In this document: in pieces, positions 1 to 64,000 of the stretch
Layout of the letters: every line of letters starts with the position of its first letter
Numbering within the stretch: position 1 is the stretch's first letter
Source of the DNA: Candidatus Moraniibacteriota bacterium
Lineage (GTDB): Bacteria > Patescibacteriota > Minisyncoccia > Moranbacterales > UBA1568
Direction: 5' to 3'
Assembly: GCA_030648835.1 (NCBI GenBank)
Contig: JAUSGT010000002.1
Span: 437,458 to 501,457, forward strand
DNA: 64,000 nt
The notes under the pieces: generated by a model
Seen by the model: only the letters and a program-made list of their open reading frames with translations
Databases searched by the model: none
Told to the model about the DNA's origin: nothing
Program-made: the position numbers and the translations under genes

Positions 1-215
1 GTTCCTTCGATGACAGTGCCATCAGTCGTGTCAACTTCCATTTTGCGTGGTCGACCCGATTTCTTTTTACCTTCAAGTTGCAGAAGCATCGCTTTGGCGC
101 CCTGGATAGTTTTTTCGGCGCTCATCACCATATCGCGGAGAGCCTGAATTTTCATCGTTTGTTCCTGCCCGCTCTCTTGCTTCGGATCAACTTCTGTATT
201 GTTATTCGGTGTCAT
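1..215 (-). CDS. Hypothetical protein, N-terminal fragment; the gene runs off the window start
   Basis: The reverse-complement frame is open from an ATG at 215-213 to position 1 (MTPNNNTEVDPKQESGQEQTMKIQALRDMVMSAEK...) with no stop. It is absent from the ORF track, probably because it is truncated. There is an alternative ATG at 155-153. No recognisable domain. Confidence 0.3.
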   Translation of the reverse strand, partial: MTPNNNTEVDPKQESGQEQTMKIQALRDMVMSAEKTIQGAKAMLLQLEGKKKSGRPRKMEVDTTDGTVIEG

Positions 216-647
216 ACTTTTGTTTTTGGACTATTCCACAAAAGAAAATATCTTCTGTGGGAGGTGCCCCTTTTTTTGTTTGTTTTGTGTCTCCAGTATA
301 GATGGTTTCGTAAATTTATGCAAATCCTTTTTGTGCCAAGAGAGGAGCGGTTTGCTATTGCATCGGCAATGTACAAGAGTGAAAAAAAATTAAGCGTTTT
401 GTCGAAAAGGGGGATTACCACAATCATGAAATGGACTATTTTTTCCAATAGTTTCGGGTACGTAATCAGGCTTGATGTGTTGTCTTTACGGCCATCGTTA
501 TTTCCGGGGCGATACGCAAAGCGGCTGAAACCCTTGACCCCAGCACCTATCTTTTTGGAGACTGGTGAAAACTTTTTATCAAAGCCGATAGGCGACTACG
601 TCTTACGCTGTTTGTAACAGATATTTTTGTCAGAGATAGGTGCGGGG

Positions 648-677
648 TTGACAAAAAGTAAGAATATGCGGTAATAT
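648..677 (+). promoter_or_regulatory. Sigma-70-like promoter (TTGACA-18-TAATAT) upstream of the HTH protein gene
   Basis: TTGACA at 648-653, an 18-nt spacer and TAATAT at 672-677, about 50 nt upstream of the ATG at 730. Confidence 0.4.
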
Positions 678-729
678 TAATCGATTCAATAAGGAAGCGA
701 ATCATAACCGATAGAGAGGCAAAAAGCAT

Positions 730-1803
730 ATGGTGCACAACAATTACATTTTACCGAAGACCGTCAAAACAAGCGCTGAAGAGCCTTTGTCTTTTGGGGC
801 TGCTTTGGAGCAATTCTTGGGTCGTTTGCCAGCTCGCTCTCGCGATATTGTCATGGCTCGTTTTGGTATAGATGATGGTCGCTCAAAAACATTGGAAGAA
901 ATCGGACGGATCTACCAGATTACGCGGGAACGCGTGCGGCAAGTGATCGCGAGCGCTCTCGGATTTCTTGCCGGTCTTCATGAACATCCGACGCTTCTCA
1001 AAATATCAGAGCGAATTCAATCGACGCTGGAAGAAAAAAATGGTATCATAAAGACAGACAAGTTGCTCGATATCTTGGCGCCGAAGGGCGGAAAGGAACG
1101 CGGGGCTTTACTTACCTTCATTGAATGTCTCCCCATCATCAAACACGAGAAAGCAACAGAGGAGTATGAGGAGATCTATAGGTTGAATGATTTCTCGTTT
1201 GCCGAATGGAAGAAGGTGAAGGATGTGGCCAAAGCGATTCTTGAAGAAACCAATCAGGCGCTTGAAGAAGAGGAACTTTTCGTTCGTTTTCAAAAAAAGA
1301 ACAGTACGATAAGCAAACAAGAACTGTTTGATTTTCTTACCGTCTCGAAGGATGTTTGTCAAAACGTGTTTGGGAAATGGGGGCTTTCCAATTGGAGTGA
1401 TATCAAGCCACGGGGAACACGTGAGAAAGCACATCTGGTCCTGAAAACGAAAGGTGTACCGCTTCATTTCCGTCAGATTGCCTCACTGATCGATAGTTAT
1501 GGTCTGAAGAACAGCAAGAAACCGGAGAGTCATCCGCAGACCGTGCACAATGAGCTTATCAAAGACAAACGGTTTGTACTTATTGGTCGCGGTATTTACG
1601 CGCTTTCCGAATGGGGGTACAAGAAAGGCACTGTCAAAGAAGTTTTGGAAGAAATTTTGCGTAAAGCTACTCAGCCATTGTCCCGTGAAGAAGTGCTTGC
1701 TCAGGTTCTCAAGGTTCGCCAAGTCAAAAAATCGACCGTCATTATCAACCTGAATGCTTTTTTCAGTCGCGTCGGCAAAAACGCCTACAGTTTCAAAAAA
1801 TAA
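730..1803 (+). CDS. Sigma-70 region-4-like HTH domain protein with a C-terminal extension
   Basis: The N-terminal motif SRDIVMARFGIDDGRSKTLEEIGRIYQITRERVRQV resembles sigma-70 region 4. The rest is unassigned. Confidence 0.55.
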   Translation: MVHNNYILPKTVKTSAEEPLSFGAALEQFLGRLPARSRDIVMARFGIDDGRSKTLEEIGRIYQITRERVRQVIASALGFLAGLHEHPTLLKISERIQSTLEEKNGIIKTDKLLDILAPKGGKERGALLTFIECLPIIKHEKATEEYEEIYRLNDFSFAEWKKVKDVAKAILEETNQALEEEELFVRFQKKNSTISKQELFDFLTVSKDVCQNVFGKWGLSNWSDIKPRGTREKAHLVLKTKGVPLHFRQIASLIDSYGLKNSKKPESHPQTVHNELIKDKRFVLIGRGIYALSEWGYKKGTVKEVLEEILRKATQPLSREEVLAQVLKVRQVKKSTVIINLNAFFSRVGKNAYSFKK

Positions 1804-1888
1804 CTGTTGAGATCGTATCCTATCGCAGAAGCAGATATATTTTCTATTGTTACCGAAGAGGTAACGGGGTCAACGAACCCATATCAAC

Positions 1889-3187
1889 ATGGACACCCTC
1901 TTTTCCAGTCTTGCAGACGCTTTCGCGAATTTGTGGAATGTTTTTTCCGCCGCCTTTGATGTGTGGTTTATTATTTTTCCGCCGCTTTTTTTCTTTCTTT
2001 TCAAAATCCTTTGGAAATTACATGTAGAGGATAAGTTTGGAGCTAAGCTTAAGTGGGTGTTGCTCGAACTCATCCCACCGCGGGATATAGAGAAGAGCCC
2101 GCTTCCCATGGAGTCCATTTTTGCCGGATTTGCCGGTGTTATCAAAACCGCGACTGCTGCTGAAGTGTGGATCAAAGGAGAATTTCCAACAGCCTTTTCT
2201 TTGGAAATCGCGAGTACCGAAGGCAATGTCCATATGTATGTAAGGACACACGCCGGTTTTCGCCATCTTATCGAAGCGAACTTTTACGCCCAGTATCCGA
2301 ATATCGAGATCGTCGAGGTGCCGGATTATGTTCATACCGTCCCCATAACGGTGCCAAACAAGGATTGGGAACTGTGGGGGTGTGACTTTGGGTTGGCGAA
2401 GGATGATTTGTACCCGATCAGGACATACAAATACTTTGAAGAGTCGGTGACGGGGAAGATGATTGACCCTCTTGGCGGGGTGATTGAAACCATGGGAAAA
2501 ATCGGCCCCGGTCAGCATATGTGGATTCAGTGGATCATTACACCGATCAAAGAGACTTGGTACGATATCGGCGCGACCACGGTTGATGAATTTTTGGGAA
2601 AAGTAGAAGAGAAAAAACTAGGAGTGTTTGGACGTGTCTTCCACGATTTGCTGGATGTTTTCAAGAACATTGGTGGCGGTCTTCTGGCTCGGGAAGTGAC
2701 ATTCACTTCACCCGAAGAGAAAGAAGAAAAAGAAGAAGCTCCGGTTGAATTTCGTCTCACACCGGGGGAAAAAGAAGTTTTGAAAGCTCTCCAAGCGAAT
2801 CTCGCCAAGCAGATGTTCAGGACACGAATGCGTTATGTGTATATAGCGCGTAATGAAGTTTTCGATAAGCCAACGGGGGTTTCCGCTTTCATCGGCAGCA
2901 TAAAACAATTCAACGATTTTAACTTGAACAGCTTTTCGGTAGATGATCTGTCAAAAACGTACGCGGATTACCTGTTTACGAAGGAGCGTTTGCGTTATCG
3001 TCAGCGGCGTCTGCTTCGTCGCTATATCAAGCGTGATTCCGATCCGCAGAATACTCGTTTTCTTCTGAGCACCGAGGAGTTGGCAACCGTTTTCCATATA
3101 CCGGATATGGCGGTTATTGCTCCGACCATGGTGCGTGTGGCTGCCAAACATGGGGGAGCCCCGGTCAATTTACCGATTCAAGAATAA
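1889..3187 (+). CDS. Membrane-anchored hypothetical protein, possibly a partner or membrane module of the downstream T4CP-like ATPase
   Basis: N-terminal hydrophobic segment (FIIFPPLFFFLFKILW) followed by a soluble domain. Its stop is 7 nt before the start of the ATPase gene. Confidence 0.5.
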   Translation: MDTLFSSLADAFANLWNVFSAAFDVWFIIFPPLFFFLFKILWKLHVEDKFGAKLKWVLLELIPPRDIEKSPLPMESIFAGFAGVIKTATAAEVWIKGEFPTAFSLEIASTEGNVHMYVRTHAGFRHLIEANFYAQYPNIEIVEVPDYVHTVPITVPNKDWELWGCDFGLAKDDLYPIRTYKYFEESVTGKMIDPLGGVIETMGKIGPGQHMWIQWIITPIKETWYDIGATTVDEFLGKVEEKKLGVFGRVFHDLLDVFKNIGGGLLAREVTFTSPEEKEEKEEAPVEFRLTPGEKEVLKALQANLAKQMFRTRMRYVYIARNEVFDKPTGVSAFIGSIKQFNDFNLNSFSVDDLSKTYADYLFTKERLRYRQRRLLRRYIKRDSDPQNTRFLLSTEELATVFHIPDMAVIAPTMVRVAAKHGGAPVNLPIQE

Positions 3188-3193
3188 ACTACT

Positions 3194-5203
3194 ATGCCAC
3201 GTCACATTCAAAACGATATCACATTTTTTGCCAAGACCAATTTCCGCAACCAGGAAAAGGTCTTTGGTATCAAGACTGATGATCGTCGCCGGCATATGTA
3301 TGTCATCGGCAAGACGGGTATGGGCAAGACAAACTTGCTTGAGAATTTGGCTATCCAGGATATCCAGAAGGGCCACGGCATCGCTTTTCTTGATCCGCAC
3401 GGCGATACTGCGGAAAAGCTTATCAAAGCCATTCCCGCCTCGCGTATCAACGATGTCATCTATCTTAATCCGTCTGATCAGGAGTTTCCGATTGCGTTCA
3501 ACGTGATGGAAAAAGTTGAGCCTGAGTATCGGCATCTGGTGTGTTCTGGACTTGTGGGTGTGTTCAAAAAAATCTGGGCGGACTCTTGGGGCCCACGTCT
3601 CGAATATATTTTGCGAAACGCCATCTTGGCGCTTCTTGAATATCCGGGGAGCACGCTTCTCGGCGTGACGCGTATCCTGGTGGACAAGTCATACCGGGCG
3701 CGGGTGGTGGAGAAAATCACCGATCCGGTGGTGCGCAGTTTCTGGGTGGATGAATTTTCTATGTGGAACGATCGCGTACTACAGGAAGTCATTTCTCCGA
3801 TTCAGAACAAAGTCGGGCAATTCCTTTCCAGTTCTCTCATCAGAAACATCGTCGGTCAGACAGTGTCGTCATTCAATATTCGGGAAGTGATGGATCAGAA
3901 AAAAATTCTTATCATCAACCTTTCCAAAGGGCGGATTGGCGAAGACAACGGAGCGCTGCTTGGGGCTATGATGATTACCAAAATCCAATTGGCCGCGATG
4001 GGACGGGTGGATATTCCCGAGGACGAACGCAAAGATTTTTATCTGTATGTCGATGAATTTCAGAATTTCGCGACGGAGTCATTCGCGAATATTCTCTCTG
4101 AAGCGCGCAAGTACCATCTGAACCTGATTCTCGCCAATCAGTACGTGACGCAAATCGCTGAGGAAGTGCGTGACGCCATCTTCGGTAACGCGGGGAGTAT
4201 CATCTCATTTCGGGTGGGAGCGATGGATGCGGAATTTTTGGAAAAAGAATTTGAACCGGTGTTCATGATGAACGATATCGTAAATCTTGAGAAGTATCAT
4301 ATTTATCTGAAACTGATGATTGACGGAATCGCGGGGGATGCCTTTAGTGCGACAACACTTCCGCCCATCAAACTTGAAGACGCCGGCAACGAAGCAAAGA
4401 TCATCAATAGTTCCCGTGAGCGCTACTCCTCGAGTAAAGTCGAGGTAGAAGACAAGATCCGCCGGTGGAGCGGGATGCTGACGTCGGAGGAACGCCAAGC
4501 CATCGTTGATGAAAAACAGATGAGCACACCGCAAGCGGTATCGCAGGTAGCAACATTGCCGGGTCAGTCGGCCCCACCGCGCAGACCGGCAGCCGAGAGA
4601 GGTCAGATTTCCAAGAAAAGTGAAGCCGTGGTCGGTGCGCCTGTCGCACATTTGCCGAAAGAACGGAAGGAAAAAATAGCGGTGGAAAAAGTTGTGTCGC
4701 CTCCTCGTCAGTCGGCATCAACGGTTGTTTCCGATGCATCTTGGGAAAAAGAAGTAGTACCTAAAAAAGAGGAAGAAAAAACTCCGGAGCAAACAGGCGT
4801 GGCAAAGACACCCGTTTTTGCAACAGAGGAAAAGAAATTGTACAAGGCGTTTTGCGCGACGTGCGGAGTTGAGATCCAGGTGCCTTTTGTGCCGGATGGC
4901 AAGCGTCCGACATTCTGCAAAGATTGCCTGCGTGATTATCAGCGTTCCGTGGCCAAGGTAAAAAATGAGGTGGATGCGAAAAATGCGGCAGCCACTCTTT
5001 CTCCAAAGCTTTCGGTTTTATCCACGCCAGCGCCACGGGAGCGTGTCGCTCAGCATAAAACCTATGTTTCGACGGATGTACCGATGTCACTTTCGCAGAT
5101 CCAGCACGTGGGGCCCAAGAAGTTCAAGCCACTCCGCAATCGTCCCTCGGTCAACCTTGACGAAGTCCGCGCCCTCATCGATGCCAATAGGAAAGAGAGC
5201 TAA
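3194..5203 (+). CDS. TraD/VirD4/TraG-type (type IV coupling protein-like) P-loop ATPase with a low-complexity linker and a C-terminal CxxC...CxxC zinc ribbon
   Basis: Walker A IGKTGMGKT; an LDPHGD motif; Walker B YLYVDEFQNF; LILANQ. A C-terminal S/P/E/K-rich region is followed by CATCGVEIQVPFVPDGKRPTFCKDC. Confidence 0.7.
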   Translation: MPRHIQNDITFFAKTNFRNQEKVFGIKTDDRRRHMYVIGKTGMGKTNLLENLAIQDIQKGHGIAFLDPHGDTAEKLIKAIPASRINDVIYLNPSDQEFPIAFNVMEKVEPEYRHLVCSGLVGVFKKIWADSWGPRLEYILRNAILALLEYPGSTLLGVTRILVDKSYRARVVEKITDPVVRSFWVDEFSMWNDRVLQEVISPIQNKVGQFLSSSLIRNIVGQTVSSFNIREVMDQKKILIINLSKGRIGEDNGALLGAMMITKIQLAAMGRVDIPEDERKDFYLYVDEFQNFATESFANILSEARKYHLNLILANQYVTQIAEEVRDAIFGNAGSIISFRVGAMDAEFLEKEFEPVFMMNDIVNLEKYHIYLKLMIDGIAGDAFSATTLPPIKLEDAGNEAKIINSSRERYSSSKVEVEDKIRRWSGMLTSEERQAIVDEKQMSTPQAVSQVATLPGQSAPPRRPAAERGQISKKSEAVVGAPVAHLPKERKEKIAVEKVVSPPRQSASTVVSDASWEKEVVPKKEEEKTPEQTGVAKTPVFATEEKKLYKAFCATCGVEIQVPFVPDGKRPTFCKDCLRDYQRSVAKVKNEVDAKNAAATLSPKLSVLSTPAPRERVAQHKTYVSTDVPMSLSQIQHVGPKKFKPLRNRPSVNLDEVRALIDANRKES

Positions 5204-5272
5204 TCTATCACTTTTCTTGTTTCAGGATGGTATTTTTGGTACTATAGGAAGACATTGATAACGATAAAAATA

Positions 5273-5380
5273 TGAGTTTCAAAAAATGGCACAAAAGAAT
5301 CTACAAGTGGTGGGTAATCATATCTATTTTTGTTGTGGTGTCCATGGTAGGGTTTTTGGTAGCCCCGTTCTTTCTTTATT
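5273..5380 (+). CDS. Possible small membrane peptide of 35 aa
   Basis: ATG at 5273 encodes MSFKKWHKRIYKWWVIISIFVVVSMVGFLVAPFFLY, a single hydrophobic helix. It is below the ORF-track size cutoff and upstream of ftsB-like. Confidence 0.2.
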
Positions 5381-5407
5381 AGCAAACAAAATTTCACTGA
5401 CCTCGGT

Positions 5408-5809
5408 ATGGCACAACGCAGATGGTGGCTCAGGATGGTGGTAGTGGCGGTTCTCATCCTTATCGGTTGGGTGCTCTATGTTTCTTCCAAGCAGGTCGAG
5501 AGAAACCGTCGTATTCAGGAAGAAATCGGGACACTGGAAACCGAAGCCGCCAAAATCAGCCGTGAGAATGAGACGCTTTCCGAAAGGATCAGTTATTTTG
5601 CTTCGGATGACTTTCGCGAACAGGAGGCCAAAAAAAAGCTCGGGCTGAAAAAAACGGAAGAAACAGTTGTGGAAGTGAAGCCGGCGCCGGGATACGAGAA
5701 TGGAGGAGAAGCTTCTCGGGGAGAGTCGCAAGTATCATCCAAAAACAGCGAGGATGAGAGCGCGGCGAATTATAAAAAATGGTGGAAAGTATTTTTTGGG
5801 GTCCGTTGA
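5408..5809 (+). CDS. ftsB: Septum formation initiator (FtsB/DivIC family)
   Basis: N-terminal TM helix, a coiled-coil region and a conserved DFREQEAKKKLGL-type motif. Confidence 0.6.
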   Translation: MAQRRWWLRMVVVAVLILIGWVLYVSSKQVERNRRIQEEIGTLETEAAKISRENETLSERISYFASDDFREQEAKKKLGLKKTEETVVEVKPAPGYENGGEASRGESQVSSKNSEDESAANYKKWWKVFFGVR

Positions 5810-5818
5810 GATATACAT

Positions 5819-6877
5819 ATGTCCGATACCATACAAAAACTTTTAAAAAAGGTGCATGTGAGTACACTCGTTTATGGGGGGCTCATTGTTCTTGTTTTCC
5901 TTCTTGCGACCAGCCTTATAGCGGTATATACCGTTTCCAAGTCGAATGTTTTTGTTGATCGTTTGAAAAGCGCCTTACCGTATCCGATAGCGATTGTCAG
6001 CTATCAGGATGGTATTACCTATCGGACCCTCTCCAAAAATATGGCCTCTGTCAAGCGTTTCTATGAAGCGCAGGATTTTGGGCAAATCGGTTTGCGCGTG
6101 GACTTTTCTACGGCAGAGGGGCAGAAGCGTTTCAAAGTACGTGAGAAAGAAGTGTTGAACAAGATGATCGAGGATGCCGCCATCAAGCGTTTGGCGAATG
6201 AGCGGGGCATAGAGGTGAGCCAAGACGAAGCGGTACAGGGTGTTTTACGGAAGCTGGAGGAGTACGGCAGTGGCGAAGAAGTAAAGAAAGATCTCCTGCG
6301 TTTGTATGGTTGGACACTTGCGGATTTTGAAGAAAAAGTCGTGATGCCGAGTCTCTATCAGGAGAAATTGCAAGAGAGTTTTGTCAAAGAAGTAGATGTC
6401 GCATCCAATGCAAAAGGCAAAATACGTTTGGCCCAGGATGCTCTTCGCACCAGTAAGCCGTTTGCCGATGTTGCCAAGCAGTATTCGGAGGGGCAGACGG
6501 GGGCAGAGGGAGGATCTTTGGGCTGGTTTGCGCTTGAAGATTTAACTCCGGAACTCCGCCCAAGTGTGATACTTCAGAAAGTCGGAGTGCCGGGAGACGT
6601 AGTCGAGAGTAATTTGGGATTTCACATTCTCTTGGTGGAAGAAATCAAGAAAGAAGACAGTCGGCAGTTGTACCGCTTGAGGCAGATTTTCACGCGTAAG
6701 ACGACTTTTGCCGATTTTCTTTCGGAAAAGATGCATGGATTATCGATACTCATTCTGTCTCCGGAATACCAGTGGGATGCAAGAGAAGCGCGCGTGGAAT
6801 TCAGAAGACAGGAATTGCGCGATTTTGAAAAAAATCTTTTTGAGAAGGCAGACGGAGATGCAGCCTTCTTCTTTTAA
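5819..6877 (+). CDS. Membrane-anchored parvulin-type peptidyl-prolyl cis-trans isomerase (PrsA/SurA-like)
   Basis: N-terminal TM helix and the PpiC signature GGSLGWFALEDL...VVESNLGFHILLVEE. Confidence 0.75.
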   Translation: MSDTIQKLLKKVHVSTLVYGGLIVLVFLLATSLIAVYTVSKSNVFVDRLKSALPYPIAIVSYQDGITYRTLSKNMASVKRFYEAQDFGQIGLRVDFSTAEGQKRFKVREKEVLNKMIEDAAIKRLANERGIEVSQDEAVQGVLRKLEEYGSGEEVKKDLLRLYGWTLADFEEKVVMPSLYQEKLQESFVKEVDVASNAKGKIRLAQDALRTSKPFADVAKQYSEGQTGAEGGSLGWFALEDLTPELRPSVILQKVGVPGDVVESNLGFHILLVEEIKKEDSRQLYRLRQIFTRKTTFADFLSEKMHGLSILILSPEYQWDAREARVEFRRQELRDFEKNLFEKADGDAAFFF

Positions 6878-6914
6878 GTTTAGGAAATGAAGCAAAGGCC
6901 AGGAGTCACATAAA

Positions 6915-6939
6915 AGAGGCTTTGATAAGCCTCTTTTTA
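6915..6939 (+). terminator. Rho-independent terminator after the PPIase gene
   Basis: AGAGGCTT-TGAT-AAGCCTCT hairpin followed by TTTTT. Confidence 0.6.
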
Positions 6940-7038
6940 GCATTAATTTTTTTGGTTCTCGCTTCATAATTTCTCATCCCAATTCTTTTTTGTAATATGT
7001 TATAGTAAACATATTAGATTTTCCAATTTTTTGAAGAT

Positions 7039-7794
7039 ATGATTTTTCATTTTACTGTTTTTTTCTGGAGCGTTATTTTTGCCTTTGGATTGGAAGCGAT
7101 TGCGGGGAATCCGATTTCCCTCTCATGGGGCTGGTATTTCTTTTCCATTCTGCCGCTCGTGATTATTTCGCTTGTTGCGAGTCGGCGGATTACCAAACGG
7201 TATGCGGACGCGTTTTTACCGGGTCTTCTTTCCTTCGTCGCGCCGATGCTCCTTTCTCTTATCGACAATTCGACTGAGCGGCAAGTGTTCATTGCCTTGA
7301 GCACGCTCATGTATTACTTCTCGCTTTTGGGGATTTACCGTCTGCGACACGCGCCGGCCGACAAAACCGCCAAGGCTTTTCTTTATTCCGCGACCATGGC
7401 GGCCATGTTCTTTTTTTATACCGGGGTGTACGGATTTTATCTTAACTTTTCCTTTCCCCTGTGGGGTTTGATGCTCATCTATTTTCTCGGTACGGCGCTG
7501 ACGAGCTATGAAACCTTTCTTGGCGTGGAACAACAGGAACACCGACGTATGCGTCTGTATAGCGTACTTCTCGGTCTTGTTATGGGGGAGATGGCCTGGG
7601 TCATGAGTTTCTGGCCATTTGGCTATCTGACGACCGGGGCGATGGATCTTATTTTCTTTTTTGTTATCTGGGATATCGCGCTTGATGGTTTTCGTCAGAG
7701 GCTTTCGCTCAAAAAAGCGGTCGTAAGAATTCTCTTTTTTTCCGTATTGATAGCGCTTTTGCTTTCCAGTACTCCCTGGCGTATTCTGGTGTAG
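7039..7794 (+). CDS. Polytopic membrane protein, hypothetical
   Basis: Several hydrophobic helices; no recognisable motif. Confidence 0.45.
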   Translation: MIFHFTVFFWSVIFAFGLEAIAGNPISLSWGWYFFSILPLVIISLVASRRITKRYADAFLPGLLSFVAPMLLSLIDNSTERQVFIALSTLMYYFSLLGIYRLRHAPADKTAKAFLYSATMAAMFFFYTGVYGFYLNFSFPLWGLMLIYFLGTALTSYETFLGVEQQEHRRMRLYSVLLGLVMGEMAWVMSFWPFGYLTTGAMDLIFFFVIWDIALDGFRQRLSLKKAVVRILFFSVLIALLLSSTPWRILV

Positions 7795-7853
7795 AAAGAG
7801 GGGCCGTAGGGTTGCCAAAAATGGGAATATGTGCCAGAATAAGGGGTAAAATT

Positions 7854-9011
7854 ATGGTTCAAAAATCGATTAAAAAATACTCCTTTATCGTGCTTTCGGC
7901 GGCAGGTGTTTTTGTGTTGGGCGGATTCGGCGGGGTAATTTTCGACCGCTACATTATTCCGGAGCTGAGCACGTATCCTTTTGTGACACGCTCGGGACTT
8001 TTCAAGAAACTGACCGAACGGGTCACCGTCATCAATAAGACAGAGCAAGTGGTGATACGCGAAGACGATACGGTGGAAAAAATTATTTCTCAACCGGCCA
8101 CGGCAGTGGTAAATATCATCGCGCTGACGGGTGAAAACAATACCGCTAAGAAGGAAAGAGCTTCGGCAACGGGGGTGCTCATTACCAACGATGGTCTGGT
8201 GGTTACGTACAGTGAAAACCCGTTCGGTAATGGTGACCTTCGGTATGCGGCGCTCTTGTTTGATGGTACGAGTAAGGGAATGGTTTTTGTGGGGTATGAT
8301 CCGTTGACAAATCTTTCCTTCTTTCGTCTGAATGATGCCGCCAATACGCCGGCGATTGCCTTGGCGAATTCCGATGACGCCCGCGTGGGAAAAAAACTGA
8401 TCGCTCTCGGCAACGGATTTGCACAGTATCAGAACCGTCTCGCGGTCAGCACGCTTGGCTCCGTCAATCGTATCTTCAATCTTTCCGGTAAGACCGTCGC
8501 TTCATCCGAAAAATGGGAAGGTGTTTTTGAAATAGATCTGGCCGCTCCGGAAAGTTTTATTGGTGGTCCGGCAGTGAGTATGAATGGGGAAATGGTTGGG
8601 CTGATTGGAACACTGACGATCGATAACGTGGTGCACACCTTTCTTATCCCGTCCAATGTCGTTCGCGAATCGTTTGATCACGCGGTGAACGGGACACTTG
8701 GAATGCGTCCGGTTTTTGGAGTCTATTATCTTTCCATCACCAAAGCACTCGCCCTTGAACAGGGACTCGCTCGTGATCATGGCGCGCTCGTTTATTCTCC
8801 TTCAGGTAAGACAGGGTTGGCAGTCCTCTTTGATTCTCCGGCTATGAAAGCCGGACTCTTGGCCGGAGACATTATCGAAGCGGTGAATGACAAGGAGATC
8901 ACCCTTGATCAGCCGCTTCCCGAAATACTCAGCGGTTTCAACAAGGGTGATTCGATAGAACTCCTTATTCTCCGGAATGGAGAAGAGAAAAAAATTTCTG
9001 TGACTCTCTAG
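7854..9011 (+). CDS. HtrA/DegP-like trypsin-fold protein with a C-terminal PDZ domain; the catalytic His and Ser appear to be substituted
   Basis: N-terminal TM helix, a trypsin-like core and a PDZ domain (GDIIEAVNDKEITL...IELLILRNGEEKKISV). ATGVLITNDGLVV replaces the TNxHVV motif. FIGGPAV replaces GNSGGPL. The ORF track starts at 7812; the ATG at 7854 is more likely. Confidence 0.6.
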   Translation: MVQKSIKKYSFIVLSAAGVFVLGGFGGVIFDRYIIPELSTYPFVTRSGLFKKLTERVTVINKTEQVVIREDDTVEKIISQPATAVVNIIALTGENNTAKKERASATGVLITNDGLVVTYSENPFGNGDLRYAALLFDGTSKGMVFVGYDPLTNLSFFRLNDAANTPAIALANSDDARVGKKLIALGNGFAQYQNRLAVSTLGSVNRIFNLSGKTVASSEKWEGVFEIDLAAPESFIGGPAVSMNGEMVGLIGTLTIDNVVHTFLIPSNVVRESFDHAVNGTLGMRPVFGVYYLSITKALALEQGLARDHGALVYSPSGKTGLAVLFDSPAMKAGLLAGDIIEAVNDKEITLDQPLPEILSGFNKGDSIELLILRNGEEKKISVTL

Positions 9012-9061
9012 ACGGGGAGTCTTTTTTTGGTTACAATGAAGCAAATTGTTACAAAATATAT

Positions 9062-10303
9062 ATGCGTCAGACACAACTTTTCACACGGACCAAAAAAGAA
9101 GCACCCAGGGATGAAGTAAGCAGGAATGCAGAGCTACTCATCCGTGCCGGTTTCGTACACAAGGAAATGGCCGGGGTGTATTCTTTCCTTCCGCTCGGTC
9201 TCAGGGTGTTGAACAAAGTGATCGGAATCATTCGCGAAGAAATGAATGTTATCGATGGGCAAGAAATATCAATGACAGCTTTGCAGGAAAAAGAATTGTG
9301 GCAAAAAACCGACCGTTGGGATGACAAAAATGTGGATGTTTGGTTCAAGACGGCTTTGAAAAACGGCACGGAATTGGGGTTGGGCTGGACGCATGAGGAA
9401 CCGCTGACACGGCTTTTGACACAGCATATTTCTTCTTATCGCGATTTACCGGTACTCGTCTATCAGTTTCAGACGAAGTTCCGCAATGAAACGCGCGCCA
9501 AATCAGGCATTATGCGTATGCGGGAGTTCCTTATGAAGGACTTGTATTCTTTTGCCCGGACACAGGGAGAACATGAAAAAATATATGCTTCGGTACGCGC
9601 AGCTTATAAGAAAATTTTCGAACGCGTCGGTTTGGGTGAACGGACATATCCTACGTTCGCATCGGGAGGAGCTTTCAGTAAATACTCCGAGGAATTTCAG
9701 ACAATCAGTGACGCGGGTGAAGATTTGATTTACATTGATGAAGCCAGCGGGCAAGCTTTGAACAAAGAAGTATTGAATGATGCGGTATTGGCCGATCTCG
9801 GATTGAAACGTGAAAATTTGGTGGAGAAAAAAGCGGTTGAAGTGGGGAACATCTTTACTCTGGGGACAAAGTTTTCAGAGCCACTCGGGCTCATATTCAA
9901 GGACGAAGAAGGAGGCGCCCAGTCGGTTGTCATGGGCTGTTATGGCATCGGGCCGGGGCGAGTGATGGGGACGATCGCGGAAGCGCTCTCTGATGAGGCC
10001 GGCTTGGTGTGGCCGGAATCCGTAGCGCCTTTCAGGGTACATCTGCTTTCCTTGGGTGCCGACGAAAAAGCCTTGGAAATCTATAGCGCGCTCACAGCCG
10101 CCGGTATCGAAACGCTTTATGATGATCGTGATGTATCGGCCGGGGAGAAATTCGCCGAGAGCGATCTCATCGGTATTCCGTATCGTGTCGTTATCGGGAA
10201 GCGGTCGCTCGAGTCGGGGAAAGCAGAAATAAAAAAACGCACTTCTTCCGATATCGAAACAGTCTCACTGGAGGAGATTGTTCGGTATTTTGAAAAACTT
10301 TGA
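9062..10303 (+). CDS. proS: Prolyl-tRNA synthetase, short form lacking the editing insertion
   Basis: Class II aaRS motifs. The N-terminus MRQTQLFTRTKKEAPRDEVSRNAELLIRAGF... is typical of ProRS, and a C-terminal anticodon-binding domain is present. Confidence 0.85.
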   Translation: MRQTQLFTRTKKEAPRDEVSRNAELLIRAGFVHKEMAGVYSFLPLGLRVLNKVIGIIREEMNVIDGQEISMTALQEKELWQKTDRWDDKNVDVWFKTALKNGTELGLGWTHEEPLTRLLTQHISSYRDLPVLVYQFQTKFRNETRAKSGIMRMREFLMKDLYSFARTQGEHEKIYASVRAAYKKIFERVGLGERTYPTFASGGAFSKYSEEFQTISDAGEDLIYIDEASGQALNKEVLNDAVLADLGLKRENLVEKKAVEVGNIFTLGTKFSEPLGLIFKDEEGGAQSVVMGCYGIGPGRVMGTIAEALSDEAGLVWPESVAPFRVHLLSLGADEKALEIYSALTAAGIETLYDDRDVSAGEKFAESDLIGIPYRVVIGKRSLESGKAEIKKRTSSDIETVSLEEIVRYFEKL

Positions 10304-10335
10304 GATTTTTCGCTGAAAGGTTTTTAATTAAGGAT

Positions 10336-10366
10336 TCTTGCTTCGCCCGAAGCAAGATATTGTTTT
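10336..10366 (+). terminator. Hairpin plus T-run after proS
   Basis: TCTTGCTTCG/CGAAGCAAGA perfect 10-bp inverted repeat followed by ATATTGTTTT. Confidence 0.5.
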
Positions 10367-10369
10367 GAA

Positions 10370-11086
10370 ATGACTGCCATTATGAAAATACGGAAATCGA
10401 AAGAACGCATGCTCATCTCTCTCGGCGGATCGCTCTTGGTCCCTGGGGAAATAGATTGGAAATTCGTGAAGCGGTTCAAGCAGTTCATTATCAAACATAT
10501 CCGCCAGGGGTATTCGTTCATTTTGGTGACCGGCGGTGGCAAGACCGCACGCAAGTATATCGAGGCGGCCAGTCAGGTGTCAAAGATCACCGATGATGAC
10601 AGTGATTGGCTCGGTATTCACGCGACACGTATGAACGCGCATTTCATCCGGACAGTGTTCCGTTCTTACGCTCATCCGCGCATCAATACCAACCCGCACA
10701 ATCTGGAGGATTTTTACGGCGTGAAAGAGCCGATTCTGGTGGCGGCCGGTTGGCGACCGGGATTTTCCACGGACTATGACGCGGTGCTTTTGGGGAAGTA
10801 CCTGGATGTGAAGCGCATCATCAATCTTTCCGATATCGATTATGTCTGCGATAAAGATCCTAAAAAGTACGCGGATGCCAAAAAAATCAAAAACATTTCT
10901 TGGAAAGAATTTCGCAAGATCGTTGGTGATACGTGGCAACCCGGTATGAGTGCCCCTTTTGACCCGGTGGCTTCGAAACTGGCTCAAGCCGAAGGGATGG
11001 AGGTGGCGATTATGAGTGGGCACAATCTGGAAAATATAAAGAACTATATCGCGCATGAAGATTTTATCGGGACAGTGATCAAATAA
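10370..11086 (+). CDS. pyrH: Amino-acid-kinase family protein, archaeal-type UMP kinase-like
   Basis: LISLGGSLL...LVTGGGKTARKYIEAA fits the aspartate/glutamate/uridylate kinase fold. The start may be the internal ATG at 10409. Confidence 0.55.
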   Translation: MTAIMKIRKSKERMLISLGGSLLVPGEIDWKFVKRFKQFIIKHIRQGYSFILVTGGGKTARKYIEAASQVSKITDDDSDWLGIHATRMNAHFIRTVFRSYAHPRINTNPHNLEDFYGVKEPILVAAGWRPGFSTDYDAVLLGKYLDVKRIINLSDIDYVCDKDPKKYADAKKIKNISWKEFRKIVGDTWQPGMSAPFDPVASKLAQAEGMEVAIMSGHNLENIKNYIAHEDFIGTVIK

Positions 11087-11096
11087 TGCGTGTTCT

Positions 11097-12053
11097 ATGG
11101 GAGCAACTTCCGTAAAAAAAGTGCTGTTGGCGGCGCCGCGCGGATTTTGCGCGGGCGTAGGGAGGGCTATCCAAGCGGTAGAGGATACATTGGAAATTTT
11201 CGGCTCGCCTATCTATGTGAAGCATGAAATCGTGCATAACAAGCATGTGGTGGCGGATCTCGCGGCCAAGGGAGTGATTACCATCGAGAACCTCTCGGAG
11301 GCTCCGGACGGGGCTGTCGTAGTGTTTTCGGCTCATGGATCATTGCCGGAACATTATACAGAGGCGAAGCGTCGGCACATGCGGCTGATTGATGCGACGT
11401 GTCCCTTGGTAACCAAGGTACATCTTGAGGTACAGCGCTTCTTGAAAGACGGCTATACGGTGGTCTATATCGGTCATCATGGACATGTCGAAGGGATCGG
11501 TGTCTTGGGTGAGGCGGGGAGTACAGTGATTCCATTGGTAGAGACAGCGGAGGAAGTGGAAAAATTGGAAATCGGCAACCCGGAGAAACTCATTTATCTT
11601 ACTCAGACGACACTCTCGGTCGATGATACGGCAGACGTCATTGCCGCTCTCAAGAAAAAATATCCCCAGATCGTGGCGCCACCACTTTCCGATATCTGTT
11701 TTGCCACGACCAACCGGCAGGAAGCGGTCAAGGCATTGGCCAAACTTTCCGATCTGATTCTGATTTTTGGTTCCAAAAATTCGTCGAATTCCACGCGTCT
11801 CAAAGAAACGGCGCGGGCAGCGGGCGTGCAAGCATATCTCATTGATGATATTTCAGAGCTTGATGAAAATTGGCTCATTGATGTGGAAACGGTTGGTATC
11901 AGCGCCGGGGCGAGCGTTCCGGAAAAATTGGTAGAGGAAGCTGTCGCCTATTTTGCCTCTCTCGGCGTGGTAGCGGAAGACTTCGTCGTCAAGCTGGAAA
12001 CAATGACTTTTTCTGAGCCTTTGGATCTGATGCAGTTGAAGAAAAATCGGTAG
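11097..12053 (+). CDS. ispH: 4-hydroxy-3-methylbut-2-enyl diphosphate reductase (IspH/LytB)
   Basis: LAAPRGFCAGVGRAI, conserved Cys positions and HN/SxN motifs. Confidence 0.85.
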   Translation: MGATSVKKVLLAAPRGFCAGVGRAIQAVEDTLEIFGSPIYVKHEIVHNKHVVADLAAKGVITIENLSEAPDGAVVVFSAHGSLPEHYTEAKRRHMRLIDATCPLVTKVHLEVQRFLKDGYTVVYIGHHGHVEGIGVLGEAGSTVIPLVETAEEVEKLEIGNPEKLIYLTQTTLSVDDTADVIAALKKKYPQIVAPPLSDICFATTNRQEAVKALAKLSDLILIFGSKNSSNSTRLKETARAAGVQAYLIDDISELDENWLIDVETVGISAGASVPEKLVEEAVAYFASLGVVAEDFVVKLETMTFSEPLDLMQLKKNR

Positions 12054-12071
12054 GAGGAGTATACTACGGGC

Positions 12072-14633
12072 ATGATTTTCATCAAAAATTTCAATGAAAT
12101 AGGAAAAGGGGATGCCGCTCTTGCGGGTGGCAAGGGTGCTTCTTTGGGAGAAATGACACAGACCGGTATCCCGGTGCCGCCGGGTTTCGTTGTTTTGGCC
12201 GATGCGTTTGAAAAGTTTCTCGATGAGACAGATCTCAATACTGAGATTGATACTATTCTTCATACAGTCAATACGGACGAGATGCGGAGTGTCGAACACG
12301 CCTCCGAAAGGATCCAGAAATTGATTCTTGAGGCCAAGATGCCGGCAGATATCGGGAAAGAGATACAGAAAAATTTTAAAGTTCTGGATGTACAGTATGT
12401 CGCAGTCCGCTCGAGCGCCACAGCCGAGGATAGCGATTCTGCGGCCTGGGCCGGCCAGCTAGATACCTTTTTGAATACTACAGAGGAAACCTTGCTCGAG
12501 AATGTACAGAAATGCTGGGCTTCCTTGTTCACGTCGCGAGCTGTTTTCTATCGCTTCGAGAAAGAATTGCATCAGCAGAAAATTTCCGTGGCGGTCGTAG
12601 TCCAAAAAATGATCCAGTCGGAAATTTCCGGCATCGCCTTTTCCGTCCATCCGGTGACCGAAGACAGAAACCAGCTCATCATCGAAGCCGGTTGGGGTCT
12701 CGGCGAAGCCATCGTTTCCGGACAAATCACGCCGGATAGCTATGTAGTGGAAAAAGATCCACGGCGGATTATCGATACGAATATTGCTATTCAGGAACGT
12801 GGAATTTACCGTTCTTCTTCTGTCATCCCGGGCTTGACCCGGGATCCAGAAAGTAAGAGTGAGACTTCTGCGAATGAATGGCGGGAAATTCCGGAAAATA
12901 AGAGGGAGAAACAGAAGCTTTCAGAAATGCAGATTCTGGAACTCGCGGAACTGGTGATAAAAATCGAAAAGCACTACGGCTTTCCCTGTGACATCGAATG
13001 GGCTCTTATGAGGGAAAAATTCTACATCACCCAGAGCCGGCCGATCACGACACTTTCTCCACAGTCGCCGGTTTCTGAAGACTCAAAAAAAAAATTAAAA
13101 TTTGAAAAAAATATCACCGATAAATTGGAAAAGAGAATCGCTCACTACTTATCCGAGCCGATGATAAAGATGGGGCAATGGTCACTGATGCCAGTTGATA
13201 TGGAGACATGGTATGTACAGGATGTGTCTAAATACTTTGAAGAATTCTTCGGTTTCCCTAAAGGCCATCCGAATTTTTATATTTCAAAAACAGATGTCAT
13301 ATCAAATTATGCTCCGGAATCATTCTTCCCGAAACTTTTTAGTTATATTCGCAATCTTACAGAACAAGACTTTAAAGGACTAGAAAAAAAGTTGAGTATT
13401 TTTTTAAAAATAAAAAAAGATACCAAAAAAGAACTTTCGTACCTTACTAGTGATAGTTTTCCAAATCTTTCCACTACTGAACTCATTGATCTTTACAAAA
13501 AGAATCGCGATCTTATTCATCGGATAGTGATATTCGATCATTTCGGCATGTATGCTGAGAATTATTGGCCGCCCCTCATGCACGAAATTCTTACCAAGAA
13601 GTTCGGACTTATTCCGGATACGCCAGAATATCACGAAGTTTTATTTACTTTGAGCAAACCAAAGGAAATTTCTATATCGCTAGAAGAGAAACGTGATGTC
13701 CTAGGGGAAGCCCTCCGAGTCAAGACGGGAGAAGAGAGTATGAAAGAAGCTGCAAAAAAGCTCGCCGAGGATTTTGGCTGGCTACCCGTTTTCACCTATG
13801 GTACGCCGTGGGATGAACGTCATTACGAGGTGGAGTTGGAGGAACTTTCCAAGCGGGATGTAGCTTTTTTGAAAGAAGAATATGAAAAACTCAAAAATTA
13901 TTCTGATTTGCGTGATCAAGATATACAAAAGTTAGTAAAAAAACATACTATTTTACCTTTAGATCTCCAAATTTTTGTTGATTTTGGTCTGGCAGTAGAT
14001 GTTCGGAACGAGGCGGAATTCGTCGTTTCTTTGGGCGGATATTATTTATTACCGATGTACAAGGAAATGGCACGGAGATTAAAAACTTCTGAAAAAGGGC
14101 TGCGTCTGCTTTTCGAAGAGGAAATCATTGCTTGTCTCGAGGGTCGAGCTGATTCGCAAGACCTTCTGAAAGGAAAAAAGAATATCGTCGCTTGGGGTTT
14201 CGATGAGAGCATGAGAAAGCGGATAAACTTTACCGAAGAAGAGGCGTGGGCATTGCATCATCATTTTGAAGCGCATGCCAAGATTTCCGGCCAAAGCGAA
14301 TCCGATGTCAAAAAGGGCGTCTGTGCCAGTTCCGGCAAAGCCCGAGGTGTAGCGCGTATTCTCAAAAGTCCGGCAGAAAACGCGTCAGTGAAATCGGGAG
14401 ATATCCTAATCAGCTATGCTACAACTGTCGACTATCTCTCGGCTATGAAGAATGCCGCTGCCATCGTTACCGAAACAGGCGGGTTGACGTGTCACGCAGC
14501 CGTTGTTTCGCGCGAGTTCGGTATCCCGTGTATCGTCGGGCTGAAAAACGCCATGTCCGATTTCCGAGACGGTGATCTCGTCGAGGTAGATGCGGATAAT
14601 GGAGTGGTGAAAATCCTTACTAAGAGAGTGTAG
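12072..14633 (+). CDS. P1: PEP-synthase/rifampin-phosphotransferase-like three-domain protein (N-terminal PPDK_N ATP-grasp, middle domain, C-terminal PEP-utilising phosphohistidine swivel domain)
   Basis: N-terminal GGKGASLGEMTQTGIPVPPGFVV...CDIEWAL (ATP-grasp/PPDK_N). C-terminal GGLTCHAAVVSREFGIPCIVG with the His codon at 14493-14495. At 853 aa it matches the RPH-like architecture. Confidence 0.8.
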   Translation: MIFIKNFNEIGKGDAALAGGKGASLGEMTQTGIPVPPGFVVLADAFEKFLDETDLNTEIDTILHTVNTDEMRSVEHASERIQKLILEAKMPADIGKEIQKNFKVLDVQYVAVRSSATAEDSDSAAWAGQLDTFLNTTEETLLENVQKCWASLFTSRAVFYRFEKELHQQKISVAVVVQKMIQSEISGIAFSVHPVTEDRNQLIIEAGWGLGEAIVSGQITPDSYVVEKDPRRIIDTNIAIQERGIYRSSSVIPGLTRDPESKSETSANEWREIPENKREKQKLSEMQILELAELVIKIEKHYGFPCDIEWALMREKFYITQSRPITTLSPQSPVSEDSKKKLKFEKNITDKLEKRIAHYLSEPMIKMGQWSLMPVDMETWYVQDVSKYFEEFFGFPKGHPNFYISKTDVISNYAPESFFPKLFSYIRNLTEQDFKGLEKKLSIFLKIKKDTKKELSYLTSDSFPNLSTTELIDLYKKNRDLIHRIVIFDHFGMYAENYWPPLMHEILTKKFGLIPDTPEYHEVLFTLSKPKEISISLEEKRDVLGEALRVKTGEESMKEAAKKLAEDFGWLPVFTYGTPWDERHYEVELEELSKRDVAFLKEEYEKLKNYSDLRDQDIQKLVKKHTILPLDLQIFVDFGLAVDVRNEAEFVVSLGGYYLLPMYKEMARRLKTSEKGLRLLFEEEIIACLEGRADSQDLLKGKKNIVAWGFDESMRKRINFTEEEAWALHHHFEAHAKISGQSESDVKKGVCASSGKARGVARILKSPAENASVKSGDILISYATTVDYLSAMKNAAAIVTETGGLTCHAAVVSREFGIPCIVGLKNAMSDFRDGDLVEVDADNGVVKILTKRV

Positions 14634-14637
14634 TTTT

Positions 14638-15675
14638 ATGTCCAAGTTAGAATGGAGAAAAAATTGGTCTGGGAGTTGGTCATTTCTTGAGTGTTTTTAT
14701 TACGGTAAGATTTACACTATCTTACTTGAAAAGACTCACGGTATTGGAATTTCAACTGCGGCATTTATATCAAAGCAAGGCAGAAGCGACTCGTATCTCA
14801 TTGAGGATGAAGTTGCACAGTTTGGGGAGGCTCTCGCAAAAAAACTTGAAGGAGATATAAATTTAGCGGAGCAATGGGGTCAATCTGCGAAAGAAATCGG
14901 AGATAGGATTTTGCAATTTATTGAATTTCATCAGGAGAAAGAAATAACCCCACAACTCTATAATGATTTATGGGATATTGTTGAGCAGTATGCCGTAGTA
15001 GCTCTTTCTATAAAAGTCGTTGGTGATTATCTGCCAACTCATCTTTCAAAAAAACTGCTCCCTTTATTTTCGGAGATTCGCGAGTACGGAGAACCGGTAT
15101 ATACTCAGTCGGCTCTCTTTATAAAAAAATTTGCCAACCAGGTCTCAGAAATAACTTCGATCCCAGCTCAGTATGTTCTCGCATCAACAGATTCTGAAAT
15201 TAATGAATATTTTGAAACTCAGAAACTTCCTGATGTGAAAGTTCTCGCCGCTCGTTATGAGTGTGCCTTTATTTATGTACAGGAAGGGGAAATCAAAGAA
15301 ATTACAGGAAAAGAAGGCGTGGATGCATTTGAGAAACAACTGAGAGTTGAGAGCGAGTACGTCCAGGGAGCCTGTGCTTTTCCAGGAAAAGTAAAAGGAA
15401 AAGTGAGGATAATTCTTGATCCTTCAGGGGTATCAAGTTTAGAAGCAGGAACGGTACTGGTAACTGGTATGACCAGGCCAGAGTACCTCCATCTTATGAA
15501 ACAAGCTATTGCCGTAGTTACCGATGGCGGTGGTGTTCTCTCACATGCTGCTATTACTGCCCGAGAATTGAAAAAACCTTGCATTATCGGTACCAAAATC
15601 GCCACGCAAGTCTTGAAAGATGGCGATATGGTAGAGGTGGATGCGGAACGGGGGATTATTACTATTATCAAATGA
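14638..15675 (+). CDS. P2: paralog with a divergent N-terminal domain and the C-terminal phosphohistidine swivel domain; no ATP-grasp domain
   Basis: C-terminal GGGVLSHAAITARELKKPCIIGTKIATQVLKDGDMVEVDAERG with the His codon at 15544-15546. Starts 5 nt after the P1 stop. Confidence 0.7.
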   Translation: MSKLEWRKNWSGSWSFLECFYYGKIYTILLEKTHGIGISTAAFISKQGRSDSYLIEDEVAQFGEALAKKLEGDINLAEQWGQSAKEIGDRILQFIEFHQEKEITPQLYNDLWDIVEQYAVVALSIKVVGDYLPTHLSKKLLPLFSEIREYGEPVYTQSALFIKKFANQVSEITSIPAQYVLASTDSEINEYFETQKLPDVKVLAARYECAFIYVQEGEIKEITGKEGVDAFEKQLRVESEYVQGACAFPGKVKGKVRIILDPSGVSSLEAGTVLVTGMTRPEYLHLMKQAIAVVTDGGGVLSHAAITARELKKPCIIGTKIATQVLKDGDMVEVDAERGIITIIK

Positions 15676-15728
15676 ACATTCTGATATTCTGCAGAATGTC
15701 AGAATGTTTGGTAAGTGCGTGAGACAAA

Positions 15729-17111
15729 GTGAAACATATGGTTGAGAAAAAATTCGAATTTATCGCAGACAGGAATTCCGGTATCGAGGGCAGCATATAT
15801 GGTCTTTCGATGTGTTTGGAGGTTATCTGGCAGAGTAATTTGCGTAACAGCGTGAAGTTTCCGTTTTATGCTCAGATAATCGATGATAAGAAACAGCAGT
15901 GTACGGAGTGGATTGATGCGGAAGCGTATAGGGTCAATGCTTTCAACTTTCTTCGCTATTCTGAGAAGAACGGGACAGACTATCTGAAAAGCGTCAGTAA
16001 GCAAGTAACCGAAGAAACTGCTGATTTTTTTACTTTATCGGCCACACTCCTGCCAACGCTCAGGAAACTTTCTGATTTCGATCTGGCCGAAGCCTACGGC
16101 ATATTTATGAACCGTTACAATGAGATATACGGATTGGGTGCTCTGACGTACGTTTACGAGCATGATCTGTCGGAACACTTATCCCAATCTTTTGGTAAGC
16201 GCGGTAAAAACGCCACAGCCTTTTTGAGTCAGATATTGAAAACGGATTACAAGAGCTTCGTCTTTGAGAGTGATGAGCTTTTACTTGCTATAAAGAGTGA
16301 AAAAAAGGCTATAGTAAAGCAAAAATTGATTAATAGCTATTTGAAGAGTTTTTATTTTATGAGAGCGACGTATTCCTCTGCTCCCATACTTGACTCCGAA
16401 GGAGTGTTACGAATGGCTGCCGAGAGAGAGGTGCAGGAAAAATTTGAAAAAGAGAAGAACCAAAAGCCGATCGAGCTTACAGTAGAAGAAAAAGTACTTG
16501 TCTCGATACTTCAGGAAACGGAAATAATCCGCGATCAGAGAAAAAAAGCCAATCTCATCGGAATGTATATGATGTTTCGCTTTCTCGACGAGCTGTGCAA
16601 GCGGTCAGGTATTTCTTCTGAAATAGCGAGGCGGATGTTTTGGTACGAATTCATAGATGGACTGTTTGATACAGAGCGACTGCTTGCTATTCTGAAAAAG
16701 CGTACGCAAGTCAGTATCGTTTTCGATGGATCAAATACGTATTATTTAGAATATGCCGCGATACGACCCCGTCAAATCAGGAAAAATGTCACGCAATTCA
16801 AAGGAACGCCGGCTTCCTCGGGAAAAGTATCGGCCAAAGTGCGAATTGTTCTTGGTTCGAATGATTTCGAGAAATTCAAGAGGGGCGAAGTCCTCGTGAC
16901 TCAGATGACTCGGCCGGCATTTTTGCCGCTTATGAAAATAGCTGCAGCTATCGTGACGGATGAAGGCGGGCTGACATGCCACGCAGCGATTATCGCGCGG
17001 GAGTTGCATATCCCGTGTATCGTCGGTACCAAAATCGCTACGCAAGTATTGAAAGATGGTGATCTCGTTGAAGTGGACGCGGAAAAGGGATTTGTGAGGA
17101 TTCTGCAGTAA
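15729..17111 (+). CDS. P3: paralog with a divergent N-terminal domain and the C-terminal phosphohistidine swivel domain
   Basis: C-terminal GGLTCHAAIIARELHIPCIVGTKIATQVLKDGDLVEVDAEKG. The track start at 15729 is GTG; the ATG at 15738 is more likely. Confidence 0.7.
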   Translation: MKHMVEKKFEFIADRNSGIEGSIYGLSMCLEVIWQSNLRNSVKFPFYAQIIDDKKQQCTEWIDAEAYRVNAFNFLRYSEKNGTDYLKSVSKQVTEETADFFTLSATLLPTLRKLSDFDLAEAYGIFMNRYNEIYGLGALTYVYEHDLSEHLSQSFGKRGKNATAFLSQILKTDYKSFVFESDELLLAIKSEKKAIVKQKLINSYLKSFYFMRATYSSAPILDSEGVLRMAAEREVQEKFEKEKNQKPIELTVEEKVLVSILQETEIIRDQRKKANLIGMYMMFRFLDELCKRSGISSEIARRMFWYEFIDGLFDTERLLAILKKRTQVSIVFDGSNTYYLEYAAIRPRQIRKNVTQFKGTPASSGKVSAKVRIVLGSNDFEKFKRGEVLVTQMTRPAFLPLMKIAAAIVTDEGGLTCHAAIIARELHIPCIVGTKIATQVLKDGDLVEVDAEKGFVRILQ

Positions 17112-17145
17112 TTTTGGTGTTTGAGGTAGGACTAAAAAAGATAAA

Positions 17146-17173
17146 GGGGGCATCGCGCGAATGCCTCCTTTTT
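17146..17173. terminator. Bidirectional hairpin terminator between convergent P3 and the LMW-PTP gene
   Basis: GGGGGCAT-CGCGCGA-ATGCCTCC hairpin flanked by an A-run and a T-run. Confidence 0.55.
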
Positions 17174-17197
17174 ATTTACCGATTGTGGTTGTTTTTC

Positions 17198-17662
17198 TCA
17201 GAGCCCCTCGAGCGCTTTGGGTAGAGCCTGTTTGATTATTGAGGCACACGCGCCGTAGGCTTCGTGTCCTCCTCCAATCGGGTCCGGTATCCCGTCGTTT
17301 TCACCATTCAGGATTACGATGCGGTTGATCGGCGCTCCTTCATTGATCAGAGCTCGCCTGACATGATGATCCACGACGATGATTCGATCGTAGCTTGAGA
17401 GATCAAATTTTGATACATGTCGCGGAGTGTGGCTGTCGAGGTCGAGGCCTGATTCTCTCGCTATCGCAATGCTGTGTCTGTTCGCGTTGGTGAATAGATT
17501 TACCCCAGGGAACAAACCGTGTCCGGGCAAAAGCTCGTCAAGTATGCCGCAACTTTCGACGATGGCATCAATACCGCGCTCGGCAAGCGCCTGTTGTGTG
17601 AAAACCATCATAAGCGGACTGCGGGCCATATTGCCCATGCATACGCACAAGACTCTCTTCAT
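17198..17662 (-). CDS. Low-molecular-weight protein tyrosine phosphatase / arsenate-reductase fold (LMW-PTP)
   Basis: P-loop CVCMGNMARSP (CX5R) at the N-terminus and a downstream DP motif (IPDPIGG). Confidence 0.8.
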   Translation of the reverse strand: MKRVLCVCMGNMARSPLMMVFTQQALAERGIDAIVESCGILDELLPGHGLFPGVNLFTNANRHSIAIARESGLDLDSHTPRHVSKFDLSSYDRIIVVDHHVRRALINEGAPINRIVILNGENDGIPDPIGGGHEAYGACASIIKQALPKALEGL

Positions 17663-17820
17663 TGGAGACCTCTTTGGGGAAAGAACGAAAAAATAGTATA
17701 GCCTGATATGATGATTTTGTCTAGTCCAATAGATGAGTGTACAATGAAAGAAATTGTGGTATTCGTATAAGTAAGAACCTCACATAGCAGGTAAAAGAAC
17801 AATTAACATACTCGAAGGAT

Positions 17821-18441
17821 ATGGACGAAAAAATTCTTAAGTCAATGAATCATATGAAAGTAGATACTGAACTTTTTGATAAAATTTTCATGAAGGTGAA
17901 ACCCCTGCTTCGTTCCGGGAGACCGGGAGATTATGCACATATCAAGAGCGTGTATCGGACGCTCGTTCGTCTCTGCGAAAAAGAAGACTATCCAATAAAT
18001 CCGCGCATCCTCGTTCCTGCCGGAATCCTGCATGACTGTGGTTTCGGTTTTCTCAAGAAGGAACATATGTATTATTTTACCGGGCAGAAAAAAGTGACTG
18101 CGATGAAAGAAGTGATCGGCGGCCTGACACTTGCCTATATTCCGGTGTGCCTTCAAGAATTCCAATTCTCCGATCAAGAAATAGAAGGCATAAAATATAT
18201 CGTGACATATTCCGATGAAAGCGTGCTTCCTATGGAAAATCCATCGCTTGAACTTCAGATTCTCCATGATCTCAATCTGTATGACCGTTTTCTGCCACAT
18301 CGGCTGAAGACCCTGAATACTCTTTATTCCGATCCCGTGAAAAGAAAGGCAGTTCTCGAAGATTCTTTGAGGTACATTATCTTGTCCACTTTCAAGAAAA
18401 AAGCGGAAAAACTGATGAAGAAGATAACGGAAAAATTTTGA
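17821..18441 (+). CDS. HD-domain metal-dependent phosphohydrolase
   Basis: H...HD...D pattern: AHIKSV, GILHDCG and LHDLNLYD. Confidence 0.55.
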   Translation: MDEKILKSMNHMKVDTELFDKIFMKVKPLLRSGRPGDYAHIKSVYRTLVRLCEKEDYPINPRILVPAGILHDCGFGFLKKEHMYYFTGQKKVTAMKEVIGGLTLAYIPVCLQEFQFSDQEIEGIKYIVTYSDESVLPMENPSLELQILHDLNLYDRFLPHRLKTLNTLYSDPVKRKAVLEDSLRYIILSTFKKKAEKLMKKITEKF

Positions 18442-18455
18442 CTTTTTGAAGTAAT

Positions 18456-20012
18456 ATGAATCTGAGACAAGTTTTGGACAGAAAGGGGATGTACATATAT
18501 CCCTGGTACATATCGGATATTGCGGTTACCAAAGATATCGCTTCCATCGCCCCGACCAATGTAAAGAAGGTTTTTGTCAGTATCAAAGACAACCTTTTGA
18601 CCATGTATTATGATACTGATGCTGTCGACAAGATTGCCATATACTTTTTGGATAAAATTCTTGTAAACGATATATTTTTTGATGAGGTTATCAAAAATAT
18701 TTATCACTGTGCCGATGATTTGCTTTCTTTTTGCAGAGAAAGCGCGGAGAAAAAAGTTGAAAAAATGTCAGATGAGGAGTTGCTGAGTATTTACCGGACG
18801 TATACGGAAAAATTACGCACTCTAAGGATATGGGGCTGGGTGCCTCCGATTCTGGACGGTATGACCGACCCGTTCTTGAGCCAGCATCTGCTTACGCGAT
18901 TCGGTGAATTTATGGTGACAAAAGGACTCTCTGATAAGGTGAGCGAGTATTATTCGACACTCAGTTCCAGCGAGAGAGAAAGCGAGGTACAAGGAGAAGA
19001 GATAGCTCGTTTGACACTGGCACAAAGTATTGTGGATAGCAGCCAGAGCGAAGAAATCATCCAGTGTATCAAGAATACCGATGAGGGTGCTTTACAGGAG
19101 AAATTTACATCGTTCTATGCACTTCTGGAAAAGCATACGCAAGCATTCGGCGCTCTCACCTATTCTTATAGTGGACCGGCGATGACCATCGCGTATCTGC
19201 TCAAGGCATTGGCCGATGATTTCGAACGAGGAGATATAAGGGGACAGAGAAAGAAAATTCAAGATCACTTCCGGAATATCAAAGAGGAAAAGAGAAAGAT
19301 TATCGAGGCGGTCGATTTGTCGGCAGATTTACAAAGGGAATTCCGAGTGTCGGCAGAACTGATGTATATCAAGGATTGGCGCAAGGGAGCCTATCAGAAA
19401 TCGTATCTCCTGATGGATGTTATTTTGCAAGAGTTAGCCAAGCGTTTGGATATATCTCTGAAAGAGATCAAGTTTCTTGTGTTTGACGAAGTGCGGGAAG
19501 CACTGACCGGAGGAAAGGGAACATACTATAAGGCTCTGCTTGAAGAGCGTCTGAAACACTGCTGCTATAGCGTGGAAAATGGTATTATTGTTGTTTCACA
19601 GGGTAAAGCTTGTGAAGTGTTGGAGGAAAAAATAAAGAAAGAAAGTGTGAGTATGGAACCGACGAAGATGCCAATAGGGGATATCCGCGAGATAAAAGGA
19701 TCTGTCGCGTACAGCGGGTATGCCAAGGGTATTGTGAAGATTGTGCTGACCGTAGAGGATACTGACAAGGTCAATGAAGGTGATATTCTCGTTTCTTCGG
19801 CGACCAATCCCGATCTGATGCTGGCGATGAGGAAGGCCGCCGCCTTCGTGACCGATACGGGAGGCATTATGTCGCATGCTTCTATCGTCTCGCGAGAAAT
19901 GAAAAAACCCTGCGTCGTTGGGACGAAAATAGCCACACATATATTCAAGGATGGTGATCTTGTGGAGGTAGATGCCAAGAACGGTGTAGTAAGGATTCTC
20001 AAAAAGAAATGA
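18456..20012 (+). CDS. P4: paralog with a divergent N-terminal domain and the C-terminal phosphohistidine swivel domain
   Basis: C-terminal GGIMSHASIVSREMKKPCVVGTKIATHIFKDGDLVEVDAKNG. Confidence 0.7.
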   Translation: MNLRQVLDRKGMYIYPWYISDIAVTKDIASIAPTNVKKVFVSIKDNLLTMYYDTDAVDKIAIYFLDKILVNDIFFDEVIKNIYHCADDLLSFCRESAEKKVEKMSDEELLSIYRTYTEKLRTLRIWGWVPPILDGMTDPFLSQHLLTRFGEFMVTKGLSDKVSEYYSTLSSSERESEVQGEEIARLTLAQSIVDSSQSEEIIQCIKNTDEGALQEKFTSFYALLEKHTQAFGALTYSYSGPAMTIAYLLKALADDFERGDIRGQRKKIQDHFRNIKEEKRKIIEAVDLSADLQREFRVSAELMYIKDWRKGAYQKSYLLMDVILQELAKRLDISLKEIKFLVFDEVREALTGGKGTYYKALLEERLKHCCYSVENGIIVVSQGKACEVLEEKIKKESVSMEPTKMPIGDIREIKGSVAYSGYAKGIVKIVLTVEDTDKVNEGDILVSSATNPDLMLAMRKAAAFVTDTGGIMSHASIVSREMKKPCVVGTKIATHIFKDGDLVEVDAKNGVVRILKKK

Positions 20013-21367
20013 ATATAAGTGATTTTCAAAATCGTAAATGGGTGGTGCTGGGAGCCAATTGTTACCCGCTGTATGCCGATTCTTTCGCGGAGCCGGTGAG
20101 CCAGGGGTACTACCGGACATATGGGATCCCCAATGAGGTGCTGGGGGTTTTCAACAAGGATTTTTTCGAATGGTTGTATGACAACTCACAACTCGTTGCA
20201 TTGTCAGAGAAATTATTGCCAGGTTTGTTGAGCACACCTTGGAATTACTATGATGAATGGCAAAAGAATGCGAAATCCTTTTCTGTTTTTCATGAATCAG
20301 TTATAGAAAAAGATTTTACAGCATTGTCCCATAAAGAGTTGGGTAAATTGGCAAAAGAATACCATCGTATTTTTTGGCTTCAGTTTGCTCCCAGTAATAT
20401 TATTGAGCCGCTTAGCTATTATTTTCAAAGCCGTTTCAAAAAAATGCTTACCCTCAAAGGTACGAAGGAAAATGAAATAGATCAGCTAATGGATTACTAT
20501 GGCCGATCCAAGTATCCAAACTATATTAAAGAATGTCTGGCTGAATACCGTTTGGCAAAAAATGAAGACGTCATACAAGCAGTTTTGAAGAAATATGCAT
20601 ACCTGGCGAACGATTACTTGGGGCCAAAAGTATTAACCAAAGCGTACCTGGATGAACTGTTAAAACAAGAAACGCATGAGCCGCATGTTGGCGCAGTCCC
20701 TGCTGTTTCTCCCGAAACGCAGTTGTTGCTAGAAGTTTTTCAGATGGTGGCTACTATCCAGGATGTCAGGAAAGCTTATAGCTTGATGATGATAGCTGGC
20801 GTACACAATTTTGCGATCGAATACGCCAAGCGGCTTAAACTGCCGGATACTCTTATATGGTATGCTCTCTGGAAAGAAATATATGCAGGCGATGTCAATG
20901 AAAAAAAGCTGGAAGAGCGTCGCGAACATAGCGTCATACTCTGGGGGAAAAAAGAAACGGTTGCTTGTGAAGGAATAGAGGCTGAGAAATTGGCAGCAGA
21001 TATCCATACGTTGGTTTTCGGCAGTACCAAAGATGTGAAAAAAGTGAAAGGCATATGTGCTTCTCCGGGAAAAGTCACGGGGCGAGCCGTCGTTGTGATG
21101 CATCCTGATGAATTCCACAAGGTGAAAAAAGGAGACGTGCTTTTTACTATGATGACGCGCCCGGAATATTTACCGGTTATGCAGCTGGCAGCCGCATTTG
21201 TCACTGATGAGGGAGGCATCACGTCGCACGCGGCGATTGTGGCGAGGGAAATGAAAAAACCATGTATCATAGCTACGAAAATAGGCACGAAAGTCGTGAA
21301 AGACGGTGATCTCGTCGAGGTAGACGCGGATAAGGGGATAGTGAGGATATTAGAAAAAAAGAAATAG
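20009..21367 (+). CDS. P5: paralog with a divergent N-terminal domain and the C-terminal phosphohistidine swivel domain
   Basis: C-terminal GGITSHAAIVAREMKKPCIIATKIGTKVVKDGDLVEVDADKG. Its start overlaps the P4 stop (ATGA). Confidence 0.7.
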   Translation: MNISDFQNRKWVVLGANCYPLYADSFAEPVSQGYYRTYGIPNEVLGVFNKDFFEWLYDNSQLVALSEKLLPGLLSTPWNYYDEWQKNAKSFSVFHESVIEKDFTALSHKELGKLAKEYHRIFWLQFAPSNIIEPLSYYFQSRFKKMLTLKGTKENEIDQLMDYYGRSKYPNYIKECLAEYRLAKNEDVIQAVLKKYAYLANDYLGPKVLTKAYLDELLKQETHEPHVGAVPAVSPETQLLLEVFQMVATIQDVRKAYSLMMIAGVHNFAIEYAKRLKLPDTLIWYALWKEIYAGDVNEKKLEERREHSVILWGKKETVACEGIEAEKLAADIHTLVFGSTKDVKKVKGICASPGKVTGRAVVVMHPDEFHKVKKGDVLFTMMTRPEYLPVMQLAAAFVTDEGGITSHAAIVAREMKKPCIIATKIGTKVVKDGDLVEVDADKGIVRILEKKK

Positions 21368-21432
21368 AAAAACTGCCAAAATTGGCAGTAGATAATAAGC
21401 ACGCTTTGCAATTATACACCTTTTTGGTGGTT

Positions 21433-21461
21433 TTGTCAATGTCAGACTTATCCTGTATTAT
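21433..21461 (+). promoter_or_regulatory. Candidate promoter TTGTCA-17-TATTAT upstream of the riboflavin kinase gene
   Basis: TTGTCA at 21433-21438, a 17-nt spacer and TATTAT at 21456-21461. Confidence 0.35.
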
Positions 21462-21520
21462 TGAAGAATCGGATGTAAGTAATACCGAATGCTTACGTCA
21501 AAAGAATATAGGTTAATCGT

Positions 21521-21895
21521 ATGTCAGGAACAAAACAGGTGCCTCTTTTGGTACAAAAAGGAAAAGTGGAGCGCGGAACGAAAATGGCCCGGAAGGTGGG
21601 ATATCCTACGGTGAATATTCACTATGATGATCCGGAAATTCTTACCGGTACGTATGCCGGGAAAGTAACGGTGGACAATACCGAATACCGTGCCGCGATC
21701 TATGTCAATCAAGAGCGGGAAGTATTGGAGGCGCATCTTTTGGATTTTTCGGGGGATTTGTATGGAAAAGAGATCACCGTTGTATTGCTGGAACGGTTGG
21801 TAGAAGCGAAAGAGTTCCGGGGAAGACTGGACGAACAAAGTTTCATTGATTGGGCAGTAAAAGAGGTACAGAAATACTTCAACATAAATTCCTAA
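21521..21895 (+). CDS. Stand-alone riboflavin kinase (flavokinase) domain
   Basis: ARKVGYPTVNIHY...GTYAGKV...YRAAIYV...EAHLLDF..DLYGKEITV matches the RibF C-terminal flavokinase domain. No adenylyltransferase domain is present. Confidence 0.75.
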   Translation: MSGTKQVPLLVQKGKVERGTKMARKVGYPTVNIHYDDPEILTGTYAGKVTVDNTEYRAAIYVNQEREVLEAHLLDFSGDLYGKEITVVLLERLVEAKEFRGRLDEQSFIDWAVKEVQKYFNINS

Positions 21896-21989
21896 TATCT
21901 AATTTCTAATTCCTAATAAAAAAGTAGAAATTATAAAATTAAAGATTTCATTAGATATTAGATATTGGTAATTAGAAATTTTTAAACGT
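21896..21989. promoter_or_regulatory. AT-rich island with reiterated palindromic motifs (AATATCTAAT/ATTAGATATT, TTCTAATT/AATTAGAA) between the riboflavin kinase gene and ribE
   Basis: Several copies of TAGATATT and AATTAGAA in both orientations within 94 nt. The base composition is far more AT-rich than the flanks. Confidence 0.4.
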
Positions 21990-22580
21990 ATGTTTACCGG
22001 CATTGTTCAAAAAATAGCGCCGCTTCTTTCTGCCACTCCCCAAGGGGAGTGTTTGCGGGTGCGGATCAAAAAGCCTCTTGGCTGGAAATTGACTCCGGGG
22101 CAAAGCGTGGCTGTGGATGGGGTGTGTTCCACGGTAGTTTTATGCAAGTCAGATTTTTTCGAAGTGGAGTATATGCAAGAGACGCTTATCAAAACAACAG
22201 TGAAAACATTTAAAAAAAACCAAGTTGTCAATCTCGAGCGATCTCTGACTCTCAAAGATTTTGTAGACGGAGGTTTGGTCCAGGGGCATGTGGATATGCG
22301 TGGCAAGGTAAAGAAGGTAGAAAAAACAGGGGAAATGGCCCTCCTTGAAATAACTCTTCCGGAAGCATTAAAGAAATATATCGCTCCTATCGGGTCTGTC
22401 ACAGTGAATGGTGTCAGTTTGACAGTGGCTCGGGTAAAGAAGGATACTTTCAGTATGGCACTTATCCCATACACGTTGGAACATACCAATCTCGGGCTTT
22501 TGAAAAAGGGTGACATGGTCAATGTAGAAGTGGATATTCTGGCGCGGTACATCGTCAATGCGCGAATAAAGGAAAGATAA
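21990..22580 (+). CDS. ribE: Riboflavin synthase alpha chain
   Basis: MFTGIVQ N-terminus and two lumazine-binding repeats (VAVDGVCSTV and VTVNGVSLTV). Confidence 0.85.
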   Translation: MFTGIVQKIAPLLSATPQGECLRVRIKKPLGWKLTPGQSVAVDGVCSTVVLCKSDFFEVEYMQETLIKTTVKTFKKNQVVNLERSLTLKDFVDGGLVQGHVDMRGKVKKVEKTGEMALLEITLPEALKKYIAPIGSVTVNGVSLTVARVKKDTFSMALIPYTLEHTNLGLLKKGDMVNVEVDILARYIVNARIKER

Positions 22581-22600
22581 TTCAGGTAACTTAGAGAAAT

Positions 22601-23068
22601 ATGCAAGTAAAAAACGCCGCCAAAAGAATAACAAAAAACGCTTCAGCGCTCCAGATCGGTATCGTGGTATCCAACTATTACGCCGATACGATTACCGGAA
22701 AACTTTTGCTTGGAGCAGAGGCTGTTCTGAAAGAATGGAAAGTGTTGCCAAAAAATATTACCGTGGTGCGTGTTCCGGGGTGTTTCGAAATTCCTTATGG
22801 CTGTATCACACTTCTAAAACAAAAAAAGTACGACGCTCTGATTACTTTGGGCTGCATTGTCAAAGGTGAGACGGAACACGATCGCTATATCGCTTCGGCG
22901 GTTTCGCAGGGCATTATGGATCTGACTTTGGCACACGGGGTGCCGATAGCGTTCGGCGTGCTTACCGTCAACAACTTGGCTCAGGCAAAAGCCCGTTCCA
23001 CGGGAAAAAATAACAAAGGAGTGGAAGCTGCTATCGCCGCGTTAGAGGCAACTTTCTTGAAAAAATGA
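22601..23068 (+). CDS. ribH: 6,7-dimethyl-8-ribityllumazine synthase
   Basis: Typical RibH motifs: IGIVVS..., VPGCFEIP, LGCIVKGETEHDRYI and GVLTV. Confidence 0.85.
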   Translation: MQVKNAAKRITKNASALQIGIVVSNYYADTITGKLLLGAEAVLKEWKVLPKNITVVRVPGCFEIPYGCITLLKQKKYDALITLGCIVKGETEHDRYIASAVSQGIMDLTLAHGVPIAFGVLTVNNLAQAKARSTGKNNKGVEAAIAALEATFLKK

Positions 23069-23997
23069 TAATACTGGGTGACTGTATGTTTGAAGAAATT
23101 CATAATAATGAAGCAAGCGAACAAGAAGAAGTAGTTTTGAAGGTGATTATTCAGAGACATGGGCCTAAACTGAGCGCTTCCGGAGAAAAAAACCAGCTGG
23201 CGACTTATTTTGCGGATTCAGTGAAACAAGGGTTTCAGGTAACCGGGATATCTGAGGGAGAGGGATTAGTTCATGTAAATTCAAGTCCTGTTACGAGGGC
23301 AGCAGACACGGCAAAGATTGATATTGCTGAACTTTCTCATACACAGCATCGTTTTAAAGATATGGTTGTAAAGAAAGAGGCACTTGCTGTTTTGTTTCAA
23401 CCGTTGGCCGATGCAGAAGATCCGCGGTTCGCGCGGGATTTGGAGAGGATAGTAAAAATGCAAAAAAAAATTGAGCCGGAAGTGCGCGAAGAAGTCCTTT
23501 TGGAGGAGTCAAATCTTGTGAGTGAAGAAAAAGAGGCGGAAATACGCAATGTCATCGATATGAGAGTTCTTACGGTATTGTTCAATGATGTGCATACTAA
23601 CAAGAAAACATTTGAAACGTCTTATACAGAACTAGCCGACAAGTTTGCGGAGAGATACAAGGGATTTTTGCAGCATATTGGTATGCTGAAGGAAAGAAAG
23701 CGCGAGGGAGGACGTCAGCCAGTAGACGAACCTTACGTGCAGGTAGATATTACCCATTCATTTCCTGTGATGTGTTTTTTGAAAAAATACCTGGTATTTG
23801 CAGATGGAGTGTCTGCAGAAAGCCTTTCCCCAGAAGATTTTTTTGAAAGAACAGGCGGGATTATCCGTGAGTCCGGTTTTATGGAAATGCTTTATATTTC
23901 CAACAGTAACAAGGATTTGAAAGAGGAAAAGATGGCCATAGCTATCCGCGGGTCTTTTGGTAAAGGGCAAGAATTTTCAGGGGAAGTTTCTTTTTAA
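23065..23997 (+). CDS. Hypothetical protein, possibly a histidine-phosphatase (PGAM/SixA-like) fold
   Basis: VIIQRHGPK near the N-terminus resembles the catalytic RHG motif. A later His lies in ITHSFPV. The assignment is weak. Confidence 0.35.
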   Translation: MIILGDCMFEEIHNNEASEQEEVVLKVIIQRHGPKLSASGEKNQLATYFADSVKQGFQVTGISEGEGLVHVNSSPVTRAADTAKIDIAELSHTQHRFKDMVVKKEALAVLFQPLADAEDPRFARDLERIVKMQKKIEPEVREEVLLEESNLVSEEKEAEIRNVIDMRVLTVLFNDVHTNKKTFETSYTELADKFAERYKGFLQHIGMLKERKREGGRQPVDEPYVQVDITHSFPVMCFLKKYLVFADGVSAESLSPEDFFERTGGIIRESGFMEMLYISNSNKDLKEEKMAIAIRGSFGKGQEFSGEVSF

Positions 23998-24007
23998 ATG
24001 ATTTTTT

Positions 24008-25588
24008 ATGCATGAAAAAATAAATTGGTTTTGGATGCATCGGAGAAATGCCAGTCTGCATCACTTCAGTTTTTTGATGACCGGTATGGCCAAGAGAGGA
24101 TGGTCGCCGGTGGTCGATTTTTGGTTTGATAACCAGGCAGTTGTCGGAGTACCAGGCAAAGGCTGTTATGTTTTTTATGATAAAGACCAGCTGAAAAGCG
24201 GGGTGAAGTATAAGAATATCCAAGACAGTATTGATAGTAATCCTGCCTTTGTAAAGGATTTTCAACGAAGAACGGATGAAATTTTTGGTGCGTTGTTTTT
24301 CAAATGCCTTGATATTGAAACAGACAATCTTTCTCTCCTGAGCGACAAGGAACTCCATAGGCTCTACCTCGGCTTCATAGATGCTATGACTGTTGGTCCG
24401 CTCATAACCGTACAACTTTTCGGTATTGAAGCTTGTTTTGATGAGAATTACCGGATCATACAATTTCTCAGGAAACGTTTGCAGGAGCTTGGCAAAGGAA
24501 AAGAATTTGAAACATATAAAGGTATTCTCTCGGTGAATATCGGAGAGACGGTGGCATTTACGGAAAAGAAAAATTTTTACCAGGTTGCGGCGGAAATGGC
24601 AAAAAATAAAGATATTTACGCGCTTTTTCAGAATGAGTCGTTGCAAGAAATAAGCGAGAAATTGAAAAAGTATCCTCGAGAGAACGCTCTTTTCGAGCGA
24701 CATACCAAGAAGTACGAGTGGGTGAATACCGAATACGTGAGCGGTGGCTGGTCTCGTGAGAAGTGGATTGGTGAATTCAAAACGGCGTTGACAGATGTTC
24801 TATTGCCGGATGAACAATTGAAGATTATTTTGCAGAGTTTTGAAGATCTCAATGCGGAAAGAAAAAAGACCATTGAAGAACTGGCTCCGCCCAAGGATGT
24901 TTTGCATGCTCTCAACTGTCTTTCTGAACTGATAGCGCAAAGAGATTGGACAAAAGGGTATTTTACGAAGGCTCTATTGAGCTACAATGTGCTTCTTGAT
25001 GAGATTGCCAGGAGGATCGGTAAAACACGAGAGGATATTCTGCTCTATTCTTATCATGAAATCGAAGCGTACTTTTTGGACGGAACGATTATTCCACAGG
25101 AAGAAATAGATGATCGGAAGAGCAACGGGTTTGTCATTCTCATCAAGCATGGGAGTTTCGAACTGGTTACCGGAAAAAAGAAAATACAGGAAGTTATTGA
25201 GAGTGAAAAAATTTCAGAACCGTTTGAAAAGGTGGCACATATTACCGAATTTAAGGGGCTGGGAGTTTCGCGGGGATGTATCCGGGGGAAGGTGCGGGTT
25301 TTGGAAGATGCCTCGAAGATTTCAGAGCTTGTAGAAGGAGAGATACTGGTCACCTACATGACGACAATCGAATTCATTCCTGCTTTTCGAAAAGCGGCGG
25401 CGGTAGTAACCGATGAAGGTGGAATGTCGTGTCATGCGGCGATCGTAAGTCGAGAATTCAAATTACCTTGTGTCGTCGGCACAAAAGTAGCGACACGCGT
25501 ATTGGAGACGGGCGATGAAGTCGAGGTAGACGCGGATAATGGAAAAGTAAAAATATTGACTAAACACTCATTTATTCAACAAACTTGA
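24008..25588 (+). CDS. P6: paralog with a divergent N-terminal domain and the C-terminal phosphohistidine swivel domain
   Basis: C-terminal GGMSCHAAIVSREFKLPCVVGTKVATRVLETGDEVEVDADNG. Confidence 0.7.
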   Translation: MHEKINWFWMHRRNASLHHFSFLMTGMAKRGWSPVVDFWFDNQAVVGVPGKGCYVFYDKDQLKSGVKYKNIQDSIDSNPAFVKDFQRRTDEIFGALFFKCLDIETDNLSLLSDKELHRLYLGFIDAMTVGPLITVQLFGIEACFDENYRIIQFLRKRLQELGKGKEFETYKGILSVNIGETVAFTEKKNFYQVAAEMAKNKDIYALFQNESLQEISEKLKKYPRENALFERHTKKYEWVNTEYVSGGWSREKWIGEFKTALTDVLLPDEQLKIILQSFEDLNAERKKTIEELAPPKDVLHALNCLSELIAQRDWTKGYFTKALLSYNVLLDEIARRIGKTREDILLYSYHEIEAYFLDGTIIPQEEIDDRKSNGFVILIKHGSFELVTGKKKIQEVIESEKISEPFEKVAHITEFKGLGVSRGCIRGKVRVLEDASKISELVEGEILVTYMTTIEFIPAFRKAAAVVTDEGGMSCHAAIVSREFKLPCVVGTKVATRVLETGDEVEVDADNGKVKILTKHSFIQQT

Positions 25589-25975
25589 TTTGTGTTTTTC
25601 CGGATGATGCGATCCGAGAAAAACGAAAGGGGTATGGAGTTTGGTGAGCTCTTTCGCTATCGCTTGCTGGTCGTGGCCGAGAAAAACTACGTTGGGAGCA
25701 TATTTTTTCAGGACGGTCCATTTACCCAACACTCTATCTCCTCGGACGACTGTGAGTTTTGGGTTGAAGTTTTGGATGGCGGTGATGCGTTCGTTTTGTC
25801 CGTAGCGGGGCAGGTGTCCTTTGAGCTGAAGGACCGCTTCTCCGGCTGTCACGGCTACGATAAGTTTTTCGCAGCGTTTGGCGGCTTCTGTCAGAAAGTA
25901 TTTGTGGCCTTTGTGCAGCCCATCAAAAACACCAAAAACTACGCCTGTTTTATAAAGAGACTTTTTTTGTAGCAT
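25568..25975 (-). CDS. Cytidylyltransferase-fold protein, probably FMN adenylyltransferase (FAD synthetase N-domain-like)
   Basis: GVVFGVFDGLHKGHKYFL carries the (H/T)xGH nucleotidyltransferase motif, as in the RibF N-terminus. The track ORF extends to 26059; the internal Met at 25975 is the more plausible start. Its 3' end overlaps P6 convergently. Confidence 0.6.
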   Translation of the reverse strand: MLQKKSLYKTGVVFGVFDGLHKGHKYFLTEAAKRCEKLIVAVTAGEAVLQLKGHLPRYGQNERITAIQNFNPKLTVVRGDRVLGKWTVLKKYAPNVVFLGHDQQAIAKELTKLHTPFVFLGSHHPEKHKSSLLNK

Positions 25976-26091
25976 AGAGGTGGATTGGTCTAAGAAGGTA
26001 TACATATATTTTAACACAACAGCGTACAGCTTGTATTCTTGGCGTGGACACCGTACCATAAGAGTGAAGATAAAAGATAAATGACCATAGT

Positions 26092-27288
26092 ATGCGGATA
26101 GCCGTACAAGCCAGTGATTTGGATAACGCGCGGATCGATGGAACGCGCGTGTATTTGAAAGAGTTGCTGAATCGTTTCGGAAAATTTTCGCCGGAGGCGG
26201 AATTTTTGCTGTATCATCAAAACGAATTCAATCCTGAGCTTGCGCCGTGGACGTTCGCCAATTATCGGATCAAAAAGTGTCCATTTCCTTGGGCGTGGAT
26301 GCAAACACGTTTCGCCTGGGAACTGTACAGACAGAGGCCGGAAAAACTTTTTTTGCCAATCCAGGCGGCTCCGCTTTTCGTTCCGAAGACGATAGAAGTG
26401 ACCGCAACCATTCATGATCTCGCCTTCAAGCGTTATCCGGAAACGTTTCCGAAAAAGCATTTACTGAAACTCAACTTTCTGCTCGATGTCGTTGTCCGGA
26501 GAGCAAACAAACTTATTGCCGTGTCGCAATCAACCAAAGATGATCTTTTGGAATTTTTTCCCAATCTTCCGGAGAATCGCGTGAAAGTCATTTACCATGG
26601 TTTCGACAGCGAGTTTTTCTCTACAAGACTTTCCTCTGATGAACTTTCTGAAAAGCTAAAAAGCTACAAGCTACAAGCTACGAGCTATATACTGTATGTC
26701 GGTGCTCTGCAGCCAAGGAAAAATCTGGTGCGTTTGATCGAGGCTTTCAATATTGTCAAACAAAAGTTAGAGGGTCATTCCGAACGAAGTGAGGAATCTC
26801 GAGTCCAGTATCATCAAACGGGATCCTTCGCTGATGCTCAGGATGACGGGCGAATGAAGCTGGTATTGGCAGGGGAACCGGCTTGGCTGGCAGAGGATAT
26901 CCTCGCTGCGCGGCAAAAAAGCGTTTACAAAGAAGATATTATCATGACAGGACGAGTGACATTCGATGAATTGCGTGTATTGTATCAAGGCGCGCGGTGT
27001 TTTGTCTTTCCTTCGCTCTATGAGGGTTTTGGCCTCCCAATTCTTGAAGCTATGGCTTCCCATATTCCGGTTTTGACAGCGGATAATTCCAGTTTGCGCG
27101 AAGTCGGTGGCGACGCGGCGCTCTACTGTGATGCCGAGAGCGTGGAGGATATAGCCGAAAAAATGAAACGTCTCTCAAGCGATGAGGGGTTGCGTTCGGA
27201 ACTTATCGTGAGAGGGGGAGAACAATTGAAAAAATTTTCCTGGGACAAATGCGCCCGAGAAACGCTGGAGTATATCCAGTTCAAATAG
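26092..27288 (+). CDS. Glycosyltransferase family 4 (GT-B, group 1)
   Basis: EGFGLPILEAMASHIPVLTADNSSLREVGGDAALYCD. It carries an in-frame ~26-aa insertion that coincides with repeat R1. Confidence 0.8.
   Translation: MRIAVQASDLDNARIDGTRVYLKELLNRFGKFSPEAEFLLYHQNEFNPELAPWTFANYRIKKCPFPWAWMQTRFAWELYRQRPEKLFLPIQAAPLFVPKTIEVTATIHDLAFKRYPETFPKKHLLKLNFLLDVVVRRANKLIAVSQSTKDDLLEFFPNLPENRVKVIYHGFDSEFFSTRLSSDELSEKLKSYKLQATSYILYVGALQPRKNLVRLIEAFNIVKQKLEGHSERSEESRVQYHQTGSFADAQDDGRMKLVLAGEPAWLAEDILAARQKSVYKEDIIMTGRVTFDELRVLYQGARCFVFPSLYEGFGLPILEAMASHIPVLTADNSSLREVGGDAALYCDAESVEDIAEKMKRLSSDEGLRSELIVRGGEQLKKFSWDKCARETLEYIQFK
26774..26847 (+). repeat. R1: copy of a ~70-nt imperfect hairpin repeat (GTCATTCCGAAC.GAGTGAGGAATCTCG...CGAGATCCTTCGCT...CTCAGGATGAC), in-frame within the GT4 gene
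   Basis: Near-identical arms to R2 at 57475-57541. The arms are self-complementary with G·U-compatible mismatches. Confidence 0.7.
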
Positions 27289-27295
27289 TTTGTCT

Positions 27296-27440
27296 CCCTT
27301 GTAAGCAACCTTCCCGGGGCGGGACACTTGCAGAGATGAGAATTTTGTGTCACAATACTTCTGCCGTTTAGCGGCTTTCGTGACTTTTTAGTCACGCCCT
27401 GAGTGAAGCTGGCTTCAGCTGGCGGAATCGAAGGGTCTTT
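27296..27440 (+). promoter_or_regulatory. Conserved leader-like module, A element (CTTGTAAGCAACCTTCCCGGGG) plus downstream GCCGTT...hairpins...TTTTTTTTGAT, upstream of the ABC-F gene
   Basis: The A element recurs at 49334-49360 upstream of the other ABC-F gene. The GCCGTT and T-run/GAT flanks also recur. Confidence 0.5.
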
Positions 27441-27486
27441 TTTTTGATATGAATTTGTACATTATGCGTAAGATTTAACGATAAAT

Positions 27487-28944
27487 ATGGCAAAGGATAA
27501 CGTCGTATTGCGATTTGATAGTGTGTCCTTCGAATACGGACACAAGAAACCCATCTTGGATGAGGTGAGTTTCAGTATGCGGCAAGGCTCCAAAATTACG
27601 CTCATGGGGCAGAATGGCGCCGGGAAAAGTTCGCTCTTCAAGCTCATCACCGGAGAAATGAAACCGCAGCATGGGCGTGTATCCGTCGACAAGGAAGCAA
27701 CGGTGGCTCTGGGGCGGCAGGTTATGCCGCGGGATCAGTTGGATGTTACCGTCAAGGATTTTTTTGCCCAATTTTTCAAAGGCAAAGAGTGGGAGCTTCC
27801 GATGCATATCAAAGAGGTACTCCAAGTAGTGAACTTGCCGCAGCCACCGCTTGAGAAAAAAATTCGGGAGTTTTCCGGTGGCCAGCAGGCGCGCCTGCTT
27901 CTTGCCTCGGCGCTTATTCAGGATCCGGATATTTTGCTTCTCGACGAGCCGACGAATAATTTGGACTACGCGGGCATTACGCATCTGACAGAATTTCTTA
28001 CTAATTATGAGAAAACCTGTATTGTTATTTCTCATGACGCGGAATTTTTGAACTCGTTTACGCATGGAGTTTTGTATCTCGATGTGTTCACGCACAAGAT
28101 AGAACAGTACACGGGTGACTATTATGACGTGGTGGAAGAAATTTCCAAAAGAATTGCCAAGGCGCAAAGCGAGAACGTCCGTTTGGAGCGAACCATCCAA
28201 GAAAAGAAAGATCAAGCCAATGTTTTTGCCAACAAGGGAGGCAAACTGCGCGCGGTGGCTAAGCGCATGCGCGATCTGGCTACGGAATTGGAAGAAAACA
28301 AAGTGGATGTACGCAAAGAGGATAAGACGTTGCCGGCGTTTGAGATACCGTGCCAAGAACCGGTCGGACCAATTGTCAATATCAAGACCGTCAAAGTACT
28401 GACGGATCTTGGTCAGGCTATCAAGAGGGTGGATCTGGTTCTGAAAAAGAACATGCATTTGCTCGTCTCGGGACCCAATGGTATCGGCAAGAGCACGTTT
28501 CTCGAGGCGTTGGCTTCAGGCGATGAAGAGCGAGCGCATATTACCCAAGGGATGAAAGTGGGGTACTATCGTCAGGATTTTTCGACGCTCGATTATAACA
28601 GTACGGTCATGGAAACGCTCCTTCTTGTAATGGAAGAAAAAAGCGAACAATTGGCGTATCAGATAGCCGCGAAATTTCTCATTCCGGGGGAATTGGTCCA
28701 GAACAAAGTGGAAAGTCTCTCAGAGGGGCAAAAGGGCCTACTTATGTTGGCTCAGCTTTACGCGGAAAAACCGGATCTGCTCATTTTGGACGAGCCGACC
28801 AATCACATCAATTTCCGCCATTTGCCGGTCATTGCGGAAGCTTTGGACAAATACAAGGGCGCGATGATTCTTGTTTCCCACGTACCGGACTTTGTCGCCC
28901 AAATCCGTATCGATGAGGTGTTGGACCTGGAATCTTTATCGTGA
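27487..28944 (+). CDS. ABC-F family ATPase (two tandem ABC domains, no TMD), short form
   Basis: Two Walker A motifs (GQNGAGKSS and GPNGIGKST), two signature motifs (FSGGQQARL and LSEGQKGLL), two Walker B motifs (LLLDEPTNNLD and LILDEPTNHIN) and an inter-domain linker. Confidence 0.8.
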   Translation: MAKDNVVLRFDSVSFEYGHKKPILDEVSFSMRQGSKITLMGQNGAGKSSLFKLITGEMKPQHGRVSVDKEATVALGRQVMPRDQLDVTVKDFFAQFFKGKEWELPMHIKEVLQVVNLPQPPLEKKIREFSGGQQARLLLASALIQDPDILLLDEPTNNLDYAGITHLTEFLTNYEKTCIVISHDAEFLNSFTHGVLYLDVFTHKIEQYTGDYYDVVEEISKRIAKAQSENVRLERTIQEKKDQANVFANKGGKLRAVAKRMRDLATELEENKVDVRKEDKTLPAFEIPCQEPVGPIVNIKTVKVLTDLGQAIKRVDLVLKKNMHLLVSGPNGIGKSTFLEALASGDEERAHITQGMKVGYYRQDFSTLDYNSTVMETLLLVMEEKSEQLAYQIAAKFLIPGELVQNKVESLSEGQKGLLMLAQLYAEKPDLLILDEPTNHINFRHLPVIAEALDKYKGAMILVSHVPDFVAQIRIDEVLDLESLS

Positions 28945-29367
28945 TTCTTCATCAAAAAGGATTTTCCAAAAGAGGTAGCCAATGGAAAAAAAGGCGAGGA
29001 TGATAATGGGGATGGTGAGGAGGGGGAACTTGTAGAGAGAAAGGATAAGGATGCCGAGTGTCCAGAGAAATCCGAGCCAGAGGAGCGGATTCTTTTTTGT
29101 TACCTTCCACTCGAAGTTCATATCGAGATAATGCCCGAGTGCCGTGAGGACGAAAGAGAAAAGGAAAAGGAAAAAGAAAAACTTTGTCAGACTGAAACGG
29201 ACGGAGACGAAAGTTGGGAGGAGCATCTCGATCGTAAAAAGCGCCATGAAGCCGAGATAGCCGATCATGAGTCCCTCCAGAAGGAGGGCATAACAAACGG
29301 CGAGGAATCCGTTTTGTTTCAGTTTCTTAAGATGTCGGATAAAATATTGGTTGAGTGCTTGCATAGC
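28936..29367 (-). CDS. Small polytopic membrane protein, hypothetical
   Basis: Four hydrophobic helices. The start was trimmed to an internal Met because the track ORF (to 29451) would overlap the upstream gene. Confidence 0.4.
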   Translation of the reverse strand, partial: AMQALNQYFIRHLKKLKQNGFLAVCYALLLEGLMIGYLGFMALFTIEMLLPTFVSVRFSLTKFFFFLFLFSFVLTALGHYLDMNFEWKVTKKNPLLWLGFLWTLGILILSLYKFPLLTIPIIILAFFSIGYLFWKILFDEESR

Positions 29368-29431
29368 AATTTTTTCTGGATCCCGGGTCCCTCCAAAGGC
29401 GGGCAGGCAGGCTCGGGATGACAGAGGGATG

Positions 29432-30589
29432 TTATTCGCTTGATAATCCAAAGCGTGTGAGGACGCGTTGTTTGATTTGCGAGAGAATGGAGAACATATT
29501 TTTGACGCTTTTTTCGGTGTTGAAGGAAACCTGGAGAGTATTGATATCGATATCCGTGTTGCCTCGACTTATGCTTATTTCGAAATCCGGACCGCTTTCG
29601 GGTGAAAGAGCGCCAAGGAGAGTGGTACACGAAAAGGTTTGTCCAAAGAACCCCGGTTCAAGGACGCAATCCGCGTGTTCTTTGCTCGTTTGGGAAGACA
29701 CAACAATGGGAGCTTGTTGTTTCAAAATGAAATTACGATACACCGGATTGAGTAAGGGACGTTTGAAACCGTGGTCTACCAGATAATACGTATTGGTAGC
29801 GCGGTCGAAGAGGAGCGTACCATCGGGGTGCTCCGCGCCGAGGAGAAATATGCGACCACGTTTATAAATGCCGATTTCTTCTTCGCTGGCCGGAAGAACA
29901 TCTTCGAAACGGTAACCGAGGGCGAGAAATATATCGGCGCTGCCTACCGGGCGCATTTCCGTGTCACTTACGATAAGAAACGCGCCATCCGCGAAAGAAA
30001 CGATTGACCCGACGCGGAAACCGATCCATTCTTCGGAAATGGGATACCGAGTCAGAAAATCATTACTTTCGGGTTGCGCAAATTCATCCGGATAGCGAGA
30101 GAGATAAGCGTTGTCGCTCACGAATGGATAGAGCGTGCCGTTACGGAGAGCATAGTACGTGTTATTGATTTTGTAGAGTGATTCTTCCGGGAAGCCGGTC
30201 ACCGGGAGACCGATGGGCAGAAAAAAACTGCGATAAGAACGCCGGACAGAAAATGTCAGATTGTCCGGAACGGCGGATTTTTTTTCCAACGTTACGGAAG
30301 TATCTATCTGAGAGAGATCTCCGACGACTCCGACATCCGTGATGAGTGTGCCGTTTGTTTCTATTTTACCGTTGGTACGCGGAGTATTGTCGGGCGCGCG
30401 CGGGTCAAGGAGGTTGTTTTTGCTCGAGCTGGGCGTTTTAAAGTTGAAAGAAAAAACGAGTGTCGGGAAAAGCGCTCGCAGGGCAAAAACGATGATGAAT
30501 GAAAGAGCTACCGCGTACAGGAGAGCGCGCAGTATACGATAGCGAGATTGCCATAGCGGCAAGATAGCGATGGGTGGGGCAAGGAACAT
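29432..30589 (-). CDS. Membrane-anchored extracytoplasmic hypothetical protein
   Basis: An N-terminal TM helix followed by a ~340-aa soluble region with no recognised motif. Confidence 0.45.
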   Translation of the reverse strand: MFLAPPIAILPLWQSRYRILRALLYAVALSFIIVFALRALFPTLVFSFNFKTPSSSKNNLLDPRAPDNTPRTNGKIETNGTLITDVGVVGDLSQIDTSVTLEKKSAVPDNLTFSVRRSYRSFFLPIGLPVTGFPEESLYKINNTYYALRNGTLYPFVSDNAYLSRYPDEFAQPESNDFLTRYPISEEWIGFRVGSIVSFADGAFLIVSDTEMRPVGSADIFLALGYRFEDVLPASEEEIGIYKRGRIFLLGAEHPDGTLLFDRATNTYYLVDHGFKRPLLNPVYRNFILKQQAPIVVSSQTSKEHADCVLEPGFFGQTFSCTTLLGALSPESGPDFEISISRGNTDIDINTLQVSFNTEKSVKNMFSILSQIKQRVLTRFGLSSE

Positions 30590-30595
30590 AGGGTT

Positions 30596-32392
30596 TTAGT
30601 ATATTTCAAAAAGGAGATTGCGTGTCGCCGTCGGAATCTTTTTTGGCAGATGAAGCGGTGATCCGTTCTCGAGAGAGACATTCTCAAACCGCTCACCGGA
30701 AAACGTTATCATTTTTTTTAAAACGAGACGGTTGCCAAAAACGGAAGCATAACGCCCCTGGTCTCCTTCGGGAACGAGCAAATACGTGTGCCGGAAAGGC
30801 GTCGTGTCGAGTTTTTCCAGATCGGATGGATTGAAAAAATAGGCCATATTTTTGCCAAAGAGGAATTGCGCCGGGCCGGAGAGCATGGAGAAACCGTCGC
30901 CTGTGGCGTTGCGATCGACGAGCACCAGATCGGTATCGGAAAATTCCTCACTGAAAGCGGCTGTTTGTTCGTACAGCGTACGATTTTCGGCGAAAGGAAT
31001 CCCGTAGCTCCAGGCCGGAAGTTGGAAGGCGATGAGGCCGAGGAAAAGGAAACTGACAAAAAACAGCCGTTTGCCTTGCGGTCGGCCGATGGGAAGAATT
31101 TTTTCTTGATCAAAAAGGAGCGCCAGGCCCACGGTGGCTGAGAAAAGAAGCGTTGGAAAAAGGGAAAAGAGGAAACGGCGGAGCATCCAGGGGTGATCAA
31201 GCGAGATATTGGGGTCGAAAAGGTAGAGAAATGTCGGGAGAGCGATAGCGGCCGGCAGAAGCAGCAAGGGACGCTTTTCCTTGATAAAAAGGAGAATCCC
31301 GAAGAATCCCGCCATAAAGAGGACAAGCAACCCATAGAGAAAAAAGACTGAGCCGAGAGGAAAGGAGCTGCCGGAATTGGCCAGGTCCGAGGCGATATCG
31401 CCGCCTCCCAATTGGTGCGAGAATTTGAGAAGCGCCTTGCCCATCATTTTGTAATAGGGAAGATTGATGAAAAAATCGCGCAGAAAAATGAAAATAAAAA
31501 AGAAACAGGGGAGGACGAGGCTCTTCCAGGGGGACGTTTTCCAAATGTTTCGTCCGTACTGACTGAAAGATATGATGACGAGTGTCAGGAGAAGAAAAGC
31601 GAATCCTTCGATGCGGGTAAAAGCGAGCAGTGAAGCCGACAACAAGACACTGACATAGGAAATGAACCCCCCTTCACGAAGAAAAAGGATGAGACTAAAG
31701 ATGAGGAAGGTGAAAAGGAAGACCGCCAAATTCTCGCTCAAAGTAATTTTGGCGAACCAGGTGGGAAGGAAGGAGAAGAGAGCCAGTCCCAGTCCGGCAA
31801 AGGCGTAGTAGGGATGGACAAATAAACGCAAAAGATTATAGAGTGTGAACAAAAAAAGAAAAAGAAGGATGACGTTTCCGATGGTCAGGCCGAGTAGACC
31901 GAAGAGGGAAATAAAACCGGCAAGCCAGGCGGTGTAGCCGAGTGGAAACTGCGTGATAAGATCGCCTGCTTTCGTGTACGCGAAGCCGGGGAAATTGAGC
32001 GCGGTACCAACGCCGTAGATTTGGAAAAAACTTTGGCTGACCTTTGTGGAGAAAGCCAGTTGGCCATTCTGGACGAGGTGGAAAGCGGCTTCAGTGATGG
32101 ATCCCTGGTCACGCCCGGTGAAAAGAGTCGGTTCAGAAAAATATCCGATGAACGCGGCGAAAAAAACCACAACAAGGAGGGCGACTTTACAATCGAGCGG
32201 TGCCTGGAGGAGAAGTTTTCCGCCAAGGAAAAGAATGATCACTCCTATGAGTCCGGTGCCGATAACAACCAGGGGAGAGAGAAAAAGCCCGAAGAGAGCG
32301 AGCAGAAAAACAAACCATCCGAAAACCACAAACGAAAGCCCGAAGAGAATGAGGAGCGTTTCGGTTTTTTGAATTTTTTGGAAGAATTCCAT
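30596..32392 (-). CDS. Large polytopic membrane protein, GT-C-like (ArnT/PMT-type) glycosyltransferase candidate
   Basis: About 12 or more TM helices followed by a C-terminal soluble domain. It sits in a glycosyltransferase-rich neighbourhood. Confidence 0.45.
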   Translation of the reverse strand: MEFFQKIQKTETLLILFGLSFVVFGWFVFLLALFGLFLSPLVVIGTGLIGVIILFLGGKLLLQAPLDCKVALLVVVFFAAFIGYFSEPTLFTGRDQGSITEAAFHLVQNGQLAFSTKVSQSFFQIYGVGTALNFPGFAYTKAGDLITQFPLGYTAWLAGFISLFGLLGLTIGNVILLFLFLFTLYNLLRLFVHPYYAFAGLGLALFSFLPTWFAKITLSENLAVFLFTFLIFSLILFLREGGFISYVSVLLSASLLAFTRIEGFAFLLLTLVIISFSQYGRNIWKTSPWKSLVLPCFFFIFIFLRDFFINLPYYKMMGKALLKFSHQLGGGDIASDLANSGSSFPLGSVFFLYGLLVLFMAGFFGILLFIKEKRPLLLLPAAIALPTFLYLFDPNISLDHPWMLRRFLFSLFPTLLFSATVGLALLFDQEKILPIGRPQGKRLFFVSFLFLGLIAFQLPAWSYGIPFAENRTLYEQTAAFSEEFSDTDLVLVDRNATGDGFSMLSGPAQFLFGKNMAYFFNPSDLEKLDTTPFRHTYLLVPEGDQGRYASVFGNRLVLKKMITFSGERFENVSLENGSPLHLPKKIPTATRNLLFEIY

Positions 32393-32614
32393 ACCCGGTC
32401 AGTGAAACTTCAACAATTTTTTATAAACTGTAGAAATAAAGTTAGTTTTGTTTTCTTGCTTGTGTTTGAGCAGTAACTACACCCACTAATATCCAGTCGA
32501 AGTTCTACTGCCGGACATATTGGTCTCATTATACCTTAAAGAGGCATATTCCCTCAATGTGTTGTCTTGGCGTTTGGTGAGTAAAAGGAAACCACTTATT
32601 CGATGGAACAAGGT

Positions 32615-32643
32615 TTGCCAAGCCTCTGGAATGCGGTTACAAT
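32615..32643 (+). promoter_or_regulatory. Candidate promoter TTGCCA-17-TACAAT upstream of the Clp-like ATPase gene
   Basis: TTGCCA at 32615-32620, a 17-nt spacer and TACAAT at 32638-32643. Confidence 0.4.
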
Positions 32644-32679
32644 GAGGAAAAAAGGGGACGACATCTGGCAATATCTATA

Positions 32680-35130
32680 ATGAACCAGTATTTTATTTTT
32701 TGGTATTACACACGCGGGCTACGCGGCGCAGTATTGCTTCTCGGCAATTATTTGCGGTTTGTGGTGCATCGCTTCTATATGGGTGGATTGCTCCGTACGT
32801 TTTTTTCGCCATGGAAGCGGGATGTTATCTTTCATACATGGGGAGGGTTTCATCCCATCCGTTCTTTGGAAGCCATGTTTCAGAATTTGCTTACTCGACT
32901 GTTGGGGATGTTCTTGCGGCTGATGCTGTTTATCATAGGGGTTTCGGTATGGTGCATAACGCTCGTTCTTGGTGTGGCTTTTTTCTTTTTTTACATCGGA
33001 GCCCCATTTTTTATCGTTTTTGGTTTTATAGTGTTGCCCCTTTCACCATCTTTCGGCATCGCGAGTCTGTTCATCGGAGTGATCAGTTTGGGGAGCGCGT
33101 TTTTCGGCTATGTTATGAGAAAAAAAGAAGAGCCGTTGACATTCGACATAGAGAAGTTGCGAAAGAAAAAATTTTTCAAACGGGTACTGGCGCGTCTTGG
33201 ACTCGAAAAAAAATCTGTCGAGAAAGAGGCGCTCAAAGACACAAAAACATTTCTCACCTTTCTCAAAACGCTGGGTATTGAAGAGGTTCTTTATGAACGA
33301 GCCGTTATAGTTGAGCGCGCTACGGCAGAAAAGAAGGCTCAGAAAAGCCGTTTTTGGTCATGGGAAAATCTCCACACGCAAAGACCGTTTGGCAAGGATT
33401 GGCACTATGCGTATACACCGCGCCTGGATCATTACTGTTTGGAACTTTCACGGTTTGATCCAACAGAGTATGGTCGGGCGGAACTCATCGGACGGCATGA
33501 CGAATTGCGCGTTGTGACGGTGGTGCTCGCGCGTGAAACGCAAAATAATGTCATTCTGGTAGGCGATCCGGGTATCGGGAAAAAAACATTTATCCATCAT
33601 TTGGCGCGACTCATTCGCGAGAATAGGTTCGGCGCGGAATACTTGGATGGAGCGCGAGTGCTCCTTTTTGACATCGGCCGGGCAGTCAGTGATGCCGCGA
33701 GTCAGGGTATTGCCGCGGATCACTATCTGCGGAGACTGTTCGTTGAGGCGACATACGCCGGCAATGTCATTCTCGCTGTTGAAAATGTCGACTTGTATCT
33801 TGGGAACGAGCATTCGCTTCCCAACCTAGCCGTACTCTTCAGTGAATTTCTCCAATTGCCGAATTTTCGCCTGATTGCGACCGCGCCGACCGGTCGGTAT
33901 CACGCGCTTGCCAAGGAAGATGAACAGACGTTGAAATTTTTTGAAGTAATTTATTTGCGGGAGACGACCAAGGAAGAGACGCTTTCCATTCTCATCCAGC
34001 ATTTTGAGAGGGCGGAGCGACGAAGAATAGCTTTTACCCTGAGAGGATTTGACGCGATTATCGAATCGGCTGGTCGGTATAACTGGGAAATGCCGTTTCC
34101 TGAGCGAGCGATTGATTTGGCCCAAGAAGTACTCGTCTATTGGAGCAAGAGTAGAAAAGGTTTCATCACGCAAGAGACAGTAGACGCATTTACTACGTTG
34201 AAGACTGGCGTGCCAACCGGCGCGCTGGGGGCCGGCGAGAAGGAAAAACTTTTGAAGCTCGAGGAGTTGCTCCATCTTCGGGTTATCGGGCAGAATGAAG
34301 CCGTGAAACAAGTTGCCGAGGCGATGCGTAAAGCGCGGGCCGGATTTGGTGATGATAAGCGTCCGTTGGGAAGCTTCATTTTTTTCGGACCGAGCGGAGT
34401 GGGGAAAACCGAAACGGTAAAAGCCTTCGCGGAAAGCTATTTCGGCAGCGAAGAGAGGATGATCCGTCTCGATATGAGTGAATTTCAGACGAGCGAGTCT
34501 ATTGACCGCCTGATCGGTTCACGCGCCATGGGAATACAAGGACAGCTTGTCGAAGCGGCGCGCGAAAAACCGTTTTCCATTCTTCTTTTGGATGAGATCG
34601 AGAAAGCCTATCCGCGCGCTCTTGATTTGTTTCTGCAGATTCTTGATGAGGGGTATGTGACGGATGGGTATGGTGAGAAAGTGAGTTTTCGCAATATGGT
34701 CATCATCGCCACTTCCAATGCCGGGGCGCCGCTTATCAAGGTACTGGTACGCGAGAAAGCATCAATGGCCGTGATACGTGAGCGGGTGCTCGATCATATT
34801 ATTGAAAACAATCTGTTCCGATTGGAATTTCTGAGTCGTTTTGACGGTATTATTTTCTTTGAACCGCTGAAACAGGGAGAGCTGGAAGCTGTCGCAAAAC
34901 TGAAGCTGAAAAAATTTGCCGATCGTCTGAAAAAAGAGAAAAATATCACTATCAGCTTTACTCCCGACGTTGTGCCGAAAATTGTCGAGAAAGGGTTCGA
35001 GCCGGAATTTGGCACGCGCTCTCTCAATCGTTTTATCGAGAATGCCATTGAGGACGCTGTCGTAAAAAAAATTATTGCAGGAGAGGTGAAAGAAGGCGGG
35101 GCACTCGTGGTTTCCGGTGATGAACTGTAA
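32680..35130 (+). CDS. Membrane-anchored Clp/Hsp100-type AAA+ ATPase (two nucleotide-binding domains) with an N-terminal TM region
   Basis: The first ~150 aa are hydrophobic helices. NBD1 reads ILVGDPGIGKKT. The sensor and NBD2 read VIGQNEAVKQVAEAMRKARAGF...FIFFGPSGVGKTE...LLLDEIEKA. Confidence 0.8.
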   Translation: MNQYFIFWYYTRGLRGAVLLLGNYLRFVVHRFYMGGLLRTFFSPWKRDVIFHTWGGFHPIRSLEAMFQNLLTRLLGMFLRLMLFIIGVSVWCITLVLGVAFFFFYIGAPFFIVFGFIVLPLSPSFGIASLFIGVISLGSAFFGYVMRKKEEPLTFDIEKLRKKKFFKRVLARLGLEKKSVEKEALKDTKTFLTFLKTLGIEEVLYERAVIVERATAEKKAQKSRFWSWENLHTQRPFGKDWHYAYTPRLDHYCLELSRFDPTEYGRAELIGRHDELRVVTVVLARETQNNVILVGDPGIGKKTFIHHLARLIRENRFGAEYLDGARVLLFDIGRAVSDAASQGIAADHYLRRLFVEATYAGNVILAVENVDLYLGNEHSLPNLAVLFSEFLQLPNFRLIATAPTGRYHALAKEDEQTLKFFEVIYLRETTKEETLSILIQHFERAERRRIAFTLRGFDAIIESAGRYNWEMPFPERAIDLAQEVLVYWSKSRKGFITQETVDAFTTLKTGVPTGALGAGEKEKLLKLEELLHLRVIGQNEAVKQVAEAMRKARAGFGDDKRPLGSFIFFGPSGVGKTETVKAFAESYFGSEERMIRLDMSEFQTSESIDRLIGSRAMGIQGQLVEAAREKPFSILLLDEIEKAYPRALDLFLQILDEGYVTDGYGEKVSFRNMVIIATSNAGAPLIKVLVREKASMAVIRERVLDHIIENNLFRLEFLSRFDGIIFFEPLKQGELEAVAKLKLKKFADRLKKEKNITISFTPDVVPKIVEKGFEPEFGTRSLNRFIENAIEDAVVKKIIAGEVKEGGALVVSGDEL

Positions 35131-35139
35131 TTATTTTTT

Positions 35140-36318
35140 ATGAAAATCCTTGTTGTTGCGCCGACACCATTTTTTTCCGATCGCGGTACGCATATCCGTA
35201 TTCTGGAAGAAGCGCTGGCGCTCGAAAAACGCGGAGCGGAGGTGACTATCGCGACGTATCATATCGGAGCCAAGCTTCCGCAACATTTAAACACGAAAAT
35301 AGACGTGCGGCGGATCAGACGTCTGCTTTTTTGGTACAAGAAGCTTGAGGCCGGACCCGATTGGCAGAAAATCATTCTCGACCTGATGCTTATCAAAAAA
35401 ACTTTCTTCCTCGCCCGTACTTGGAAACCGGACATCATTCACGGCCATTTGCATGAAGGCGCGCTCATCGGCTTCATCGTGCAGAAAGCGCTTTTTTGGA
35501 GAAAAATAAAACTGGTTGCGGATTTTCACGGCAGTCTTACCAAGGAAATGGCGTCGCATAGTTATTTGCGGGCGAGCGGACTCATGAAATTTTTTGAAAT
35601 GATTGAGCGTTTCATCGACACGTTGGGTGACGCGGCAGTCGCCAGTTCGTGGGACAACATCGCCAGGATAAACACGGCACGCAAGCATGATCCGGCGCGC
35701 ATTCTTTTGGATGGCACGCGACTCTCCATGTTCGAAGGTCAGCCGGAAGCTTCTCTCGCCCGAGCCGCTTACCGTATTCCACAGGAGAAAGTGGTCATCG
35801 TTTACACCGGTGCGCTTATCGCGAACAAAGGGATCAAGCTGTTGCTCGATGCCGTGCCGATCATATGCGCGCGGTACCAAGAGGCGCATTTTGTCATTGC
35901 CGGATTTCCGGTGGACCAAATCACGGAGTATGTGAAGCAAGCTATTTTCAAAACGCGGGTGACGATCATCAGTCCGCTTTCGTATTTTGAATTGCCAAAG
36001 ATTCTTTGTATGAGCGATATCGGTGTTGATCCCAAAGAATCGGATACGCGACAAGCCAGTGGAAAAATGCTTCAATATATGGGAGCGGGATTGCCGATTG
36101 CGTGTTTTGATACACAAAACAATCGCGAGTATTTGGCTGACGGCGGGATATATGCTGGGGAAACCACGCCCGAAGGTCTGGCGCTTGCCATAGGAGAGCT
36201 CATTTCTTCTCGAGAACTGCGCCAGGTAAAGGGATCAATCAACCGTCAGCGGGCGAAAATATTCAGTTGGGAGGCATCCGCGGAAAAATTGGAGAAGATT
36301 TACAATGATATTTCATAA
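35140..36318 (+). CDS. Glycosyltransferase family 1/4 (GT-B)
   Basis: GT-B fold with the C-terminal GAGLPIACFD motif region. Confidence 0.7.
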   Translation: MKILVVAPTPFFSDRGTHIRILEEALALEKRGAEVTIATYHIGAKLPQHLNTKIDVRRIRRLLFWYKKLEAGPDWQKIILDLMLIKKTFFLARTWKPDIIHGHLHEGALIGFIVQKALFWRKIKLVADFHGSLTKEMASHSYLRASGLMKFFEMIERFIDTLGDAAVASSWDNIARINTARKHDPARILLDGTRLSMFEGQPEASLARAAYRIPQEKVVIVYTGALIANKGIKLLLDAVPIICARYQEAHFVIAGFPVDQITEYVKQAIFKTRVTIISPLSYFELPKILCMSDIGVDPKESDTRQASGKMLQYMGAGLPIACFDTQNNREYLADGGIYAGETTPEGLALAIGELISSRELRQVKGSINRQRAKIFSWEASAEKLEKIYNDIS

Positions 36319-36329
36319 GGCACTTACTC

Positions 36330-37502
36330 ATGAAGCTTTTTCTTATCAAAATAGGTAAAGCCTGGAATGTGCTCAGGCGGGATGGAGCGTGGCGTGGCGG
36401 AAGGCGTGTCTATGGCGCATTTCTCGCTTTGTTCCGGCGTGTGCGGCCGGGCGATATATTGTTTATTACGAACGGTGTCGGAGACAGCGCGCGGTATCGT
36501 ACGACTCATATAGCGGAAGAACTTGAACAAAACGGATTCACAACAGCTCTTACGGTGCAAGATAATCCCTTTCTTCTCTCCTACGTAGATAAATTTTCTG
36601 TTTTTGTTTTTCATCGCGTATTGTTCACGGAAAAAGTCAAGCAGTTTATTGAGCTAATCAAAACACAAAAGAAAGAGATTATTTTTGAGGCTGATGATCT
36701 GGTATATGATCCGCAATTTTTGCAATATATGGCCGGTTATGATGACATGAATACGTTCGAACGTAAATTGTATGAAAACGGTCTGGGAGGGGAGATTATC
36801 AATGATCCGTATGTGAAAGCTTGCACTACCACGACGACGTTTCTTGCCGAACGATTGAACGAAAGAGGCAAGCAGGTCTTTGTCGTTCGCAATAAAGTTT
36901 CAAAAGATGATGTGGCATATGCTGAAAAGACACTACAAGAGGCACGCAGAGATTCTGGTTTTGTGCGTCTGTGTTATCTCTCGGGTACCGCAAGTCACAA
37001 TAAGGATTTTGCGACCATTACCGATGCGCTGCTTGTGCTTTTTGAAAAATATCCGGAGCTGCGTCTTGTTTTGGCCGGGCCGCTCCACACCGGGGACAAG
37101 CTGACTCCATTTAGAGACCGTATTGAGAAGGTACCATTTTTGTCACGGGAAAAATATTTCACCCTTGTGGCCCAAATGGATATCAATCTGGCGCCGCTTG
37201 AGATAGGCAATCCGTTTTGTGAATCCAAATCGGAACTGAAGTGGTTTGAGGCGGGACTGCTTTCCGTACCGACGGTGGCAGCCGGGACAAAAACGTTCAA
37301 AGAGGCTATTATAGATGGTGTGGATGGGTATGTGGCTACGACAAGCGAAGAATGGATCGTCAAGCTTTCCCGATTGATTGAGGACAGCGGGTTTCGGAAA
37401 CAGATGGGAGAGAGGGCGCGGGAAAAAGTTTTGGAGCGGTACACGACTCACACCGGAAAGAGCGAAGAATATTATAATTATTTACGATCAAAAATTGTAT
37501 GA
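36330..37502 (+). CDS. Glycosyltransferase group-1-like protein
   Basis: C-terminal ESKSELKWFEAGLLSVPTVAAG, analogous to the E..G..xxEAmA.G.PvV motif of GT-B enzymes. Confidence 0.5.
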   Translation: MKLFLIKIGKAWNVLRRDGAWRGGRRVYGAFLALFRRVRPGDILFITNGVGDSARYRTTHIAEELEQNGFTTALTVQDNPFLLSYVDKFSVFVFHRVLFTEKVKQFIELIKTQKKEIIFEADDLVYDPQFLQYMAGYDDMNTFERKLYENGLGGEIINDPYVKACTTTTTFLAERLNERGKQVFVVRNKVSKDDVAYAEKTLQEARRDSGFVRLCYLSGTASHNKDFATITDALLVLFEKYPELRLVLAGPLHTGDKLTPFRDRIEKVPFLSREKYFTLVAQMDINLAPLEIGNPFCESKSELKWFEAGLLSVPTVAAGTKTFKEAIIDGVDGYVATTSEEWIVKLSRLIEDSGFRKQMGERAREKVLERYTTHTGKSEEYYNYLRSKIV

Positions 37503-38473
37503 AGGTACTGATTACCGGTGGAGCGGGATTTATCGGGTCGGCGATAGCCAAGAAACTCATGGATCGGGGAGACAGAGTAATTCTGGTTGATAATTTCAAC
37601 GATTATTATGATCCGCAACTCAAGCATGACCGGATCAAGAAATTCTTGAAAGGCTACGAGAAACCTGCCCGCCAAGGAGGGAGTTTTCTGGTGTATACGG
37701 GTGATATCCGCGACGCGAAGTTTCTTGAGAAAGTTTTTAAGAAAGAAAAACCGGATAAAATCGTTCATCTGGCGGCGATGGCCGGAGTACGGAGTTCCCT
37801 CAGTGACCCTGCGCTGTATGTGGATGTGAATATACTTGGCACAACCAACCTTCTCGATAAGGCGGTGAAACATGGTGTAAAAAATTTCGTGTATGCTTCG
37901 ACATCATCGGTATACGGTAACAACAAAAAGCTTCCGTTTTCGGAAAAGGACAGTGTTGATACCCCGGTTTCGATTTATGCCGCGACCAAAAAAGCGGATG
38001 AGTTGATCGCTCATGTGTACAGTCACATCTACAAACTGCCGACGACAGGACTGCGTTTTTTTACGGTCTATGGCCCATGGGGACGTCCGGATATGGGTGT
38101 ATTTACATTCATCGAAAATATCATTCGCGGGAAAACGATTGACGTTTATAATTTCGGAAAAATGCGACGCAATTTTACGTACATTGATGATGTTGTTTCT
38201 GGGACGTTGGTTGTACTCGACGCTGATCTCCCGTGTGATGTGATGAATATCGGCGGTGATCGCGACGAGAAGCTTTTGGATTATATCGCAGCCGTAGAGC
38301 GTTGTTGCGGGAAAAAAGCAGAGATGAATATGTTGCCTTTGCAATCGGGGGATATGATTTCAACCGTGGCGGATATCAAAAAACTTCGCAAGTTGGGATG
38401 GAAGCCGACCACGCGCATCGATAAAGGAATCAAGAACTTTGTTCTGTGGTATCGTGAATACTACAAGGTGTAA
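37499..38473 (+). CDS. NAD-dependent nucleotide-sugar epimerase/dehydratase (UDP-glucuronate/UDP-glucose 4-epimerase-like)
   Basis: Rossmann GGAGFIGS, the catalytic YAATK (YxxxK) and ASTSSVYG. Confidence 0.85.
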   Translation: MKVLITGGAGFIGSAIAKKLMDRGDRVILVDNFNDYYDPQLKHDRIKKFLKGYEKPARQGGSFLVYTGDIRDAKFLEKVFKKEKPDKIVHLAAMAGVRSSLSDPALYVDVNILGTTNLLDKAVKHGVKNFVYASTSSVYGNNKKLPFSEKDSVDTPVSIYAATKKADELIAHVYSHIYKLPTTGLRFFTVYGPWGRPDMGVFTFIENIIRGKTIDVYNFGKMRRNFTYIDDVVSGTLVVLDADLPCDVMNIGGDRDEKLLDYIAAVERCCGKKAEMNMLPLQSGDMISTVADIKKLRKLGWKPTTRIDKGIKNFVLWYREYYKV

Positions 38474-38518
38474 TTCGCGCGGAGAGTCTCTACAAAAAAA
38501 CACAAACCAGAGGTACGT

Positions 38519-39589
38519 ATGAAATTCACAAGGCGGGAAATACTGGGTATTTTTTTGATATTGGTTGTCGGATTTTTCTCGCTCGCGTCATGGCAAGTGT
38601 TTTTTGGCGTGGTCATGACCCCCGGCGTATCCGATATTTGGCGACCGGTGCTGTGGTTTTCCGCTGTAGCGGTATTTTTCTTTCTGGGGACAATTCTCTG
38701 GACGAGTTTGCCTTTCAGAATAGCGGGAGCGGTATCCATTTTTCTCCCCGGACTTTTCTTCATGCGTTCATGGGAATATATCATAGCCGGCATCGTGTCC
38801 ACCATTTTTATTTTTTGGAGCAGTATGGTGATCGCGCGGGAAGCCAGGGAGCGCATCTATTTTCGTTTTTTCAAAAGCGCGCATGTGGGGCAGTTTCTTT
38901 TTGTTGTCGGTCTCTCGCTTTCCATTTCCGGCGGGTACTATGTTTTTTTAAAAGATGTCTCATGGGAAGAGTTGGTACCGCGGTTTCGGATTGGGCAGGA
39001 AGTGGCAGGAATTGTTTTCAAAGTCGCTGGCGCCATCAATCCGAGTTTTGCCAAATTGTCACAGGGGGATACGACCGTGGATGAATTTCTTTTGAGTCTC
39101 GAGGAAAGTGGTCCCGAGGGAGAACCTTCCTCTCAAGACAGTTTGGGAAAGAACATGAGCGTGTCGGACATTGCCGGTGCGTTCCTTCAGATGGAGCGGT
39201 TATCGAAAGGAAAGAATGAATCTCTTTTTTCCGGTGTTGATCAGGCAAAAATTGCCGAGCAATTGTTTCTTGAATCGGGGCGGGAACAGATAGCGACGCT
39301 CGTGGGGCGCAAGGTTTTGGGTAGTGAAAAAATATCCGATGTCCTTTCCCTGACTTTGCAAAACAAACTCATCACATTTTTGAGCGGGGGAAAAGAAACG
39401 CAACATATTCCTTCACAGGCAGTGCCATTTTTTCTTTCCCTTCTGCTTTTTTTGACACTCCTTTCGTTTACCTCGATTTTTATCCCCTTGTGTATTTTGG
39501 GCGCGGAACTCATTTTTATGTTTTTACTCCGGGTAGGATGGCTTACAATAGGCACATTTGTTGTTGAGCAGAAGAAACTAGTTGAGTGA
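38519..39589 (+). CDS. Polytopic membrane protein, hypothetical
   Basis: Several TM helices at both ends with a central soluble region. Confidence 0.45.
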   Translation: MKFTRREILGIFLILVVGFFSLASWQVFFGVVMTPGVSDIWRPVLWFSAVAVFFFLGTILWTSLPFRIAGAVSIFLPGLFFMRSWEYIIAGIVSTIFIFWSSMVIAREARERIYFRFFKSAHVGQFLFVVGLSLSISGGYYVFLKDVSWEELVPRFRIGQEVAGIVFKVAGAINPSFAKLSQGDTTVDEFLLSLEESGPEGEPSSQDSLGKNMSVSDIAGAFLQMERLSKGKNESLFSGVDQAKIAEQLFLESGREQIATLVGRKVLGSEKISDVLSLTLQNKLITFLSGGKETQHIPSQAVPFFLSLLLFLTLLSFTSIFIPLCILGAELIFMFLLRVGWLTIGTFVVEQKKLVE

Positions 39590-39667
39590 AAAAGCAGGGT
39601 CTTTATTTGGCACTCTCACATGGAGATTGCTAATTTTTTTGTTTTACGCTAGGATAAGAAGTGTTTG

Positions 39668-39843
39668 TTTTTACCGGCGTAGCCAACAACCTTTCAGAGA
39701 GACGCTCGTTCACCCAGCGGTTCTCTCACTTCTGAAATTTTTTCGATCCATCCCGCCAAGGCGGGACGGCACCCTGCCTACCGGCAGGCAGGCATGCTCG
39801 AAAAAAGTTCAAGCCTCTCTGGAAAGATTTTGGCTACGAAGGT
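39668..39843 (+). promoter_or_regulatory. Conserved leader-like module (diverged A plus B: CGTTC...GAAATTTTTTCGATCC, hairpin, GCACC, hairpin, ATGCTCGAAAAAAGTTCAAGCCTCTCTGGAAAGATTTTGGCTACGAAGGT) upstream of dnaJ
   Basis: It shares ordered blocks with 49334-49477. The hairpin between GATCC and CACC differs in sequence but keeps its pairing (CCCGCC/GGCGGG versus CCGTCTCT/AGAGACGG). Confidence 0.5.
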
Positions 39844-39875
39844 AAAGATGATATGCAATTACGAACAATGCAAAT

Positions 39876-40970
39876 ATGGCGAATTATTACGATCTATTGG
39901 GAGTTTCCAAGAGCGCTTCAGAAGATGAAATTAAGAAGGCTTTCCGTAAGCTGGCGCATAAGCACCATCCGGATAAGGGCGGTGGGGATGAGAAAAAATT
40001 CAAAGAGATCAATGAGGCGTACCAGGTGCTTTCCAATAAGGAAAAGCGTCATCAGTATGACCAATATGGGCAGACGTTCAGCGGCAACCCGGGTGCCGGG
40101 AGACAGGGGCAACATTCTGGCGGTTTTGATTTCAGCGGATTTTCGTCACAAGGTGGGCAAGGTTTTGATTTTTCCGGGACGGGATTCGAAGATATTTTTT
40201 CCGATATGTTCGGTGGAGGCGGACGTTCCCGTAGCCAGGCTCGTGCCGGCGCCGATATCGAAGTAGATGTGGAAATCACATTCGCGGAAATGGTAGAGGG
40301 GGTGAAAAAAGAGATTCATTTGCGCAAACTTTCAGAGTGCAGTGTCTGTCATGGAACGGGTGGAAAGCCAGGGGTGAAAGAAGAGACGTGCGGAGATTGT
40401 CAGGGCAAAGGACAAGTACAGCGTACGGTACAAACTATTTTTGGGACATTCGCGCAAGCGGTGCTTTGCGAGCGCTGCCATGGTCGGGGCAAGGTATACA
40501 GGGAAAAATGCGGAGATTGTCACGGGGCGGGACGCCTGCAGAAAGAAGAGCGGTTTTCTCTTGAAATTCCGGCTGGTGTGAATGATGGGCAGACGCTCTC
40601 CGTCCGGGGTGGTGGAGCGGCGGGAGAGGACGGCGCAAGAGCGGGCGACCTTTTTGTCAATATCCATATTCGACCGCACCCGTCATTCAAGCGGCGCGGA
40701 GACGATATCCTTTCACAACTGGAGATTACTTTCGCGCAGGCCGCTCTTGGCGATAAAGTGGAGGTGGGAACGATTGAAGGCGGCGTCACCATGAAGATTC
40801 CACAAGGGACACAGCCGGGAGAAGTTTTTCGCGTTCGTGGCAAAGGTATCCCGCACCTCGGGCATTTCGGACGCGGTGATCATCTCGTCACGGTTGTTTT
40901 GGCTGTCCCGAAGAAGCTTTCTCGCGAAGAAAAGGAACTTATCGAGAAACTGGGAAAACTCAAAGCCTAA
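39876..40970 (+). CDS. dnaJ: Chaperone DnaJ
   Basis: J domain with YYDLLGV and HPD. A Gly/Phe-rich region. Four CxxCxGxG zinc-finger repeats. A C-terminal domain. Confidence 0.9.
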
Positions 40971-41044
40971 TGTGCGTTTTGCCGCCTGGACTTTTCGAGT
41001 AGGTTCTCATACAATGAAGACACAATATTTTACAATATGTTTTT

Positions 41045-41599
41045 ATGGAAAGTGTAACCAAGATCATTGTTGTCGATGATGATGTGAATACTCGCAGTCT
41101 TTATGCCGATGCGTTCCGCGCGGTGAATTTCAATGTGCGTGAGGGGCAGGACGGACTGGATGGGTTGAAAATGGTCAATGAAGATATCCCGAATGTCATT
41201 GTCACGGGTATCATCATGCCACGAATGGATGGGTTTGCTTTTGTGGAGGAGCTCAAGAAGAACATAGCCACTGCCCATATTCCGGTCATATTCATTTCTC
41301 ACTTGGGTCGCGAGGAAGATGAAAAACGAGCCAAGGAACTTGGCGTGAAAGCTTTTTTGGTACGCGATATGACATCCCCCCGTGACATGATTGAGCGTGT
41401 CAATAATCTTCTCACATCCAAGGAATATATTCTGGCTCTTGATCCGTTCGGTTTTGACGCGTCGAAATTTGCCGATGATTTCAAACTGAATCCGGATTTT
41501 GTCTGCCCCGAAGAGAAGGCCGGTGGTCGGGTGGTACTCAAGTTGCGCAAGCGTGATGGGGATAACAAACATTTTGACGCGGAAATCACGTGCGCTTGA
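41045..41599 (+). CDS. Stand-alone response-regulator receiver (CheY-like) domain with an uncharacterised ~60-aa C-terminal tail
   Basis: KIIVVDDD... with conserved Asp positions (DD, D at the phospho-acceptor position in IIMPRMDG) and a conserved Lys. Confidence 0.7.
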   Translation: MESVTKIIVVDDDVNTRSLYADAFRAVNFNVREGQDGLDGLKMVNEDIPNVIVTGIIMPRMDGFAFVEELKKNIATAHIPVIFISHLGREEDEKRAKELGVKAFLVRDMTSPRDMIERVNNLLTSKEYILALDPFGFDASKFADDFKLNPDFVCPEEKAGGRVVLKLRKRDGDNKHFDAEITCA

Positions 41600-41640
41600 T
41601 GTTGTTTGCAAAACAGGCTTTGTAATTTTGATTTTCCATT

Positions 41641-43350
41641 ATGGCAGTATGGAAGCTTCGATCGGATACTCATTCGGGAATGGCAATGGATAAGAAGTAT
41701 CACCCGGTAGTTCTGGCACTTCTTGCTTCGCGTGGCTATGCGGATGAAGAGGCGTATGAGCGTTTTCTTTTTCCGAACTTCGATCGTGATATTCACGATC
41801 CTTTTTTGTTTCAAGAGATGGAGCGAGTCGTAGAGCGTATCGGCGCTGCCAAAGAAAAGAATGAATGTATCGGGATATTTGGCGATTACGACGCCGATGG
41901 GGTGACTTCTTCCGTCATTATCCGTGAAGCGCTCACGGCACTCGCTGTCCCCGTGGTGGTCTACATTCCGGAGAAATTGAGCGAGGGACACGGACTGAGT
42001 ATGGGAGCGGTCGATTTTTTCGAGCGCGAGGGAGTCAAACTTATTCTGACTCTTGATTGTGGTATGACGAACCATGAAGAGATCAGCGAGGCCAAACGCC
42101 GCGGTATCGCCACCGTTGTGATCGATCATCATCATGTTCCAAAAGTACTTCCGGAAGCTTTTGCCATCATCAATCCGCAATTGCCGAGCGAGACATACCC
42201 TTTTCGGGAACTGTGTGGCGCGGGGACCAGTTTCAAAGTGGCGCAGGCCCTGTATGTGCGCTATTTGCCGCAAGAGACCGACCAGTTGAAGTGGCTCTTG
42301 GATGTCGTGGCTGTCGGTACGGTGGCGGATGTGATGCCGCTCATTGGTGAGAATCGTGTCATTGTAAAATATGGCCTTATCGTTCTGGCGAAAACGCGCC
42401 GAGTGGGTTTTCAGGAAATGTTTTCCGTGGGCGGTATCAAAATCGATGAACATACCAAGCCGGACGCCCGGACCATCGGATTCCGTATCGCGCCGCGTAT
42501 CAACGCGGCCTCCCGGATGGCGCACGCGATGTTGGCGCATGAACTGCTCATGGAAAAGGATCAGGCTCACGCGCGAGTGTTGGCGCTCGAGCTGGATGCC
42601 CACAATGTAGCCCGTCAGAAAATAAGCGCCTCGATGACAGAAGAGATCAGAATCATCGCTTCGACAAAATACCGGGACAAAAAATTTATTTTCGCTGTGG
42701 GTGAGCATTTCCCGTATGGTATCGTCGGATTGGTGGCAGGAAAAATCGCGGGGGAATTTCATAAACCCACCTGTGTCCTGACACGAGGCGTCGAAACGAG
42801 TCAGGGATCGTTTCGGAGCATTCCGGAACTGAATATTATCGAGAATCTTGAGCAGTGCGGTGAACTGCTGATGAAATTCGGCGGGCATGCCCAGGCGGCG
42901 GGGATGACGATTTGGAATGAGAATCTGGAAAAGTTCTATGAGAAATTCAACGCGTTGGTGGAGAAAAAATTGGCGAGTATTGTTACCGAACCGGAATTAT
43001 GGATTGATCTCTGTCTCAAGCCGGAGCATATCACGCCGCAGCTTTGCCGCGACATCATGCTTTTCTCCCCATTTGGCGAAGGCAATCCGGAACCGATTTT
43101 TCTGCTCGAGAATATGCGTGTTGAGGAAGTTCGCCTGGTGGGGAACGGAAACAAGCATTTGAAACTGCGGCTGGTATCGCCTGACGGTACGAAACATTTT
43201 GACGCTATCGGATTTTCTTTGGGAGGGGCAGTGGCCGATTTGAAGAAGGATGAAGTGCTTGACGTAGTCTTTCAATTGAGCGAGAATACTTGGAACGGAA
43301 CTACCACGATTCAGCTGAAACTCATTGATATCAGGCGCAAGAGTTCCTAA
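41641..43350 (+). CDS. recJ: Single-stranded-DNA-specific exonuclease RecJ (DHH/DHHA1)
   Basis: IFGDYDADGVTS, the DHHH motif and a C-terminal DHHA1-like region. Confidence 0.85.
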   Translation: MAVWKLRSDTHSGMAMDKKYHPVVLALLASRGYADEEAYERFLFPNFDRDIHDPFLFQEMERVVERIGAAKEKNECIGIFGDYDADGVTSSVIIREALTALAVPVVVYIPEKLSEGHGLSMGAVDFFEREGVKLILTLDCGMTNHEEISEAKRRGIATVVIDHHHVPKVLPEAFAIINPQLPSETYPFRELCGAGTSFKVAQALYVRYLPQETDQLKWLLDVVAVGTVADVMPLIGENRVIVKYGLIVLAKTRRVGFQEMFSVGGIKIDEHTKPDARTIGFRIAPRINAASRMAHAMLAHELLMEKDQAHARVLALELDAHNVARQKISASMTEEIRIIASTKYRDKKFIFAVGEHFPYGIVGLVAGKIAGEFHKPTCVLTRGVETSQGSFRSIPELNIIENLEQCGELLMKFGGHAQAAGMTIWNENLEKFYEKFNALVEKKLASIVTEPELWIDLCLKPEHITPQLCRDIMLFSPFGEGNPEPIFLLENMRVEEVRLVGNGNKHLKLRLVSPDGTKHFDAIGFSLGGAVADLKKDEVLDVVFQLSENTWNGTTTIQLKLIDIRRKSS

Positions 43351-43381
43351 ACCAGCAGTTCTTTTGTAATGGAGGTGGGCG

Positions 43382-43810
43382 ATGAATGCACGTATACGCC
43401 ACGAAAACCCACCGACATTCAAGGTGGGGCAATTGGTGTGTTTCGAACTTCCGGGGAAAAAGGAGCCGTGGAACCGGTATTGGAATATTGGTGTGATTGT
43501 TTCTCTTTTGGCCAAGAAAAATAACGAAGCACAACTTTTCGAAGTGCGGCCATATGAGATACCGGAACCTCTCCATCCCTATGAACCGGAAGCAGAGTGG
43601 GCCTGTTTGGATCCTTTGCGAATCAGTCTCGACCGTGAAGTGTTCATACTCGACTTTTTGGACACCCAAACGCAGGTGGTGATAAAAAAAAGCTCAAAAA
43701 CCATTCAGGTGTCAGTCGCGGATCTTTGCCCGGCTCGGTATGACCGTTTTCGGCGGGCTTTGACGGAGGGAAAGACGCTTCCGTTCAGCGGGAAAAAGTC
43801 TTTTTGGTAA
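43382..43810 (+). CDS. Hypothetical protein
   Basis: Long ORF with no recognisable motif. Confidence 0.4.
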   Translation: MNARIRHENPPTFKVGQLVCFELPGKKEPWNRYWNIGVIVSLLAKKNNEAQLFEVRPYEIPEPLHPYEPEAEWACLDPLRISLDREVFILDFLDTQTQVVIKKSSKTIQVSVADLCPARYDRFRRALTEGKTLPFSGKKSFW

Positions 43811-43900
43811 ACGGCTGCAGGCACATTGTTTGGCAGCCGTTTTTTTGTATAAAAATCAAGAGATATGCTATCCTAAAAAAGATCCGGTTATATTTTTGTT

Positions 43901-44329
43901 ATGGAAAAGATTATCATGTATAGCGATGGAGGGTCGCGGGGCAATCCCGGACCGGCGGCTTTGGGCGTTCATATAGAGACGCTTGGTAAGAGTTATGGTG
44001 AATATTTGGGAGAAAAGACGAACAATGAGGCTGAATACGCGGCTATCGTCTTCGGTCTGAAGAAGATCAAGGCGCTTATCGGAAAGGCAAAAGCGAAACA
44101 AACGAGCGTTGAATGCCGGATGGATAGCGAACTGGCTTGCAAGCAATTGAATCACGAGTACAAGATAGAGAATGAGAAGCTGCAGCCGTTGTTTTTGGAA
44201 GTCTGGAATCTCAGCTTGGATTTTATGGCGGTGAAATTTGTTCACGTGCGACGGGAGTTGAATACGGTGGCGGATGCCTGTGCCAACAAGGCGATGGATG
44301 AAGCGGAAAAGAAGAGAGGGTTGTTTTGA
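43901..44329 (+). CDS. rnhA: Ribonuclease HI
   Basis: YSDGGSRGNPGPAALGV and the conserved DEDD-type residues. Confidence 0.8.
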   Translation: MEKIIMYSDGGSRGNPGPAALGVHIETLGKSYGEYLGEKTNNEAEYAAIVFGLKKIKALIGKAKAKQTSVECRMDSELACKQLNHEYKIENEKLQPLFLEVWNLSLDFMAVKFVHVRRELNTVADACANKAMDEAEKKRGLF

Positions 44330-44332
44330 TCT

Positions 44333-45352
44333 TTGTGTTTTCCTAAAATTATGTTCACCAGGAAAAAAATCATTATTAGCGGCATACTCATCGTGGCGGT
44401 AGGCGGTTTTTTATCCTATCGAAGCCGTACTGCAGTGGAAGTAGTCCAGACGGAAACCGTGAAGCGTGGTGATGTGGTGGAAACGGTGAGTGTGACCGGA
44501 GAACTGATGCCGGCGGAATACGCTGATCTTTCTTTTCCGGGAGCGGGAGTGATTGATCGGGTTTTTGTGAAAGAAGGAGATATGGTGGCGGTAGGCGGCA
44601 GAATTGCTTCTCTTGACCGGTCGGTCTTGTGGTCGCAACTGAAGGAATCCCGTATCGCGCTGGCTATTGTCGAAGAGAGTGAAAAATTGGCTCGTCGGCA
44701 TGGTTGGAAAAGTTTGAATGAAGAAGAACGGGCTGCCAAAAAACTTACTACGGAACAATCCAAAGAAAAAGTTCGTACCATCGAAGCAGAGATGCAAAAG
44801 GGTGTTCTTTTGTCGCCGCTGGGCGGCCAGGTGACGAAACTGGATGCCCGTCTGGGCGAAGTTGCCAGCTTGGGGGAAGTGGTGGCACATGTCGTCAAGG
44901 CCGGGGAGTTTGTCATCGAAGCTCGGGTGCCGGAATCGGATATAACCAAAATAACCATTGGTATGCGATCAAAAGTTACCTTTGACGCTTTCCGTGCCGA
45001 TGAGATTTTTGACGCCGAGGTGACGGAAATCAAGCCTGCCTCAACCGTTGTGCAGGATGTGGTTTCTTATAAGGTGAAGTTTCGTTTGGGAAATGTCGAC
45101 AGCCGTCTGAAAGAAGGGATGACGGCCAATATCGATATTGAAACCGCCAAGCGAGAACGCGTTCTTATGGTGCCGTCTCGAGTGTTTGTCAAAGAAGGAG
45201 GCAAGTCCTTTGTAGAGGTGAAACAGGCCAATGGCTCATTTGTGAAAACAGAGGTCACAACGGGGCTGGAAGGTGACGATGGCACGATTGAAATCACATC
45301 CGGTCTGAAAGAGGGGAATGAAGTTTCCACTTTGGCTACGCAAAAGAAATGA
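44333..45352 (+). CDS. Periplasmic adaptor subunit (HlyD/MacA family)
   Basis: N-terminal TM helix, then coiled-coil, lipoyl and beta-barrel-like segments. It is followed by an ABC ATPase and FtsX permeases. Confidence 0.7.
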   Translation: MCFPKIMFTRKKIIISGILIVAVGGFLSYRSRTAVEVVQTETVKRGDVVETVSVTGELMPAEYADLSFPGAGVIDRVFVKEGDMVAVGGRIASLDRSVLWSQLKESRIALAIVEESEKLARRHGWKSLNEEERAAKKLTTEQSKEKVRTIEAEMQKGVLLSPLGGQVTKLDARLGEVASLGEVVAHVVKAGEFVIEARVPESDITKITIGMRSKVTFDAFRADEIFDAEVTEIKPASTVVQDVVSYKVKFRLGNVDSRLKEGMTANIDIETAKRERVLMVPSRVFVKEGGKSFVEVKQANGSFVKTEVTTGLEGDDGTIEITSGLKEGNEVSTLATQKK

Positions 45353-46068
45353 GCCTGATCTCCGTCAAAAATCTGGAGAAGATATACGATAACGACGGGG
45401 TCAAGACCGGAGCGCTCCGCAATGCCACATTTGCCATAGAGAAAGGAGAATTCATCTCTATTATGGGGCCATCGGGATCGGGGAAATCGACGCTGATGCA
45501 AATCTTGGGACTGCTCGATCGCGCCACAGGCGGAGCGTATCTTTTGGATGGCAAAGATGTCTCTCAATTTTCTGACGATGAATTGGCACGTCTGCGGAAC
45601 AAAAAAATAGGCTTTGTATTTCAGGCATTCAACCTTTTGCCGAAAACAAATGTGTTTGAAAATGTCGAATTGCCTCTTCTCTACGATGATTTTCCGGTTG
45701 AGAGCAATGAAAAAAATGTTTTGGCCGCGCTCGAGGCGGTCGATATGCTTCATCGCAAGGGCTATTTGTCGAATCAGCTTTCCGGTGGCGAAAAGCAACG
45801 CGTGGCTATCGCGCGAGCGCTTGTCAACAACCCGGAAATTATTTTTGCCGATGAACCGACGGGGAATTTGGATTCCAAGTCCGGTCTTCAGGTGATGGCC
45901 ATTTTACAGAAATTGAACAATGCCGGGCATACTATCGTCTTGGTGACGCATGAGACATACACTGCCGAACATGCCAAGCGCGTTCTCCTCATGAAAGACG
46001 GACAGATTGTTGGTGACCACCCGGTCGTCAAGCGCCGCACTGCGGAAAGCGGAAACTTTTTGAAATGA
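45349..46068 (+). CDS. ABC transporter ATP-binding protein (MacB/LolD-type)
   Basis: Walker [10 protein letters not shown], signature [15 protein letters not shown] and Walker [13 protein letters not shown]. Confidence 0.85.
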
Positions 46069-47306
46069 AATTCTCTGACCCTCTTAAAATTTCTTATCGG
46101 ACACTCACGGCCTCGAAACTCAGGTTTTTTTTGACGGTGCTTGGTGTGGTCATCGGGGTGGCGGCGGTGATCATGGTGATGGCTATCGGAGCCAGTGCTC
46201 AGAAACTGGTATTGTCACAGGTAGAGAGTGTTGGGTCCAATTTGATAGGCGTGTTACCGGGGGCTTCGGAAGAGAAAGGCCCGCCCGCCGCGGCTCTCGG
46301 TATCGTCACAACGACATTTACCAATGATGATTTGAAAGCCATACGGGAACGGCGTAACGCGCCGCATCTTGTGGCGGTGTCGGGATATGTCACTGGCGCG
46401 GGCACGATCGAATCATCCGACAAATCTCTGGAAATCAGTTTTCAGGGTGTTTCACCGGATGTGACGGAGATAGAAAATATCACCGTGGCGAAAGGACGTT
46501 TCTTTTTTCCGGAAGAAGAGAGCGATCTTTCGCGCGTGGTGGTGCTCGGTGCCACGCGAGCCAAGGAACTTTTCCCCAATCGTGAGGCGCTCGGTGAAAC
46601 GGTGACGCTCAAAAATATTCCCTTCAAGGTGGTGGGTGTTTTGGAAGAGCGGGGAGCATCGGCTTTTTCCAATCCGGACACGATGGTGTATGTACCGCTT
46701 CAGACGGCGCAGAAACTTTTGCTCGGTATCAAGTATCTCAATTTCGCGCGTGGTAAAGTGGACACGGTGGAAAATATCGAACGTTCCATTGCCGATGTGA
46801 CGGCGCTGCTCCGTAAGCGTCACGATATCAAAGACAATCAGGAATTGGACTTTTCGATTCGGAGCACGGCCGCCGCGCTGGAAGTTTTGACGACCATCAC
46901 CAATGTGCTCACCTATTTCCTTATCGCCATCGCTTCCATCTCACTTCTGGTCGGAGGTATCGGTATCATGAATTCCATGCTCATTTCTGTCTCGCAACGA
47001 ATACGGGAAATCGGTTTGCGCAAGGCAGTCGGCGCGCGCAAGGCGCACATTATTTCCCAATTCCTCATCGAATCGTCTTTTGTCACGATTGTCGGCGGAG
47101 TGGTAGGAATTTTGTTCGGTATCGCGGTAACGTTTCTCGCGTCTATCATCATTGTCAAACTCGGATATACGTGGCAGTTTCTCGTCCCGCTGTCGTCGGT
47201 TATCATTGGTTTCTGTGTTTCTTTTGTTATCGGCATTGTCTTTGGTCTCTATCCGGCTGTCAAAGCTTCTCGGGTCAGTCCGATGGAAGCACTCAGATAC
47301 GAATAA
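46065..47306 (+). CDS. FtsX-like ABC permease (MacB-type, large extracytoplasmic domain)
   Basis: A TM helix, a ~230-aa periplasmic domain and three C-terminal TM helices with the FtsX motif. Confidence 0.75.
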   Translation: MKFSDPLKISYRTLTASKLRFFLTVLGVVIGVAAVIMVMAIGASAQKLVLSQVESVGSNLIGVLPGASEEKGPPAAALGIVTTTFTNDDLKAIRERRNAPHLVAVSGYVTGAGTIESSDKSLEISFQGVSPDVTEIENITVAKGRFFFPEEESDLSRVVVLGATRAKELFPNREALGETVTLKNIPFKVVGVLEERGASAFSNPDTMVYVPLQTAQKLLLGIKYLNFARGKVDTVENIERSIADVTALLRKRHDIKDNQELDFSIRSTAAALEVLTTITNVLTYFLIAIASISLLVGGIGIMNSMLISVSQRIREIGLRKAVGARKAHIISQFLIESSFVTIVGGVVGILFGIAVTFLASIIIVKLGYTWQFLVPLSSVIIGFCVSFVIGIVFGLYPAVKASRVSPMEALRYE

Positions 47307-47455
47307 CCAAGAACCAAAATCCAATGACCAAGAAGACCAAAATATCTCATTGTAACTGATGTGAATAGAGTTTTGAATTTTTGAAAGTTGATTACTTGAT
47401 CTTATTGTTTCTTGGAATTTGGTGATTGGTTATTGCTAAGGATACATTACAATAT

Positions 47456-48706
47456 ATGAAATACTTACAACCGTTACGTTTTGCCCTAAAAACGATTGTT
47501 ACCCATAAAACAAGGACTGCTTTGGCGCTCTTGGGCGTTGTCATTGGTGTTTTCGCGGTGGTAGTAGTGACGACGCTTGGCGACGGTGTGAAGGGATTTA
47601 TTTTGGGGCAAGTAGAAAGCTTCGGTACGGATTTGATCCAGGTGGAAGTAAAAATTCCCAGTACCGGGACAATGTCAAGCGAAAATGCCACCTCGCGCGC
47701 GCAGGGTACGCAAATTACGACGCTGACGGTCAAAGACGGAGAGGCGATGCGGAAAGTTCCCAATGTCAAAGCCGTTTATGCCGGGAGTATCGGTCAGGAA
47801 CGGGCGACATACGGCTCTGTCGGAAAACGGATTTTCTTACTCGGAGCCGGAGCCAATGCGGCGCTGGTGGATGAGAATATCAAACTGTCGAGCGGACGAT
47901 TCTTCACTCCGGATGAAGATGCCAGTTTGGCGCGAGTGGTCGTTTTGGGGTCGGAAACGAAAACTACTTTTTTTGGCGAGAGTGAAGCAGTGGGGGAATT
48001 CATCACGCTGAAAGGAGAAAAATACCGAGTGATCGGAGTATTGGCGCCACGTGGCACAGTCGGTTTTCTCAATTTTGATACTTTTACGTATGTGCCGATT
48101 CAGACATTGGAAAAGAAGATTCTTGGGGTCGAGTACGTGCAATTTGTTTCCGTCAAGCTGGCCAATTCCGCTTTGGAATCCGAAACCGTAGCCGACCTGG
48201 TGGCGCTTATGCGCAAGCGCCACGATATCGGAAGTCCCGATAAGGATGACTTTTCCGTCACCTCTACCAAAGAAGCCCAGAAGACATTGGCGAGCGTGCT
48301 TGGGTCAATCACTATCCTGCTTTTGGCGCTGACCTCCATTTCACTCGTCGTGGGCGGTGTGGGGATTATGAACGTGATGTACGTTTCGGTATCCGAACGG
48401 ACAAGTGAGATCGGTCTCCGCAAAGCGGTGGGGGCGACAGCCGCCGGCATCCTGCGGCAATTCTTATTTGAGGCGCTCATTATTACGTTTATGGGAGGTT
48501 TGATCGGGATCGGATTGGGGATGTTGCTTTCTTTCGGACTCAGTTTGCTTTTTTCATATCTCGGTTTCAATCTGCCACTGCATTTCTCGTTCTCCTCGTT
48601 TCTCTTGGGAGCGGGGTTCTCTATGGCGGTGGGGCTCATATTTGGTGTGGCTCCGGCTATCAGGGCGTCCAAACTTTCTCCGATGGAAGCCTTGCGGAAA
48701 GAGTAA
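47456..48706 (+). CDS. Second FtsX-like ABC permease (MacB-type)
   Basis: Same architecture as the previous permease. The track start at 47426 is a TTG; the ATG at 47456 (MKYLQPLRFALKTI...) is preferred. Confidence 0.75.
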   Translation: MKYLQPLRFALKTIVTHKTRTALALLGVVIGVFAVVVVTTLGDGVKGFILGQVESFGTDLIQVEVKIPSTGTMSSENATSRAQGTQITTLTVKDGEAMRKVPNVKAVYAGSIGQERATYGSVGKRIFLLGAGANAALVDENIKLSSGRFFTPDEDASLARVVVLGSETKTTFFGESEAVGEFITLKGEKYRVIGVLAPRGTVGFLNFDTFTYVPIQTLEKKILGVEYVQFVSVKLANSALESETVADLVALMRKRHDIGSPDKDDFSVTSTKEAQKTLASVLGSITILLLALTSISLVVGGVGIMNVMYVSVSERTSEIGLRKAVGATAAGILRQFLFEALIITFMGGLIGIGLGMLLSFGLSLLFSYLGFNLPLHFSFSSFLLGAGFSMAVGLIFGVAPAIRASKLSPMEALRKE

Positions 48707-48768
48707 CGAATTTTGTCGGCGTGGCCCTTTTGATGTATCCTGAAGAAGGATATTTTTTTACACAGTTT

Positions 48769-49281
48769 ATGTCTCTACCAGTTTTCAAACCGTTATACTT
48801 TTTGCTCAAAATTCTCGGTTTTCCCGTCATATGGGAAATTTCCGTCGGGGCGGTGGTGTTCTGCATAGAGGATAACAAGCGTCAGTACCTCTTGCTCCAT
48901 TATCCGAGCGGACATTTTGATTTCGCCAAGGGGCATATCGAAGAGGGAGAAACAGAGACGATGACCCTTACGCGCGAGACAGAGGAAGAAACCGGTATCC
49001 GCGATCTCAAGGTATTTCCGCAGCGCACCAACATCCGTTATTTCTATGTCGCCAAGGGGAATGAGCGTGAGAAGCGTCTGAAAAGCAATCATGGTATATG
49101 GATTTTTAAGCAGGTGCGTTTTTATCCGGCGCAAACGCAGATGCGAGACATCCGCATCTCTCATGAACATATCGGTTCGGTCTGGCTTCCCTATGAGGAA
49201 GCCCTCACCAAAGTGACATTCGGAAACGCCAAGCGCGTTCTCACGGAAGCGGAGATGTATCTCCGTTCGTGTGATTTGTAG
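48769..49281 (+). CDS. NUDIX hydrolase
   Basis: NUDIX box GHIEEGETETMTLTRETEEETGI. The start is set at an internal ATG; the track ORF begins at 48721. Confidence 0.65.
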   Translation: MSLPVFKPLYFLLKILGFPVIWEISVGAVVFCIEDNKRQYLLLHYPSGHFDFAKGHIEEGETETMTLTRETEEETGIRDLKVFPQRTNIRYFYVAKGNEREKRLKSNHGIWIFKQVRFYPAQTQMRDIRISHEHIGSVWLPYEEALTKVTFGNAKRVLTEAEMYLRSCDL

Positions 49282-49333
49282 CGGTCTTATCCAACAGGCT
49301 AAACAAAAGAATTTTTTCTCAATAAAATACCCT

Positions 49334-49477
49334 CCCTTGCAAGCAACCTCCCCGGGGGCCGTTCGTCCGACCAGCGTCGGACTTCTCTTATGAACTTTTT
49401 TTGATCCGTCTCTGAAGAGACGGCACCATGCTCAAAAAAACTTCAACTCTCCCGGGAAGATTCTTGCGGCGGAAGGT
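49334..49477 (+). promoter_or_regulatory. Composite conserved leader-like module (A: CTTGCAAGCAACCTCCCCGGGGG; B: GCCGTTC, hairpin, GAACTTTTTTTGATCC, hairpin CCGTCTCT/AGAGACGG, CACC, ATGCTCAAAAAAACTTCAACTCTCCCGGGAAGATTCTTGCGGCGGAAGGT) upstream of the ABC-F gene
   Basis: Ordered sequence blocks are shared with 27296-27440 and 39668-39843. Confidence 0.55.
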
Positions 49478-49569
49478 TTTCCTTATACTCTACTCATCCA
49501 AGAATCTTTTTGGAGAGTTTACAAAAGGCAGTTTTTGTTGTATTATTCTTTTTTGTTCTGGAAACTAAT

Positions 49570-49600
49570 AAGCTAGTGAAGCTAAAGAAGCCAAAAGCTA
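49570..49600 (+). repeat. AAGCTA-type short tandem repeat (AGCTAGTGAAGCTAAAGAAGCCAAAAGCTA) 8 nt upstream of the ABC-F start codon
   Basis: A near-identical copy lies at 60503-60542, directly upstream of the sugar-transferase start. A related heptamer run lies at 26640-26685. Confidence 0.6.
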
Positions 49601-49607
49601 TTTTCGT

Positions 49608-51308
49608 ATGTTGACCTTGAAGAATGTCAGGAAAACTTTCGGAACGGTGCGTGTCCTGGACAAGGTCTCTTTCTCGGTGGGCGAGGGGCAAAAAATCGCT
49701 CTGGTTGGACAGAACGGCGTGGGAAAGTCGACATTACTCAAAATAATCGCCGGTGAGGAAACTGCCGACAAAGGAGAGGTGATGAAACCCAATCGGATAC
49801 TGATTGGTTATTTGCCCCAGGAAGCTATTGCAGAATCGGATGAGACACTCATTCATTATTTGCGCCGGATGACGGGACTTGCGGATCTTGAAAAGGAAAT
49901 GGCCGGGTTGGAGTCGCGCCTGGATAAGCCGGAAGTTTTACAGCAGTATGAGCTTTTGCGGTCTGATTATGAGCGTTTGGGTGGAGACGATTTTACCCGC
50001 AAGGCCAAAGGTGTTTTGGAAGGGCTGATGCTTTCGAATATCAAAATGGAACGCATTGTCAATGAATTATCTGGGGGAGAGAAACGGAAAGCAGCTCTGG
50101 CGGGAGTGCTCCTCTCTGGTGTTGATGTGCTTTTGCTCGATGAACCGACCAACAATCTCGATCTGCCGGCTCTCTGTTGGCTGGAACGTTATCTCGAACG
50201 TTCTTCCGCCACCTGTATCATCGCTTCTCACGACCGGCGCTTTCTCGATAACATCGTAAAAAAAGTGCTTGAGATCGATTGGTACAAGCGTGATGTCGTG
50301 ATGTACACCGGAGGGTGGAGCGCCTTTGCTGAGATGAAAGCGCACGCGATTCGCAAACACAAAGAGAAATATCGGGCGCAGGAAGAAGAGCGGGAACGTC
50401 TGCTCGTTTCTATCGGAGAAAAAATGGATTGGGTGACGCGGGTGAAGAATCGCAAAGCGCCGGATCATGACAAACTTACTTCCAACTTCAAGAAAGAGCG
50501 CGCCACCAAAAAATTCACCACTTCAGCCAAAGCCATGGAAGAAAGGCAGCGGCGTTTGAACAAGGTGGAGCGGCCGCTCACTCGCGATCCGCTCATCATT
50601 CCGCTCGCGCCGCAGTCGGGTGCTACGAAAAACAGCATCATTCTCAAGAAAGTCTGTTTCGGTTACGAAGGCGGTTTTCAAGGAGGCCCAATTAACCTGA
50701 AGGTGACCTTTGGCAGTCGTCTGGTTATTCTCGGCAACAATGGCGCGGGCAAATCAACTCTTCTCAAAACTATAGCGGGAGAACTCCCGTTGCTTGCGGG
50801 TGTCAGAGTATGTGGAGAAAAATTGGTTTTCGGATATCTGATGCAGGAGCATGAAAATATATCTTTGGCAGTCACTCCCTATGAGCTTTTCAAAAGTCGT
50901 TTGGGTATCTTTGATCGCGATATTATAGCAGCGCATCTTTCTCAGTTTCAATTCGCGCCGGATGTTTTGAATGATAAAATTTCTTGGCTCAGTCCGGGAG
51001 AGCGGGTGCGTCTCGTCTTCGCGCTTCTTTCCGCGCTGGGAGCCAATGTGCTTTTGCTCGATGAACCGACGAATCATTTGGATCTTGAGGCTATTGAAGC
51101 GTTGGAAGAAGCGTTGGATGGATATGGTGGTACGATACTTCTCGTCACTCATGATCGACGTTTTTTGGAGCGGATCCGTCTGACACAGAATTTTATTCTG
51201 GAAAATGGCAAACTGACACCGATTGAGAGCTACGAGGCGTATGCCAAAAAAATGATGCCTCAGATAACACGTATCTTGAAGAGGTTGGAAGAGAAAAAAG
51301 GCTTTTAG
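49608..51308 (+). CDS. ABC-F family ATPase (two ABC domains, full length)
   Basis: GQNGVGKST and GNNGAGKST Walker A motifs; LSGGEKRKAALAG and LSPGERVRLVFAL signature motifs; a charged linker between the domains. Confidence 0.85.
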   Translation: MLTLKNVRKTFGTVRVLDKVSFSVGEGQKIALVGQNGVGKSTLLKIIAGEETADKGEVMKPNRILIGYLPQEAIAESDETLIHYLRRMTGLADLEKEMAGLESRLDKPEVLQQYELLRSDYERLGGDDFTRKAKGVLEGLMLSNIKMERIVNELSGGEKRKAALAGVLLSGVDVLLLDEPTNNLDLPALCWLERYLERSSATCIIASHDRRFLDNIVKKVLEIDWYKRDVVMYTGGWSAFAEMKAHAIRKHKEKYRAQEEERERLLVSIGEKMDWVTRVKNRKAPDHDKLTSNFKKERATKKFTTSAKAMEERQRRLNKVERPLTRDPLIIPLAPQSGATKNSIILKKVCFGYEGGFQGGPINLKVTFGSRLVILGNNGAGKSTLLKTIAGELPLLAGVRVCGEKLVFGYLMQEHENISLAVTPYELFKSRLGIFDRDIIAAHLSQFQFAPDVLNDKISWLSPGERVRLVFALLSALGANVLLLDEPTNHLDLEAIEALEEALDGYGGTILLVTHDRRFLERIRLTQNFILENGKLTPIESYEAYAKKMMPQITRILKRLEEKKGF

Positions 51309-51336
51309 TTGCCTTTCTGTACACTTTCCGATATAC

Positions 51337-51470
51337 TTTGAAATAGGACTTTCGCGTTTGGCGAACTTCTTTGTTGCGGAGCCTCTGTTCCGACTCCAGC
51401 GTAGCTAGTAGTACGCTTCCGTCGTCGATTTCTCCGCGCCTCGAATTTCACTCAAACGCGAAAGTCCTAA
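51337..51470 (+). promoter_or_regulatory. Long-range perfect 15-bp inverted repeat (GGACTTTCGCGTTTG ... CAAACGCGAAAGTCC) enclosing ~100 nt with internal hairpins, immediately upstream of secD
   Basis: Seen directly in the sequence. The downstream arm ends 8 nt before the secD ATG. Confidence 0.55.
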
Positions 51471-51477
51471 GAAAAAT

Positions 51478-53154
51478 ATGAGACAACACATAAAAAAACG
51501 CTTCCATTTTGCGGGAGTACTCTTGCTTGGCTTGATTTGCGCAATCATTGCCTATCCACAAGCGGTCAAATCCATTTCACCGCTTTTTCGTGTTGTGGAA
51601 AAAATGAAAATCAACGAAGGATTGGATTTGCAAGGGGGTATTCACTTGGAATACAAGGCGGATATGTCACAGGTTCCAAGTGAAAAGGTGGACGCCGCTC
51701 TTTCCGCCGCGGAAGCCGTGATCGAACGAAGAGTGAATGCTTTTGGTGTGGGTGAACCACTCGTGCAGCTTTCGCGGTCGGGGACGGAGAGGCGTATCAT
51801 TGTCGAATTGCCGGGTATCAAAGACATCGAACAAGCCAAGAAAATGATCAAAGAAACTCCGTTTCTTGAATTTCGTGAACCGGCCGGTCCGGAAGCGGAA
51901 AAGCAATTTGACGTTTTGAATCAAGAGACCAAAAGAGAGGCAGAAGCTATACTTGAGCTGGCGAAGAAGGGTGAAGATTTTGCCGCTCTGGCCAAAGAAT
52001 GGAGCGAAGATCCGGGATCCAAAGACAGGGGTGGCGATCTGGATTTTGCCAAGAAGGGTACATTCGTGCCTGAGTTTGATACGGTTATTTTCGATCCCAA
52101 TTTCAAATCGGGAGAAGTGAGTCCAAATCTTGTGGAGAGCCAATTCGGCTGGCATATCATCAAAAAAATCGAAGAACGCGGTGAAGGTAACAACAGGGAA
52201 GTCCGCTCCGCCCATATTCTTTTTACGAAACGCACGCTTGATCAGTACCCGGATTTGAAATGGGTGGTGACCGGTTTGACTGGCAAAAATTTGAAGAGCG
52301 CTACCGTTGATTATCAAAGTCAGGGAGTGGGCTCACCACAGGTAGCGCTTCAATTCGACAGTGAGGGGACAAAATTGTTTGCGGAAATTACTAAACGCAA
52401 TCTTGGCAAGCCGGTGGCCATACTTCTCGACAAGGAAATTATCAGCCAGCCAACTGTTCAAAACGAAATCGTGGGAGGCCAGGCAGTCATTACCGGCAAT
52501 TTCACAATGCAACAGGCAAATGATCTCGTGAAACGTCTCAACGAGGGTGCTCTCCCGGTCCCGATCACTTTGGTATCGCAACAGAGTGTGGATGCCAGTC
52601 TTGGCCAGAGTGCGCTCCAAAAGAGCTTGTTCGCGGGTCTCGTCGGTCTTGGGGCAGTGGCTGTATTTATGATTCTCTATTATCGTTTGCTCGGTGTCGT
52701 GGCAGTTGTGGCACTTCTTCTGTATACGGCGATGCTCCTCACTATTTTCAAACTCTCTGTCTTTACTCCCTTCGCGATTACGGTGACTTTACCGGGTATC
52801 GCCGGTTTCATCTTGTCGATCGGTATTGCCGTCGATGCCAACGTGCTTATTTTCGAGCGCACGCGCGAGGAACTTTCATACGGTAAAACTGTTATCAAAT
52901 CTTTGGTGGAAGGGTTTCGCCGGGCTTGGCCCAGTATTCGTGATGGGCATGTTTCGACGCTTATCACAACGGTAATCCTTATGGCTTTTGGTACCGGATT
53001 CGTAAAGGGATTCGCGGTTATTCTGGCCTTAGGTGTGCTCCTCTCGCTTTTCACCGCGGTGGTGTTGGTGCGAGTCTCGGTTATGTTTGTCGCCGGTGAT
53101 TGGATGGAGCGCCATCCGAAACTTTTGGTCTCACCAAAGAAATTGTTAGAATAA
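51478..53154 (+). CDS. secD: Protein translocase subunit SecD with an inserted parvulin-like PPIase signature in the first periplasmic domain
   Basis: SecD motifs GLDLQGGIHL and GIAVDANVLIFERTREEL with six C-terminal TM helices. Residues ~150-260 read EDFAALAKEWSEDPGSKDRGGDLDFAKKGTFVPEFDTVIFDP...GEVSPNLVESQFGWHIIKK. Confidence 0.85.
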   Translation: MRQHIKKRFHFAGVLLLGLICAIIAYPQAVKSISPLFRVVEKMKINEGLDLQGGIHLEYKADMSQVPSEKVDAALSAAEAVIERRVNAFGVGEPLVQLSRSGTERRIIVELPGIKDIEQAKKMIKETPFLEFREPAGPEAEKQFDVLNQETKREAEAILELAKKGEDFAALAKEWSEDPGSKDRGGDLDFAKKGTFVPEFDTVIFDPNFKSGEVSPNLVESQFGWHIIKKIEERGEGNNREVRSAHILFTKRTLDQYPDLKWVVTGLTGKNLKSATVDYQSQGVGSPQVALQFDSEGTKLFAEITKRNLGKPVAILLDKEIISQPTVQNEIVGGQAVITGNFTMQQANDLVKRLNEGALPVPITLVSQQSVDASLGQSALQKSLFAGLVGLGAVAVFMILYYRLLGVVAVVALLLYTAMLLTIFKLSVFTPFAITVTLPGIAGFILSIGIAVDANVLIFERTREELSYGKTVIKSLVEGFRRAWPSIRDGHVSTLITTVILMAFGTGFVKGFAVILALGVLLSLFTAVVLVRVSVMFVAGDWMERHPKLLVSPKKLLE

Positions 53155-53163
53155 AAATATGCC

Positions 53164-53282
53164 CGGTAGTAGAACTTTGAAAGTAAGAAAATGAGGTTAT
53201 ACTAAACGGGAGACAGCAGTAGGTGAGAGGAGTTTAGATAAGATGTATAGACGTTATAATAATTATTCAAAGTTTCACTACC
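53164..53282 (+). promoter_or_regulatory. Long-range ~20-bp inverted repeat (CCCGGTAGTAGAACTTTGAA ... TTCAAAGTTTCACTACCGGG, 2 mismatches) spanning the secD-secF intergenic region
   Basis: Seen directly. The downstream arm ends 4 nt before the secF ATG. Confidence 0.5.
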
Positions 53283-53286
53283 GGGT

Positions 53287-54183
53287 ATGTTACAGATTAT
53301 TCAGAAAAGAAAATATGCGTATCTGTTTTCCGGGATACTGACCACGGCGAGTGTGGTTTTGCTTCTGACCTGGGGGCTCAACTTCGGTATCGACTTCAAA
53401 GGAGGGACACTTATGGAAGTGCAATTCTCCCAAAATCCTGTACCGCGAGTGTCCGAAGTGGAAAAGTCTTTTGCGGATCTCTCGCTTCAGAGTCTGACCG
53501 TGCAGGCTACGGACAACCGCGGGATGTTGTTTCGTTATCTCGCGTCCGATGAGAATGCCAATGAACAGGTGCTCCAAAAATTGAAATCCTTTGATCCCAA
53601 TGTCGTGCAGTTGCGCACGGACTTTATCGGTGGCTCGGTCTCCGACCAGATCAAAAGGAATGCGTTGACCGGCATCGTACTTTCCGTGCTTTGCATCGCT
53701 CTCTATATTGCTTGGGCGTTTCGTCGTGTGTCCGGAGCGGTGACGTCATGGGAATACGGACTGGGGGCGGTTATCGCGCTGGCGCATGATATTCTTGTGG
53801 TCATCGGTATCTTTGTGCTTTTGGGAAGGTATTATAATATTGAGGTAGGGGTACCGTTTATCGCCGCGCTTTTGACCATCTTGGGTTACAGTGTGAATGA
53901 CACCATCGTCGTGTATGACCGGGTGCGCGAGAATCTGCTCCGCTCGCAGAGAAAAGAAGATTTTGAAATCACCGTCAATCGTTCGCTCAACGAAACACTC
54001 GGCCGTTCTATCAACACCTCGCTCACGGTTATTATCACTCTCTTCGCCATTACGATTTTCGGGGGAGACAGCATCCGTTACTTTGGTTTGGCGCTTCTCA
54101 TCGGAGTAATCTTTGGAACATACTCATCCATTTATATCGCGTCCGCTTTGCTCGTCACTCGCTATAGGATGAAGACAAAATGA
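53287..54183 (+). CDS. secF: Protein translocase subunit SecF
   Basis: GIDFKGGTLMEV motif and six TM helices with SecD/SecF family signatures. Confidence 0.85.
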   Translation: MLQIIQKRKYAYLFSGILTTASVVLLLTWGLNFGIDFKGGTLMEVQFSQNPVPRVSEVEKSFADLSLQSLTVQATDNRGMLFRYLASDENANEQVLQKLKSFDPNVVQLRTDFIGGSVSDQIKRNALTGIVLSVLCIALYIAWAFRRVSGAVTSWEYGLGAVIALAHDILVVIGIFVLLGRYYNIEVGVPFIAALLTILGYSVNDTIVVYDRVRENLLRSQRKEDFEITVNRSLNETLGRSINTSLTVIITLFAITIFGGDSIRYFGLALLIGVIFGTYSSIYIASALLVTRYRMKTK

Positions 54184-54274
54184 CGTATCAGGTATCATGT
54201 ATTGTGTATAAGGCAACTGCATATTAATGAATTGCATGATACATTATACTTAATACACTATACCTCTAAAGCTT

Positions 54275-54562
54275 ATGTGGAATCCATTCAACAAAAATAA
54301 GGACGATAAAAAAGAAGAACTGCCGTCCATTCCCGGCATGCCTGATATGAAGGGTATGAATATGTTCCAGCGTTTCGCGATGCGCCGCTTGATGAAAATG
54401 AGTCCGGCTGATCGCGAGAAGGCGATGAAAAAAGCCCTGACTCCCAAGAATATAGAGAAAAACAAGGGTGAAATTCTCTCGTCACTGGAAGCGATGCGTA
54501 AAGCCGGACAGATTTCCGATGACCAATATAGGCTTACCAAAGCCAAATTGGGACTCAAATGA
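54275..54562 (+). CDS. Small protein with a SHOCT-like C-terminal motif
   Basis: EILSSLEAMRKAGQISDDQYRLTKAKLGL resembles the SHOCT short C-terminal domain. Weak. Confidence 0.3.
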   Translation: MWNPFNKNKDDKKEELPSIPGMPDMKGMNMFQRFAMRRLMKMSPADREKAMKKALTPKNIEKNKGEILSSLEAMRKAGQISDDQYRLTKAKLGLK

Positions 54563-54604
54563 TAGCTGTCGATCGAAGAGGCAAAGGATCTTAAACAAAA
54601 AAAT

Positions 54605-55795
54605 ATGTCATCCAAAGAACAAAAAATTGAGGAGCTCTTGACGCGCGGTGTCGCGGAAGTGATTGACCGGACTCACCTGAAAGAGCGTTTGCTGGAAGGC
54701 ACTTCGCTTCGTATCAAACTTGGCATCGACCCGACCAGCTCGCACATTCATCTCGGTCGGGCGGTGGTGCTACTCAAGTTGCGTGATTTTCAGGAACTTG
54801 GGCATAAAATTGTCCTTATTGTCGGTGATTTTACCGGTGTGATCGGCGATGCTTCCGACAAGGAAAGTGAACGACCGATGCTTTCCACTCGGGAAGTTGA
54901 GAAAAATATGAAGACCTATACCGAACAGATAGGACGTATCATCGATCTTGACAAAGCCGAGGTGCGTTACAACTCTGTCTGGCTCACGGAGCTCGGGTAC
55001 GAAGAAATTGGCATGCAAGCCAACGCGTTTTCGCTGGCCGAATTTATCGGGAGGGAGAATATCAAAAAGCGTCTGGATGAAGGCAAGCGTGTGTCACTGC
55101 GTGAAGTATTGTATCCTTTGATGCAGGGGTATGACAGTATCGCCGTCAATGCCGATGTGGAGTTGGGTGGTACCGACCAACGTTTCAATTTGCTCTCCGG
55201 GCGGCGCCTTCAGGAAGCCCACGGCCAAAAAGCGCAGGATATTCTCATGACGGATCTTATTTTGGGCACGGATGGACGCAAGATGAGTTCGTCCTGGGGG
55301 AATACAATCAATCTCCTCGATACGCCTGATGATATGTTCGGCAAGGTGATGAGCATCCCCGATGAACTGATAGTGAGTTATTTTGTACACTGTACGCGTC
55401 TGGTAATCAGTGAAGTGAAGAAGATGGAAACAGCGCTTGCGGATGGCACCAACCCACGCGATGTCAAAGTGAAATTAGCCAAAGAAATAGTGGCGCTCTA
55501 TCACAGCGCCAAAGAAGCAGCCAAAGCGGAAACGTATTTTGTAGAAACATTTTCCAAGGGATATGTGCCACAGAATGTCCGTGAAGTCAGAACAAAGAAG
55601 GGTGTGAAGCTTGTTGATATGCTGACGGAGACTCATCTGGCAAAGAGTAAGTCGGACGCGCGGCGAAAGATCGAACAAGGCGGAGTGGAAATCGCCGATG
55701 AAAGAATCAGGGATGTGAACGCGAAAATGGAAGAGCGCTTTGATAAACAAGTGATGCGTGTCGGCAAAAAAGACTTCGTGAGAATCGTGTACTGA
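54605..55795 (+). CDS. tyrS: Tyrosyl-tRNA synthetase (class I, with a C-terminal S4-like domain)
   Basis: HIGH-like SHIHLGR, GGTDQ, a KMSSS (KMSKS) motif and a C-terminal S4-like RNA-binding segment (KSKSDARRKIEQGGVEI). Confidence 0.8.
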   Translation: MSSKEQKIEELLTRGVAEVIDRTHLKERLLEGTSLRIKLGIDPTSSHIHLGRAVVLLKLRDFQELGHKIVLIVGDFTGVIGDASDKESERPMLSTREVEKNMKTYTEQIGRIIDLDKAEVRYNSVWLTELGYEEIGMQANAFSLAEFIGRENIKKRLDEGKRVSLREVLYPLMQGYDSIAVNADVELGGTDQRFNLLSGRRLQEAHGQKAQDILMTDLILGTDGRKMSSSWGNTINLLDTPDDMFGKVMSIPDELIVSYFVHCTRLVISEVKKMETALADGTNPRDVKVKLAKEIVALYHSAKEAAKAETYFVETFSKGYVPQNVREVRTKKGVKLVDMLTETHLAKSKSDARRKIEQGGVEIADERIRDVNAKMEERFDKQVMRVGKKDFVRIVY

Positions 55796-55802
55796 CGAAC
55801 GT

Positions 55803-56375
55803 ATGCTCTTTTCCGATGCTACTATCCGGTCTTTGCGTGAAGGGAAGCTAACGGTCATCCCCACGGATACACTGTATGGCATTGTGTGTAGCGCGCGCGA
55901 TAAGGAAGCGGTAGAAAAACTTTACCGTATCCGCGGACGTGATACGACAAAACCGTGCATCATTCTTCTTGCGGATATTTCCGGACTCAGGGAGTTCGGT
56001 ATTGTTTTGAGCAAGACTGATGAAAAAGTTTTGAACGAACACTGGCCGGGGAAGGTCAGTGTTGTTTTTGATTGTGCTTTTGAATATGCCGAAGCATGGG
56101 CGTATTTGCACCGGGGGACCAAGACGCTGGCCTTCCGTGTTCCCGATGATGAAGAGTTACAGAGTCTCCTCCGTAGCATCGGACCGCTTTTGGCTCCCAG
56201 CGCCAATATGGAGGGACAGTCGCCCGCTCATACTGTCGCGGATGCGAAAGCTTTTTTCGGTGATCAAATCACGGTGTATGTGGATGGCGGATACCGTGAC
56301 AGTCTTCCGTCGACCGTGGCGCGTTTGCGAAACGGTGTTTGGGAAGTGTTGCGTGAAGGGGCTACAGAACTTTGA
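55803..56375 (+). CDS. tsaC: L-threonylcarbamoyladenylate synthase (YrdC/TsaC family)
   Basis: VIPTDTLYGIV...KPCIILL...SANMEGQSP are YrdC-family motifs. Confidence 0.8.
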   Translation: MLFSDATIRSLREGKLTVIPTDTLYGIVCSARDKEAVEKLYRIRGRDTTKPCIILLADISGLREFGIVLSKTDEKVLNEHWPGKVSVVFDCAFEYAEAWAYLHRGTKTLAFRVPDDEELQSLLRSIGPLLAPSANMEGQSPAHTVADAKAFFGDQITVYVDGGYRDSLPSTVARLRNGVWEVLREGATEL

Positions 56376-56426
56376 CCTTGAAGGCAATTTTCGCTACAAT
56401 GAAGCCATTACTGAAATAATCATCCT

Positions 56427-57467
56427 ATGCTGTCAGAAAAAATAATCGGCATTCAAAAAGAAGGTGAGAGAGCACTGTCATCCATCAAAACAATGGCGGA
56501 ATTAGAGATGTGGGAAGTGAAGTATCTTGGCCGAAAAAGCGAACTTTCCGAAATATTGAAGGGGCTGAAGGATCTCGCTTCGGAAGAGAAGCGTGTCGTG
56601 GGTCCGCTCGGCAACGCCGCCAAGGAATCTCTGATGAAGGCCTTTGAGGAGACCAAGGAAACACTTTTTGAAAACAGTATCGATTGGGAGAGAGAGCGTA
56701 TCGATGTGACAGCCCCCGGCACGGCAGTACCTCGTGGGCATTTGCATCCTATTACTCTTGTAGAACAGCAAATTGAAGATATTTTTGTCAGTTTGGGTTT
56801 TACGGTGGTGGATGGTCCGGAAGTGGATAAAGAGTGGTACAACTTTGACGCCTTGAACATCCCCAGAGATCATCCTGCGCGGGATATGCAGGATACTTTT
56901 TGGATTAAGGGTGAAGAAAAAAACAAAGATCGGTACTTGCCCCGTACGCATACATCCAATGTTCAAGTCAGGTATATGGAAGCGCATACACCGCCACTGC
57001 GCATCATTATTCCCGGACGTATTTTTCGCAATGAAGCCACCGACGCTTCCCATGAACACACTTTTCATCAATTCGAATGTCTGATGGTGGACAAAGAAGG
57101 AGTTGTCAGCGTAGCGACATTCAAGCATATCGCGGAAACGTTTTTCAGTCAGTTTTTCGGAAAGAAAGTACGCATCCGTTTGCGACCGAGTTTTTTCCCG
57201 TTTACCGAGCCTTCTTTCGAGTTTGATATCAACTGTATCCTCTGCGACGGCAAGGGCTGTCCGGTGTGCAAACAGGCGGGGTGGTTGGAAATCGGCGGCG
57301 CCGGTATGGTAAACCAAAAAGTGTTCGAAGCAGCCGGGTATCCGCGCGGGAAGTATCAGGGTTTCGCTTGGGGTTTCGGTGTGACGCGTCTGGCAATGAT
57401 GAAATACAAGATTACTGACATCCGCCTTATGATGAGCGGCGATTTGAGATTTATCAGACAGTTTTAG
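56427..57467 (+). CDS. pheS: Phenylalanyl-tRNA synthetase alpha subunit
   Basis: Class II motifs including NIPRDHPARDMQDTFWI and GAGMV. Confidence 0.9.
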   Translation: MLSEKIIGIQKEGERALSSIKTMAELEMWEVKYLGRKSELSEILKGLKDLASEEKRVVGPLGNAAKESLMKAFEETKETLFENSIDWERERIDVTAPGTAVPRGHLHPITLVEQQIEDIFVSLGFTVVDGPEVDKEWYNFDALNIPRDHPARDMQDTFWIKGEEKNKDRYLPRTHTSNVQVRYMEAHTPPLRIIIPGRIFRNEATDASHEHTFHQFECLMVDKEGVVSVATFKHIAETFFSQFFGKKVRIRLRPSFFPFTEPSFEFDINCILCDGKGCPVCKQAGWLEIGGAGMVNQKVFEAAGYPRGKYQGFAWGFGVTRLAMMKYKITDIRLMMSGDLRFIRQF

Positions 57468-57474
57468 CTCTTAT

Positions 57475-57541
57475 GTCATTCCGAACAGAGTGAGGAATCT
57501 CGTAAAATTTTGACGAGATCCTTCGCTCCACTCAGGATGAC
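57475..57541 (+). repeat. R2: copy of the ~70-nt imperfect hairpin repeat in the pheS-pheT intergenic region
   Basis: GTCATTCCGAACAGAGTGAGGAATCTCG, loop, CGAGATCCTTCGCTCCACTCAGGATGAC. The arms pair over ~28 positions, including G·U-compatible mismatches. Confidence 0.7.
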
Positions 57542-57551
57542 TGACAAAATT

Positions 57552-59939
57552 ATGAAATATTCCTACAATTGGCTGAAAGAATTATCCGGGACCAAGAAGT
57601 CGCCACAGCAGTTGGCGGAGCTTTTGATGACGCACGCGTTTGAGGTGGAGAGCATCGAGAAATTTCAACATGGACTGGACGGTGTGGTAGTCGGAAAAGT
57701 TATGACTCTTGTCAAACATCCCAACGCAGACAAATTGAGAGTGGCGGAAATCGAGATAAAGAAAAATGATATCCGTCAGATCGTGTGCGGCGCGCCCAAT
57801 GTGGCCGTCGGACAGAAAGTGGCGGTGGCCTTGCCTGGTGTGAAATTATCTGGGATGGAAATAAAAGCAGTGGAAATTCGCGGAGTGGAGTCGCGCGGTA
57901 TGATCTGTTCGGCGAAAGAATTGAATCTCGGTGATGATCATACCGGTATTCTCGTTCTATCGAGTGATACGCCGATTGGTGTTTCATTCGTAGAATATTT
58001 TGGTCTGGATGACAGTCTTATGGAAGTGAAGATTCTTCCGGATCGCGGATCGGATGCGCTCTCGTATCAAGGTTTAGCTCGTGAAATTGCCGCTCTGGAT
58101 GGAGTTTCTCCACGTTTTTTGAGTGAACGGTCAAAACCGATTAAAGCTTCTTCGTCCAATCGTGCTTCACAGGTAGTGATTGACGACAAGCGGGGGTGTC
58201 TACGGTATGTCGGTATCGCGTTTGAAAATATCGCCGTAGGAGAGTCACCGCTTTGGCTCAAAGTGCGACTGCTTCTTTCCGGTTTGCGTCCTATCAACAA
58301 TATCGTTGACGCGACCAACTACCTGATGCTCCTTACCGGTCAGCCGATGCACGCGTTTGATATGGATCAGTTAACCGGTAGCGTGACGATTCGCCGGGCG
58401 AAGAAAGATGAGCGATTGATGCTTCTCACGGGAGAAACCAAAACTCTTTCTCCGGAAGATCTCGTTATTGCCGATGAAAAAGGGCCAGTAGCGCTGGCCG
58501 GAGTGATGGGTGGAGCTGCTTCCTCCGTGACGGAAAAAACGAAAAATATATTTTTGGAAATCGCCACGTTTGATGCTACCGTGATTCGTCGCACAAAGAC
58601 GCGTTACAACCTCTTGACTGATGCCGGTTATCGTTTCGAGCGAGGCTTGGATCCAAACCTACCCGGAGTAGCGGCGCAGGAGGCAGCCTCTCTTGTCCAT
58701 TCTTTGACTGGTGGAATTATGCTTGGGATGCGTGATATATATCCGAAAGTAGCCAAAGAAGTGAAAATCAAGTTGTCGCTCCTTCGTGTGGAAAATGTTT
58801 TGGGGAGAGAGATCTCTATCGTGGAGGCGGGAAAATATCTTACACTTTTGGGATTGACGGTAAAGAAATCGGCCAATAAAAAAATTCTCGATGTGATCGT
58901 GCCGACGCGTCGTCCGGATCTCTGTGATGAGTGGGATTTGATTGAAGAGATCGGTCGGATGTACGGATACGAAAAAATTGTTTCGGTCGCTCCGCTTCTG
59001 CCACTTCTCCCGACTGACGAAAATATGGAGAAAAATTTTGAACGGCGCGCCAAAGAATATCTTGTGCACAGCGGTTTTGATGAAATAATGACGTACTCGT
59101 TTTATGGAGAGAAGGAAGTGCGAGGGGCATTCCTACCGCTCGTATCTCATTTGGAGCTTGCCAATCCTCTCAGCCCCGATCAGAAATTTTTGCGTATGAC
59201 GCTCTTGCCTCTTTTGCTTCAGAAAGCCAAGGAAAATCTGCGGTCGTTTAATGCTTTTAATTTCTTCGAATGGGGGAGTGTTTTTGTGAAAGGTAAGGCG
59301 GGTGTACCGATTGAATTTAAATCTCTTGGGCTATTGACCATGCTGCAAGAAAAGAATATTAAAGGAGAAGCGTTCTCTCTTATGAAAGGACGAGTGCTGG
59401 CATTTTTTGAATCTTTGCATATCGATCAGGGAAAAATTTCTTGGGGATTGCCAAAGATGTTTCCGGACATTCCGGTTCTGGGTATGCTTCATCCGACGCG
59501 GAGTGCTGTTTTCGCGTATGACGGACAACCTTTTGGCGTTATAGGTGAAATCCATCCGAGAACCTTGAAAGCCTTTGATCTTCCGCCACGCGTTGCCGTA
59601 GCCGGGTTTGTCGCCGAGGAACTCAGGAAACTTCAAAAAAAAGAAATTCTTTTTACTCCGCTTCAAAAATTCCCTTTTGCCGTGCGTGATATTTCTCTTA
59701 CCTTTCCTCGCAAAGTGACCGTAAGCGAAGTTGAGCAGCTGCTACGCGAAGCCGGAGCGCCGCTTTTACAAAAATTCGAACTTTTTGATATTTACGATCA
59801 CGGAGAAGAAAAAAGTCTTGCGTTTCATCTCTTTTTTGGAGCGCCGGATAGGACGCTTGAAAGTCTTGAGATGGATACTGCTTTCGATAGGATAGTGGCT
59901 TTGGCAAAAGAGCGTTTTGAGGCTCGATTAAGGGATTAA
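57552..59939 (+). CDS. pheT: Phenylalanyl-tRNA synthetase beta subunit
   Basis: MKYSYNWLKE N-terminus, then tRNA-binding, B3/B4, B5 and FDX-ACB-like regions. The track ORF begins at 57510; the ATG at 57552 matches the canonical start. Confidence 0.9.
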   Translation: MKYSYNWLKELSGTKKSPQQLAELLMTHAFEVESIEKFQHGLDGVVVGKVMTLVKHPNADKLRVAEIEIKKNDIRQIVCGAPNVAVGQKVAVALPGVKLSGMEIKAVEIRGVESRGMICSAKELNLGDDHTGILVLSSDTPIGVSFVEYFGLDDSLMEVKILPDRGSDALSYQGLAREIAALDGVSPRFLSERSKPIKASSSNRASQVVIDDKRGCLRYVGIAFENIAVGESPLWLKVRLLLSGLRPINNIVDATNYLMLLTGQPMHAFDMDQLTGSVTIRRAKKDERLMLLTGETKTLSPEDLVIADEKGPVALAGVMGGAASSVTEKTKNIFLEIATFDATVIRRTKTRYNLLTDAGYRFERGLDPNLPGVAAQEAASLVHSLTGGIMLGMRDIYPKVAKEVKIKLSLLRVENVLGREISIVEAGKYLTLLGLTVKKSANKKILDVIVPTRRPDLCDEWDLIEEIGRMYGYEKIVSVAPLLPLLPTDENMEKNFERRAKEYLVHSGFDEIMTYSFYGEKEVRGAFLPLVSHLELANPLSPDQKFLRMTLLPLLLQKAKENLRSFNAFNFFEWGSVFVKGKAGVPIEFKSLGLLTMLQEKNIKGEAFSLMKGRVLAFFESLHIDQGKISWGLPKMFPDIPVLGMLHPTRSAVFAYDGQPFGVIGEIHPRTLKAFDLPPRVAVAGFVAEELRKLQKKEILFTPLQKFPFAVRDISLTFPRKVTVSEVEQLLREAGAPLLQKFELFDIYDHGEEKSLAFHLFFGAPDRTLESLEMDTAFDRIVALAKERFEARLRD

Positions 59940-59981
59940 TGGCTAGTGAGTATTGATTTTTGTAGCGAAATGTGCTATAAA

Positions 59982-60048
59982 GTCATTCTGAGTGAAATGA
60001 AGAATCCCGATATATTTCAACGAGACTCTTCGCTGCGCTCGGAGCGAC
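59982..60048 (+). repeat. R3: degenerate copy of the hairpin repeat between pheT and rnpB
   Basis: GTCATTCTGAGTGAAATGAAGAATCCCG...CGAGACTCTTCGCTGCGCTCGGAGCGAC. The blocks are in the same order as R1 and R2 but the arm complementarity is weaker. Confidence 0.5.
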
Positions 60049-60077
60049 ACTGTGTGTCGGTTTCTCGTTCTTTCCCA

Positions 60078-60482
60078 AAACAGATCAGATTGTCGCGCGA
60101 CTGCCTCTTTTGAGAGGCGGAGTGAGGAAAGTCCGGACACTCGCCAATTTTGTCTGCTCTCTGCATTATATGGAGCTATAGGGGCTTTAGTGTTTGGAGC
60201 AGACAAAATTGGCAGCAGGGTAGTGGGTAATTCCCATCTCTCGCCTTTGGCGGGATGAGGTGCGAGCAGTGACGCCAATGTCGAAAGGCAAAGGATTCCT
60301 TCGGGAATAAGTCTGTCGAAAGGCAGAAGTGAAACGGCTAAATCCTTACTTGAGTGCAAGGTCGTGCCCCGAGCAATCGGGGAGAACCGCAAAGATTTTG
60401 TCGGTAACGGCGAAGCAAGAGAAATGACAGTCGCCCTGAGAGAAATCAAAGGGGACAGAATCCGGCTTATACATCTGTTTTG
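60078..60482 (+). ncRNA. rnpB: RNase P RNA (bacterial type A-like)
   Basis: The P4 5' strand GAGGAAAGTCCGGAC and the P4 3' strand GGGACAGAATCCGGCTTAT. P1 pairs AAAACAGAT (60078-60086) with ATCTGTTTT (60472-60480). The P2 strands GCGACTG and CAGTCGC. The length (~400 nt) fits. Confidence 0.85.
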
Positions 60483-60502
60483 GGAAAAGATTGGAAGCAT
60501 CC

Positions 60503-60542
60503 GCTAGTGAAGCTATAGAAGCTAAAAGCTAACGAAGCTATA
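60503..60542 (+). repeat. AAGCTA-type short tandem repeat (GCTAGTGAAGCTATAGAAGCTAAAAGCTAACGAAGCTATA) 4 nt upstream of the sugar-transferase start codon
   Basis: Four units of NNGAAGCTA. Matches 49570-49600 with two mismatches over 28 nt. Confidence 0.6.
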
Positions 60543-60545
60543 ACC

Positions 60546-61973
60546 ATGAAACGTTCAGAAATATTTTTTAGCGCCATCCAAGTCCCGGTTGATTTTATGA
60601 TGATTCTTTTGGCGGCTGCGACCGCTTATTTCTTGCGCGGAATGCCACAGTTTCAGGCGTATGTTTCCCGGGTATTCAATCTGTCGTTTGACGACTATAT
60701 CCGTTTCGCTCTGACGGTGGCTCCGTTTTTTCTCCTTATTTTGGCGGTGGAGGGACTCTACAGTATGCGCTCTACGCGACGTTTCTGGCAGGAAGCCTAT
60801 GGCGTGATGAAATCCATCACCTTTGGACTGATTATCCTCATCATTGCCGTGTTTCTCAATCGTGAATGGTTCTCTTCGCGCTTTGTCATCCTGGTCGGAT
60901 GGATGCTCGCGGTATTTTATGTCGTAGTAGCCCGTTATATCATTCAGCGTATCCAGAAGTGGCTTCTCATCCATAAGGGAACGGGCATACACCGCGTGCT
61001 TCTCATCGGATACAACGACAAGATGCAGAAAATGAAAAGTTTTCTTACGAGAAACAAAGAACTCGGTTATCGTGTGGTGGATCAGATTGATGACGCCAGC
61101 ATCTCGCATATCAAAAATATCCGTGAGGCCCGTGGCATCGATGAAATCATTATCGGCGATCCATCTATGACCGATGACGAGCAGGCCAAGCTGTTCGACT
61201 ACTGCCAGATAAACAATATTCTCTATCGCTATTTCCCGACTGCCCTACAGACCACGCATTTTTCGATGCAGATCTGGAATGGCGAACCAATTATTGAATT
61301 CGAGCACACGCCGCTTGACGGATGGGGTAGGGTGCTGAAGAGAATCTACGATCTCGTGGCCGGTTTTATTTTGACCGTGCTTTTTTCACCTATCATGCTT
61401 ATTATCGCGCTTTGTATCAAGTTTGAGGACTCGGACGGGCCGATTATCTACAAAAATGAGCGTATCGGCGAGAACGGCAAGAAATTTTTTGCTTACAAAT
61501 TCCGCTATATGCAGTGGAAATATTGTATTACCAAGGAAAATCCAAATTTGAAGGAAGCTATGCAATTTGAAAAAGAGCTTATCGAGGAGCGGAATGTTCG
61601 CAAGGGCGATATACTGTACAAAATCAAAGATGACCCGCGCAAAATGAAAATAGGCGCTCTTATTGAGCGTTTTTCCCTCGATGAATTGCCGCAGTTTTTC
61701 AACGTTCTGAAAGGCGAGATGAGTCTGGTGGGGCCGCGCCCGCATCAGGAGCGCGAAGTTGATCGTTACTCGGAATATCATCGTCGCTTGCTCACGATTC
61801 GCCCGGGTGTCACCGGGATGGCGCAGATTTCCGGACGTTCCGATCTGGCGTTCGAAGACGAATACCACTTGGATGTTTTCTATATCGAGAATTGGTCGCT
61901 GTGGTTGGATATCGTCATCTGTCTCAAGACCGCCAAAGTCCTGCTCCGCCGTCGCAAGAACAACGGAAAGTAA
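60546..61973 (+). CDS. Polyprenyl-phosphate glycosyl-1-phosphate transferase (bacterial sugar transferase, WbaP/WcaJ family)
   Basis: N-terminal TM helices and the C-terminal catalytic domain with VGPRPHQEREV and RPGVTGMAQISGRSDL motifs. Confidence 0.85.
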   Translation: MKRSEIFFSAIQVPVDFMMILLAAATAYFLRGMPQFQAYVSRVFNLSFDDYIRFALTVAPFFLLILAVEGLYSMRSTRRFWQEAYGVMKSITFGLIILIIAVFLNREWFSSRFVILVGWMLAVFYVVVARYIIQRIQKWLLIHKGTGIHRVLLIGYNDKMQKMKSFLTRNKELGYRVVDQIDDASISHIKNIREARGIDEIIIGDPSMTDDEQAKLFDYCQINNILYRYFPTALQTTHFSMQIWNGEPIIEFEHTPLDGWGRVLKRIYDLVAGFILTVLFSPIMLIIALCIKFEDSDGPIIYKNERIGENGKKFFAYKFRYMQWKYCITKENPNLKEAMQFEKELIEERNVRKGDILYKIKDDPRKMKIGALIERFSLDELPQFFNVLKGEMSLVGPRPHQEREVDRYSEYHRRLLTIRPGVTGMAQISGRSDLAFEDEYHLDVFYIENWSLWLDIVICLKTAKVLLRRRKNNGK

Positions 61974-62046
61974 AAATAGTTATATCTTACCTTACAGCGC
62001 TTTTACAGCGGTCCGACCGCTGTAAATATTAGGAAGACTCCCTGAA

Positions 62047-62075
62047 GTACAGGGAGTTTTTTTTATTTTTCTATT
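62047..62075 (+). terminator. Rho-independent terminator after the sugar-transferase gene
   Basis: ACTCCCTG-AAGTA-CAGGGAGT hairpin followed by a T8 run. It is preceded by another hairpin, ACAGCGGTC/GACCGCTGT. Confidence 0.65.
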
Positions 62076-62157
62076 TATTTTTTCTTGACAGAAAATCTTA
62101 TTTTTCTTTTTTATTTTTGGTATAATTCGAGAATAAGAAATTACTTATTACTTTTTT

Positions 62158-64000
62158 ATGTGGAGGGTAAAAAATATTACAAGGTTCAGTGCCTTGCTGT
62201 TTTTCGTATTTTTTTATTTCCTGTCATCTCCTTCTGCTTCCGCCACGACGACCGTTTCCGGGGTGCTCCTTGGCAGCGCTACGTGGACCAAAGCGAATGG
62301 ACCCTACCTTGTAAGAGAAGTCACCGTTCCCGTGGGAGCTACGCTTACTATCGAGCCAGGAACTGTCGTGAAGTTGAGTGGCGTCTCGGCGCTGTATGCT
62401 TTTGGCACTATTACGATAGGGGCGCCTGATGCCGAAAAAGTGATCATTACTTCATTTGCCGATGATACTGTCGGTGGAGATACGAATAATAATGGTTCTG
62501 CCACAGTCCCGACCCGGTTTGATTGGTGCAGTATCGGCGCTCATACGAAAGGGATTATCAATATCACGAATACCAGCATACGTTATGGCGGTTGCTCTGT
62601 GTATGGACAGGTATACAATTTTGGCGGCACCATCACTATTACCGATTCGCAGTTTTTGGACAGCGGACAATACGGCATTTTGAACGCCAGTGGAAAGCTT
62701 ACCCTTACTTCTTCTGAGGTCACTGGAGCGGAATATGGCGTCAGGTTCCATAGCGGTACCATAACCATGCGGGACAACAGTATCCATGACAACACGGCGT
62801 ATAGCCTCATCAATACTTCTCTCGCGCATACCGTCATCGACGCGACCAATAATTGGTGGGGTGACGCGACAGGTCCGTGGCATCTGACAAATATCAACGG
62901 TTTGGGAAACAAGGTTTCAAATTATGTCATATTCAATCCTTGGCTCGGGAGTGATCCGTCGCAGAAAATTGATCTTTGCGCCGAAAATTGTTTTTCCAGC
63001 GTGCTGTTTTTACCGGGATTGGAAGCCAGTCGCCTGTATACCGATGCTGGTCGAGTATGGGAACCACAGAGCGACACGGATGCCGAGAAATTGTATCTCG
63101 ATAGTGATGGGAAGAGCGTGCGCGGGGATATTTCCACAAAGGATGTCATTGACAACGCGTACGTACCGGTCAAGGGGAATATCTACCAATCATTTCTCGC
63201 CGATCTCGACCGTTGGAAGAACACCGATGGTCTCATAGCGGATTATGTTGTTGCCCCATACGATTGGCGGCTCTCTCTGGATGACATACTGAATAACGGC
63301 AAGAAAACAGGAGAAAATATTTCGTACACAGAGGCGACAGCATCCCCATATATTATAGAAGAATTGCGTCGTCTCGCGAGTACTTCGAAATCGGGCAAGG
63401 TCACCCTTATCGCGCATTCCAATGGAGGATTGGTAGCCAAGGCGCTCGTCAGCAAACTGGGAGCGGAAGCGGCCGAGCTTATCGATAAAATCGTTTTTGT
63501 GGCGGTACCGCAATCCGGAACGCCGCAAGCAATTGGCGCCATACTTCACGGATATGATCAGGGACTTCCCGTAAACTGGTTCCCTTTCGCCATGGCGCCG
63601 AAAACAGCGCGCACGTTGGCGCAGAATATGCCGAGCGTCTACAACCTCCTGCCATCGAGCGCGTATTTCTCGGGTAGCGGGAGCGGTACTACGACTCCGG
63701 TGGTTACTTTTGAAGATGGGGCGCTGACGGACACTTTCATCGGTAAATATGGCAAGAAGATCGATACCGCGTCCGAGCTGAACGATTTTCTCGTCGATAC
63801 TGATGGCAAGGTGGCGGCTGATTCCAGCGATACCGTCAGCCCGAGCAGGGTGAATCCCGGATTGCTTCTGGGTGGAAAAAATGCGCACCAGTCGCTGGAC
63901 GATTTGGTTATTCCGGCAGCCATCTCTGTGTACCAGATAGCCGGATTTGGAGAAGAAACGTTGGGGACGATCAAGTACTGGACCGGAAAAGAGTGTCTTC
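62158..64000 (+). CDS. Secreted protein with a signal peptide, parallel beta-helix repeats and a C-terminal alpha/beta-hydrolase (lipase/esterase-like, GxSxG) domain; 3' end beyond the window
   Basis: My own translation from the ATG at 62158 is open through 64000 with no stop: MWRVKNITRFSALLFFVFFYFLSSPSASA...; then TITITDSQFLDSGQYGILNASGKLTLTSSEV... and NNWWGDATGPW (beta-helix); then VTLIAHSNGGLVAKAL (nucleophile elbow). It is missing from the supplied ORF track, presumably because it has no in-window stop. Confidence 0.65.
   Translation, partial: MWRVKNITRFSALLFFVFFYFLSSPSASATTTVSGVLLGSATWTKANGPYLVREVTVPVGATLTIEPGTVVKLSGVSALYAFGTITIGAPDAEKVIITSFADDTVGGDTNNNGSATVPTRFDWCSIGAHTKGIINITNTSIRYGGCSVYGQVYNFGGTITITDSQFLDSGQYGILNASGKLTLTSSEVTGAEYGVRFHSGTITMRDNSIHDNTAYSLINTSLAHTVIDATNNWWGDATGPWHLTNINGLGNKVSNYVIFNPWLGSDPSQKIDLCAENCFSSVLFLPGLEASRLYTDAGRVWEPQSDTDAEKLYLDSDGKSVRGDISTKDVIDNAYVPVKGNIYQSFLADLDRWKNTDGLIADYVVAPYDWRLSLDDILNNGKKTGENISYTEATASPYIIEELRRLASTSKSGKVTLIAHSNGGLVAKALVSKLGAEAAELIDKIVFVAVPQSGTPQAIGAILHGYDQGLPVNWFPFAMAPKTARTLAQNMPSVYNLLPSSAYFSGSGSGTTTPVVTFEDGALTDTFIGKYGKKIDTASELNDFLVDTDGKVAADSSDTVSPSRVNPGLLLGGKNAHQSLDDLVIPAAISVYQIAGFGEETLGTIKYWTGKECL

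Follow-up and report, generated by a model that had tools for sequence, protein, structure and literature searches.

The spacer upstream of an ABC-F gene (start 49608) in a 64,000-nucleotide stretch of a Candidatus Moraniibacteriota genome, hereafter the window, contains ordered sequence blocks that recur upstream of dnaJ. The initial annotation read these blocks as a leader-like module common to three 5' regions, those of dnaJ and of two ABC-F genes. This raised the question of whether the module is a regulatory leader, some other folded RNA or a repeat that spreads as DNA. The search for copies combined DNA pattern scans of GTDB species genomes, JGI metagenomes and viral contigs with two covariance models (R1 and R2) that were run on the fetched DNA. 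We refer to the sequence at 49326-49480 as copy A, to that at 39669-39845 as copy B and to a remnant site at 27294-27440 as copy C; L001, L002 and so on designate loci or contigs of relatives.

Copies of the module in the window

Copies A and B, both on the + strand, share the ordered blocks where these had first been placed. A blastn comparison of A with B within the window aligned about 165 columns with 62% identity (E = 3e-6), and a gapped core pattern (TTTTTNGATCC..GGCACC..ATGCTNNAAAAA) had exactly two sites in the window, A and B, against 0.00 expected from shuffles. A search of the window with a covariance model built from relatives likewise returned A and B only, also with the filters off. 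The features of the copies are as follows.

49326..49480, + strand: copy A, full element (model R1 158.6 bits, E = 5e-34; MFE -61.1 kcal/mol, z = -5.0), with the stop of a NUDIX gene (49281) upstream and the ABC-F promoter downstream
49329-49358 (5' strand) and 49449-49477 (3' strand), + strand: closing helix of copy A
49365-49382, + strand: side hairpin P2 of copy A, loop CAGC
49391-49404 (5' strand) and 49432-49445 (3' strand), + strand: helix P3 of copy A
49406-49423, + strand: apical hairpin P4 of copy A
49424-49431, + strand: conserved unpaired CACCATGC of copy A
49300..49328, + strand: promoter-like TAAACA-17-TAAAAT just 5' of copy A (9/12 matches; candidate only)
39669..39845, + strand: copy B, full element (model R1 120.5 bits, E = 2e-25; MFE -80.7 kcal/mol, z = -5.6), with the dnaJ promoter and a CIRCE-like site upstream and the dnaJ start (39876) downstream
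27294..27319, + strand: copy C remnant, 5' arm of the closing helix only, CTCCCTTGTAAGCAACCTTCCCGGGG (blastn 92% over 26 nt to 49332-49357, E = 9e-5)
27421..27437, + strand: possible 3' end remnant of copy C, GGCGGAATCGAAGGGTC (GGCGGAA..GAAGGGT), a weak resemblance seen by sequence inspection to GGCGGAAGGT, the end of copy A
41606..41618, no strand assigned: possible footprint of a lost copy, TTGCAAAACAGGC, in the spacer between a response-regulator gene and recJ

Copy B differs from copy A by an additional hairpin, CTGCCTACCGGCAGGCAGG, inserted after GGCACC, and its predicted outer stem reaches 39661-39856; its orthologous counterpart lies at 9803-9972 of L023. The presence of the module in three 5' regions was upheld for A and B, which are full copies, and not for the third site, where homology is limited to the 26-nt 5' arm and perhaps a short 3' end. 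The arm of copy C matches the pattern with 3 mismatches and its outer sequence agrees with that of copy A. The site as a whole (27294-27440) gave no match to either covariance model, including R1 with the filters off, and was rejected as a third full copy; its interior is unrelated to A and B and its fold is unremarkable (z = -1.5). It is also the only site at which the first block follows closely upon the upstream stop codon, as had been described for all copies: the distance is 8 nt at this site, 53 nt in A and about 90 nt in B.

Comparison with known RNAs gave little. The whole window had no match in Rfam 15 at the gathering score; at E <= 10 the copy B region had none and the copy A region had three chance-level matches of 12-16 bits, far under the gathering scores. 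ARAGORN found no tRNA or tmRNA, and our literature search returned nothing relevant on an RNA motif or MITE of Moranbacteria or the candidate phyla.

The window contains other repeated sequences. Six + strand genes between 12072 and 25588 (12072-14633, 14638-15675, 15729-17111, 18456-20012, 20009-21367 and 24008-25588) each finish with a PEP-utilising mobile domain (PF00391), a PPDK_N domain being present as well in the first (12072-14633) alone, and their 3' ends form the DNA repeat families D1/D2. A 28-nt repeat, GTCATTCCGAACGAAGTGAGGAATCTCG, is present in three copies with 79-100% identity (26774-26801, inside a glycosyltransferase ORF, 57475-57502 and 59982-60009); a fourth copy of this family, D4, at 12267 is only 71% identical.

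Fold, covariation and strand signal

RNA folding gave A and B the same architecture, with a long closing helix, a three-way junction, a side hairpin, an inner helix and one or two apical hairpins, and with the z-scores listed above relative to dinucleotide shuffles; across the copies these scores range from -5 to -10. Self-complementary matches pair the 5' block (..CAAGCAACCT..CCCGGGG) with the 3' block (CTCCCGGGAAGATTCTTG..GGAAGGT). The two blocks that had been described as separate modules are therefore better seen as parts of one structure, the first block and the tail of the second (..GGAAGATTCTTGCGGCGGAAGGT) being the two strands of a single closing helix. Its arms pair over about 30-35 bp, the inner part being conserved (CAAGCAACCTTCCCGGGAG / CTCTCCCGGGAAGATTCTTG) and the outer part copy-specific, and in the outermost part the sequence differs from copy to copy with complementarity kept.

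The side hairpin is present on one arm only and its loop is mostly CCAGCG, with AGC in 21/21 aligned copies. In the inner helix GAAnTTTTTTnGA pairs with TCnAAAAAAnTTC, a pairing replaced by GGAATCT/AGATTCC in one subtype, and the apical hairpin is a variable sequence between conserved GATCC and GGCACCATGC. Conservation extends to about 25 unpaired positions (P2 loop, junctions, apical region); they include the AGC of the side-hairpin loop, the ATG before the inner helix, the TCC and the CAA after it, and ACC..TGC after the apical hairpin. The interior is better conserved than the termini, and the architecture is retained in very diverged subtypes. The extra hairpin after GGCACC is found in copy B, L005b, L007, L023 and L025.

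Covariation was assessed on a MAFFT alignment of 13 distinct copies and on a model-guided alignment of 21 copies. In the latter, which by its construction favours the model, 93.4% of the cells were standard pairs and 35/41 pairs changed on both sides; the independent MAFFT alignment agreed, with a consensus fold of 41 pairs and compensatory change in 22/41. None of 500 shuffles (0/500) reached the observed value, and sliding the partners by 1-3 columns gave 37-53% pairing. The covariation first seen between two copies thus persists with more sequences. This applies in particular to the hairpin after GATCC, whose changed sequence and kept pairing in A and B were confirmed and in which 4/5 modelled pairs change on both sides among the 21 copies. 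Compensatory change also occurred in place between orthologous copies, for instance in P3 of copy B and L023, which needs either selection or a templated mechanism.

When selection acts on an RNA fold, G.U pairs are normally frequent on the functional strand and A.C mismatches scarce. Within 851 pair cells we counted 22 G.U and 27 A.C, and the G.U:A.C counts showed no shift when split by orientation (13:16 for co-oriented and 8:10 for antisense copies). Folding energy was lower for the complement strand in 21/21 copies. About 9 of the 13 kcal/mol of strand difference is base composition (shuffles -47 vs -38 kcal/mol), and the composition-corrected z-scores (-6.6 and -7.4) are similar, both strands being well beyond shuffles. 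Strand choice by folding energy was consequently dropped, because it reflects mostly base composition and the z-scores differ little. In all, nothing in these tests speaks for an RNA on the strand assumed in the initial annotation, and for the other strand there is only a weak hint. The argument of that annotation from compensatory change to a functional structured element stands as regards the conserved fold and the double-sided changes; no RNA strand signal accompanies them. Compensatory changes across the hairpin are common in REPINs (PMC3116915), so the covariation observed here is compatible with a DNA-level element. Strong covariation is not RNA-specific in this case.

Distribution, gene context and the leader question

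The pattern scan of GTDB species genomes identified ten loci, up to three per genome and nearly all labelled Moraniibacteriota or Patescibacteria, and of the loci that the scan of JGI metagenomes returned, five were true and five false; the R1 and R2 models then added further, more diverged copies from the fetched DNA. This search for additional copies, which had been proposed as a check on the module, raised the total to 24 full copies, each at a locus of its own, from about 12 sources; the copies are about 150-200 bp long and represent at least three or four subtypes. The carriers are labelled Moranbacteria or Patescibacteria with one exception, labelled Bdellovibrionales, in which the copy and its flanks nearly match a Moraniibacteriota contig (L006 vs L008). 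The family has so far been found only in Candidatus Moranbacteria (Patescibacteria), in agreement with the earlier suggestion of a lineage-specific cassette. Pattern scans of viral contigs, in which a phage origin was looked for, gave no match. Density reaches 4 copies in 13.5 kb (L013), and JBBTWT, JBAQEZ, JAHFOM and PFVP each have at least 3-4 copies within the small stretches fetched; four other Moranbacteria loci (62 kb) have no copy.

Relatedness among copies does not simply follow their position. The orthologous pair of copy B and L023 is 70% identical vs 88% for the non-orthologous pair L002 and L009a, which lie among different genes and yet agree even in the outer stem. The family is a mosaic as regards the apical hairpin, whose sequence changes from one orthologous copy to another and recurs in copies at other sites, and two subtypes are paired tail to tail in two genomes. 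No near-identical copies were seen within one genome, and there is therefore no sign of recent movement. A Pfam scan of 39 flanking proteins revealed no transposase domain, and no recurrent direct repeat that could be a target-site duplication was found at the predicted ends, the ends of the element being ill-defined.

The same genomes contain another dispersed repeat, also palindromic but unrelated in sequence, which is about 170-190 nt long and has an extended AT-rich outer stem (L006 5121-5310; three copies in L008; L024 about 121-340; L022 15999-16173). It precedes the Cpn10/groES gene in L006 and dnaJ in L024, and blastn found none in the window. Contigs that start in or near palindromic repeats (L001 1-39, a Logan contig beginning inside copy A, and L024 1-375) suggest that metagenome assemblers break at such repeats.

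All copies are intergenic and most lie within transcription units, operons included, where many fill spacers of 150-200 nt between co-transcribed genes. Over 23 copies, about 15 are co-oriented with their neighbours and 8 are antisense. They adjoin genes for Cpn10/groES (270 nt 5' of the gene in L006), a class-I W/Y tRNA synthetase, a radical-SAM protein and a P-type ATPase, and are found between nrdD-like and nrdG-like genes and between gatB and miaA. Antisense copies include one in the uvrC/uvrA spacer and two inside the F1 ATP synthase operon atpA-atpG-atpD-atpC.

The recJ spacer varies among the genomes compared. L022 has a complete element there on the + strand, whereas in L024 and L025 the complete element is on the - strand; the position of the outer arms is unchanged in all three. 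L023 has only the 3' third, ending ..GATTCTTGCAAAACAGGC, and the window has the 13-nt footprint. This shows that over evolutionary time spacers gain, lose, truncate or invert their copy. Vertical inheritance, with loss of copies and a single inversion, could also account for presence and absence at two spacers, no transposition being needed. The outer stem of the L024 copy resembles parS half-sites (TGTTTCAC...GTGAAACA); the orthologous L022 and L025 copies have none, and the resemblance was treated as a coincidence. Integron attC sites were rejected on sequence inspection, the R''/R' core motifs being absent from the arms and the copies lying about 10 kb apart among housekeeping genes.

The leader question was examined at the two full copies of the window, around which the following sites were found.

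49518..49546, + strand: ABC-F promoter-like, sigma-70-like TTTACA-17-TATTAT (10/12 matches), 3' of copy A and before the gene start at 49608
39607..39633, + strand: CIRCE-like inverted repeat TTGGCACTC-N9-GATTGCTAA (2 mismatches to the consensus; unique in the window)
39627..39655, + strand: putative dnaJ promoter TTGCTA-17-TAGGAT, conserved in four orthologous spacers and under the threshold of the scan tool

The same ABC-F boxes directly precede the gene in three orthologous loci, L027, L028 and L029, in which the spacer from the NUDIX gene to the ABC-F gene is 84, 196 and 95 nt long, respectively. None of the four orthologous loci L026-L029 (77-84% protein identity) has a copy (4/4). The conserved putative promoter 3' of copy A, together with these element-free loci, argues that copy A is an insertion between the NUDIX stop and the ABC-F promoter. 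Because it precedes that promoter, copy A would be part of the ABC-F transcript by read-through only. Attenuation of the ABC-F gene by the module acting as its leader, as initially proposed, is contradicted by the position of the promoter, by the four loci that have no copy and by the fact that no leader ORF is conserved among the copies; the regulation of the gene is not explained by the element. In L028 (JBAQEZ) the stretch from the conserved promoter to the start of the ABC-F gene includes a hairpin rich in A and T, AAAAGATCTCAAAAGTTTTTAG.../...CTAAAAAACTTTTGAAATCTTTT, at about 9870-9965, with weak model matches only, on both strands. Further along the window, a SecD homologue (51478-53154) has an inserted PPIC-type rotamase domain, and the same insertion is found in the orthologues of L026, L028 and L029.

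The order is reversed at dnaJ, where the putative promoter lies upstream of copy B (at the ABC-F gene it lies downstream of copy A); to the earlier question of whether the module belongs to the 5' UTR, the two loci give opposite answers. The CIRCE-like site is conserved in L022, L023 and L025, is separate from the element and overlaps the putative -35 box; the L025 version of the promoter is TTGCCA-17-TAAAAT. Taking the start site from these boxes, copy B would begin at about +1 to +8 of the dnaJ transcript and, from its position, is probably part of the dnaJ 5' UTR. The element is present in the dnaJ spacer of the window and of L023 (2/4) and absent from those of L022 and L025. L022 has instead, at about 5996-6195, an unrelated insert of about 190 nt in the dnaJ 5' UTR, with no match elsewhere in the fetched DNA, and L025 has neither element nor insert. 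With two of the four orthologous dnaJ spacers lacking the element, copy B is a dispensable passenger in what is probably the dnaJ 5' UTR. Stress control shared with dnaJ, another early proposal, is not supported by these spacers, nor by the unrelated genes that most copies flank. The model match to copy B ends at 39845, 31 nt before the dnaJ ATG at 39876, and covers no ribosome-binding site. An RNA thermometer or heat-shock leader of dnaJ was rejected, since the element stops 31 nt short of the ATG (its outer stem may reach 39856) and is absent in L022 and L025.

Several other readings of the copies were discarded. The sole recurrent ATG, CACCATGCTC, has its frame broken by a stop-bearing insertion in L022 and is missing in diverged copies; with the frame broken, and with the adjoining R/Y variation covarying with the pairing partner in a way that is not codon-like, a coding role for the ATGCTC frame was rejected. 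P2 of copy A and the U-rich tract score as terminator-like, but the U tract is lost in diverged subtypes, and an own terminator was dropped. An own promoter was also dropped, as a promoter-like site is found upstream of copy A only; the flanks of the other copies share no promoter boxes. For the gene upstream of dnaJ (356 aa), considered as hrcA, there was no Pfam match and an HrcA identity is not claimed.

Nature of the element and relation to known systems

The family is real and cleanly defined; it is undescribed, yet of a general kind that is already known. It fits a palindromic DNA repeat better than a strand-specific RNA, and on balance we lean towards regarding the module as a member of a hitherto undescribed family of dispersed palindromes in Moranbacteria, similar in kind to REPIN, ERIC and MITE repeats. 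Such an element would spread, or would once have spread, as DNA, and its hairpin may be kept because propagation or maintenance needs it, through a putative protein acting in trans and recognising the conserved core. Repair or conversion between the two arms, templated by the palindrome, could keep the hairpin as well. Effects on neighbouring genes would then be incidental, arising from the great stability of the hairpin in the transcript. What speaks against the repeat reading is that the interior is conserved and the termini vary, contrary to what is seen in a classical MITE; such a pattern looks more like a functional RNA or a protein-recognition fold.

That same pattern is one reason why a structured RNA selected by the host, acting in cis within mRNAs and spread in repeat-like fashion by duplication and loss, stays alive; the others are that no partner enzyme was seen near the copies, no target duplication at their ends and no sign that any copy moved recently. 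Such an RNA could be processed by RNase III, stabilise the transcript, insulate neighbouring cistrons from each other or dock an RNA-binding protein. The very strong covariation in both alignments, the in-place compensatory change between orthologous copies, the low fold z-scores, the three-way junction and unpaired nucleotides conserved across diverged subtypes, and the intergenic position of all copies, mostly within transcription units and operons, are what such an RNA would display. However, the copies have no fixed orientation and no fixed gene context, they are dispensable at orthologous sites and G.U is not enriched over A.C even when split by orientation. In addition, the antisense transcript shows complementary loops, so a sequence-specific RNA partner could not recognise both orientations. 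We consider this role in cis unlikely, while taking it seriously. A modest chance may also be given to the idea that the family is a new class of folded nucleic acid whose junction and roughly 25 unpaired nucleotides are read by a dedicated protein. Such a class might be a type of non-autonomous mobile element with a putative partner enzyme in reduced Patescibacteria genomes, or a host-selected cis-acting RNA (processing, stability, insulator) copied into many operons.

It is improbable that the copies are trans-acting small RNA genes, for example 6S-like and protein-sequestering, each with its own promoter and ending at the closing helix. The promoter-like site that ends 6 nt 5' of copy A, the strong folding of both strands and the several paralogues per genome would agree with such genes, and the similar size and the long closing helix broken by small bulges recall 6S and other regulatory RNAs. 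The element nevertheless has no two-sided central bubble (the 3' side of the junction, CAAC, is only 3-4 nt), no Rfam 6S match and no match of note at E <= 10. Whichever strand is considered, the other copies share neither a promoter nor a terminator, many copies fill the 150-200 nt spacers of co-transcribed genes, and copies are lost or inverted at orthologous sites, which is not the behaviour of a single conserved gene. We find it hardly credible that the module is a 5' leader, attenuator or thermosensor controlling both ABC-F genes and dnaJ jointly. The probable location of copy B in the dnaJ 5' UTR, 3' of a conserved CIRCE-like site and promoter, and the L006 copy 270 nt before the Cpn10/groES gene are in its favour. 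These are outweighed by the conserved ABC-F promoter downstream of copy A, the absence of the element from four ABC-F loci and two of four dnaJ spacers, the mere 26-nt remnant upstream of the second ABC-F gene, the 31 nt that separate the 3' arm of copy B from the start of dnaJ and leave any ribosome-binding site uncovered, the lack of a conserved leader ORF and the unrelated genes next to most copies. Leaders of resistance ABC-F genes (vmlR, msr, lsa, vga type) lie 3' of the promoter and have a short leader peptide and a terminator/antiterminator switch. The element shares with these attenuators only its position upstream of an ABC-F gene, and no other leader feature holds.

Patescibacteria, with their very small genomes and short spacers, are usually said to contain few repeats and little mobile DNA. 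The present family, undescribed and divided into several subtypes, and the unrelated palindromic family alongside it may break metagenome assemblies in this phylum; the MAG from which the window was taken includes a 636-kb contig. In covariation screens such a family could be mistaken for riboswitch-like leaders, and covariation alone is no proof of RNA function. Filled, empty and inverted sites could serve as a marker of strain-level variation. Should there be a partner protein, the family would indicate that the phylum has a system for mobilisation or RNA handling that has so far escaped notice.

Among known repeats, classical MITEs such as Correia/NEMIS of Neisseria are bounded by terminal inverted repeats that are conserved, and they duplicate a defined target (TA for Correia). 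The Moranbacteria element resembles them in its length of 100-200 bp, its inverted-repeat arms, its intergenic position and co-transcription with neighbours, its long duplex, a potential RNase III substrate, and its presence/absence polymorphism. It differs in that its termini are the least conserved part and that no target duplication was found at its ill-defined ends. Of the traits of MITEs and REPINs, it shows several dispersed non-coding copies per genome and filled as well as empty orthologous sites (dnaJ, recJ and ABC-F spacers), which loss alone could also explain; of those of MITEs it also shows terminal inverted repeats, formed by the arms of the closing helix, the outermost part of which is variable.

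ERIC/IRU sequences of enterobacteria are imperfect palindromes of about 127 bp, exclusively intergenic, mostly transcribed, inserted in either orientation and of low to moderate copy number. They were reportedly described by Sharples and Lloyd in 1990, by Hulton et al. in 1991 and by Wilson and Sharp in 2006. Some have internal insertions at fixed positions, filled and empty orthologous sites occur, their conservation is above that of neutral spacer DNA and we know of no transposase for them. The extra hairpin after GGCACC resembles these fixed-position insertions. In contrast to ERICs, the element is found in Patescibacteria, is unrelated in sequence and has a three-way junction instead of a simple hairpin.

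REPINs are REP doublets that form hairpins and are mobilised by RAYT transposases (Bertels and Rainey 2011, PMC3116915). No RAYT (IS200-like Y1 transposase) gene was seen near any copy of the element and there is no sequence similarity. A REPIN is moreover a symmetric inverted REP pair with conserved ends and a variable spacer, whereas the element is asymmetric, with a conserved interior, variable termini and a side hairpin P2 that has no inverted partner on the other arm. The likeness lies in the general plan: both are short, non-coding, dispersed intergenic repeats able to form a long hairpin in single-stranded DNA or RNA, and both show distinct subfamilies per genome, clusters of adjacent copies, single decayed remnants and compensatory changes in the hairpin (PMC3116915).

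What the first reader, a model, noticed from the sequence alone, without database searches (positions are those of the whole stretch)
51900..52260. SecD carries a parvulin (PpiC) rotamase signature inside its first periplasmic domain
Between the SecD head motif (GLDLQGGIHL) and the membrane domain there is a segment with all the hallmarks of a PpiC/parvulin PPIase: ...EDFAALAKEWSEDPGSKDRGGDLDFAKKGTFVPEFDTVIFDP..GEVSPNLVESQFGWHIIKK..., then EVRSAHILF. A free-standing membrane-anchored parvulin is also encoded at 5819-6877, so this is an additional fused copy. A translocon subunit with a built-in periplasmic foldase would couple export and folding, which is an unusual domain architecture.
Basis: partly seen in the sequence, partly recalled or inferred. 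Interest (0 to 1): 0.55.

Follow-up and report, generated by a model that had tools for sequence, protein, structure and literature searches.

The report
SecD with built-in permuted parvulin foldase
The protein-export subunit SecD of this Moranbacteria (CPR/Patescibacteria) genome really does carry a conserved prolyl-isomerase (parvulin) domain with a rearranged strand order inside its outward-facing domain, which hard-wires a folding helper to the export machine that other bacteria recruit as a separate protein.

Summary
The secD ORF (51478-53154, 558 aa) has a PpiC/parvulin domain at aa 148-250. Pfam Rotamase_3 scores E 5e-22, 79 bits against a cut-off of 22.5. The domain lies between the SecD_1st (P1 base) and SecDF_P1_head domains, a net insert of about 90 aa relative to Thermus SecDF.

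It is not an assembly artefact. The same architecture is in more than 120 Moranbacteria clusters, in 80 of 80 fetched GTDB species loci across Patescibacteria, and in 57 of the best 150 cluster representatives.

The domain is circularly permuted: the strand EVRSAHILF (beta1, carrying the catalytic His) follows beta4 instead of opening the domain. Profile-rearrangement tests with controls and an AlphaFold model (pLDDT about 90) support this.

All four catalytic-tetrad residues (H246, D178, S/T221, H226) are conserved. The free-standing SurA/PrsA-like parvulin at 5819-6877 is also permuted but has lost two of them.

The most likely function is a translocon-tethered foldase/chaperone. It would be the covalent counterpart of the PpiD-SecD, SurA-SecDF and Mpn444-SecD contacts.

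I found no paper that describes this fusion or a permuted parvulin. I rate it a new variant of a known kind, of moderately high interest. PPIase activity is untested.

The parts
51478..53154 (+). secD ORF (558 aa plus stop): protein translocase subunit SecD with an inserted parvulin domain
   Evidence: ORF list. TIGR01129 secD scores 373 bits, above its cut-off. There is a 100% identical protein annotated SecD in a Candidatus Moranbacteria MAG.
51496..51567 (+). N-terminal transmembrane helix TM1 (aa ~7-30), which places the following domain outside the cytoplasm
   Evidence: Hydropathy. The AF2 model has a helix at aa 3-25.
51607..51882 (+). Sec_GG motif and the N-terminal part of the P1 base (aa 44-135)
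   Evidence: Pfam Sec_GG at aa 44-64 and SecD_1st at aa 77-135. This stretch aligns to Thermus SecDF residues 29-117.
51883..51918 (+). Variable linker (aa 136-147). In the model it is the N-terminal extension of parvulin helix alpha1. There is no beta strand here.
   Evidence: AF2 DSSP shows one helix at aa 138-163 directly after base strand aa 130-135. This is the least conserved segment, with 48% identity.
51919..52185 (+). Parvulin (PpiC-type PPIase) core from alpha1 to beta4 (aa 148-236). It contains D178 (52009-52011), S221 (52138-52140) and H226 (52153-52155).
   Evidence: Rotamase_3 E 5e-22, profile positions 33-115 of 116. pLDDT is 84-93. D178 and H226 are invariant and position 221 is S or T in 57 homologs. 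These residues map to Pin1 C113, S154 and H157.
52198..52227 (+). Displaced parvulin strand beta1 (aa 241-250, EVRSAHILFT) with catalytic His246 (52213-52215). It forms a hairpin with beta4, which makes the domain a circular permutant.
   Evidence: AF2 strand at aa 241-250 with pLDDT about 93. H246-I-L is invariant in alignments A1 and A2. Placing this segment in front of the core extends the Pfam match to profile position 1 and adds 1.8-5.3 bits, whereas the control segments do not. It aligns to Pin1 H59.
52228..52272 (+). Variable linker from the parvulin back into P1 (aa 251-265)
   Evidence: 48% identity. The linker length varies among relatives.
52273..52560 (+). SecDF P1 head subdomain (aa 266-361)
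   Evidence: Pfam SecDF_P1_head E 1.5e-31, profile positions 20-114 of 114. It aligns to Thermus SecDF from residue 160.
52561..53151 (+). SecD membrane domain (TM2-TM6), including the VDANVLIFER motif. D453 aligns to the proton-path Asp340 of Thermus SecDF.
   Evidence: SecD_SecF_C. Residue-by-residue alignment to 3aqp. D453 is invariant.
53287..54183 (+). secF, the partner subunit, immediately downstream
   Evidence: TIGR00966 SecF scores 284 bits, above its cut-off.
5819..6877 (+). Free-standing membrane-anchored SurA/PrsA/PpiD-like chaperone. Its parvulin domain is also permuted but lacks two tetrad residues (G225 and Q289).
   Evidence: Pfam SurA_N_3 plus Rotamase. BLASTP is collinear with the SecD insert through the beta4-beta1 hairpin. 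Q289 is invariant and G225 nearly invariant. The AF2 model has pLDDT 86.5, with strand aa 282-293 after beta4. Foldseek matches SurA and PrsA.

Best explanation
This is a genuine secD gene of a Candidatus Moranbacteria (Patescibacteria/CPR) genome. A complete parvulin-type peptidyl-prolyl isomerase domain is inserted in its extracytoplasmic P1 domain, on the chain segment that leads from the P1 base to the mobile P1 head.

The inserted domain is circularly permuted. It starts with helix alpha1, runs through beta4, and only then supplies the central strand beta1 (EVRSAHILF, with the first catalytic His) as a hairpin. The chain therefore enters and leaves the domain at neighbouring points.

The catalytic tetrad is conserved (H246, D178, S/T221, H226, equivalent to Pin1 H59, C113, S154, H157), and so is the proline pocket (L188, F196, F200). 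The domain lacks Pin1's phosphate-binding loop, so it resembles the non-phospho-specific Par10/PrsA/SurA class.

Inferred mechanism: SecDF sits next to the SecYEG exit, and its P1 head captures and pulls emerging unfolded chains using the proton-motive force. A PPIase/holdase domain attached at the base-to-head connection would meet each substrate as it leaves the channel. There it would catalyse prolyl isomerisation and/or shield the chain. This replaces, by a covalent link, the recruitment of separate parvulin chaperones seen in other bacteria (PpiD, SurA, PrsA, Mpn444).

What is shown: the domain identity, insertion point, conservation and active-site residues. The permuted topology is supported by sequence tests and by a predicted model, not by a solved structure. 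What is inferred: enzymatic activity and coupling to translocation.
For: Domain calls with large margins.

The architecture base-parvulin-head-TM is found in:
- 120 of 120 best homolog clusters, all carrying PF00639/PF13616 plus SecD domains;
- 80 of 80 loci from GTDB species representatives, titled Moraniibacteriota, Parcubacteria, Kuenenbacteria, Komeilibacteria, Uhrbacteria, Elulimicrobium or Patescibacteria;
- 57 of the best 150 representatives of 50%-identity clusters.

Tetrad conservation: invariant in 57 Moranbacteria sequences and in 14 diverse sequences of 40-60% identity. It is complete in 203 of 241 single-unit SecDs collected.

Permutation:
- The native order matches Rotamase profile positions 15-96 only.
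- Moving aa 237-253 in front of the core gives positions 1-96 and raises the score from 82.9 to 88.2 bits (Rotamase_3) and from 76.4 to 78.2 bits (Rotamase).
- A reversed segment or an unrelated strand gives no extension.
- The rearranged sequence aligns end to end with the Pin1 PPIase domain, and from beta1 onward with Par10, with all catalytic residues in register.
- AF2 gives its highest confidence (pLDDT 84-93) to aa 140-250, with a beta4 (aa 224-234) and beta1 (aa 241-250) hairpin and no strand before alpha1.

Other points:
- The insert has the same GC content as the rest of the gene.
- The parvulin core is under constraint: 67% identity against 48% in the linkers.
- The free paralog has fixed substitutions at two tetrad positions, whereas the SecD copy has not.

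Functional precedent for parvulin chaperones acting at SecD:
- PpiD photo-crosslinks to Asp359 of the E. coli SecD P1 head, and PpiD and SecD/F act cooperatively (PMC7793623).
- AlphaFold places the SurA parvulin domains on the SecDF P1 head (PMC9987972).
- The Mycoplasma parvulin lipoprotein Mpn444 crosslinks to SecD (bioRxiv 10.1101/2024.09.05.611430).
Against: No biochemical data exist for any member, so PPIase activity is inferred from residues alone. Some parvulin domains act only as binding modules: the parvulin domain of PpiD is inactive (PMC9797188).

I could not inspect model coordinates. The strand order 2-1-4-3 and the position of the domain relative to the P1 head and the SecY exit are therefore not verified. 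pTM for the whole model is only 0.50.

The score gain in the rearrangement test is modest (about 2-5 bits).

Relatives exist in which the inserted unit has degenerated (P0295 and P0297, and unit A of the two-unit forms). Catalysis by the permuted unit is therefore not indispensable in every lineage.
Confidence: 0.78

Rival explanations
1. The inserted parvulin is a non-catalytic module. It enlarges the substrate-binding or docking surface of the P1 head (holdase or adaptor, like the parvulin domain of PpiD or SurA P1), and prolyl isomerisation plays no role.
For: Inactive parvulin domains that serve as binding modules are well documented, for example PpiD (PMC9797188). Related SecDs carry degenerate units without the histidines (P0295, P0297, and unit A of the two-unit forms). 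This shows the fold can be kept in SecD without the tetrad.
Against: In this gene and in 203 of 241 single-unit relatives all four tetrad residues are kept. The proline-pocket residues are present in this gene. The free paralog in the same genome has lost two tetrad residues. Where the permuted unit is degenerate in two-unit forms, a second unit with an intact tetrad is present. This pattern argues that one active site per SecD is under selection.
Confidence: 0.17
2. The apparent fusion is an artefact: a chimeric assembly, a frameshift-joined pair of ORFs, or a recent accidental insertion without function.
For: The sequence comes from a metagenome-assembled genome.
Against: The ORF is uninterrupted. 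An identical protein lies on a 635 kb contig, and there are hundreds of independent homologs from NCBI, JGI, ENA and Logan. 80 of 80 species-level loci have the same order of parts. Composition is uniform across the insert. Constraint on the insert is domain-like.
Confidence: 0.01
3. The segment is only the canonical SecD P1 head or hinge with chance similarity to parvulins.
For: None found.
Against: Rotamase_3 scores 79 bits against a cut-off of 22.5. The P1 head profile begins after the segment. Thermus SecDF has only 42 residues where this protein has 132. SurA, PrsA and Par10 chains hit at 1e-9 to 1e-15.
Confidence: 0.01

Closest known systems
Canonical SecDF (Thermus thermophilus 3AQP/5YHF, Deinococcus 5XAN, E. 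coli SecD)
   Same: It shares the Sec_GG motif, P1 base and head, an RND-like membrane domain with the conserved Asp (D453, equivalent to Tt D340), and an adjacent secF. Sequence and fold matches are strong.
   Different: Canonical proteins have about 42 residues between the base strand and the head where this one has 132, including a whole PPIase domain. Here SecD and SecF are separate genes.
PpiD (with YfgM) at the E. coli/Vibrio Sec translocon
   Same: PpiD is a membrane-anchored, parvulin-containing chaperone that meets substrates at the periplasmic exit. It crosslinks to the SecD P1 head and cooperates with SecD/F (PMC7793623, PMC9643414).
   Different: PpiD is a separate protein with its own TM anchor and a SurA-like chaperone domain, and its parvulin is catalytically inactive. 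Here the parvulin is covalently inside SecD, is permuted, and keeps the catalytic residues.
SurA parvulin domains docking on the SecDF P1 head
   Same: Parvulin domains are predicted to contact the P1 head of SecDF in the extended form. EM shows SurA at the periplasmic domains of the holo-translocon (PMC9987972). SurA P2 is the best PDB sequence match to the insert.
   Different: SurA is soluble, binds transiently and has the canonical strand order. It belongs to the outer-membrane protein pathway, which the Patescibacteria, generally considered monoderm (established knowledge, not tested here), would not have.
PrsA of Firmicutes and Mpn444/Mpn436 of Mycoplasma
   Same: These are extracytoplasmic parvulin foldases of monoderm or wall-less bacteria acting on newly exported proteins. 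Mpn444 crosslinks to SecD (bioRxiv 10.1101/2024.09.05.611430; PMC12445088).
   Different: They are lipoproteins with their own chaperone domains, linked to SecD non-covalently if at all, and with the canonical parvulin order.
Par10/PpiC and Pin1 PPIase domains (parvulin fold)
   Same: They share the same fold elements and catalytic residues in register once the sequence is rearranged.
   Different: In those proteins beta1 is N-terminal. Here it follows beta4. The insert also lacks the phosphate-binding loop of Pin1.

Membership tests
SecD (protein translocase subunit, TIGR01129) | Full-length match above the curated cut-off | tested here: met
   TIGR01129 scores 373.4 bits against a cut-off of 244.4, covering aa 48-533.
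SecD (protein translocase subunit, TIGR01129) | TM1, then a large P1 domain with base and head, then a five-helix RND-like membrane domain | tested here: met
   Pfam Sec_GG, SecD_1st, SecDF_P1_head and SecD_SecF_C. Hydropathy. Foldseek matches 5xan and 3aqp at E 1e-25.
SecD (protein translocase subunit, TIGR01129) | Conserved membrane Asp of the proton path (Thermus D340) | tested here: met
   D453 in VDANVLIFER aligns to the D of avDgnvlsfer in 3aqp and is invariant in 57 homologs. That this Asp has a proton-path role is taken from the SecDF literature (established knowledge).
SecD (protein translocase subunit, TIGR01129) | Partner SecF encoded alongside | tested here: met
   secF lies at 53287-54183. 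TIGR00966 scores 283.8 bits against a cut-off of 160.
SecD (protein translocase subunit, TIGR01129) | Stimulates PMF-dependent protein export | not testable with these tools
   Needs genetics or biochemistry.
Parvulin / PpiC-type PPIase (PF00639, PF13616) | Profile match above the gathering score | tested here: met
   79.1 and 72.3 bits against cut-offs of 22.5 and 21.7.
Parvulin / PpiC-type PPIase (PF00639, PF13616) | Catalytic tetrad His-Cys/Asp-Ser/Thr-His and hydrophobic proline pocket | tested here: met
   H246, D178, S221, H226, L188, F196 and F200 map to Pin1 H59, C113, S154, H157, L122, M130 and F134 (the Pin1 sequence was typed from my own knowledge). The tetrad residues are conserved.
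Parvulin / PpiC-type PPIase (PF00639, PF13616) | Canonical order beta1-alpha1-alpha2-alpha3-beta2-alpha4-beta3-beta4 | tested here: not met
   beta1 follows beta4. The fold is the same but the connectivity is permuted, so it is a homolog with a variant topology.
Parvulin / PpiC-type PPIase (PF00639, PF13616) | Measurable cis-trans prolyl isomerase activity | not testable with these tools
   Needs an enzyme assay.
SurA/PrsA/PpiD-type parvulin chaperones | Parvulin domain embedded in a SurA_N-like N-/C-terminal chaperone domain | tested here: not met
   SecD has no SurA_N match. The host domain is SecD P1. The free protein at 5819-6877 does meet this feature: SurA_N_3 is below Pfam's cut-off (25.0 bits against 27.2), but Foldseek matches SurA and PrsA.

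The most novel reading that the evidence does not exclude
Patescibacteria have a lineage-typical, circularly permuted form of the parvulin fold. They have built a catalytically competent copy into the moving part of the SecDF motor. The proton-driven swing of P1 then carries an active prolyl isomerase along the emerging chain, so that pulling and folding catalysis are mechanically coupled. In these minimal cells this SecD-borne domain may be the main or only active extracytoplasmic parvulin, because the free SurA/PrsA-like paralog is catalytically degenerate. The two-unit forms, with a canonical parvulin nested in the beta4-beta1 loop of the permuted one, would record how the module evolved.
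Probability: 0.3. Interest if true: 0.75.

Novelty: new variant of a known kind. Interest (0 to 1): 0.6.

Why it matters
How exported proteins are handed from the Sec channel to folding factors is still argued from crosslinks, low-resolution EM and structure predictions (PpiD-SecD, SurA-SecDF, Mpn444-SecD). A fusion that is conserved across several candidate phyla of Patescibacteria is independent evolutionary ('Rosetta stone') evidence that a parvulin works at the SecD P1 domain. It also offers a single-polypeptide system in which that coupling could be studied structurally and biochemically.

The fusion also supplies what appears to be an undescribed natural circular permutant of the parvulin fold. 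That is useful for protein-evolution and domain-insertion studies. Finally, it flags a lineage marker of the cell-envelope biology of ultrasmall, largely uncultivated bacteria.

Tried and rejected
- **Whole-model Foldseek against PDB.** It returned only SecDF and RND pumps. Model coordinates cannot be cropped or read, so the strand order could not be checked geometrically.
- **AFDB50 fold search.** This was intended to reveal non-CPR carriers, but the library was unavailable.
- **The listing of cluster members on ten divergent representatives.** It gave no names, so taxonomy came from the genome-contig scan and from a second homolog search.
- **Nine literature searches.** The terms included SecD+parvulin, parvulin+circular permutation, circularly permuted+parvulin, SecDF+PpiC+fusion, SecD+Parcubacteria, SecD+PPIase domain and SecD+Patescibacteria terms. 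None found a description of the fusion or of a permuted parvulin. Absence in this library is not proof of absence.
- **Assembly or annotation artefact, recent foreign insertion, and chance similarity.** All were considered and rejected.
- **An N-terminal beta1 hidden in aa 136-147.** Considered and rejected. AF2 makes this stretch a helix continuous with alpha1, it is the least conserved stretch, and Pfam does not align it.
- **Occurrence outside Patescibacteria.** I did not establish this. One hit is labelled Bipolaricaulota and several are labelled Bdellovibrionales or Gammaproteobacteria. These are third-party (TPA) or environmental metagenome bins and are probably mislabelled.
Full report
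**1. Observation**

The flagged interval 51900-52260 lies inside one continuous + strand ORF, 51478-53154 (558 aa).

Pfam divides the protein as follows:
- Sec_GG, aa 44-64
- SecD_1st, aa 77-135
- Rotamase_3 / Rotamase, aa 148-233 (E 5e-22 and 6.6e-20; 79 and 72 bits against cut-offs of about 22)
- SecDF_P1_head, aa 266-361 (E 1.5e-31)
- SecD_SecF_C, aa 364-528

NCBIfam calls the protein SecD above its cut-off, and the next gene (53287-54183) SecF. Against PDB sequences, Thermus SecDF aligns to aa 41-134 and aa 267-554, while SurA, PrsA and Par10 parvulin domains align to aa 149-236. Thermus SecDF has 42 residues where this protein has 132, a net insert of about 90 aa.

**2. Not an artefact; distribution**

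An identical protein is annotated SecD in a Candidatus Moranbacteria MAG on a 635 kb contig. The best 120 homolog clusters (68-100% identity, from NCBI, JGI, ENA and Logan) all combine the rotamase and SecD Pfam domains.

A search of 1.84 billion cluster representatives with aa 100-300 found 57 SecD-context parvulins among the best 150 hits. These include SecD-SecF fusions of 877-1075 aa.

A scan of one genome per GTDB species returned 80 loci. All 80 carry the order base-parvulin-head-membrane domain (77 complete, 3 cut by contig ends). Their titles name Moraniibacteriota, Parcubacteria group, Kuenenbacteria, Komeilibacteria, Uhrbacteria, Elulimicrobium and 'Patescibacteria group'.

GC content is uniform across the insert. 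Within Moranbacteria the parvulin core is 67% identical to the window sequence, the linkers 48%, and the SecD parts 81-84%. The insert is thus an old, selected part of SecD in a large part of the CPR.

**3. Anatomy: a circularly permuted parvulin**

The Pfam matches start at profile position 33 of 116 (Rotamase_3) and 15 of 97 (Rotamase). The N-terminal strand beta1, which in all characterised parvulins carries the first catalytic histidine in a '..HIL.' motif, is therefore missing in front of the domain. Exactly such a motif, EVRSAHILF, follows the last strand (GWHIIKK) after a six-residue turn.

I tested this by moving aa 237-253 in front of aa 147-236. The match then covers Rotamase positions 1-96 and Rotamase_3 positions 14-115, and the scores rise to 78.2 and 88.2 bits. 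The core alone scores 76.4 and 82.9 bits. Two controls, the reversed segment and an unrelated strand in the same place, give 75.9-76.7 and 82.8-83.6 bits with no extension of coverage.

The rearranged sequence aligns end to end with the human Pin1 PPIase domain, and from beta1 onward with E. coli Par10. Both reference sequences were typed from my own knowledge. The mapping is:

| Pin1 | SecD |
|---|---|
| H59 | H246 |
| C113 | D178 |
| S154 | S221 |
| H157 | H226 |
| L122 | L188 |
| M130 | F196 |
| F134 | F200 |

The phosphate-binding loop of Pin1 is absent.

An AlphaFold2 model built on 57 homologs is most confident in this region (pLDDT 84-93 for aa 140-250). It shows one long helix at aa 138-163 directly after the base strand, with no strand in front. 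Then come the parvulin helices and strands, with beta4 (aa 224-234) and aa 241-250 forming a hairpin.

H246, D178 and H226 are invariant and position 221 is S or T in 57 Moranbacteria sequences. H226 and the H246-I-L motif are invariant in 14 diverse fused SecDs of 40-60% identity. Of 241 single-unit SecDs collected, 203 show the complete tetrad. Most of the rest are cases where the local alignment stopped before a long beta4-beta1 loop.

I could not read model coordinates. The sheet order therefore rests on secondary structure, confidence, conservation and the known 2-1-4-3 order of parvulin sheets (established knowledge).

**4. The second parvulin in the window**

The free-standing protein at 5819-6877 has an N-terminal TM helix, SurA_N_3 and Rotamase. 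It aligns collinearly with the SecD insert right through the beta4-beta1 hairpin: HILLVEEIKKEDSRQLYRLRQIFTRKT against HIIKKIEERGEGNNREVRSAHILFTKRT.

Its AF2 model (pLDDT 86.5) again has no strand before alpha1 and has a strand at aa 282-293 after beta4. Foldseek relates the whole protein to SurA, PrsA and LIC12922. In 51 homologs the position of the beta1 histidine is an invariant Gln (Q289), and the Cys/Asp position is a nearly invariant Gly (G225).

Both parvulins of this organism are therefore permuted, but only the SecD-borne one keeps a complete active site. This contrast is the best indirect argument that catalysis matters for the SecD copy.

**5. Variants elsewhere**

A second architecture has two units between the base and the head. 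It occurs in Gracilibacteria, Abawacabacteria, Peregrinibacteria (as SecDF fusions of about 1000-1100 aa), Magasanikbacteria, Kuenenbacteria and Buchananbacteria.

In 112 such proteins the first core has usually lost the beta4 histidine (mostly Asn). The strand that follows it has His in every pattern listed (the 12 commonest). The second core keeps Asp/Glu, Thr and His, and the last strand is mostly degenerate. In P0157 the second unit matches the full canonical Rotamase profile, positions 1-97, including the preceding His strand. In a four-way alignment it appears as an insertion between beta4 and the terminal beta1-like strand of the first unit.

The simplest reading is a canonical, active parvulin nested in the hairpin loop of a degenerate permuted one. 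This is an inference that I could not verify structurally.

Two further variants exist:
- SecDs with a single degenerate unit (P0295, P0297).
- Lipoproteins of about 350 aa consisting of a permuted parvulin plus a P1 head without a membrane domain (P0163, P0172, P0239).

**6. Mechanism**

SecDF is a cation-driven motor whose P1 head binds emerging polypeptide and swings to pull it out of SecYEG (summarised in PMC7793623). Parvulin chaperones are repeatedly found at this spot:
- PpiD photo-crosslinks to Asp359 in the E. coli SecD P1 head, and PpiD and SecD/F are both required, non-redundantly, for a late translocation step (PMC7793623).
- SurA localises to the periplasmic domains of the holo-translocon, and AlphaFold puts its parvulin domains on the P1 head (PMC9987972).
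- The Mycoplasma parvulin lipoprotein Mpn444 crosslinks to SecD (bioRxiv 10.1101/2024.09.05.611430).

The CPR protein makes this association covalent. My best explanation is a translocon-tethered foldase/holdase that acts on chains as they are captured by P1.

The main rival is a purely binding, non-catalytic module. It is disfavoured by the conservation pattern but not excluded. Artefact and chance similarity are excluded.

**7. Comparison and novelty**

The protein passes every sequence-testable criterion for SecD. These include the membrane Asp (D453, equivalent to Thermus D340) and an adjacent secF.

The insert is a homolog of parvulins, with profile scores and active site met. It fails the canonical strand order, so it is a topological variant of the fold.

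SecD is not a member of the SurA/PrsA/PpiD chaperone family, because it has no SurA_N-type domain, although it probably works like one.

Automated pipelines already record both Pfam domains on these proteins, and the source annotations that name them call them SecD (or SecF for some SecD-SecF fusions). Nine full-text searches found no paper that describes a SecD-parvulin fusion or a circularly permuted parvulin.

I rate it a new variant of a known kind, with interest 0.6. A Sec or chaperone specialist would find it notable and useful. The components and the idea of a translocon-associated PPIase are familiar, and function is still inferred.

Noticed in passing
window 5819-6877 (+): The free-standing SurA/PrsA-like parvulin chaperone is itself circularly permuted: a beta1-like strand at aa 282-293 follows beta4. 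It has an invariant Gln (Q289) and a near-invariant Gly (G225) at two catalytic-tetrad positions, so it is probably a non-catalytic chaperone.
   Followed up: yes
proteins P0157, P0138, P0140, P0188 and P0278-P0396 (not in the window): SecD and SecDF proteins of Gracilibacteria, Peregrinibacteria, Abawacabacteria, Magasanikbacteria, Kuenenbacteria and Buchananbacteria carry two parvulin units. The residue pattern and Pfam coverage suggest a canonical, active unit nested in the beta4-beta1 loop of a degenerate permuted unit.
   Followed up: partly
proteins P0163, P0172, P0239 (not in the window): These proteins of about 350 aa have a lipoprotein-type N-terminus, a permuted parvulin and a SecDF_P1_head domain but no membrane domain. 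They look like a stand-alone lipoprotein version of the SecD P1-parvulin module. I did not check whether they are complete genes.
   Followed up: partly
proteins P0295, P0297 (not in the window): These SecDs have one degenerate permuted parvulin-like unit without either histidine (Rotamase_3 only E 1e-3). The fold can therefore persist in SecD without the active site.
   Followed up: partly
window 3194-5203 (+): A 669-aa VirD4/TrwB-like coupling ATPase (TrwB_AAD_bind, TraG-D_C) with a C-terminal treble-clef zinc finger. It is followed by a DivIC/FtsB-like gene at 5408-5809 and then the free parvulin.
   Followed up: no
window 54275-54562 (+): A 95-aa Lys/Met-rich ORF lies between secF and tyrS. 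It has no Pfam match, and whether it is a real gene was not examined.
   Followed up: no
loci L007, L012, L018, L022, L054, L058 and others: Several third-party (TPA) MAGs titled 'uncultured Bdellovibrionales' or 'uncultured Gammaproteobacteria' carry a Moranbacteria/Parcubacteria-type SecD with the parvulin insert. The taxonomic labels of these bins are probably wrong.
   Followed up: no
window 1-64000: ARAGORN found no tRNA or tmRNA gene in the whole 64 kb window. Almost all long ORFs lie on the + strand.
   Followed up: no

Follow-up and report, generated by a model that had tools for sequence, protein, structure and literature searches.

Open reading frame and upstream region

The window, that is, the whole 64-kb stretch of DNA analysed here, ends inside a long gene, whose coding sequence and upstream features are the following.

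62002..62026, forward strand: first hairpin (RNA fold, -15.2 kcal/mol, z = -4.6 against 200 shuffles)
62031..62072, forward strand: terminator-like hairpin (62031-62063) followed by a U-run (terminator scan; fold -18.1 kcal/mol, z = -4.1)
62118..62126, forward strand: extended -10-like motif, TGGTATAAT (read from the sequence; a promoter-like motif only)
62158..64000, forward strand: partial coding sequence, first 614 codons, cut at the window edge
62158..62244, forward strand: predicted Sec-type signal peptide, aa 1-29, MWRVKNITRFSALLFFVFFYFLSSPSASA (sequence and hydropathy)

Translation of 62158-64000 from the ATG at 62158 gave 614 codons without a stop up to the window edge, base 64000 being the first base of codon 615. 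An in-frame stop is located at 62134; no start codon intervenes between it and the ATG at 62158. Given the base composition of the window, the chance probability of 614 open codons is about 3e-16. The initial annotation had described an uninterrupted frame of more than 610 codons that was missing from the ORF track, and both observations were reproduced: the retranslated frame carries no stop soon after 62158, and the ORF lister, which reports only ORFs that stop inside the source, omits this frame because it has no stop inside the window. From six relatives, used to estimate the missing length, a further 390-500 residues or so, comprising beta-rich domains, would lie beyond the edge, and the complete product is predicted to have about 1,000-1,110 aa.

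The immediate upstream neighbour in the window is a Bac_transf gene, and the first hairpin comes after the stop (61973) of the upstream sugar-transferase gene. The second hairpin and its U-run are terminator-like and would set the lipase gene apart from the upstream unit. The upstream terminator proposed initially is thus present as a hairpin with a U-run, but at 62031-62063 and not at 62047-62075; the terminator-like hairpins also agree with the proposal that the gene forms its own transcription unit. The TGGTATAAT motif sits 31 nt 5' of the ATG within an AT-rich spacer, and was not called in the consensus scan because no -35 hexamer is found at 16-18 nt.

The signal peptide claimed for this protein can be recognised by eye at aa 1-29 from its n-, h- and c-regions, with a basic n-region, a hydrophobic core and an A-S-A cleavage motif; a lipobox Cys is absent. 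AlphaFold models aa 2-22 as a lone low-confidence helix, and the N-terminal hydrophobic stretch followed by AxA is retained in the family consensus. Together with a conserved Cys pair (see below) and the SecD/SecF proteins also encoded in the window, the predicted signal peptide supports export of the lipase product. A C-terminal TM helix is found in nine family members, and these enzymes with an anchor of their own support a cell-surface location.

Domain architecture of the encoded protein

Downstream of the signal peptide, the frame encodes the following segments and motifs.

62248..62916, forward strand: predicted right-handed beta-helix (NosD/CASH-like), aa 31-253 (Pfam, AlphaFold, NosD profile match)
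62917..62997, forward strand: linker with a conserved CxxxC (C274, C278; nt 62977-62991; family consensus CxxxCxSNVLFLPG)
62998..63999, forward strand: LCAT/LPLA2-fold alpha/beta-hydrolase, aa 281-614 (Pfam LCAT, Foldseek)
63007..63018, forward strand: oxyanion-loop motif F284-L-P286-G287 (F284, P286 and G287 invariant in 71 sequences)
63256..63270, forward strand: P-Y-D-W-R, aa 367-371 (Y368, D369, W370 and R371 invariant)
63412..63426, forward strand: nucleophile elbow A419-H-S421-N-G423 (H420, S421, G423 and G424 invariant in 71 sequences)
63562..63594, forward strand: aromatic/hydrophobic loop GLPVNWFPFAM, aa 469-479 (conserved flanks; pLDDT ~62)

In the AlphaFold model, aa 31-253 are all-beta and regularly spaced (pLDDT 92-98), and the motif NNWWGDATGPW (aa 231-241, nt 62848-62880) caps the predicted beta-helix. 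The Pfam Beta_helix match (E = 1.1e-5, 25.5 bits) is slightly below the cutoff of 25.9; in homologues, Beta_helix, NosD or Beta_helix_4 matches are present and above cutoff. The family profile matches the NosD crystal structure 7o0y_A (E = 0.0045) across the N-W-W-G-D motif, with NosD GNYWSDYLG aligned to NNWWGD of the cap. The model, the NosD match and the domains of the homologues support the beta-helix repeats ending in NNWWGDATGPW that had been read from the sequence. As in NosD/CASH proteins (PF13229, PF05048; 7o0y), this region appears to have PbH1-like repeats; in contrast to NosD, the predicted beta-helix is here attached to a lipase-like enzyme as an accessory module, and the copper-chaperone context is absent at the window gene. 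The beta-helix fold itself was not among the Foldseek matches listed, an output dominated by lipase matches. The linker is modelled with low pLDDT at aa 265-280. In relatives, the N-terminal module is swapped, a CBM96 or Ig-like domain taking the place of the beta-helix, and CHB_HEX_C is also among these modules.

For the hydrolase, Pfam LCAT (PF02450) scored 47.3 bits against a cutoff of 21 (E = 2.3e-12, aa 327-506), whereas PGAP1, DUF676 and DUF7379 gave sub-threshold matches on the same elbow. Full-length relatives cover positions ~30-389 of the 392 in the LCAT profile; the window contains the N-terminal ~80% of the domain, with the catalytic Asp and His outside it. The AlphaFold model of the window fragment (pLDDT 90.6) had LPLA2 (E ~1e-6), Tle4 (E = 7.6e-6) and LCAT as its best PDB matches in Foldseek. 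When the complete domain of a full-length homologue with 59% identity was used (pLDDT 90.3), the match to LPLA2 reached E = 1.8e-10 with a TM-score of 0.65-0.67, and the TM-score to LCAT was 0.56-0.63, at a sequence identity to LPLA2/LCAT of 13-16%. The LCAT/PGAP1-like hydrolase proposed in the initial annotation is accordingly of the LCAT kind, with the fold of LPLA2, LCAT and Tle4.

The conserved motifs of this fold are in place. The oxyanion-loop motif aligns with VIFIPGIMG of Tle4, and the elbow aligns with those of Tle4 and of a PDB lipase chain; YDWR, part of the LCAT-family signature PYDWR, and the elbow are each found in all 69 full-length family ORFs. S421 is predicted to be the catalytic serine. 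The IAHSNGG elbow had been correctly placed from the beginning (aa 419-423), but it is of the A-x-S-x-G type and not G-x-S-x-G. The loop GLPVNWFPFAM is a candidate lid or membrane-insertion loop. In homologues, the G-D of DGDGTV and the His of HADILE (H[AS]D[IL]) are at least 90% conserved, and both are found in the two closest relatives; from relatives with 59-76% identity, we infer that the window locus also has the catalytic Asp, the His and the partner gene described below. A PDB search with the Asp/His segment returned spurious matches only, with no LPLA2/LCAT alignment. Two paralogues in a Moranbacteria MAG (P0003 and P0004) end before the Asp motif; they show a frame disruption and contig breaks at the same repeat, so that their ends reflect assembly or paralogue collapse and are uninformative about the window gene.

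LPLA2/PLA2G15 (4x90-4x97) and LCAT (5bv7, 6mvd, 5txf) share with this family the overall fold, and with the window protein the serine nucleophile elbow, PYDWR and the oxyanion LPG loop; the Asp (DGDGTV) and downstream His of the homologues occupy the canonical post-beta7 and post-beta8 positions. LCAT and LPLA2 are extracytoplasmic, as predicted for the window protein. Unlike these eukaryotic enzymes, the family is bacterial (CPR), and the window protein has the elbow AHSNG. The hydrolase of the family is embedded in a protein of 1,000-1,300 aa, preceded by a beta-helix or another binding module and followed by ~350 aa of beta-sandwich domains, and the enzyme is paired with a four-TM protein. 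On the strength of motifs and models, the protein is very probably a serine acyl-esterase of the phospholipase A/acyltransferase type.

The substrate could instead be a non-lipid ester, since the swappable beta-helix/CASH, CBM96 and CHB_HEX_C modules are typical of glycan-binding enzymes. The protein would then be a glycan-directed carbohydrate esterase or a polyester depolymerase on an LCAT-like scaffold, and the PHB depolymerase PhaZ7 does appear among the weaker structural matches. However, structural matching puts enzymes that act on phospholipids first, both in score and in completeness: LPLA2 and LCAT, which align across the entire target with TM-scores of 0.6-0.67, and the phospholipase Tle4. 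PhaZ7 and family I.5 lipases come out far lower, and the Pfam LCAT match exceeds its cutoff, so that a non-lipid activity of this kind is highly improbable. The same LCAT assignment gives no support to the name pimeloyl-ACP methyl ester carboxylesterase, used by JGI for members of this family; the other database labels are hypothetical and lipase/acyltransferase domain-containing.

Distribution of the family and its linked membrane protein

The family comprises 1,474 clusters at E <= 1e-30. No GTDB-representative genome was identical, the best match having 70% identity, and metagenome contigs did not contain an exact 61-mer taken from the window end. Apart from one MAG labelled Bdellovibrionales (label as given), the named members are CPR; one is labelled Saccharibacteria (label as given), and the others are Parcubacteria/Moranbacteria-type CPR MAGs. 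The relatives of the Saccharibacteria-labelled member are all Parcubacteria-type, and it therefore does not support an occurrence of the family among cultivated CPR; no member was seen in cultivated Saccharibacteria. The local gene order matches that of a Moranbacteria MAG, including Bac_transf immediately upstream, which, with the CPR/Patescibacteria identity of the named homologues, fits the reduced-genome, host-associated organism suggested at first. Synteny with the closest genome had been expected but was not found, the upstream gene there being unrelated. Literature searches on LCAT or lipases in Patescibacteria or Parcubacteria turned up neither a paper on the family nor a characterised CPR member. 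Taken alone, the window ORF adds one more uncharacterised member to a family that databases already contain, and its value lies in the family-level picture.

A gene for a four-TM protein of ~140 aa abuts the lipase gene at 62 of 76 family loci, a linkage that is new here. Both closest relatives carry it, and 12 loci have multiple copies; across ~90 loci, conservation of neighbours is limited to this small membrane protein. Searches with the partner gave no Pfam match above noise and no relative in the PDB. We considered that it might be a mere membrane anchor; seven of the nine enzymes that themselves bear a C-terminal TM helix retain it, and therefore it is not just an anchor. By analogy with the other loci, the partner gene probably follows the window lipase gene beyond the edge, within a few tens of bases 3' of it. 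Elsewhere within the 64-kb window, neither a paralogue of the lipase gene nor a copy of the partner gene was found.

A lipase with an adjacent partner gene recalls the Tle4-Tli4 pair, and the main rival explanation is a toxin-immunity pair, in which the lipase would lyse the membranes of a host, prey or competitor while the four-TM protein shields the single membrane of the producer. T6SS Tle lipases lyse membranes, and tight linkage together with multiple copies, as seen for this partner, is a pattern known from immunity genes; its retention beside TM-anchored enzymes points the same way. Tle4/TplE of Pseudomonas aeruginosa (4r1d), which likewise has a small dedicated partner gene next to it and whose oxyanion loop and elbow align with those of the window protein, is a top structural match and, among solved structures, the nearest in sequence (phmmer E = 0.11). 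It is also the sole lipase reached by the family profile in the PDB (E = 2.3e-4), where NosD was the only other match. Nevertheless, the window enzyme family has a Sec signal rather than a T6SS route, as well as extra N- and C-terminal domains, and no secretion-system or toxin-delivery domains were detected. The family partner, an integral membrane protein with four TM segments, is unrelated to Tli4, a soluble protein of the periplasm, and resembles neither Tli proteins nor any other family. Across ~90 family loci, a T6SS gene is not a conserved neighbour, and the resemblance to Tle4-Tli4 consists of a lipase fold plus an adjacent partner gene. In addition, members anchored to the producer by a TM helix are more in keeping with a surface enzyme that acts on contact than with a toxin that is released. 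A 2024 perspective has proposed that phospholipases breach host envelopes in Patescibacteria, which would favour a lytic role. On balance, we regard a toxin-immunity pair as unlikely, and note that it overlaps the explanation we prefer rather than excluding it.

The surroundings of the locus would also fit a role in envelope building, in which the enzyme would remodel the membrane or surface glycoconjugates of the producer itself, for instance by transferring acyl groups to glycolipids, lipoglycans or surface proteins, and the small membrane protein would present the substrate. LCAT-family enzymes (LCAT, LPLA2, PDAT) are acyltransferases as well as hydrolases, and envelope-glycan genes flank the locus: Bac_transf lies upstream in the window and in the syntenic Moranbacteria MAG, and in the closest relatives the locus is found among glycosyltransferase, flippase-like and PMT genes, with GT4, LPG_synthase_TM and PMT downstream. 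Yet, with the small membrane protein as the only conserved neighbour among ~90 loci, this glycan-gene context is local rather than typical of the family, and the terminator-like hairpins insulate the gene. The variable, swappable N-terminal binding modules suggest varied external targets and not one housekeeping substrate, which leaves a self-directed enzyme quite improbable.

Proposed role in phospholipid processing

We slightly favour a Sec-exported, cell-surface LCAT/LPLA2-fold enzyme of a Moranbacteria/Parcubacteria-type CPR bacterium that processes the phospholipids of a host or neighbour together with its membrane partner. The signal peptide would be cleaved upon export by Sec, and the NosD-like beta-helix would probably dock the enzyme to a glycan surface. 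Ser421 would work with the Asp of DGDGTV and the His located just past the window edge. An ester lipid would give up its acyl chain to form an acyl-enzyme, from which the chain would pass to water or to an acceptor, with a lysolipid left behind; the beta-sandwich domains would complete the protein. Phospholipids of a host, a neighbouring cell or debris could in this way be processed for an organism reported to be without lipid synthesis, and the partner, in the producer's own membrane, may act as a protector or an acceptor.

Patescibacteria/CPR represent a large share of bacterial diversity. They are reported to be without fatty-acid and phospholipid synthesis, and lipidomics has described them as enriched in lysolipids, perhaps taken from neighbours; according to the 2024 perspective, no mechanism of lipid uptake or breakdown has been identified for them. 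The LCAT/LPLA2-fold class provides a catalyst that converts diacyl phospholipid to lysolipid plus a transferable acyl chain. As a large, largely CPR-restricted family tightly linked to a membrane protein, it offers a tangible pair of genes open to expression and assay. A role in lipid acquisition is conceivable, if somewhat doubtful, and a function as a host-interaction factor, as the initial annotation proposed, would be consistent with published views on the lipid dependence of CPR.

A bolder and rather unlikely version is that the enzyme and its four-TM partner together constitute the lipid-acquisition module so far missing for Parcubacteria/Moranbacteria-type CPR, with acyl chains or lysolipids stripped from the host. 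The variable N-terminal module would dock the enzyme onto the host surface, and the partner would receive or flip the products, or shield the bilayer of the producer. If true, this would account for the membranes rich in lysolipids as well as for the lack of lipid synthesis, both reported for CPR. Similar biology has been proposed for the CPR predator Vampirococcus lugosii, for which a secreted phospholipase, Vamp_34_196, has been proposed to harvest host lipids (PMC8080830); the likeness, by description only, is that a CPR bacterium said to be without phospholipid synthesis secretes a lipolytic enzyme.

Open reading frame and upstream signals

Translation of the plus strand from the ATG at 62158, the earliest possible start downstream of the in-frame TAA at 62134, yielded 614 sense codons and no stop within 62158-64000, base 64000 being the first base of codon 615 of this LCAT-like gene. 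Given the base composition of the window, a random frame would remain open for 614 codons with a probability of ~3e-16. The ORF is real, as initially annotated. Its absence from the ORF track was also explained correctly there, since the ORF listing takes in only ORFs that terminate inside the source sequence.

Behind the preceding sugar-transferase gene, whose last base is 61973, lie two hairpins, both far more stable than their shuffled controls. From these hairpins and a -10-like motif, the LCAT-like gene looks like a transcription unit of its own on sequence grounds; a consensus promoter scan found no properly spaced -35 hexamer upstream of it.

Signals upstream of the LCAT-like gene
62002-62026: hairpin 1, -15.2 kcal/mol, z = -4.6 versus shuffled controls
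62031-62063: hairpin 2, followed by a U-run, -18.1 kcal/mol, z = -4.1 versus shuffled controls
62118-62126: perfect extended -10-like motif, TGGTATAAT, read from the sequence

Domain organization and fold

We show that the product, predicted to be exported, is a multi-domain protein with a serine hydrolase of the LCAT/LPLA2 (lysosomal phospholipase A2) fold; it is found in CPR (Patescibacteria-type) bacteria, and its gene is linked to that of a small membrane protein.

Domains of the LCAT-like protein
aa 1-29: predicted Sec signal with a basic n-region, a hydrophobic core and an A-S-A motif, without a lipobox Cys
aa 31-253: all-beta segment, predicted beta-helix module, pLDDT 92-98 in the AlphaFold model
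Short linker after the beta-helix: conserved CxxxC pair, C274 and C278
aa 281-614: alpha/beta-hydrolase, Pfam LCAT 47.3 bits (cutoff 21)

Its visible features and its conservation in the family mark the N-terminus as a predicted classical Sec signal. The AlphaFold model of the fragment had a mean pLDDT of 90.6. At 25.5 bits, the Pfam Beta_helix score fell just short of its cutoff (25.9); the family profile matched the NosD crystal structure over the N-W-W-G-D cap motif, and many homologues gave Beta_helix, NosD or Beta_helix_4 matches. In the elbow region, the Pfam matches to DUF7379, PGAP1, DUF676 and DUF900 were all sub-threshold. The top PDB structural matches of the fragment were LPLA2 (E ~1e-6), the T6SS phospholipase Tle4 (7.6e-6) and human LCAT. 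The model of a full-length relative (P0001, 59% identity to the window protein, pLDDT 90.3) matched LPLA2 with E = 1.8e-10 and a TM-score of 0.65-0.67, and LCAT with a TM-score of 0.56-0.63. We are highly confident in the LCAT/LPLA2-type assignment, and the secreted beta-helix plus lipase/esterase originally described was essentially right, with its signal, near-cutoff beta-helix and LCAT-fold hydrolase. An esterase acting on non-lipid substrates, which binding modules of carbohydrate type might indicate, is very improbable in view of the LPLA2, LCAT and Tle4 matches. The fold class is already known, and the gene is another member of a large uncharacterised family in the databases.

Catalytic residues

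In a 71-sequence alignment, F284, P286 and G287 of the oxyanion loop, Y368-D-W-R371 and H420-S421-x-G423-G424 were invariant, and the Ser elbow and YDWR occurred in 69/69 full-length family ORFs examined. The elbow, initially annotated as GxSxG, is in fact A-H-S-N-G (AxSxG). The remaining two triad residues lie outside the window. Relatives have a G-D (DGDGTV) ~219 residues past the Ser and a His (HADILE) ~37 residues beyond it, both at least 90% conserved; the P0001 model places this Asp and His at a strand end and in a pre-helix loop, the canonical arrangement. The two sequences most closely related to the window gene retain this Asp and His.

Two paralogues in the Moranbacteria MAG GCA_016182385.1 (L003:12080-12691 and L162:9530-9858) are frame-disrupted near the catalytic-Asp region, and L003 lacks the DGDGTV segment. 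The two contigs share their terminal sequence. This points to a repeated 3' part that collapsed during assembly and not to genuine pseudogenes.

Family and source lineage

When the hydrolase part alone was used as the query of an exhaustive search, 2,908 clusters (50% identity) were recovered at E <= 1e-3, of which 1,474 remained at E <= 1e-30. Members differ in where the hydrolase domain begins, its first residue ranging from 1 to ~774; ahead of it is a variable region (a beta-helix in the window protein, CBM96 or a surface Ig-like domain in others), and MBG or CHB_HEX_C inserts lie downstream in some members. The nearest relative, the JGI metagenome protein P0005, is 76% identical over the hydrolase part only; the next (70%), from a Patescibacteria MAG, is 1,316 aa long and has its beta-helix duplicated.

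Organism names among the sources were Moranbacteria, Kaiserbacteria, Yonathbacteria, Paceibacterota, Minisyncoccota and Parcubacteria, and the window order TyrRS-(Sua5)-PheS-PheT-...-Bac_transf-LCAT-like gene recurs in a Moranbacteria MAG; the names and this gene order support the earlier view of a reduced-genome, host-associated organism. The exceptions among GTDB genomes with the hydrolase part were two MAGs that bear the labels Bdellovibrionales and Saccharibacteria; the protein of the latter has only Parcubacteria-type relatives. The locus labelled 'uncultured Bdellovibrionales' (L002, CAYTED010000001.1) holds a complete cassette of enzyme and small membrane protein in a 204-kb contig, its enzyme being 50% identical to the window protein. 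This may reflect a CPR contig given the wrong label or bin, or else horizontal transfer of the cassette to a lineage of predators.

A small four-TM partner

Neighbourhood comparison revealed an ORF of ~135-145 aa directly 3' of the enzyme gene in 7/10 GTDB loci. A survey of 80 further metagenome loci with an HMM of this partner brought the count to 62 of 76 loci with a complete enzyme gene and downstream room; for nearly all 62, the gap lay between -33 and +42 nt. More than one copy, sometimes in tandem, was present in 12 loci, and in five of the remaining loci the partner's position was taken by another small ORF, predicted to encode 3-4 TM helices. No other neighbour was common to more than eight family loci.

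Partner genes
L001, L002, L005-L008, L011, L081-L160 and L161: loci covered for the partner family, downstream of the lipase-like gene
L001:10446-10871: example of a partner ORF
L161:4075-4482: example of a partner ORF

The partner is predicted to span the membrane four times; it also has an invariant SLITYK..E.F..W motif, a Gly-rich loop and a Cys pair on the extracytoplasmic side. Its homologues number at least 512, all 'hypothetical' and every named source CPR; Pfam and PDB searches found no relative. It accompanies the window gene's two closest relatives and 21/21 family members sharing their C-terminus type, and no copy occurs elsewhere in the 64-kb window; by analogy, it is therefore expected just past base 64000. 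Of nine enzymes that have a C-terminal TM helix themselves, seven retain the partner, which argues against a mere membrane anchor. These TM-anchored members argue that the family acts at the producer's surface.

Proposed mechanism and role

The evidence is solid on the identity of the protein and speculative on its function. By analogy with LCAT, LPLA2, PDAT and Tle4, Ser421 would attack the acyl ester of a glycerolipid, and the acyl-enzyme would then pass its chain to water (phospholipase A) or to an acceptor (acyltransferase), with a lysolipid left behind. In the role that we favour, the enzyme would process host or neighbour phospholipids, and we tentatively propose that it serves lipid acquisition. 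According to published work, CPR bacteria do not synthesize lipids, have lysolipid-rich membranes and may acquire lysolipids from neighbours; this acquisition has been suggested to involve secreted phospholipases (for example in PMC8080830). A 2024 perspective states that no mechanism of lipid uptake or breakdown has been identified in CPR. Literature searches combining LCAT or lipase with Patescibacteria or Parcubacteria returned no paper on the CPR-specific architecture or the near-obligate four-TM partner. The pair offers a concrete candidate, open to assay, for a recognized gap in CPR biology.

Overlapping with this lipid-processing role, the similarity to Tle4, the tight enzyme-partner linkage and the tandem partner copies would also fit a toxin-immunity pair, which we consider rather unlikely. 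A self-directed envelope acyltransferase would agree with the glycan genes flanking the locus in the window and in the closest relatives; however, the family at large does not share this context, and we judge such an acyltransferase improbable.

Other features of the window

The 64-kb window contains no tRNA genes and no Rfam families; nearly all genes are on the plus strand, and GC skew is positive throughout. Six tandem genes (12072-25588, +), each ending in a PF00391 'PEP-utilizers' phosphohistidine swivel domain, are an unusual paralogue cluster; the N-terminal parts of the five shorter ones had no Pfam match.

PF00391 array and SecF
12072-14633 (+): array gene, with PPDK_N
14638-15675 (+): array gene
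15729-17111 (+): array gene
18456-20012 (+): array gene
20009-21367 (+): array gene
24008-25588 (+): array gene
53287-54183: SecF, after SecD

A 185-aa ORF without a Pfam match (59943-60500, -) lies between PheT and the sugar transferase; no gene is called in the PheT-Bac_transf gap of the syntenic Moranbacteria locus, and the ORF is possibly lineage-specific or not a real gene. At 3194-5203 (+) lies a VirD4/TrwB-like coupling ATPase that has a treble-clef zinc finger. A cluster of HlyD, an ABC ATPase and two MacB/FtsX-type permeases (44333-48706, +), possibly an export or extraction machine, has no link to the LCAT-like gene. In SecD (51478-53154, +), aa 148-233 form a PPIC-type peptidyl-prolyl isomerase (Rotamase) domain that lies between the subdomains SecD_1st and P1-head, a fusion of a translocon subunit with a folding catalyst.
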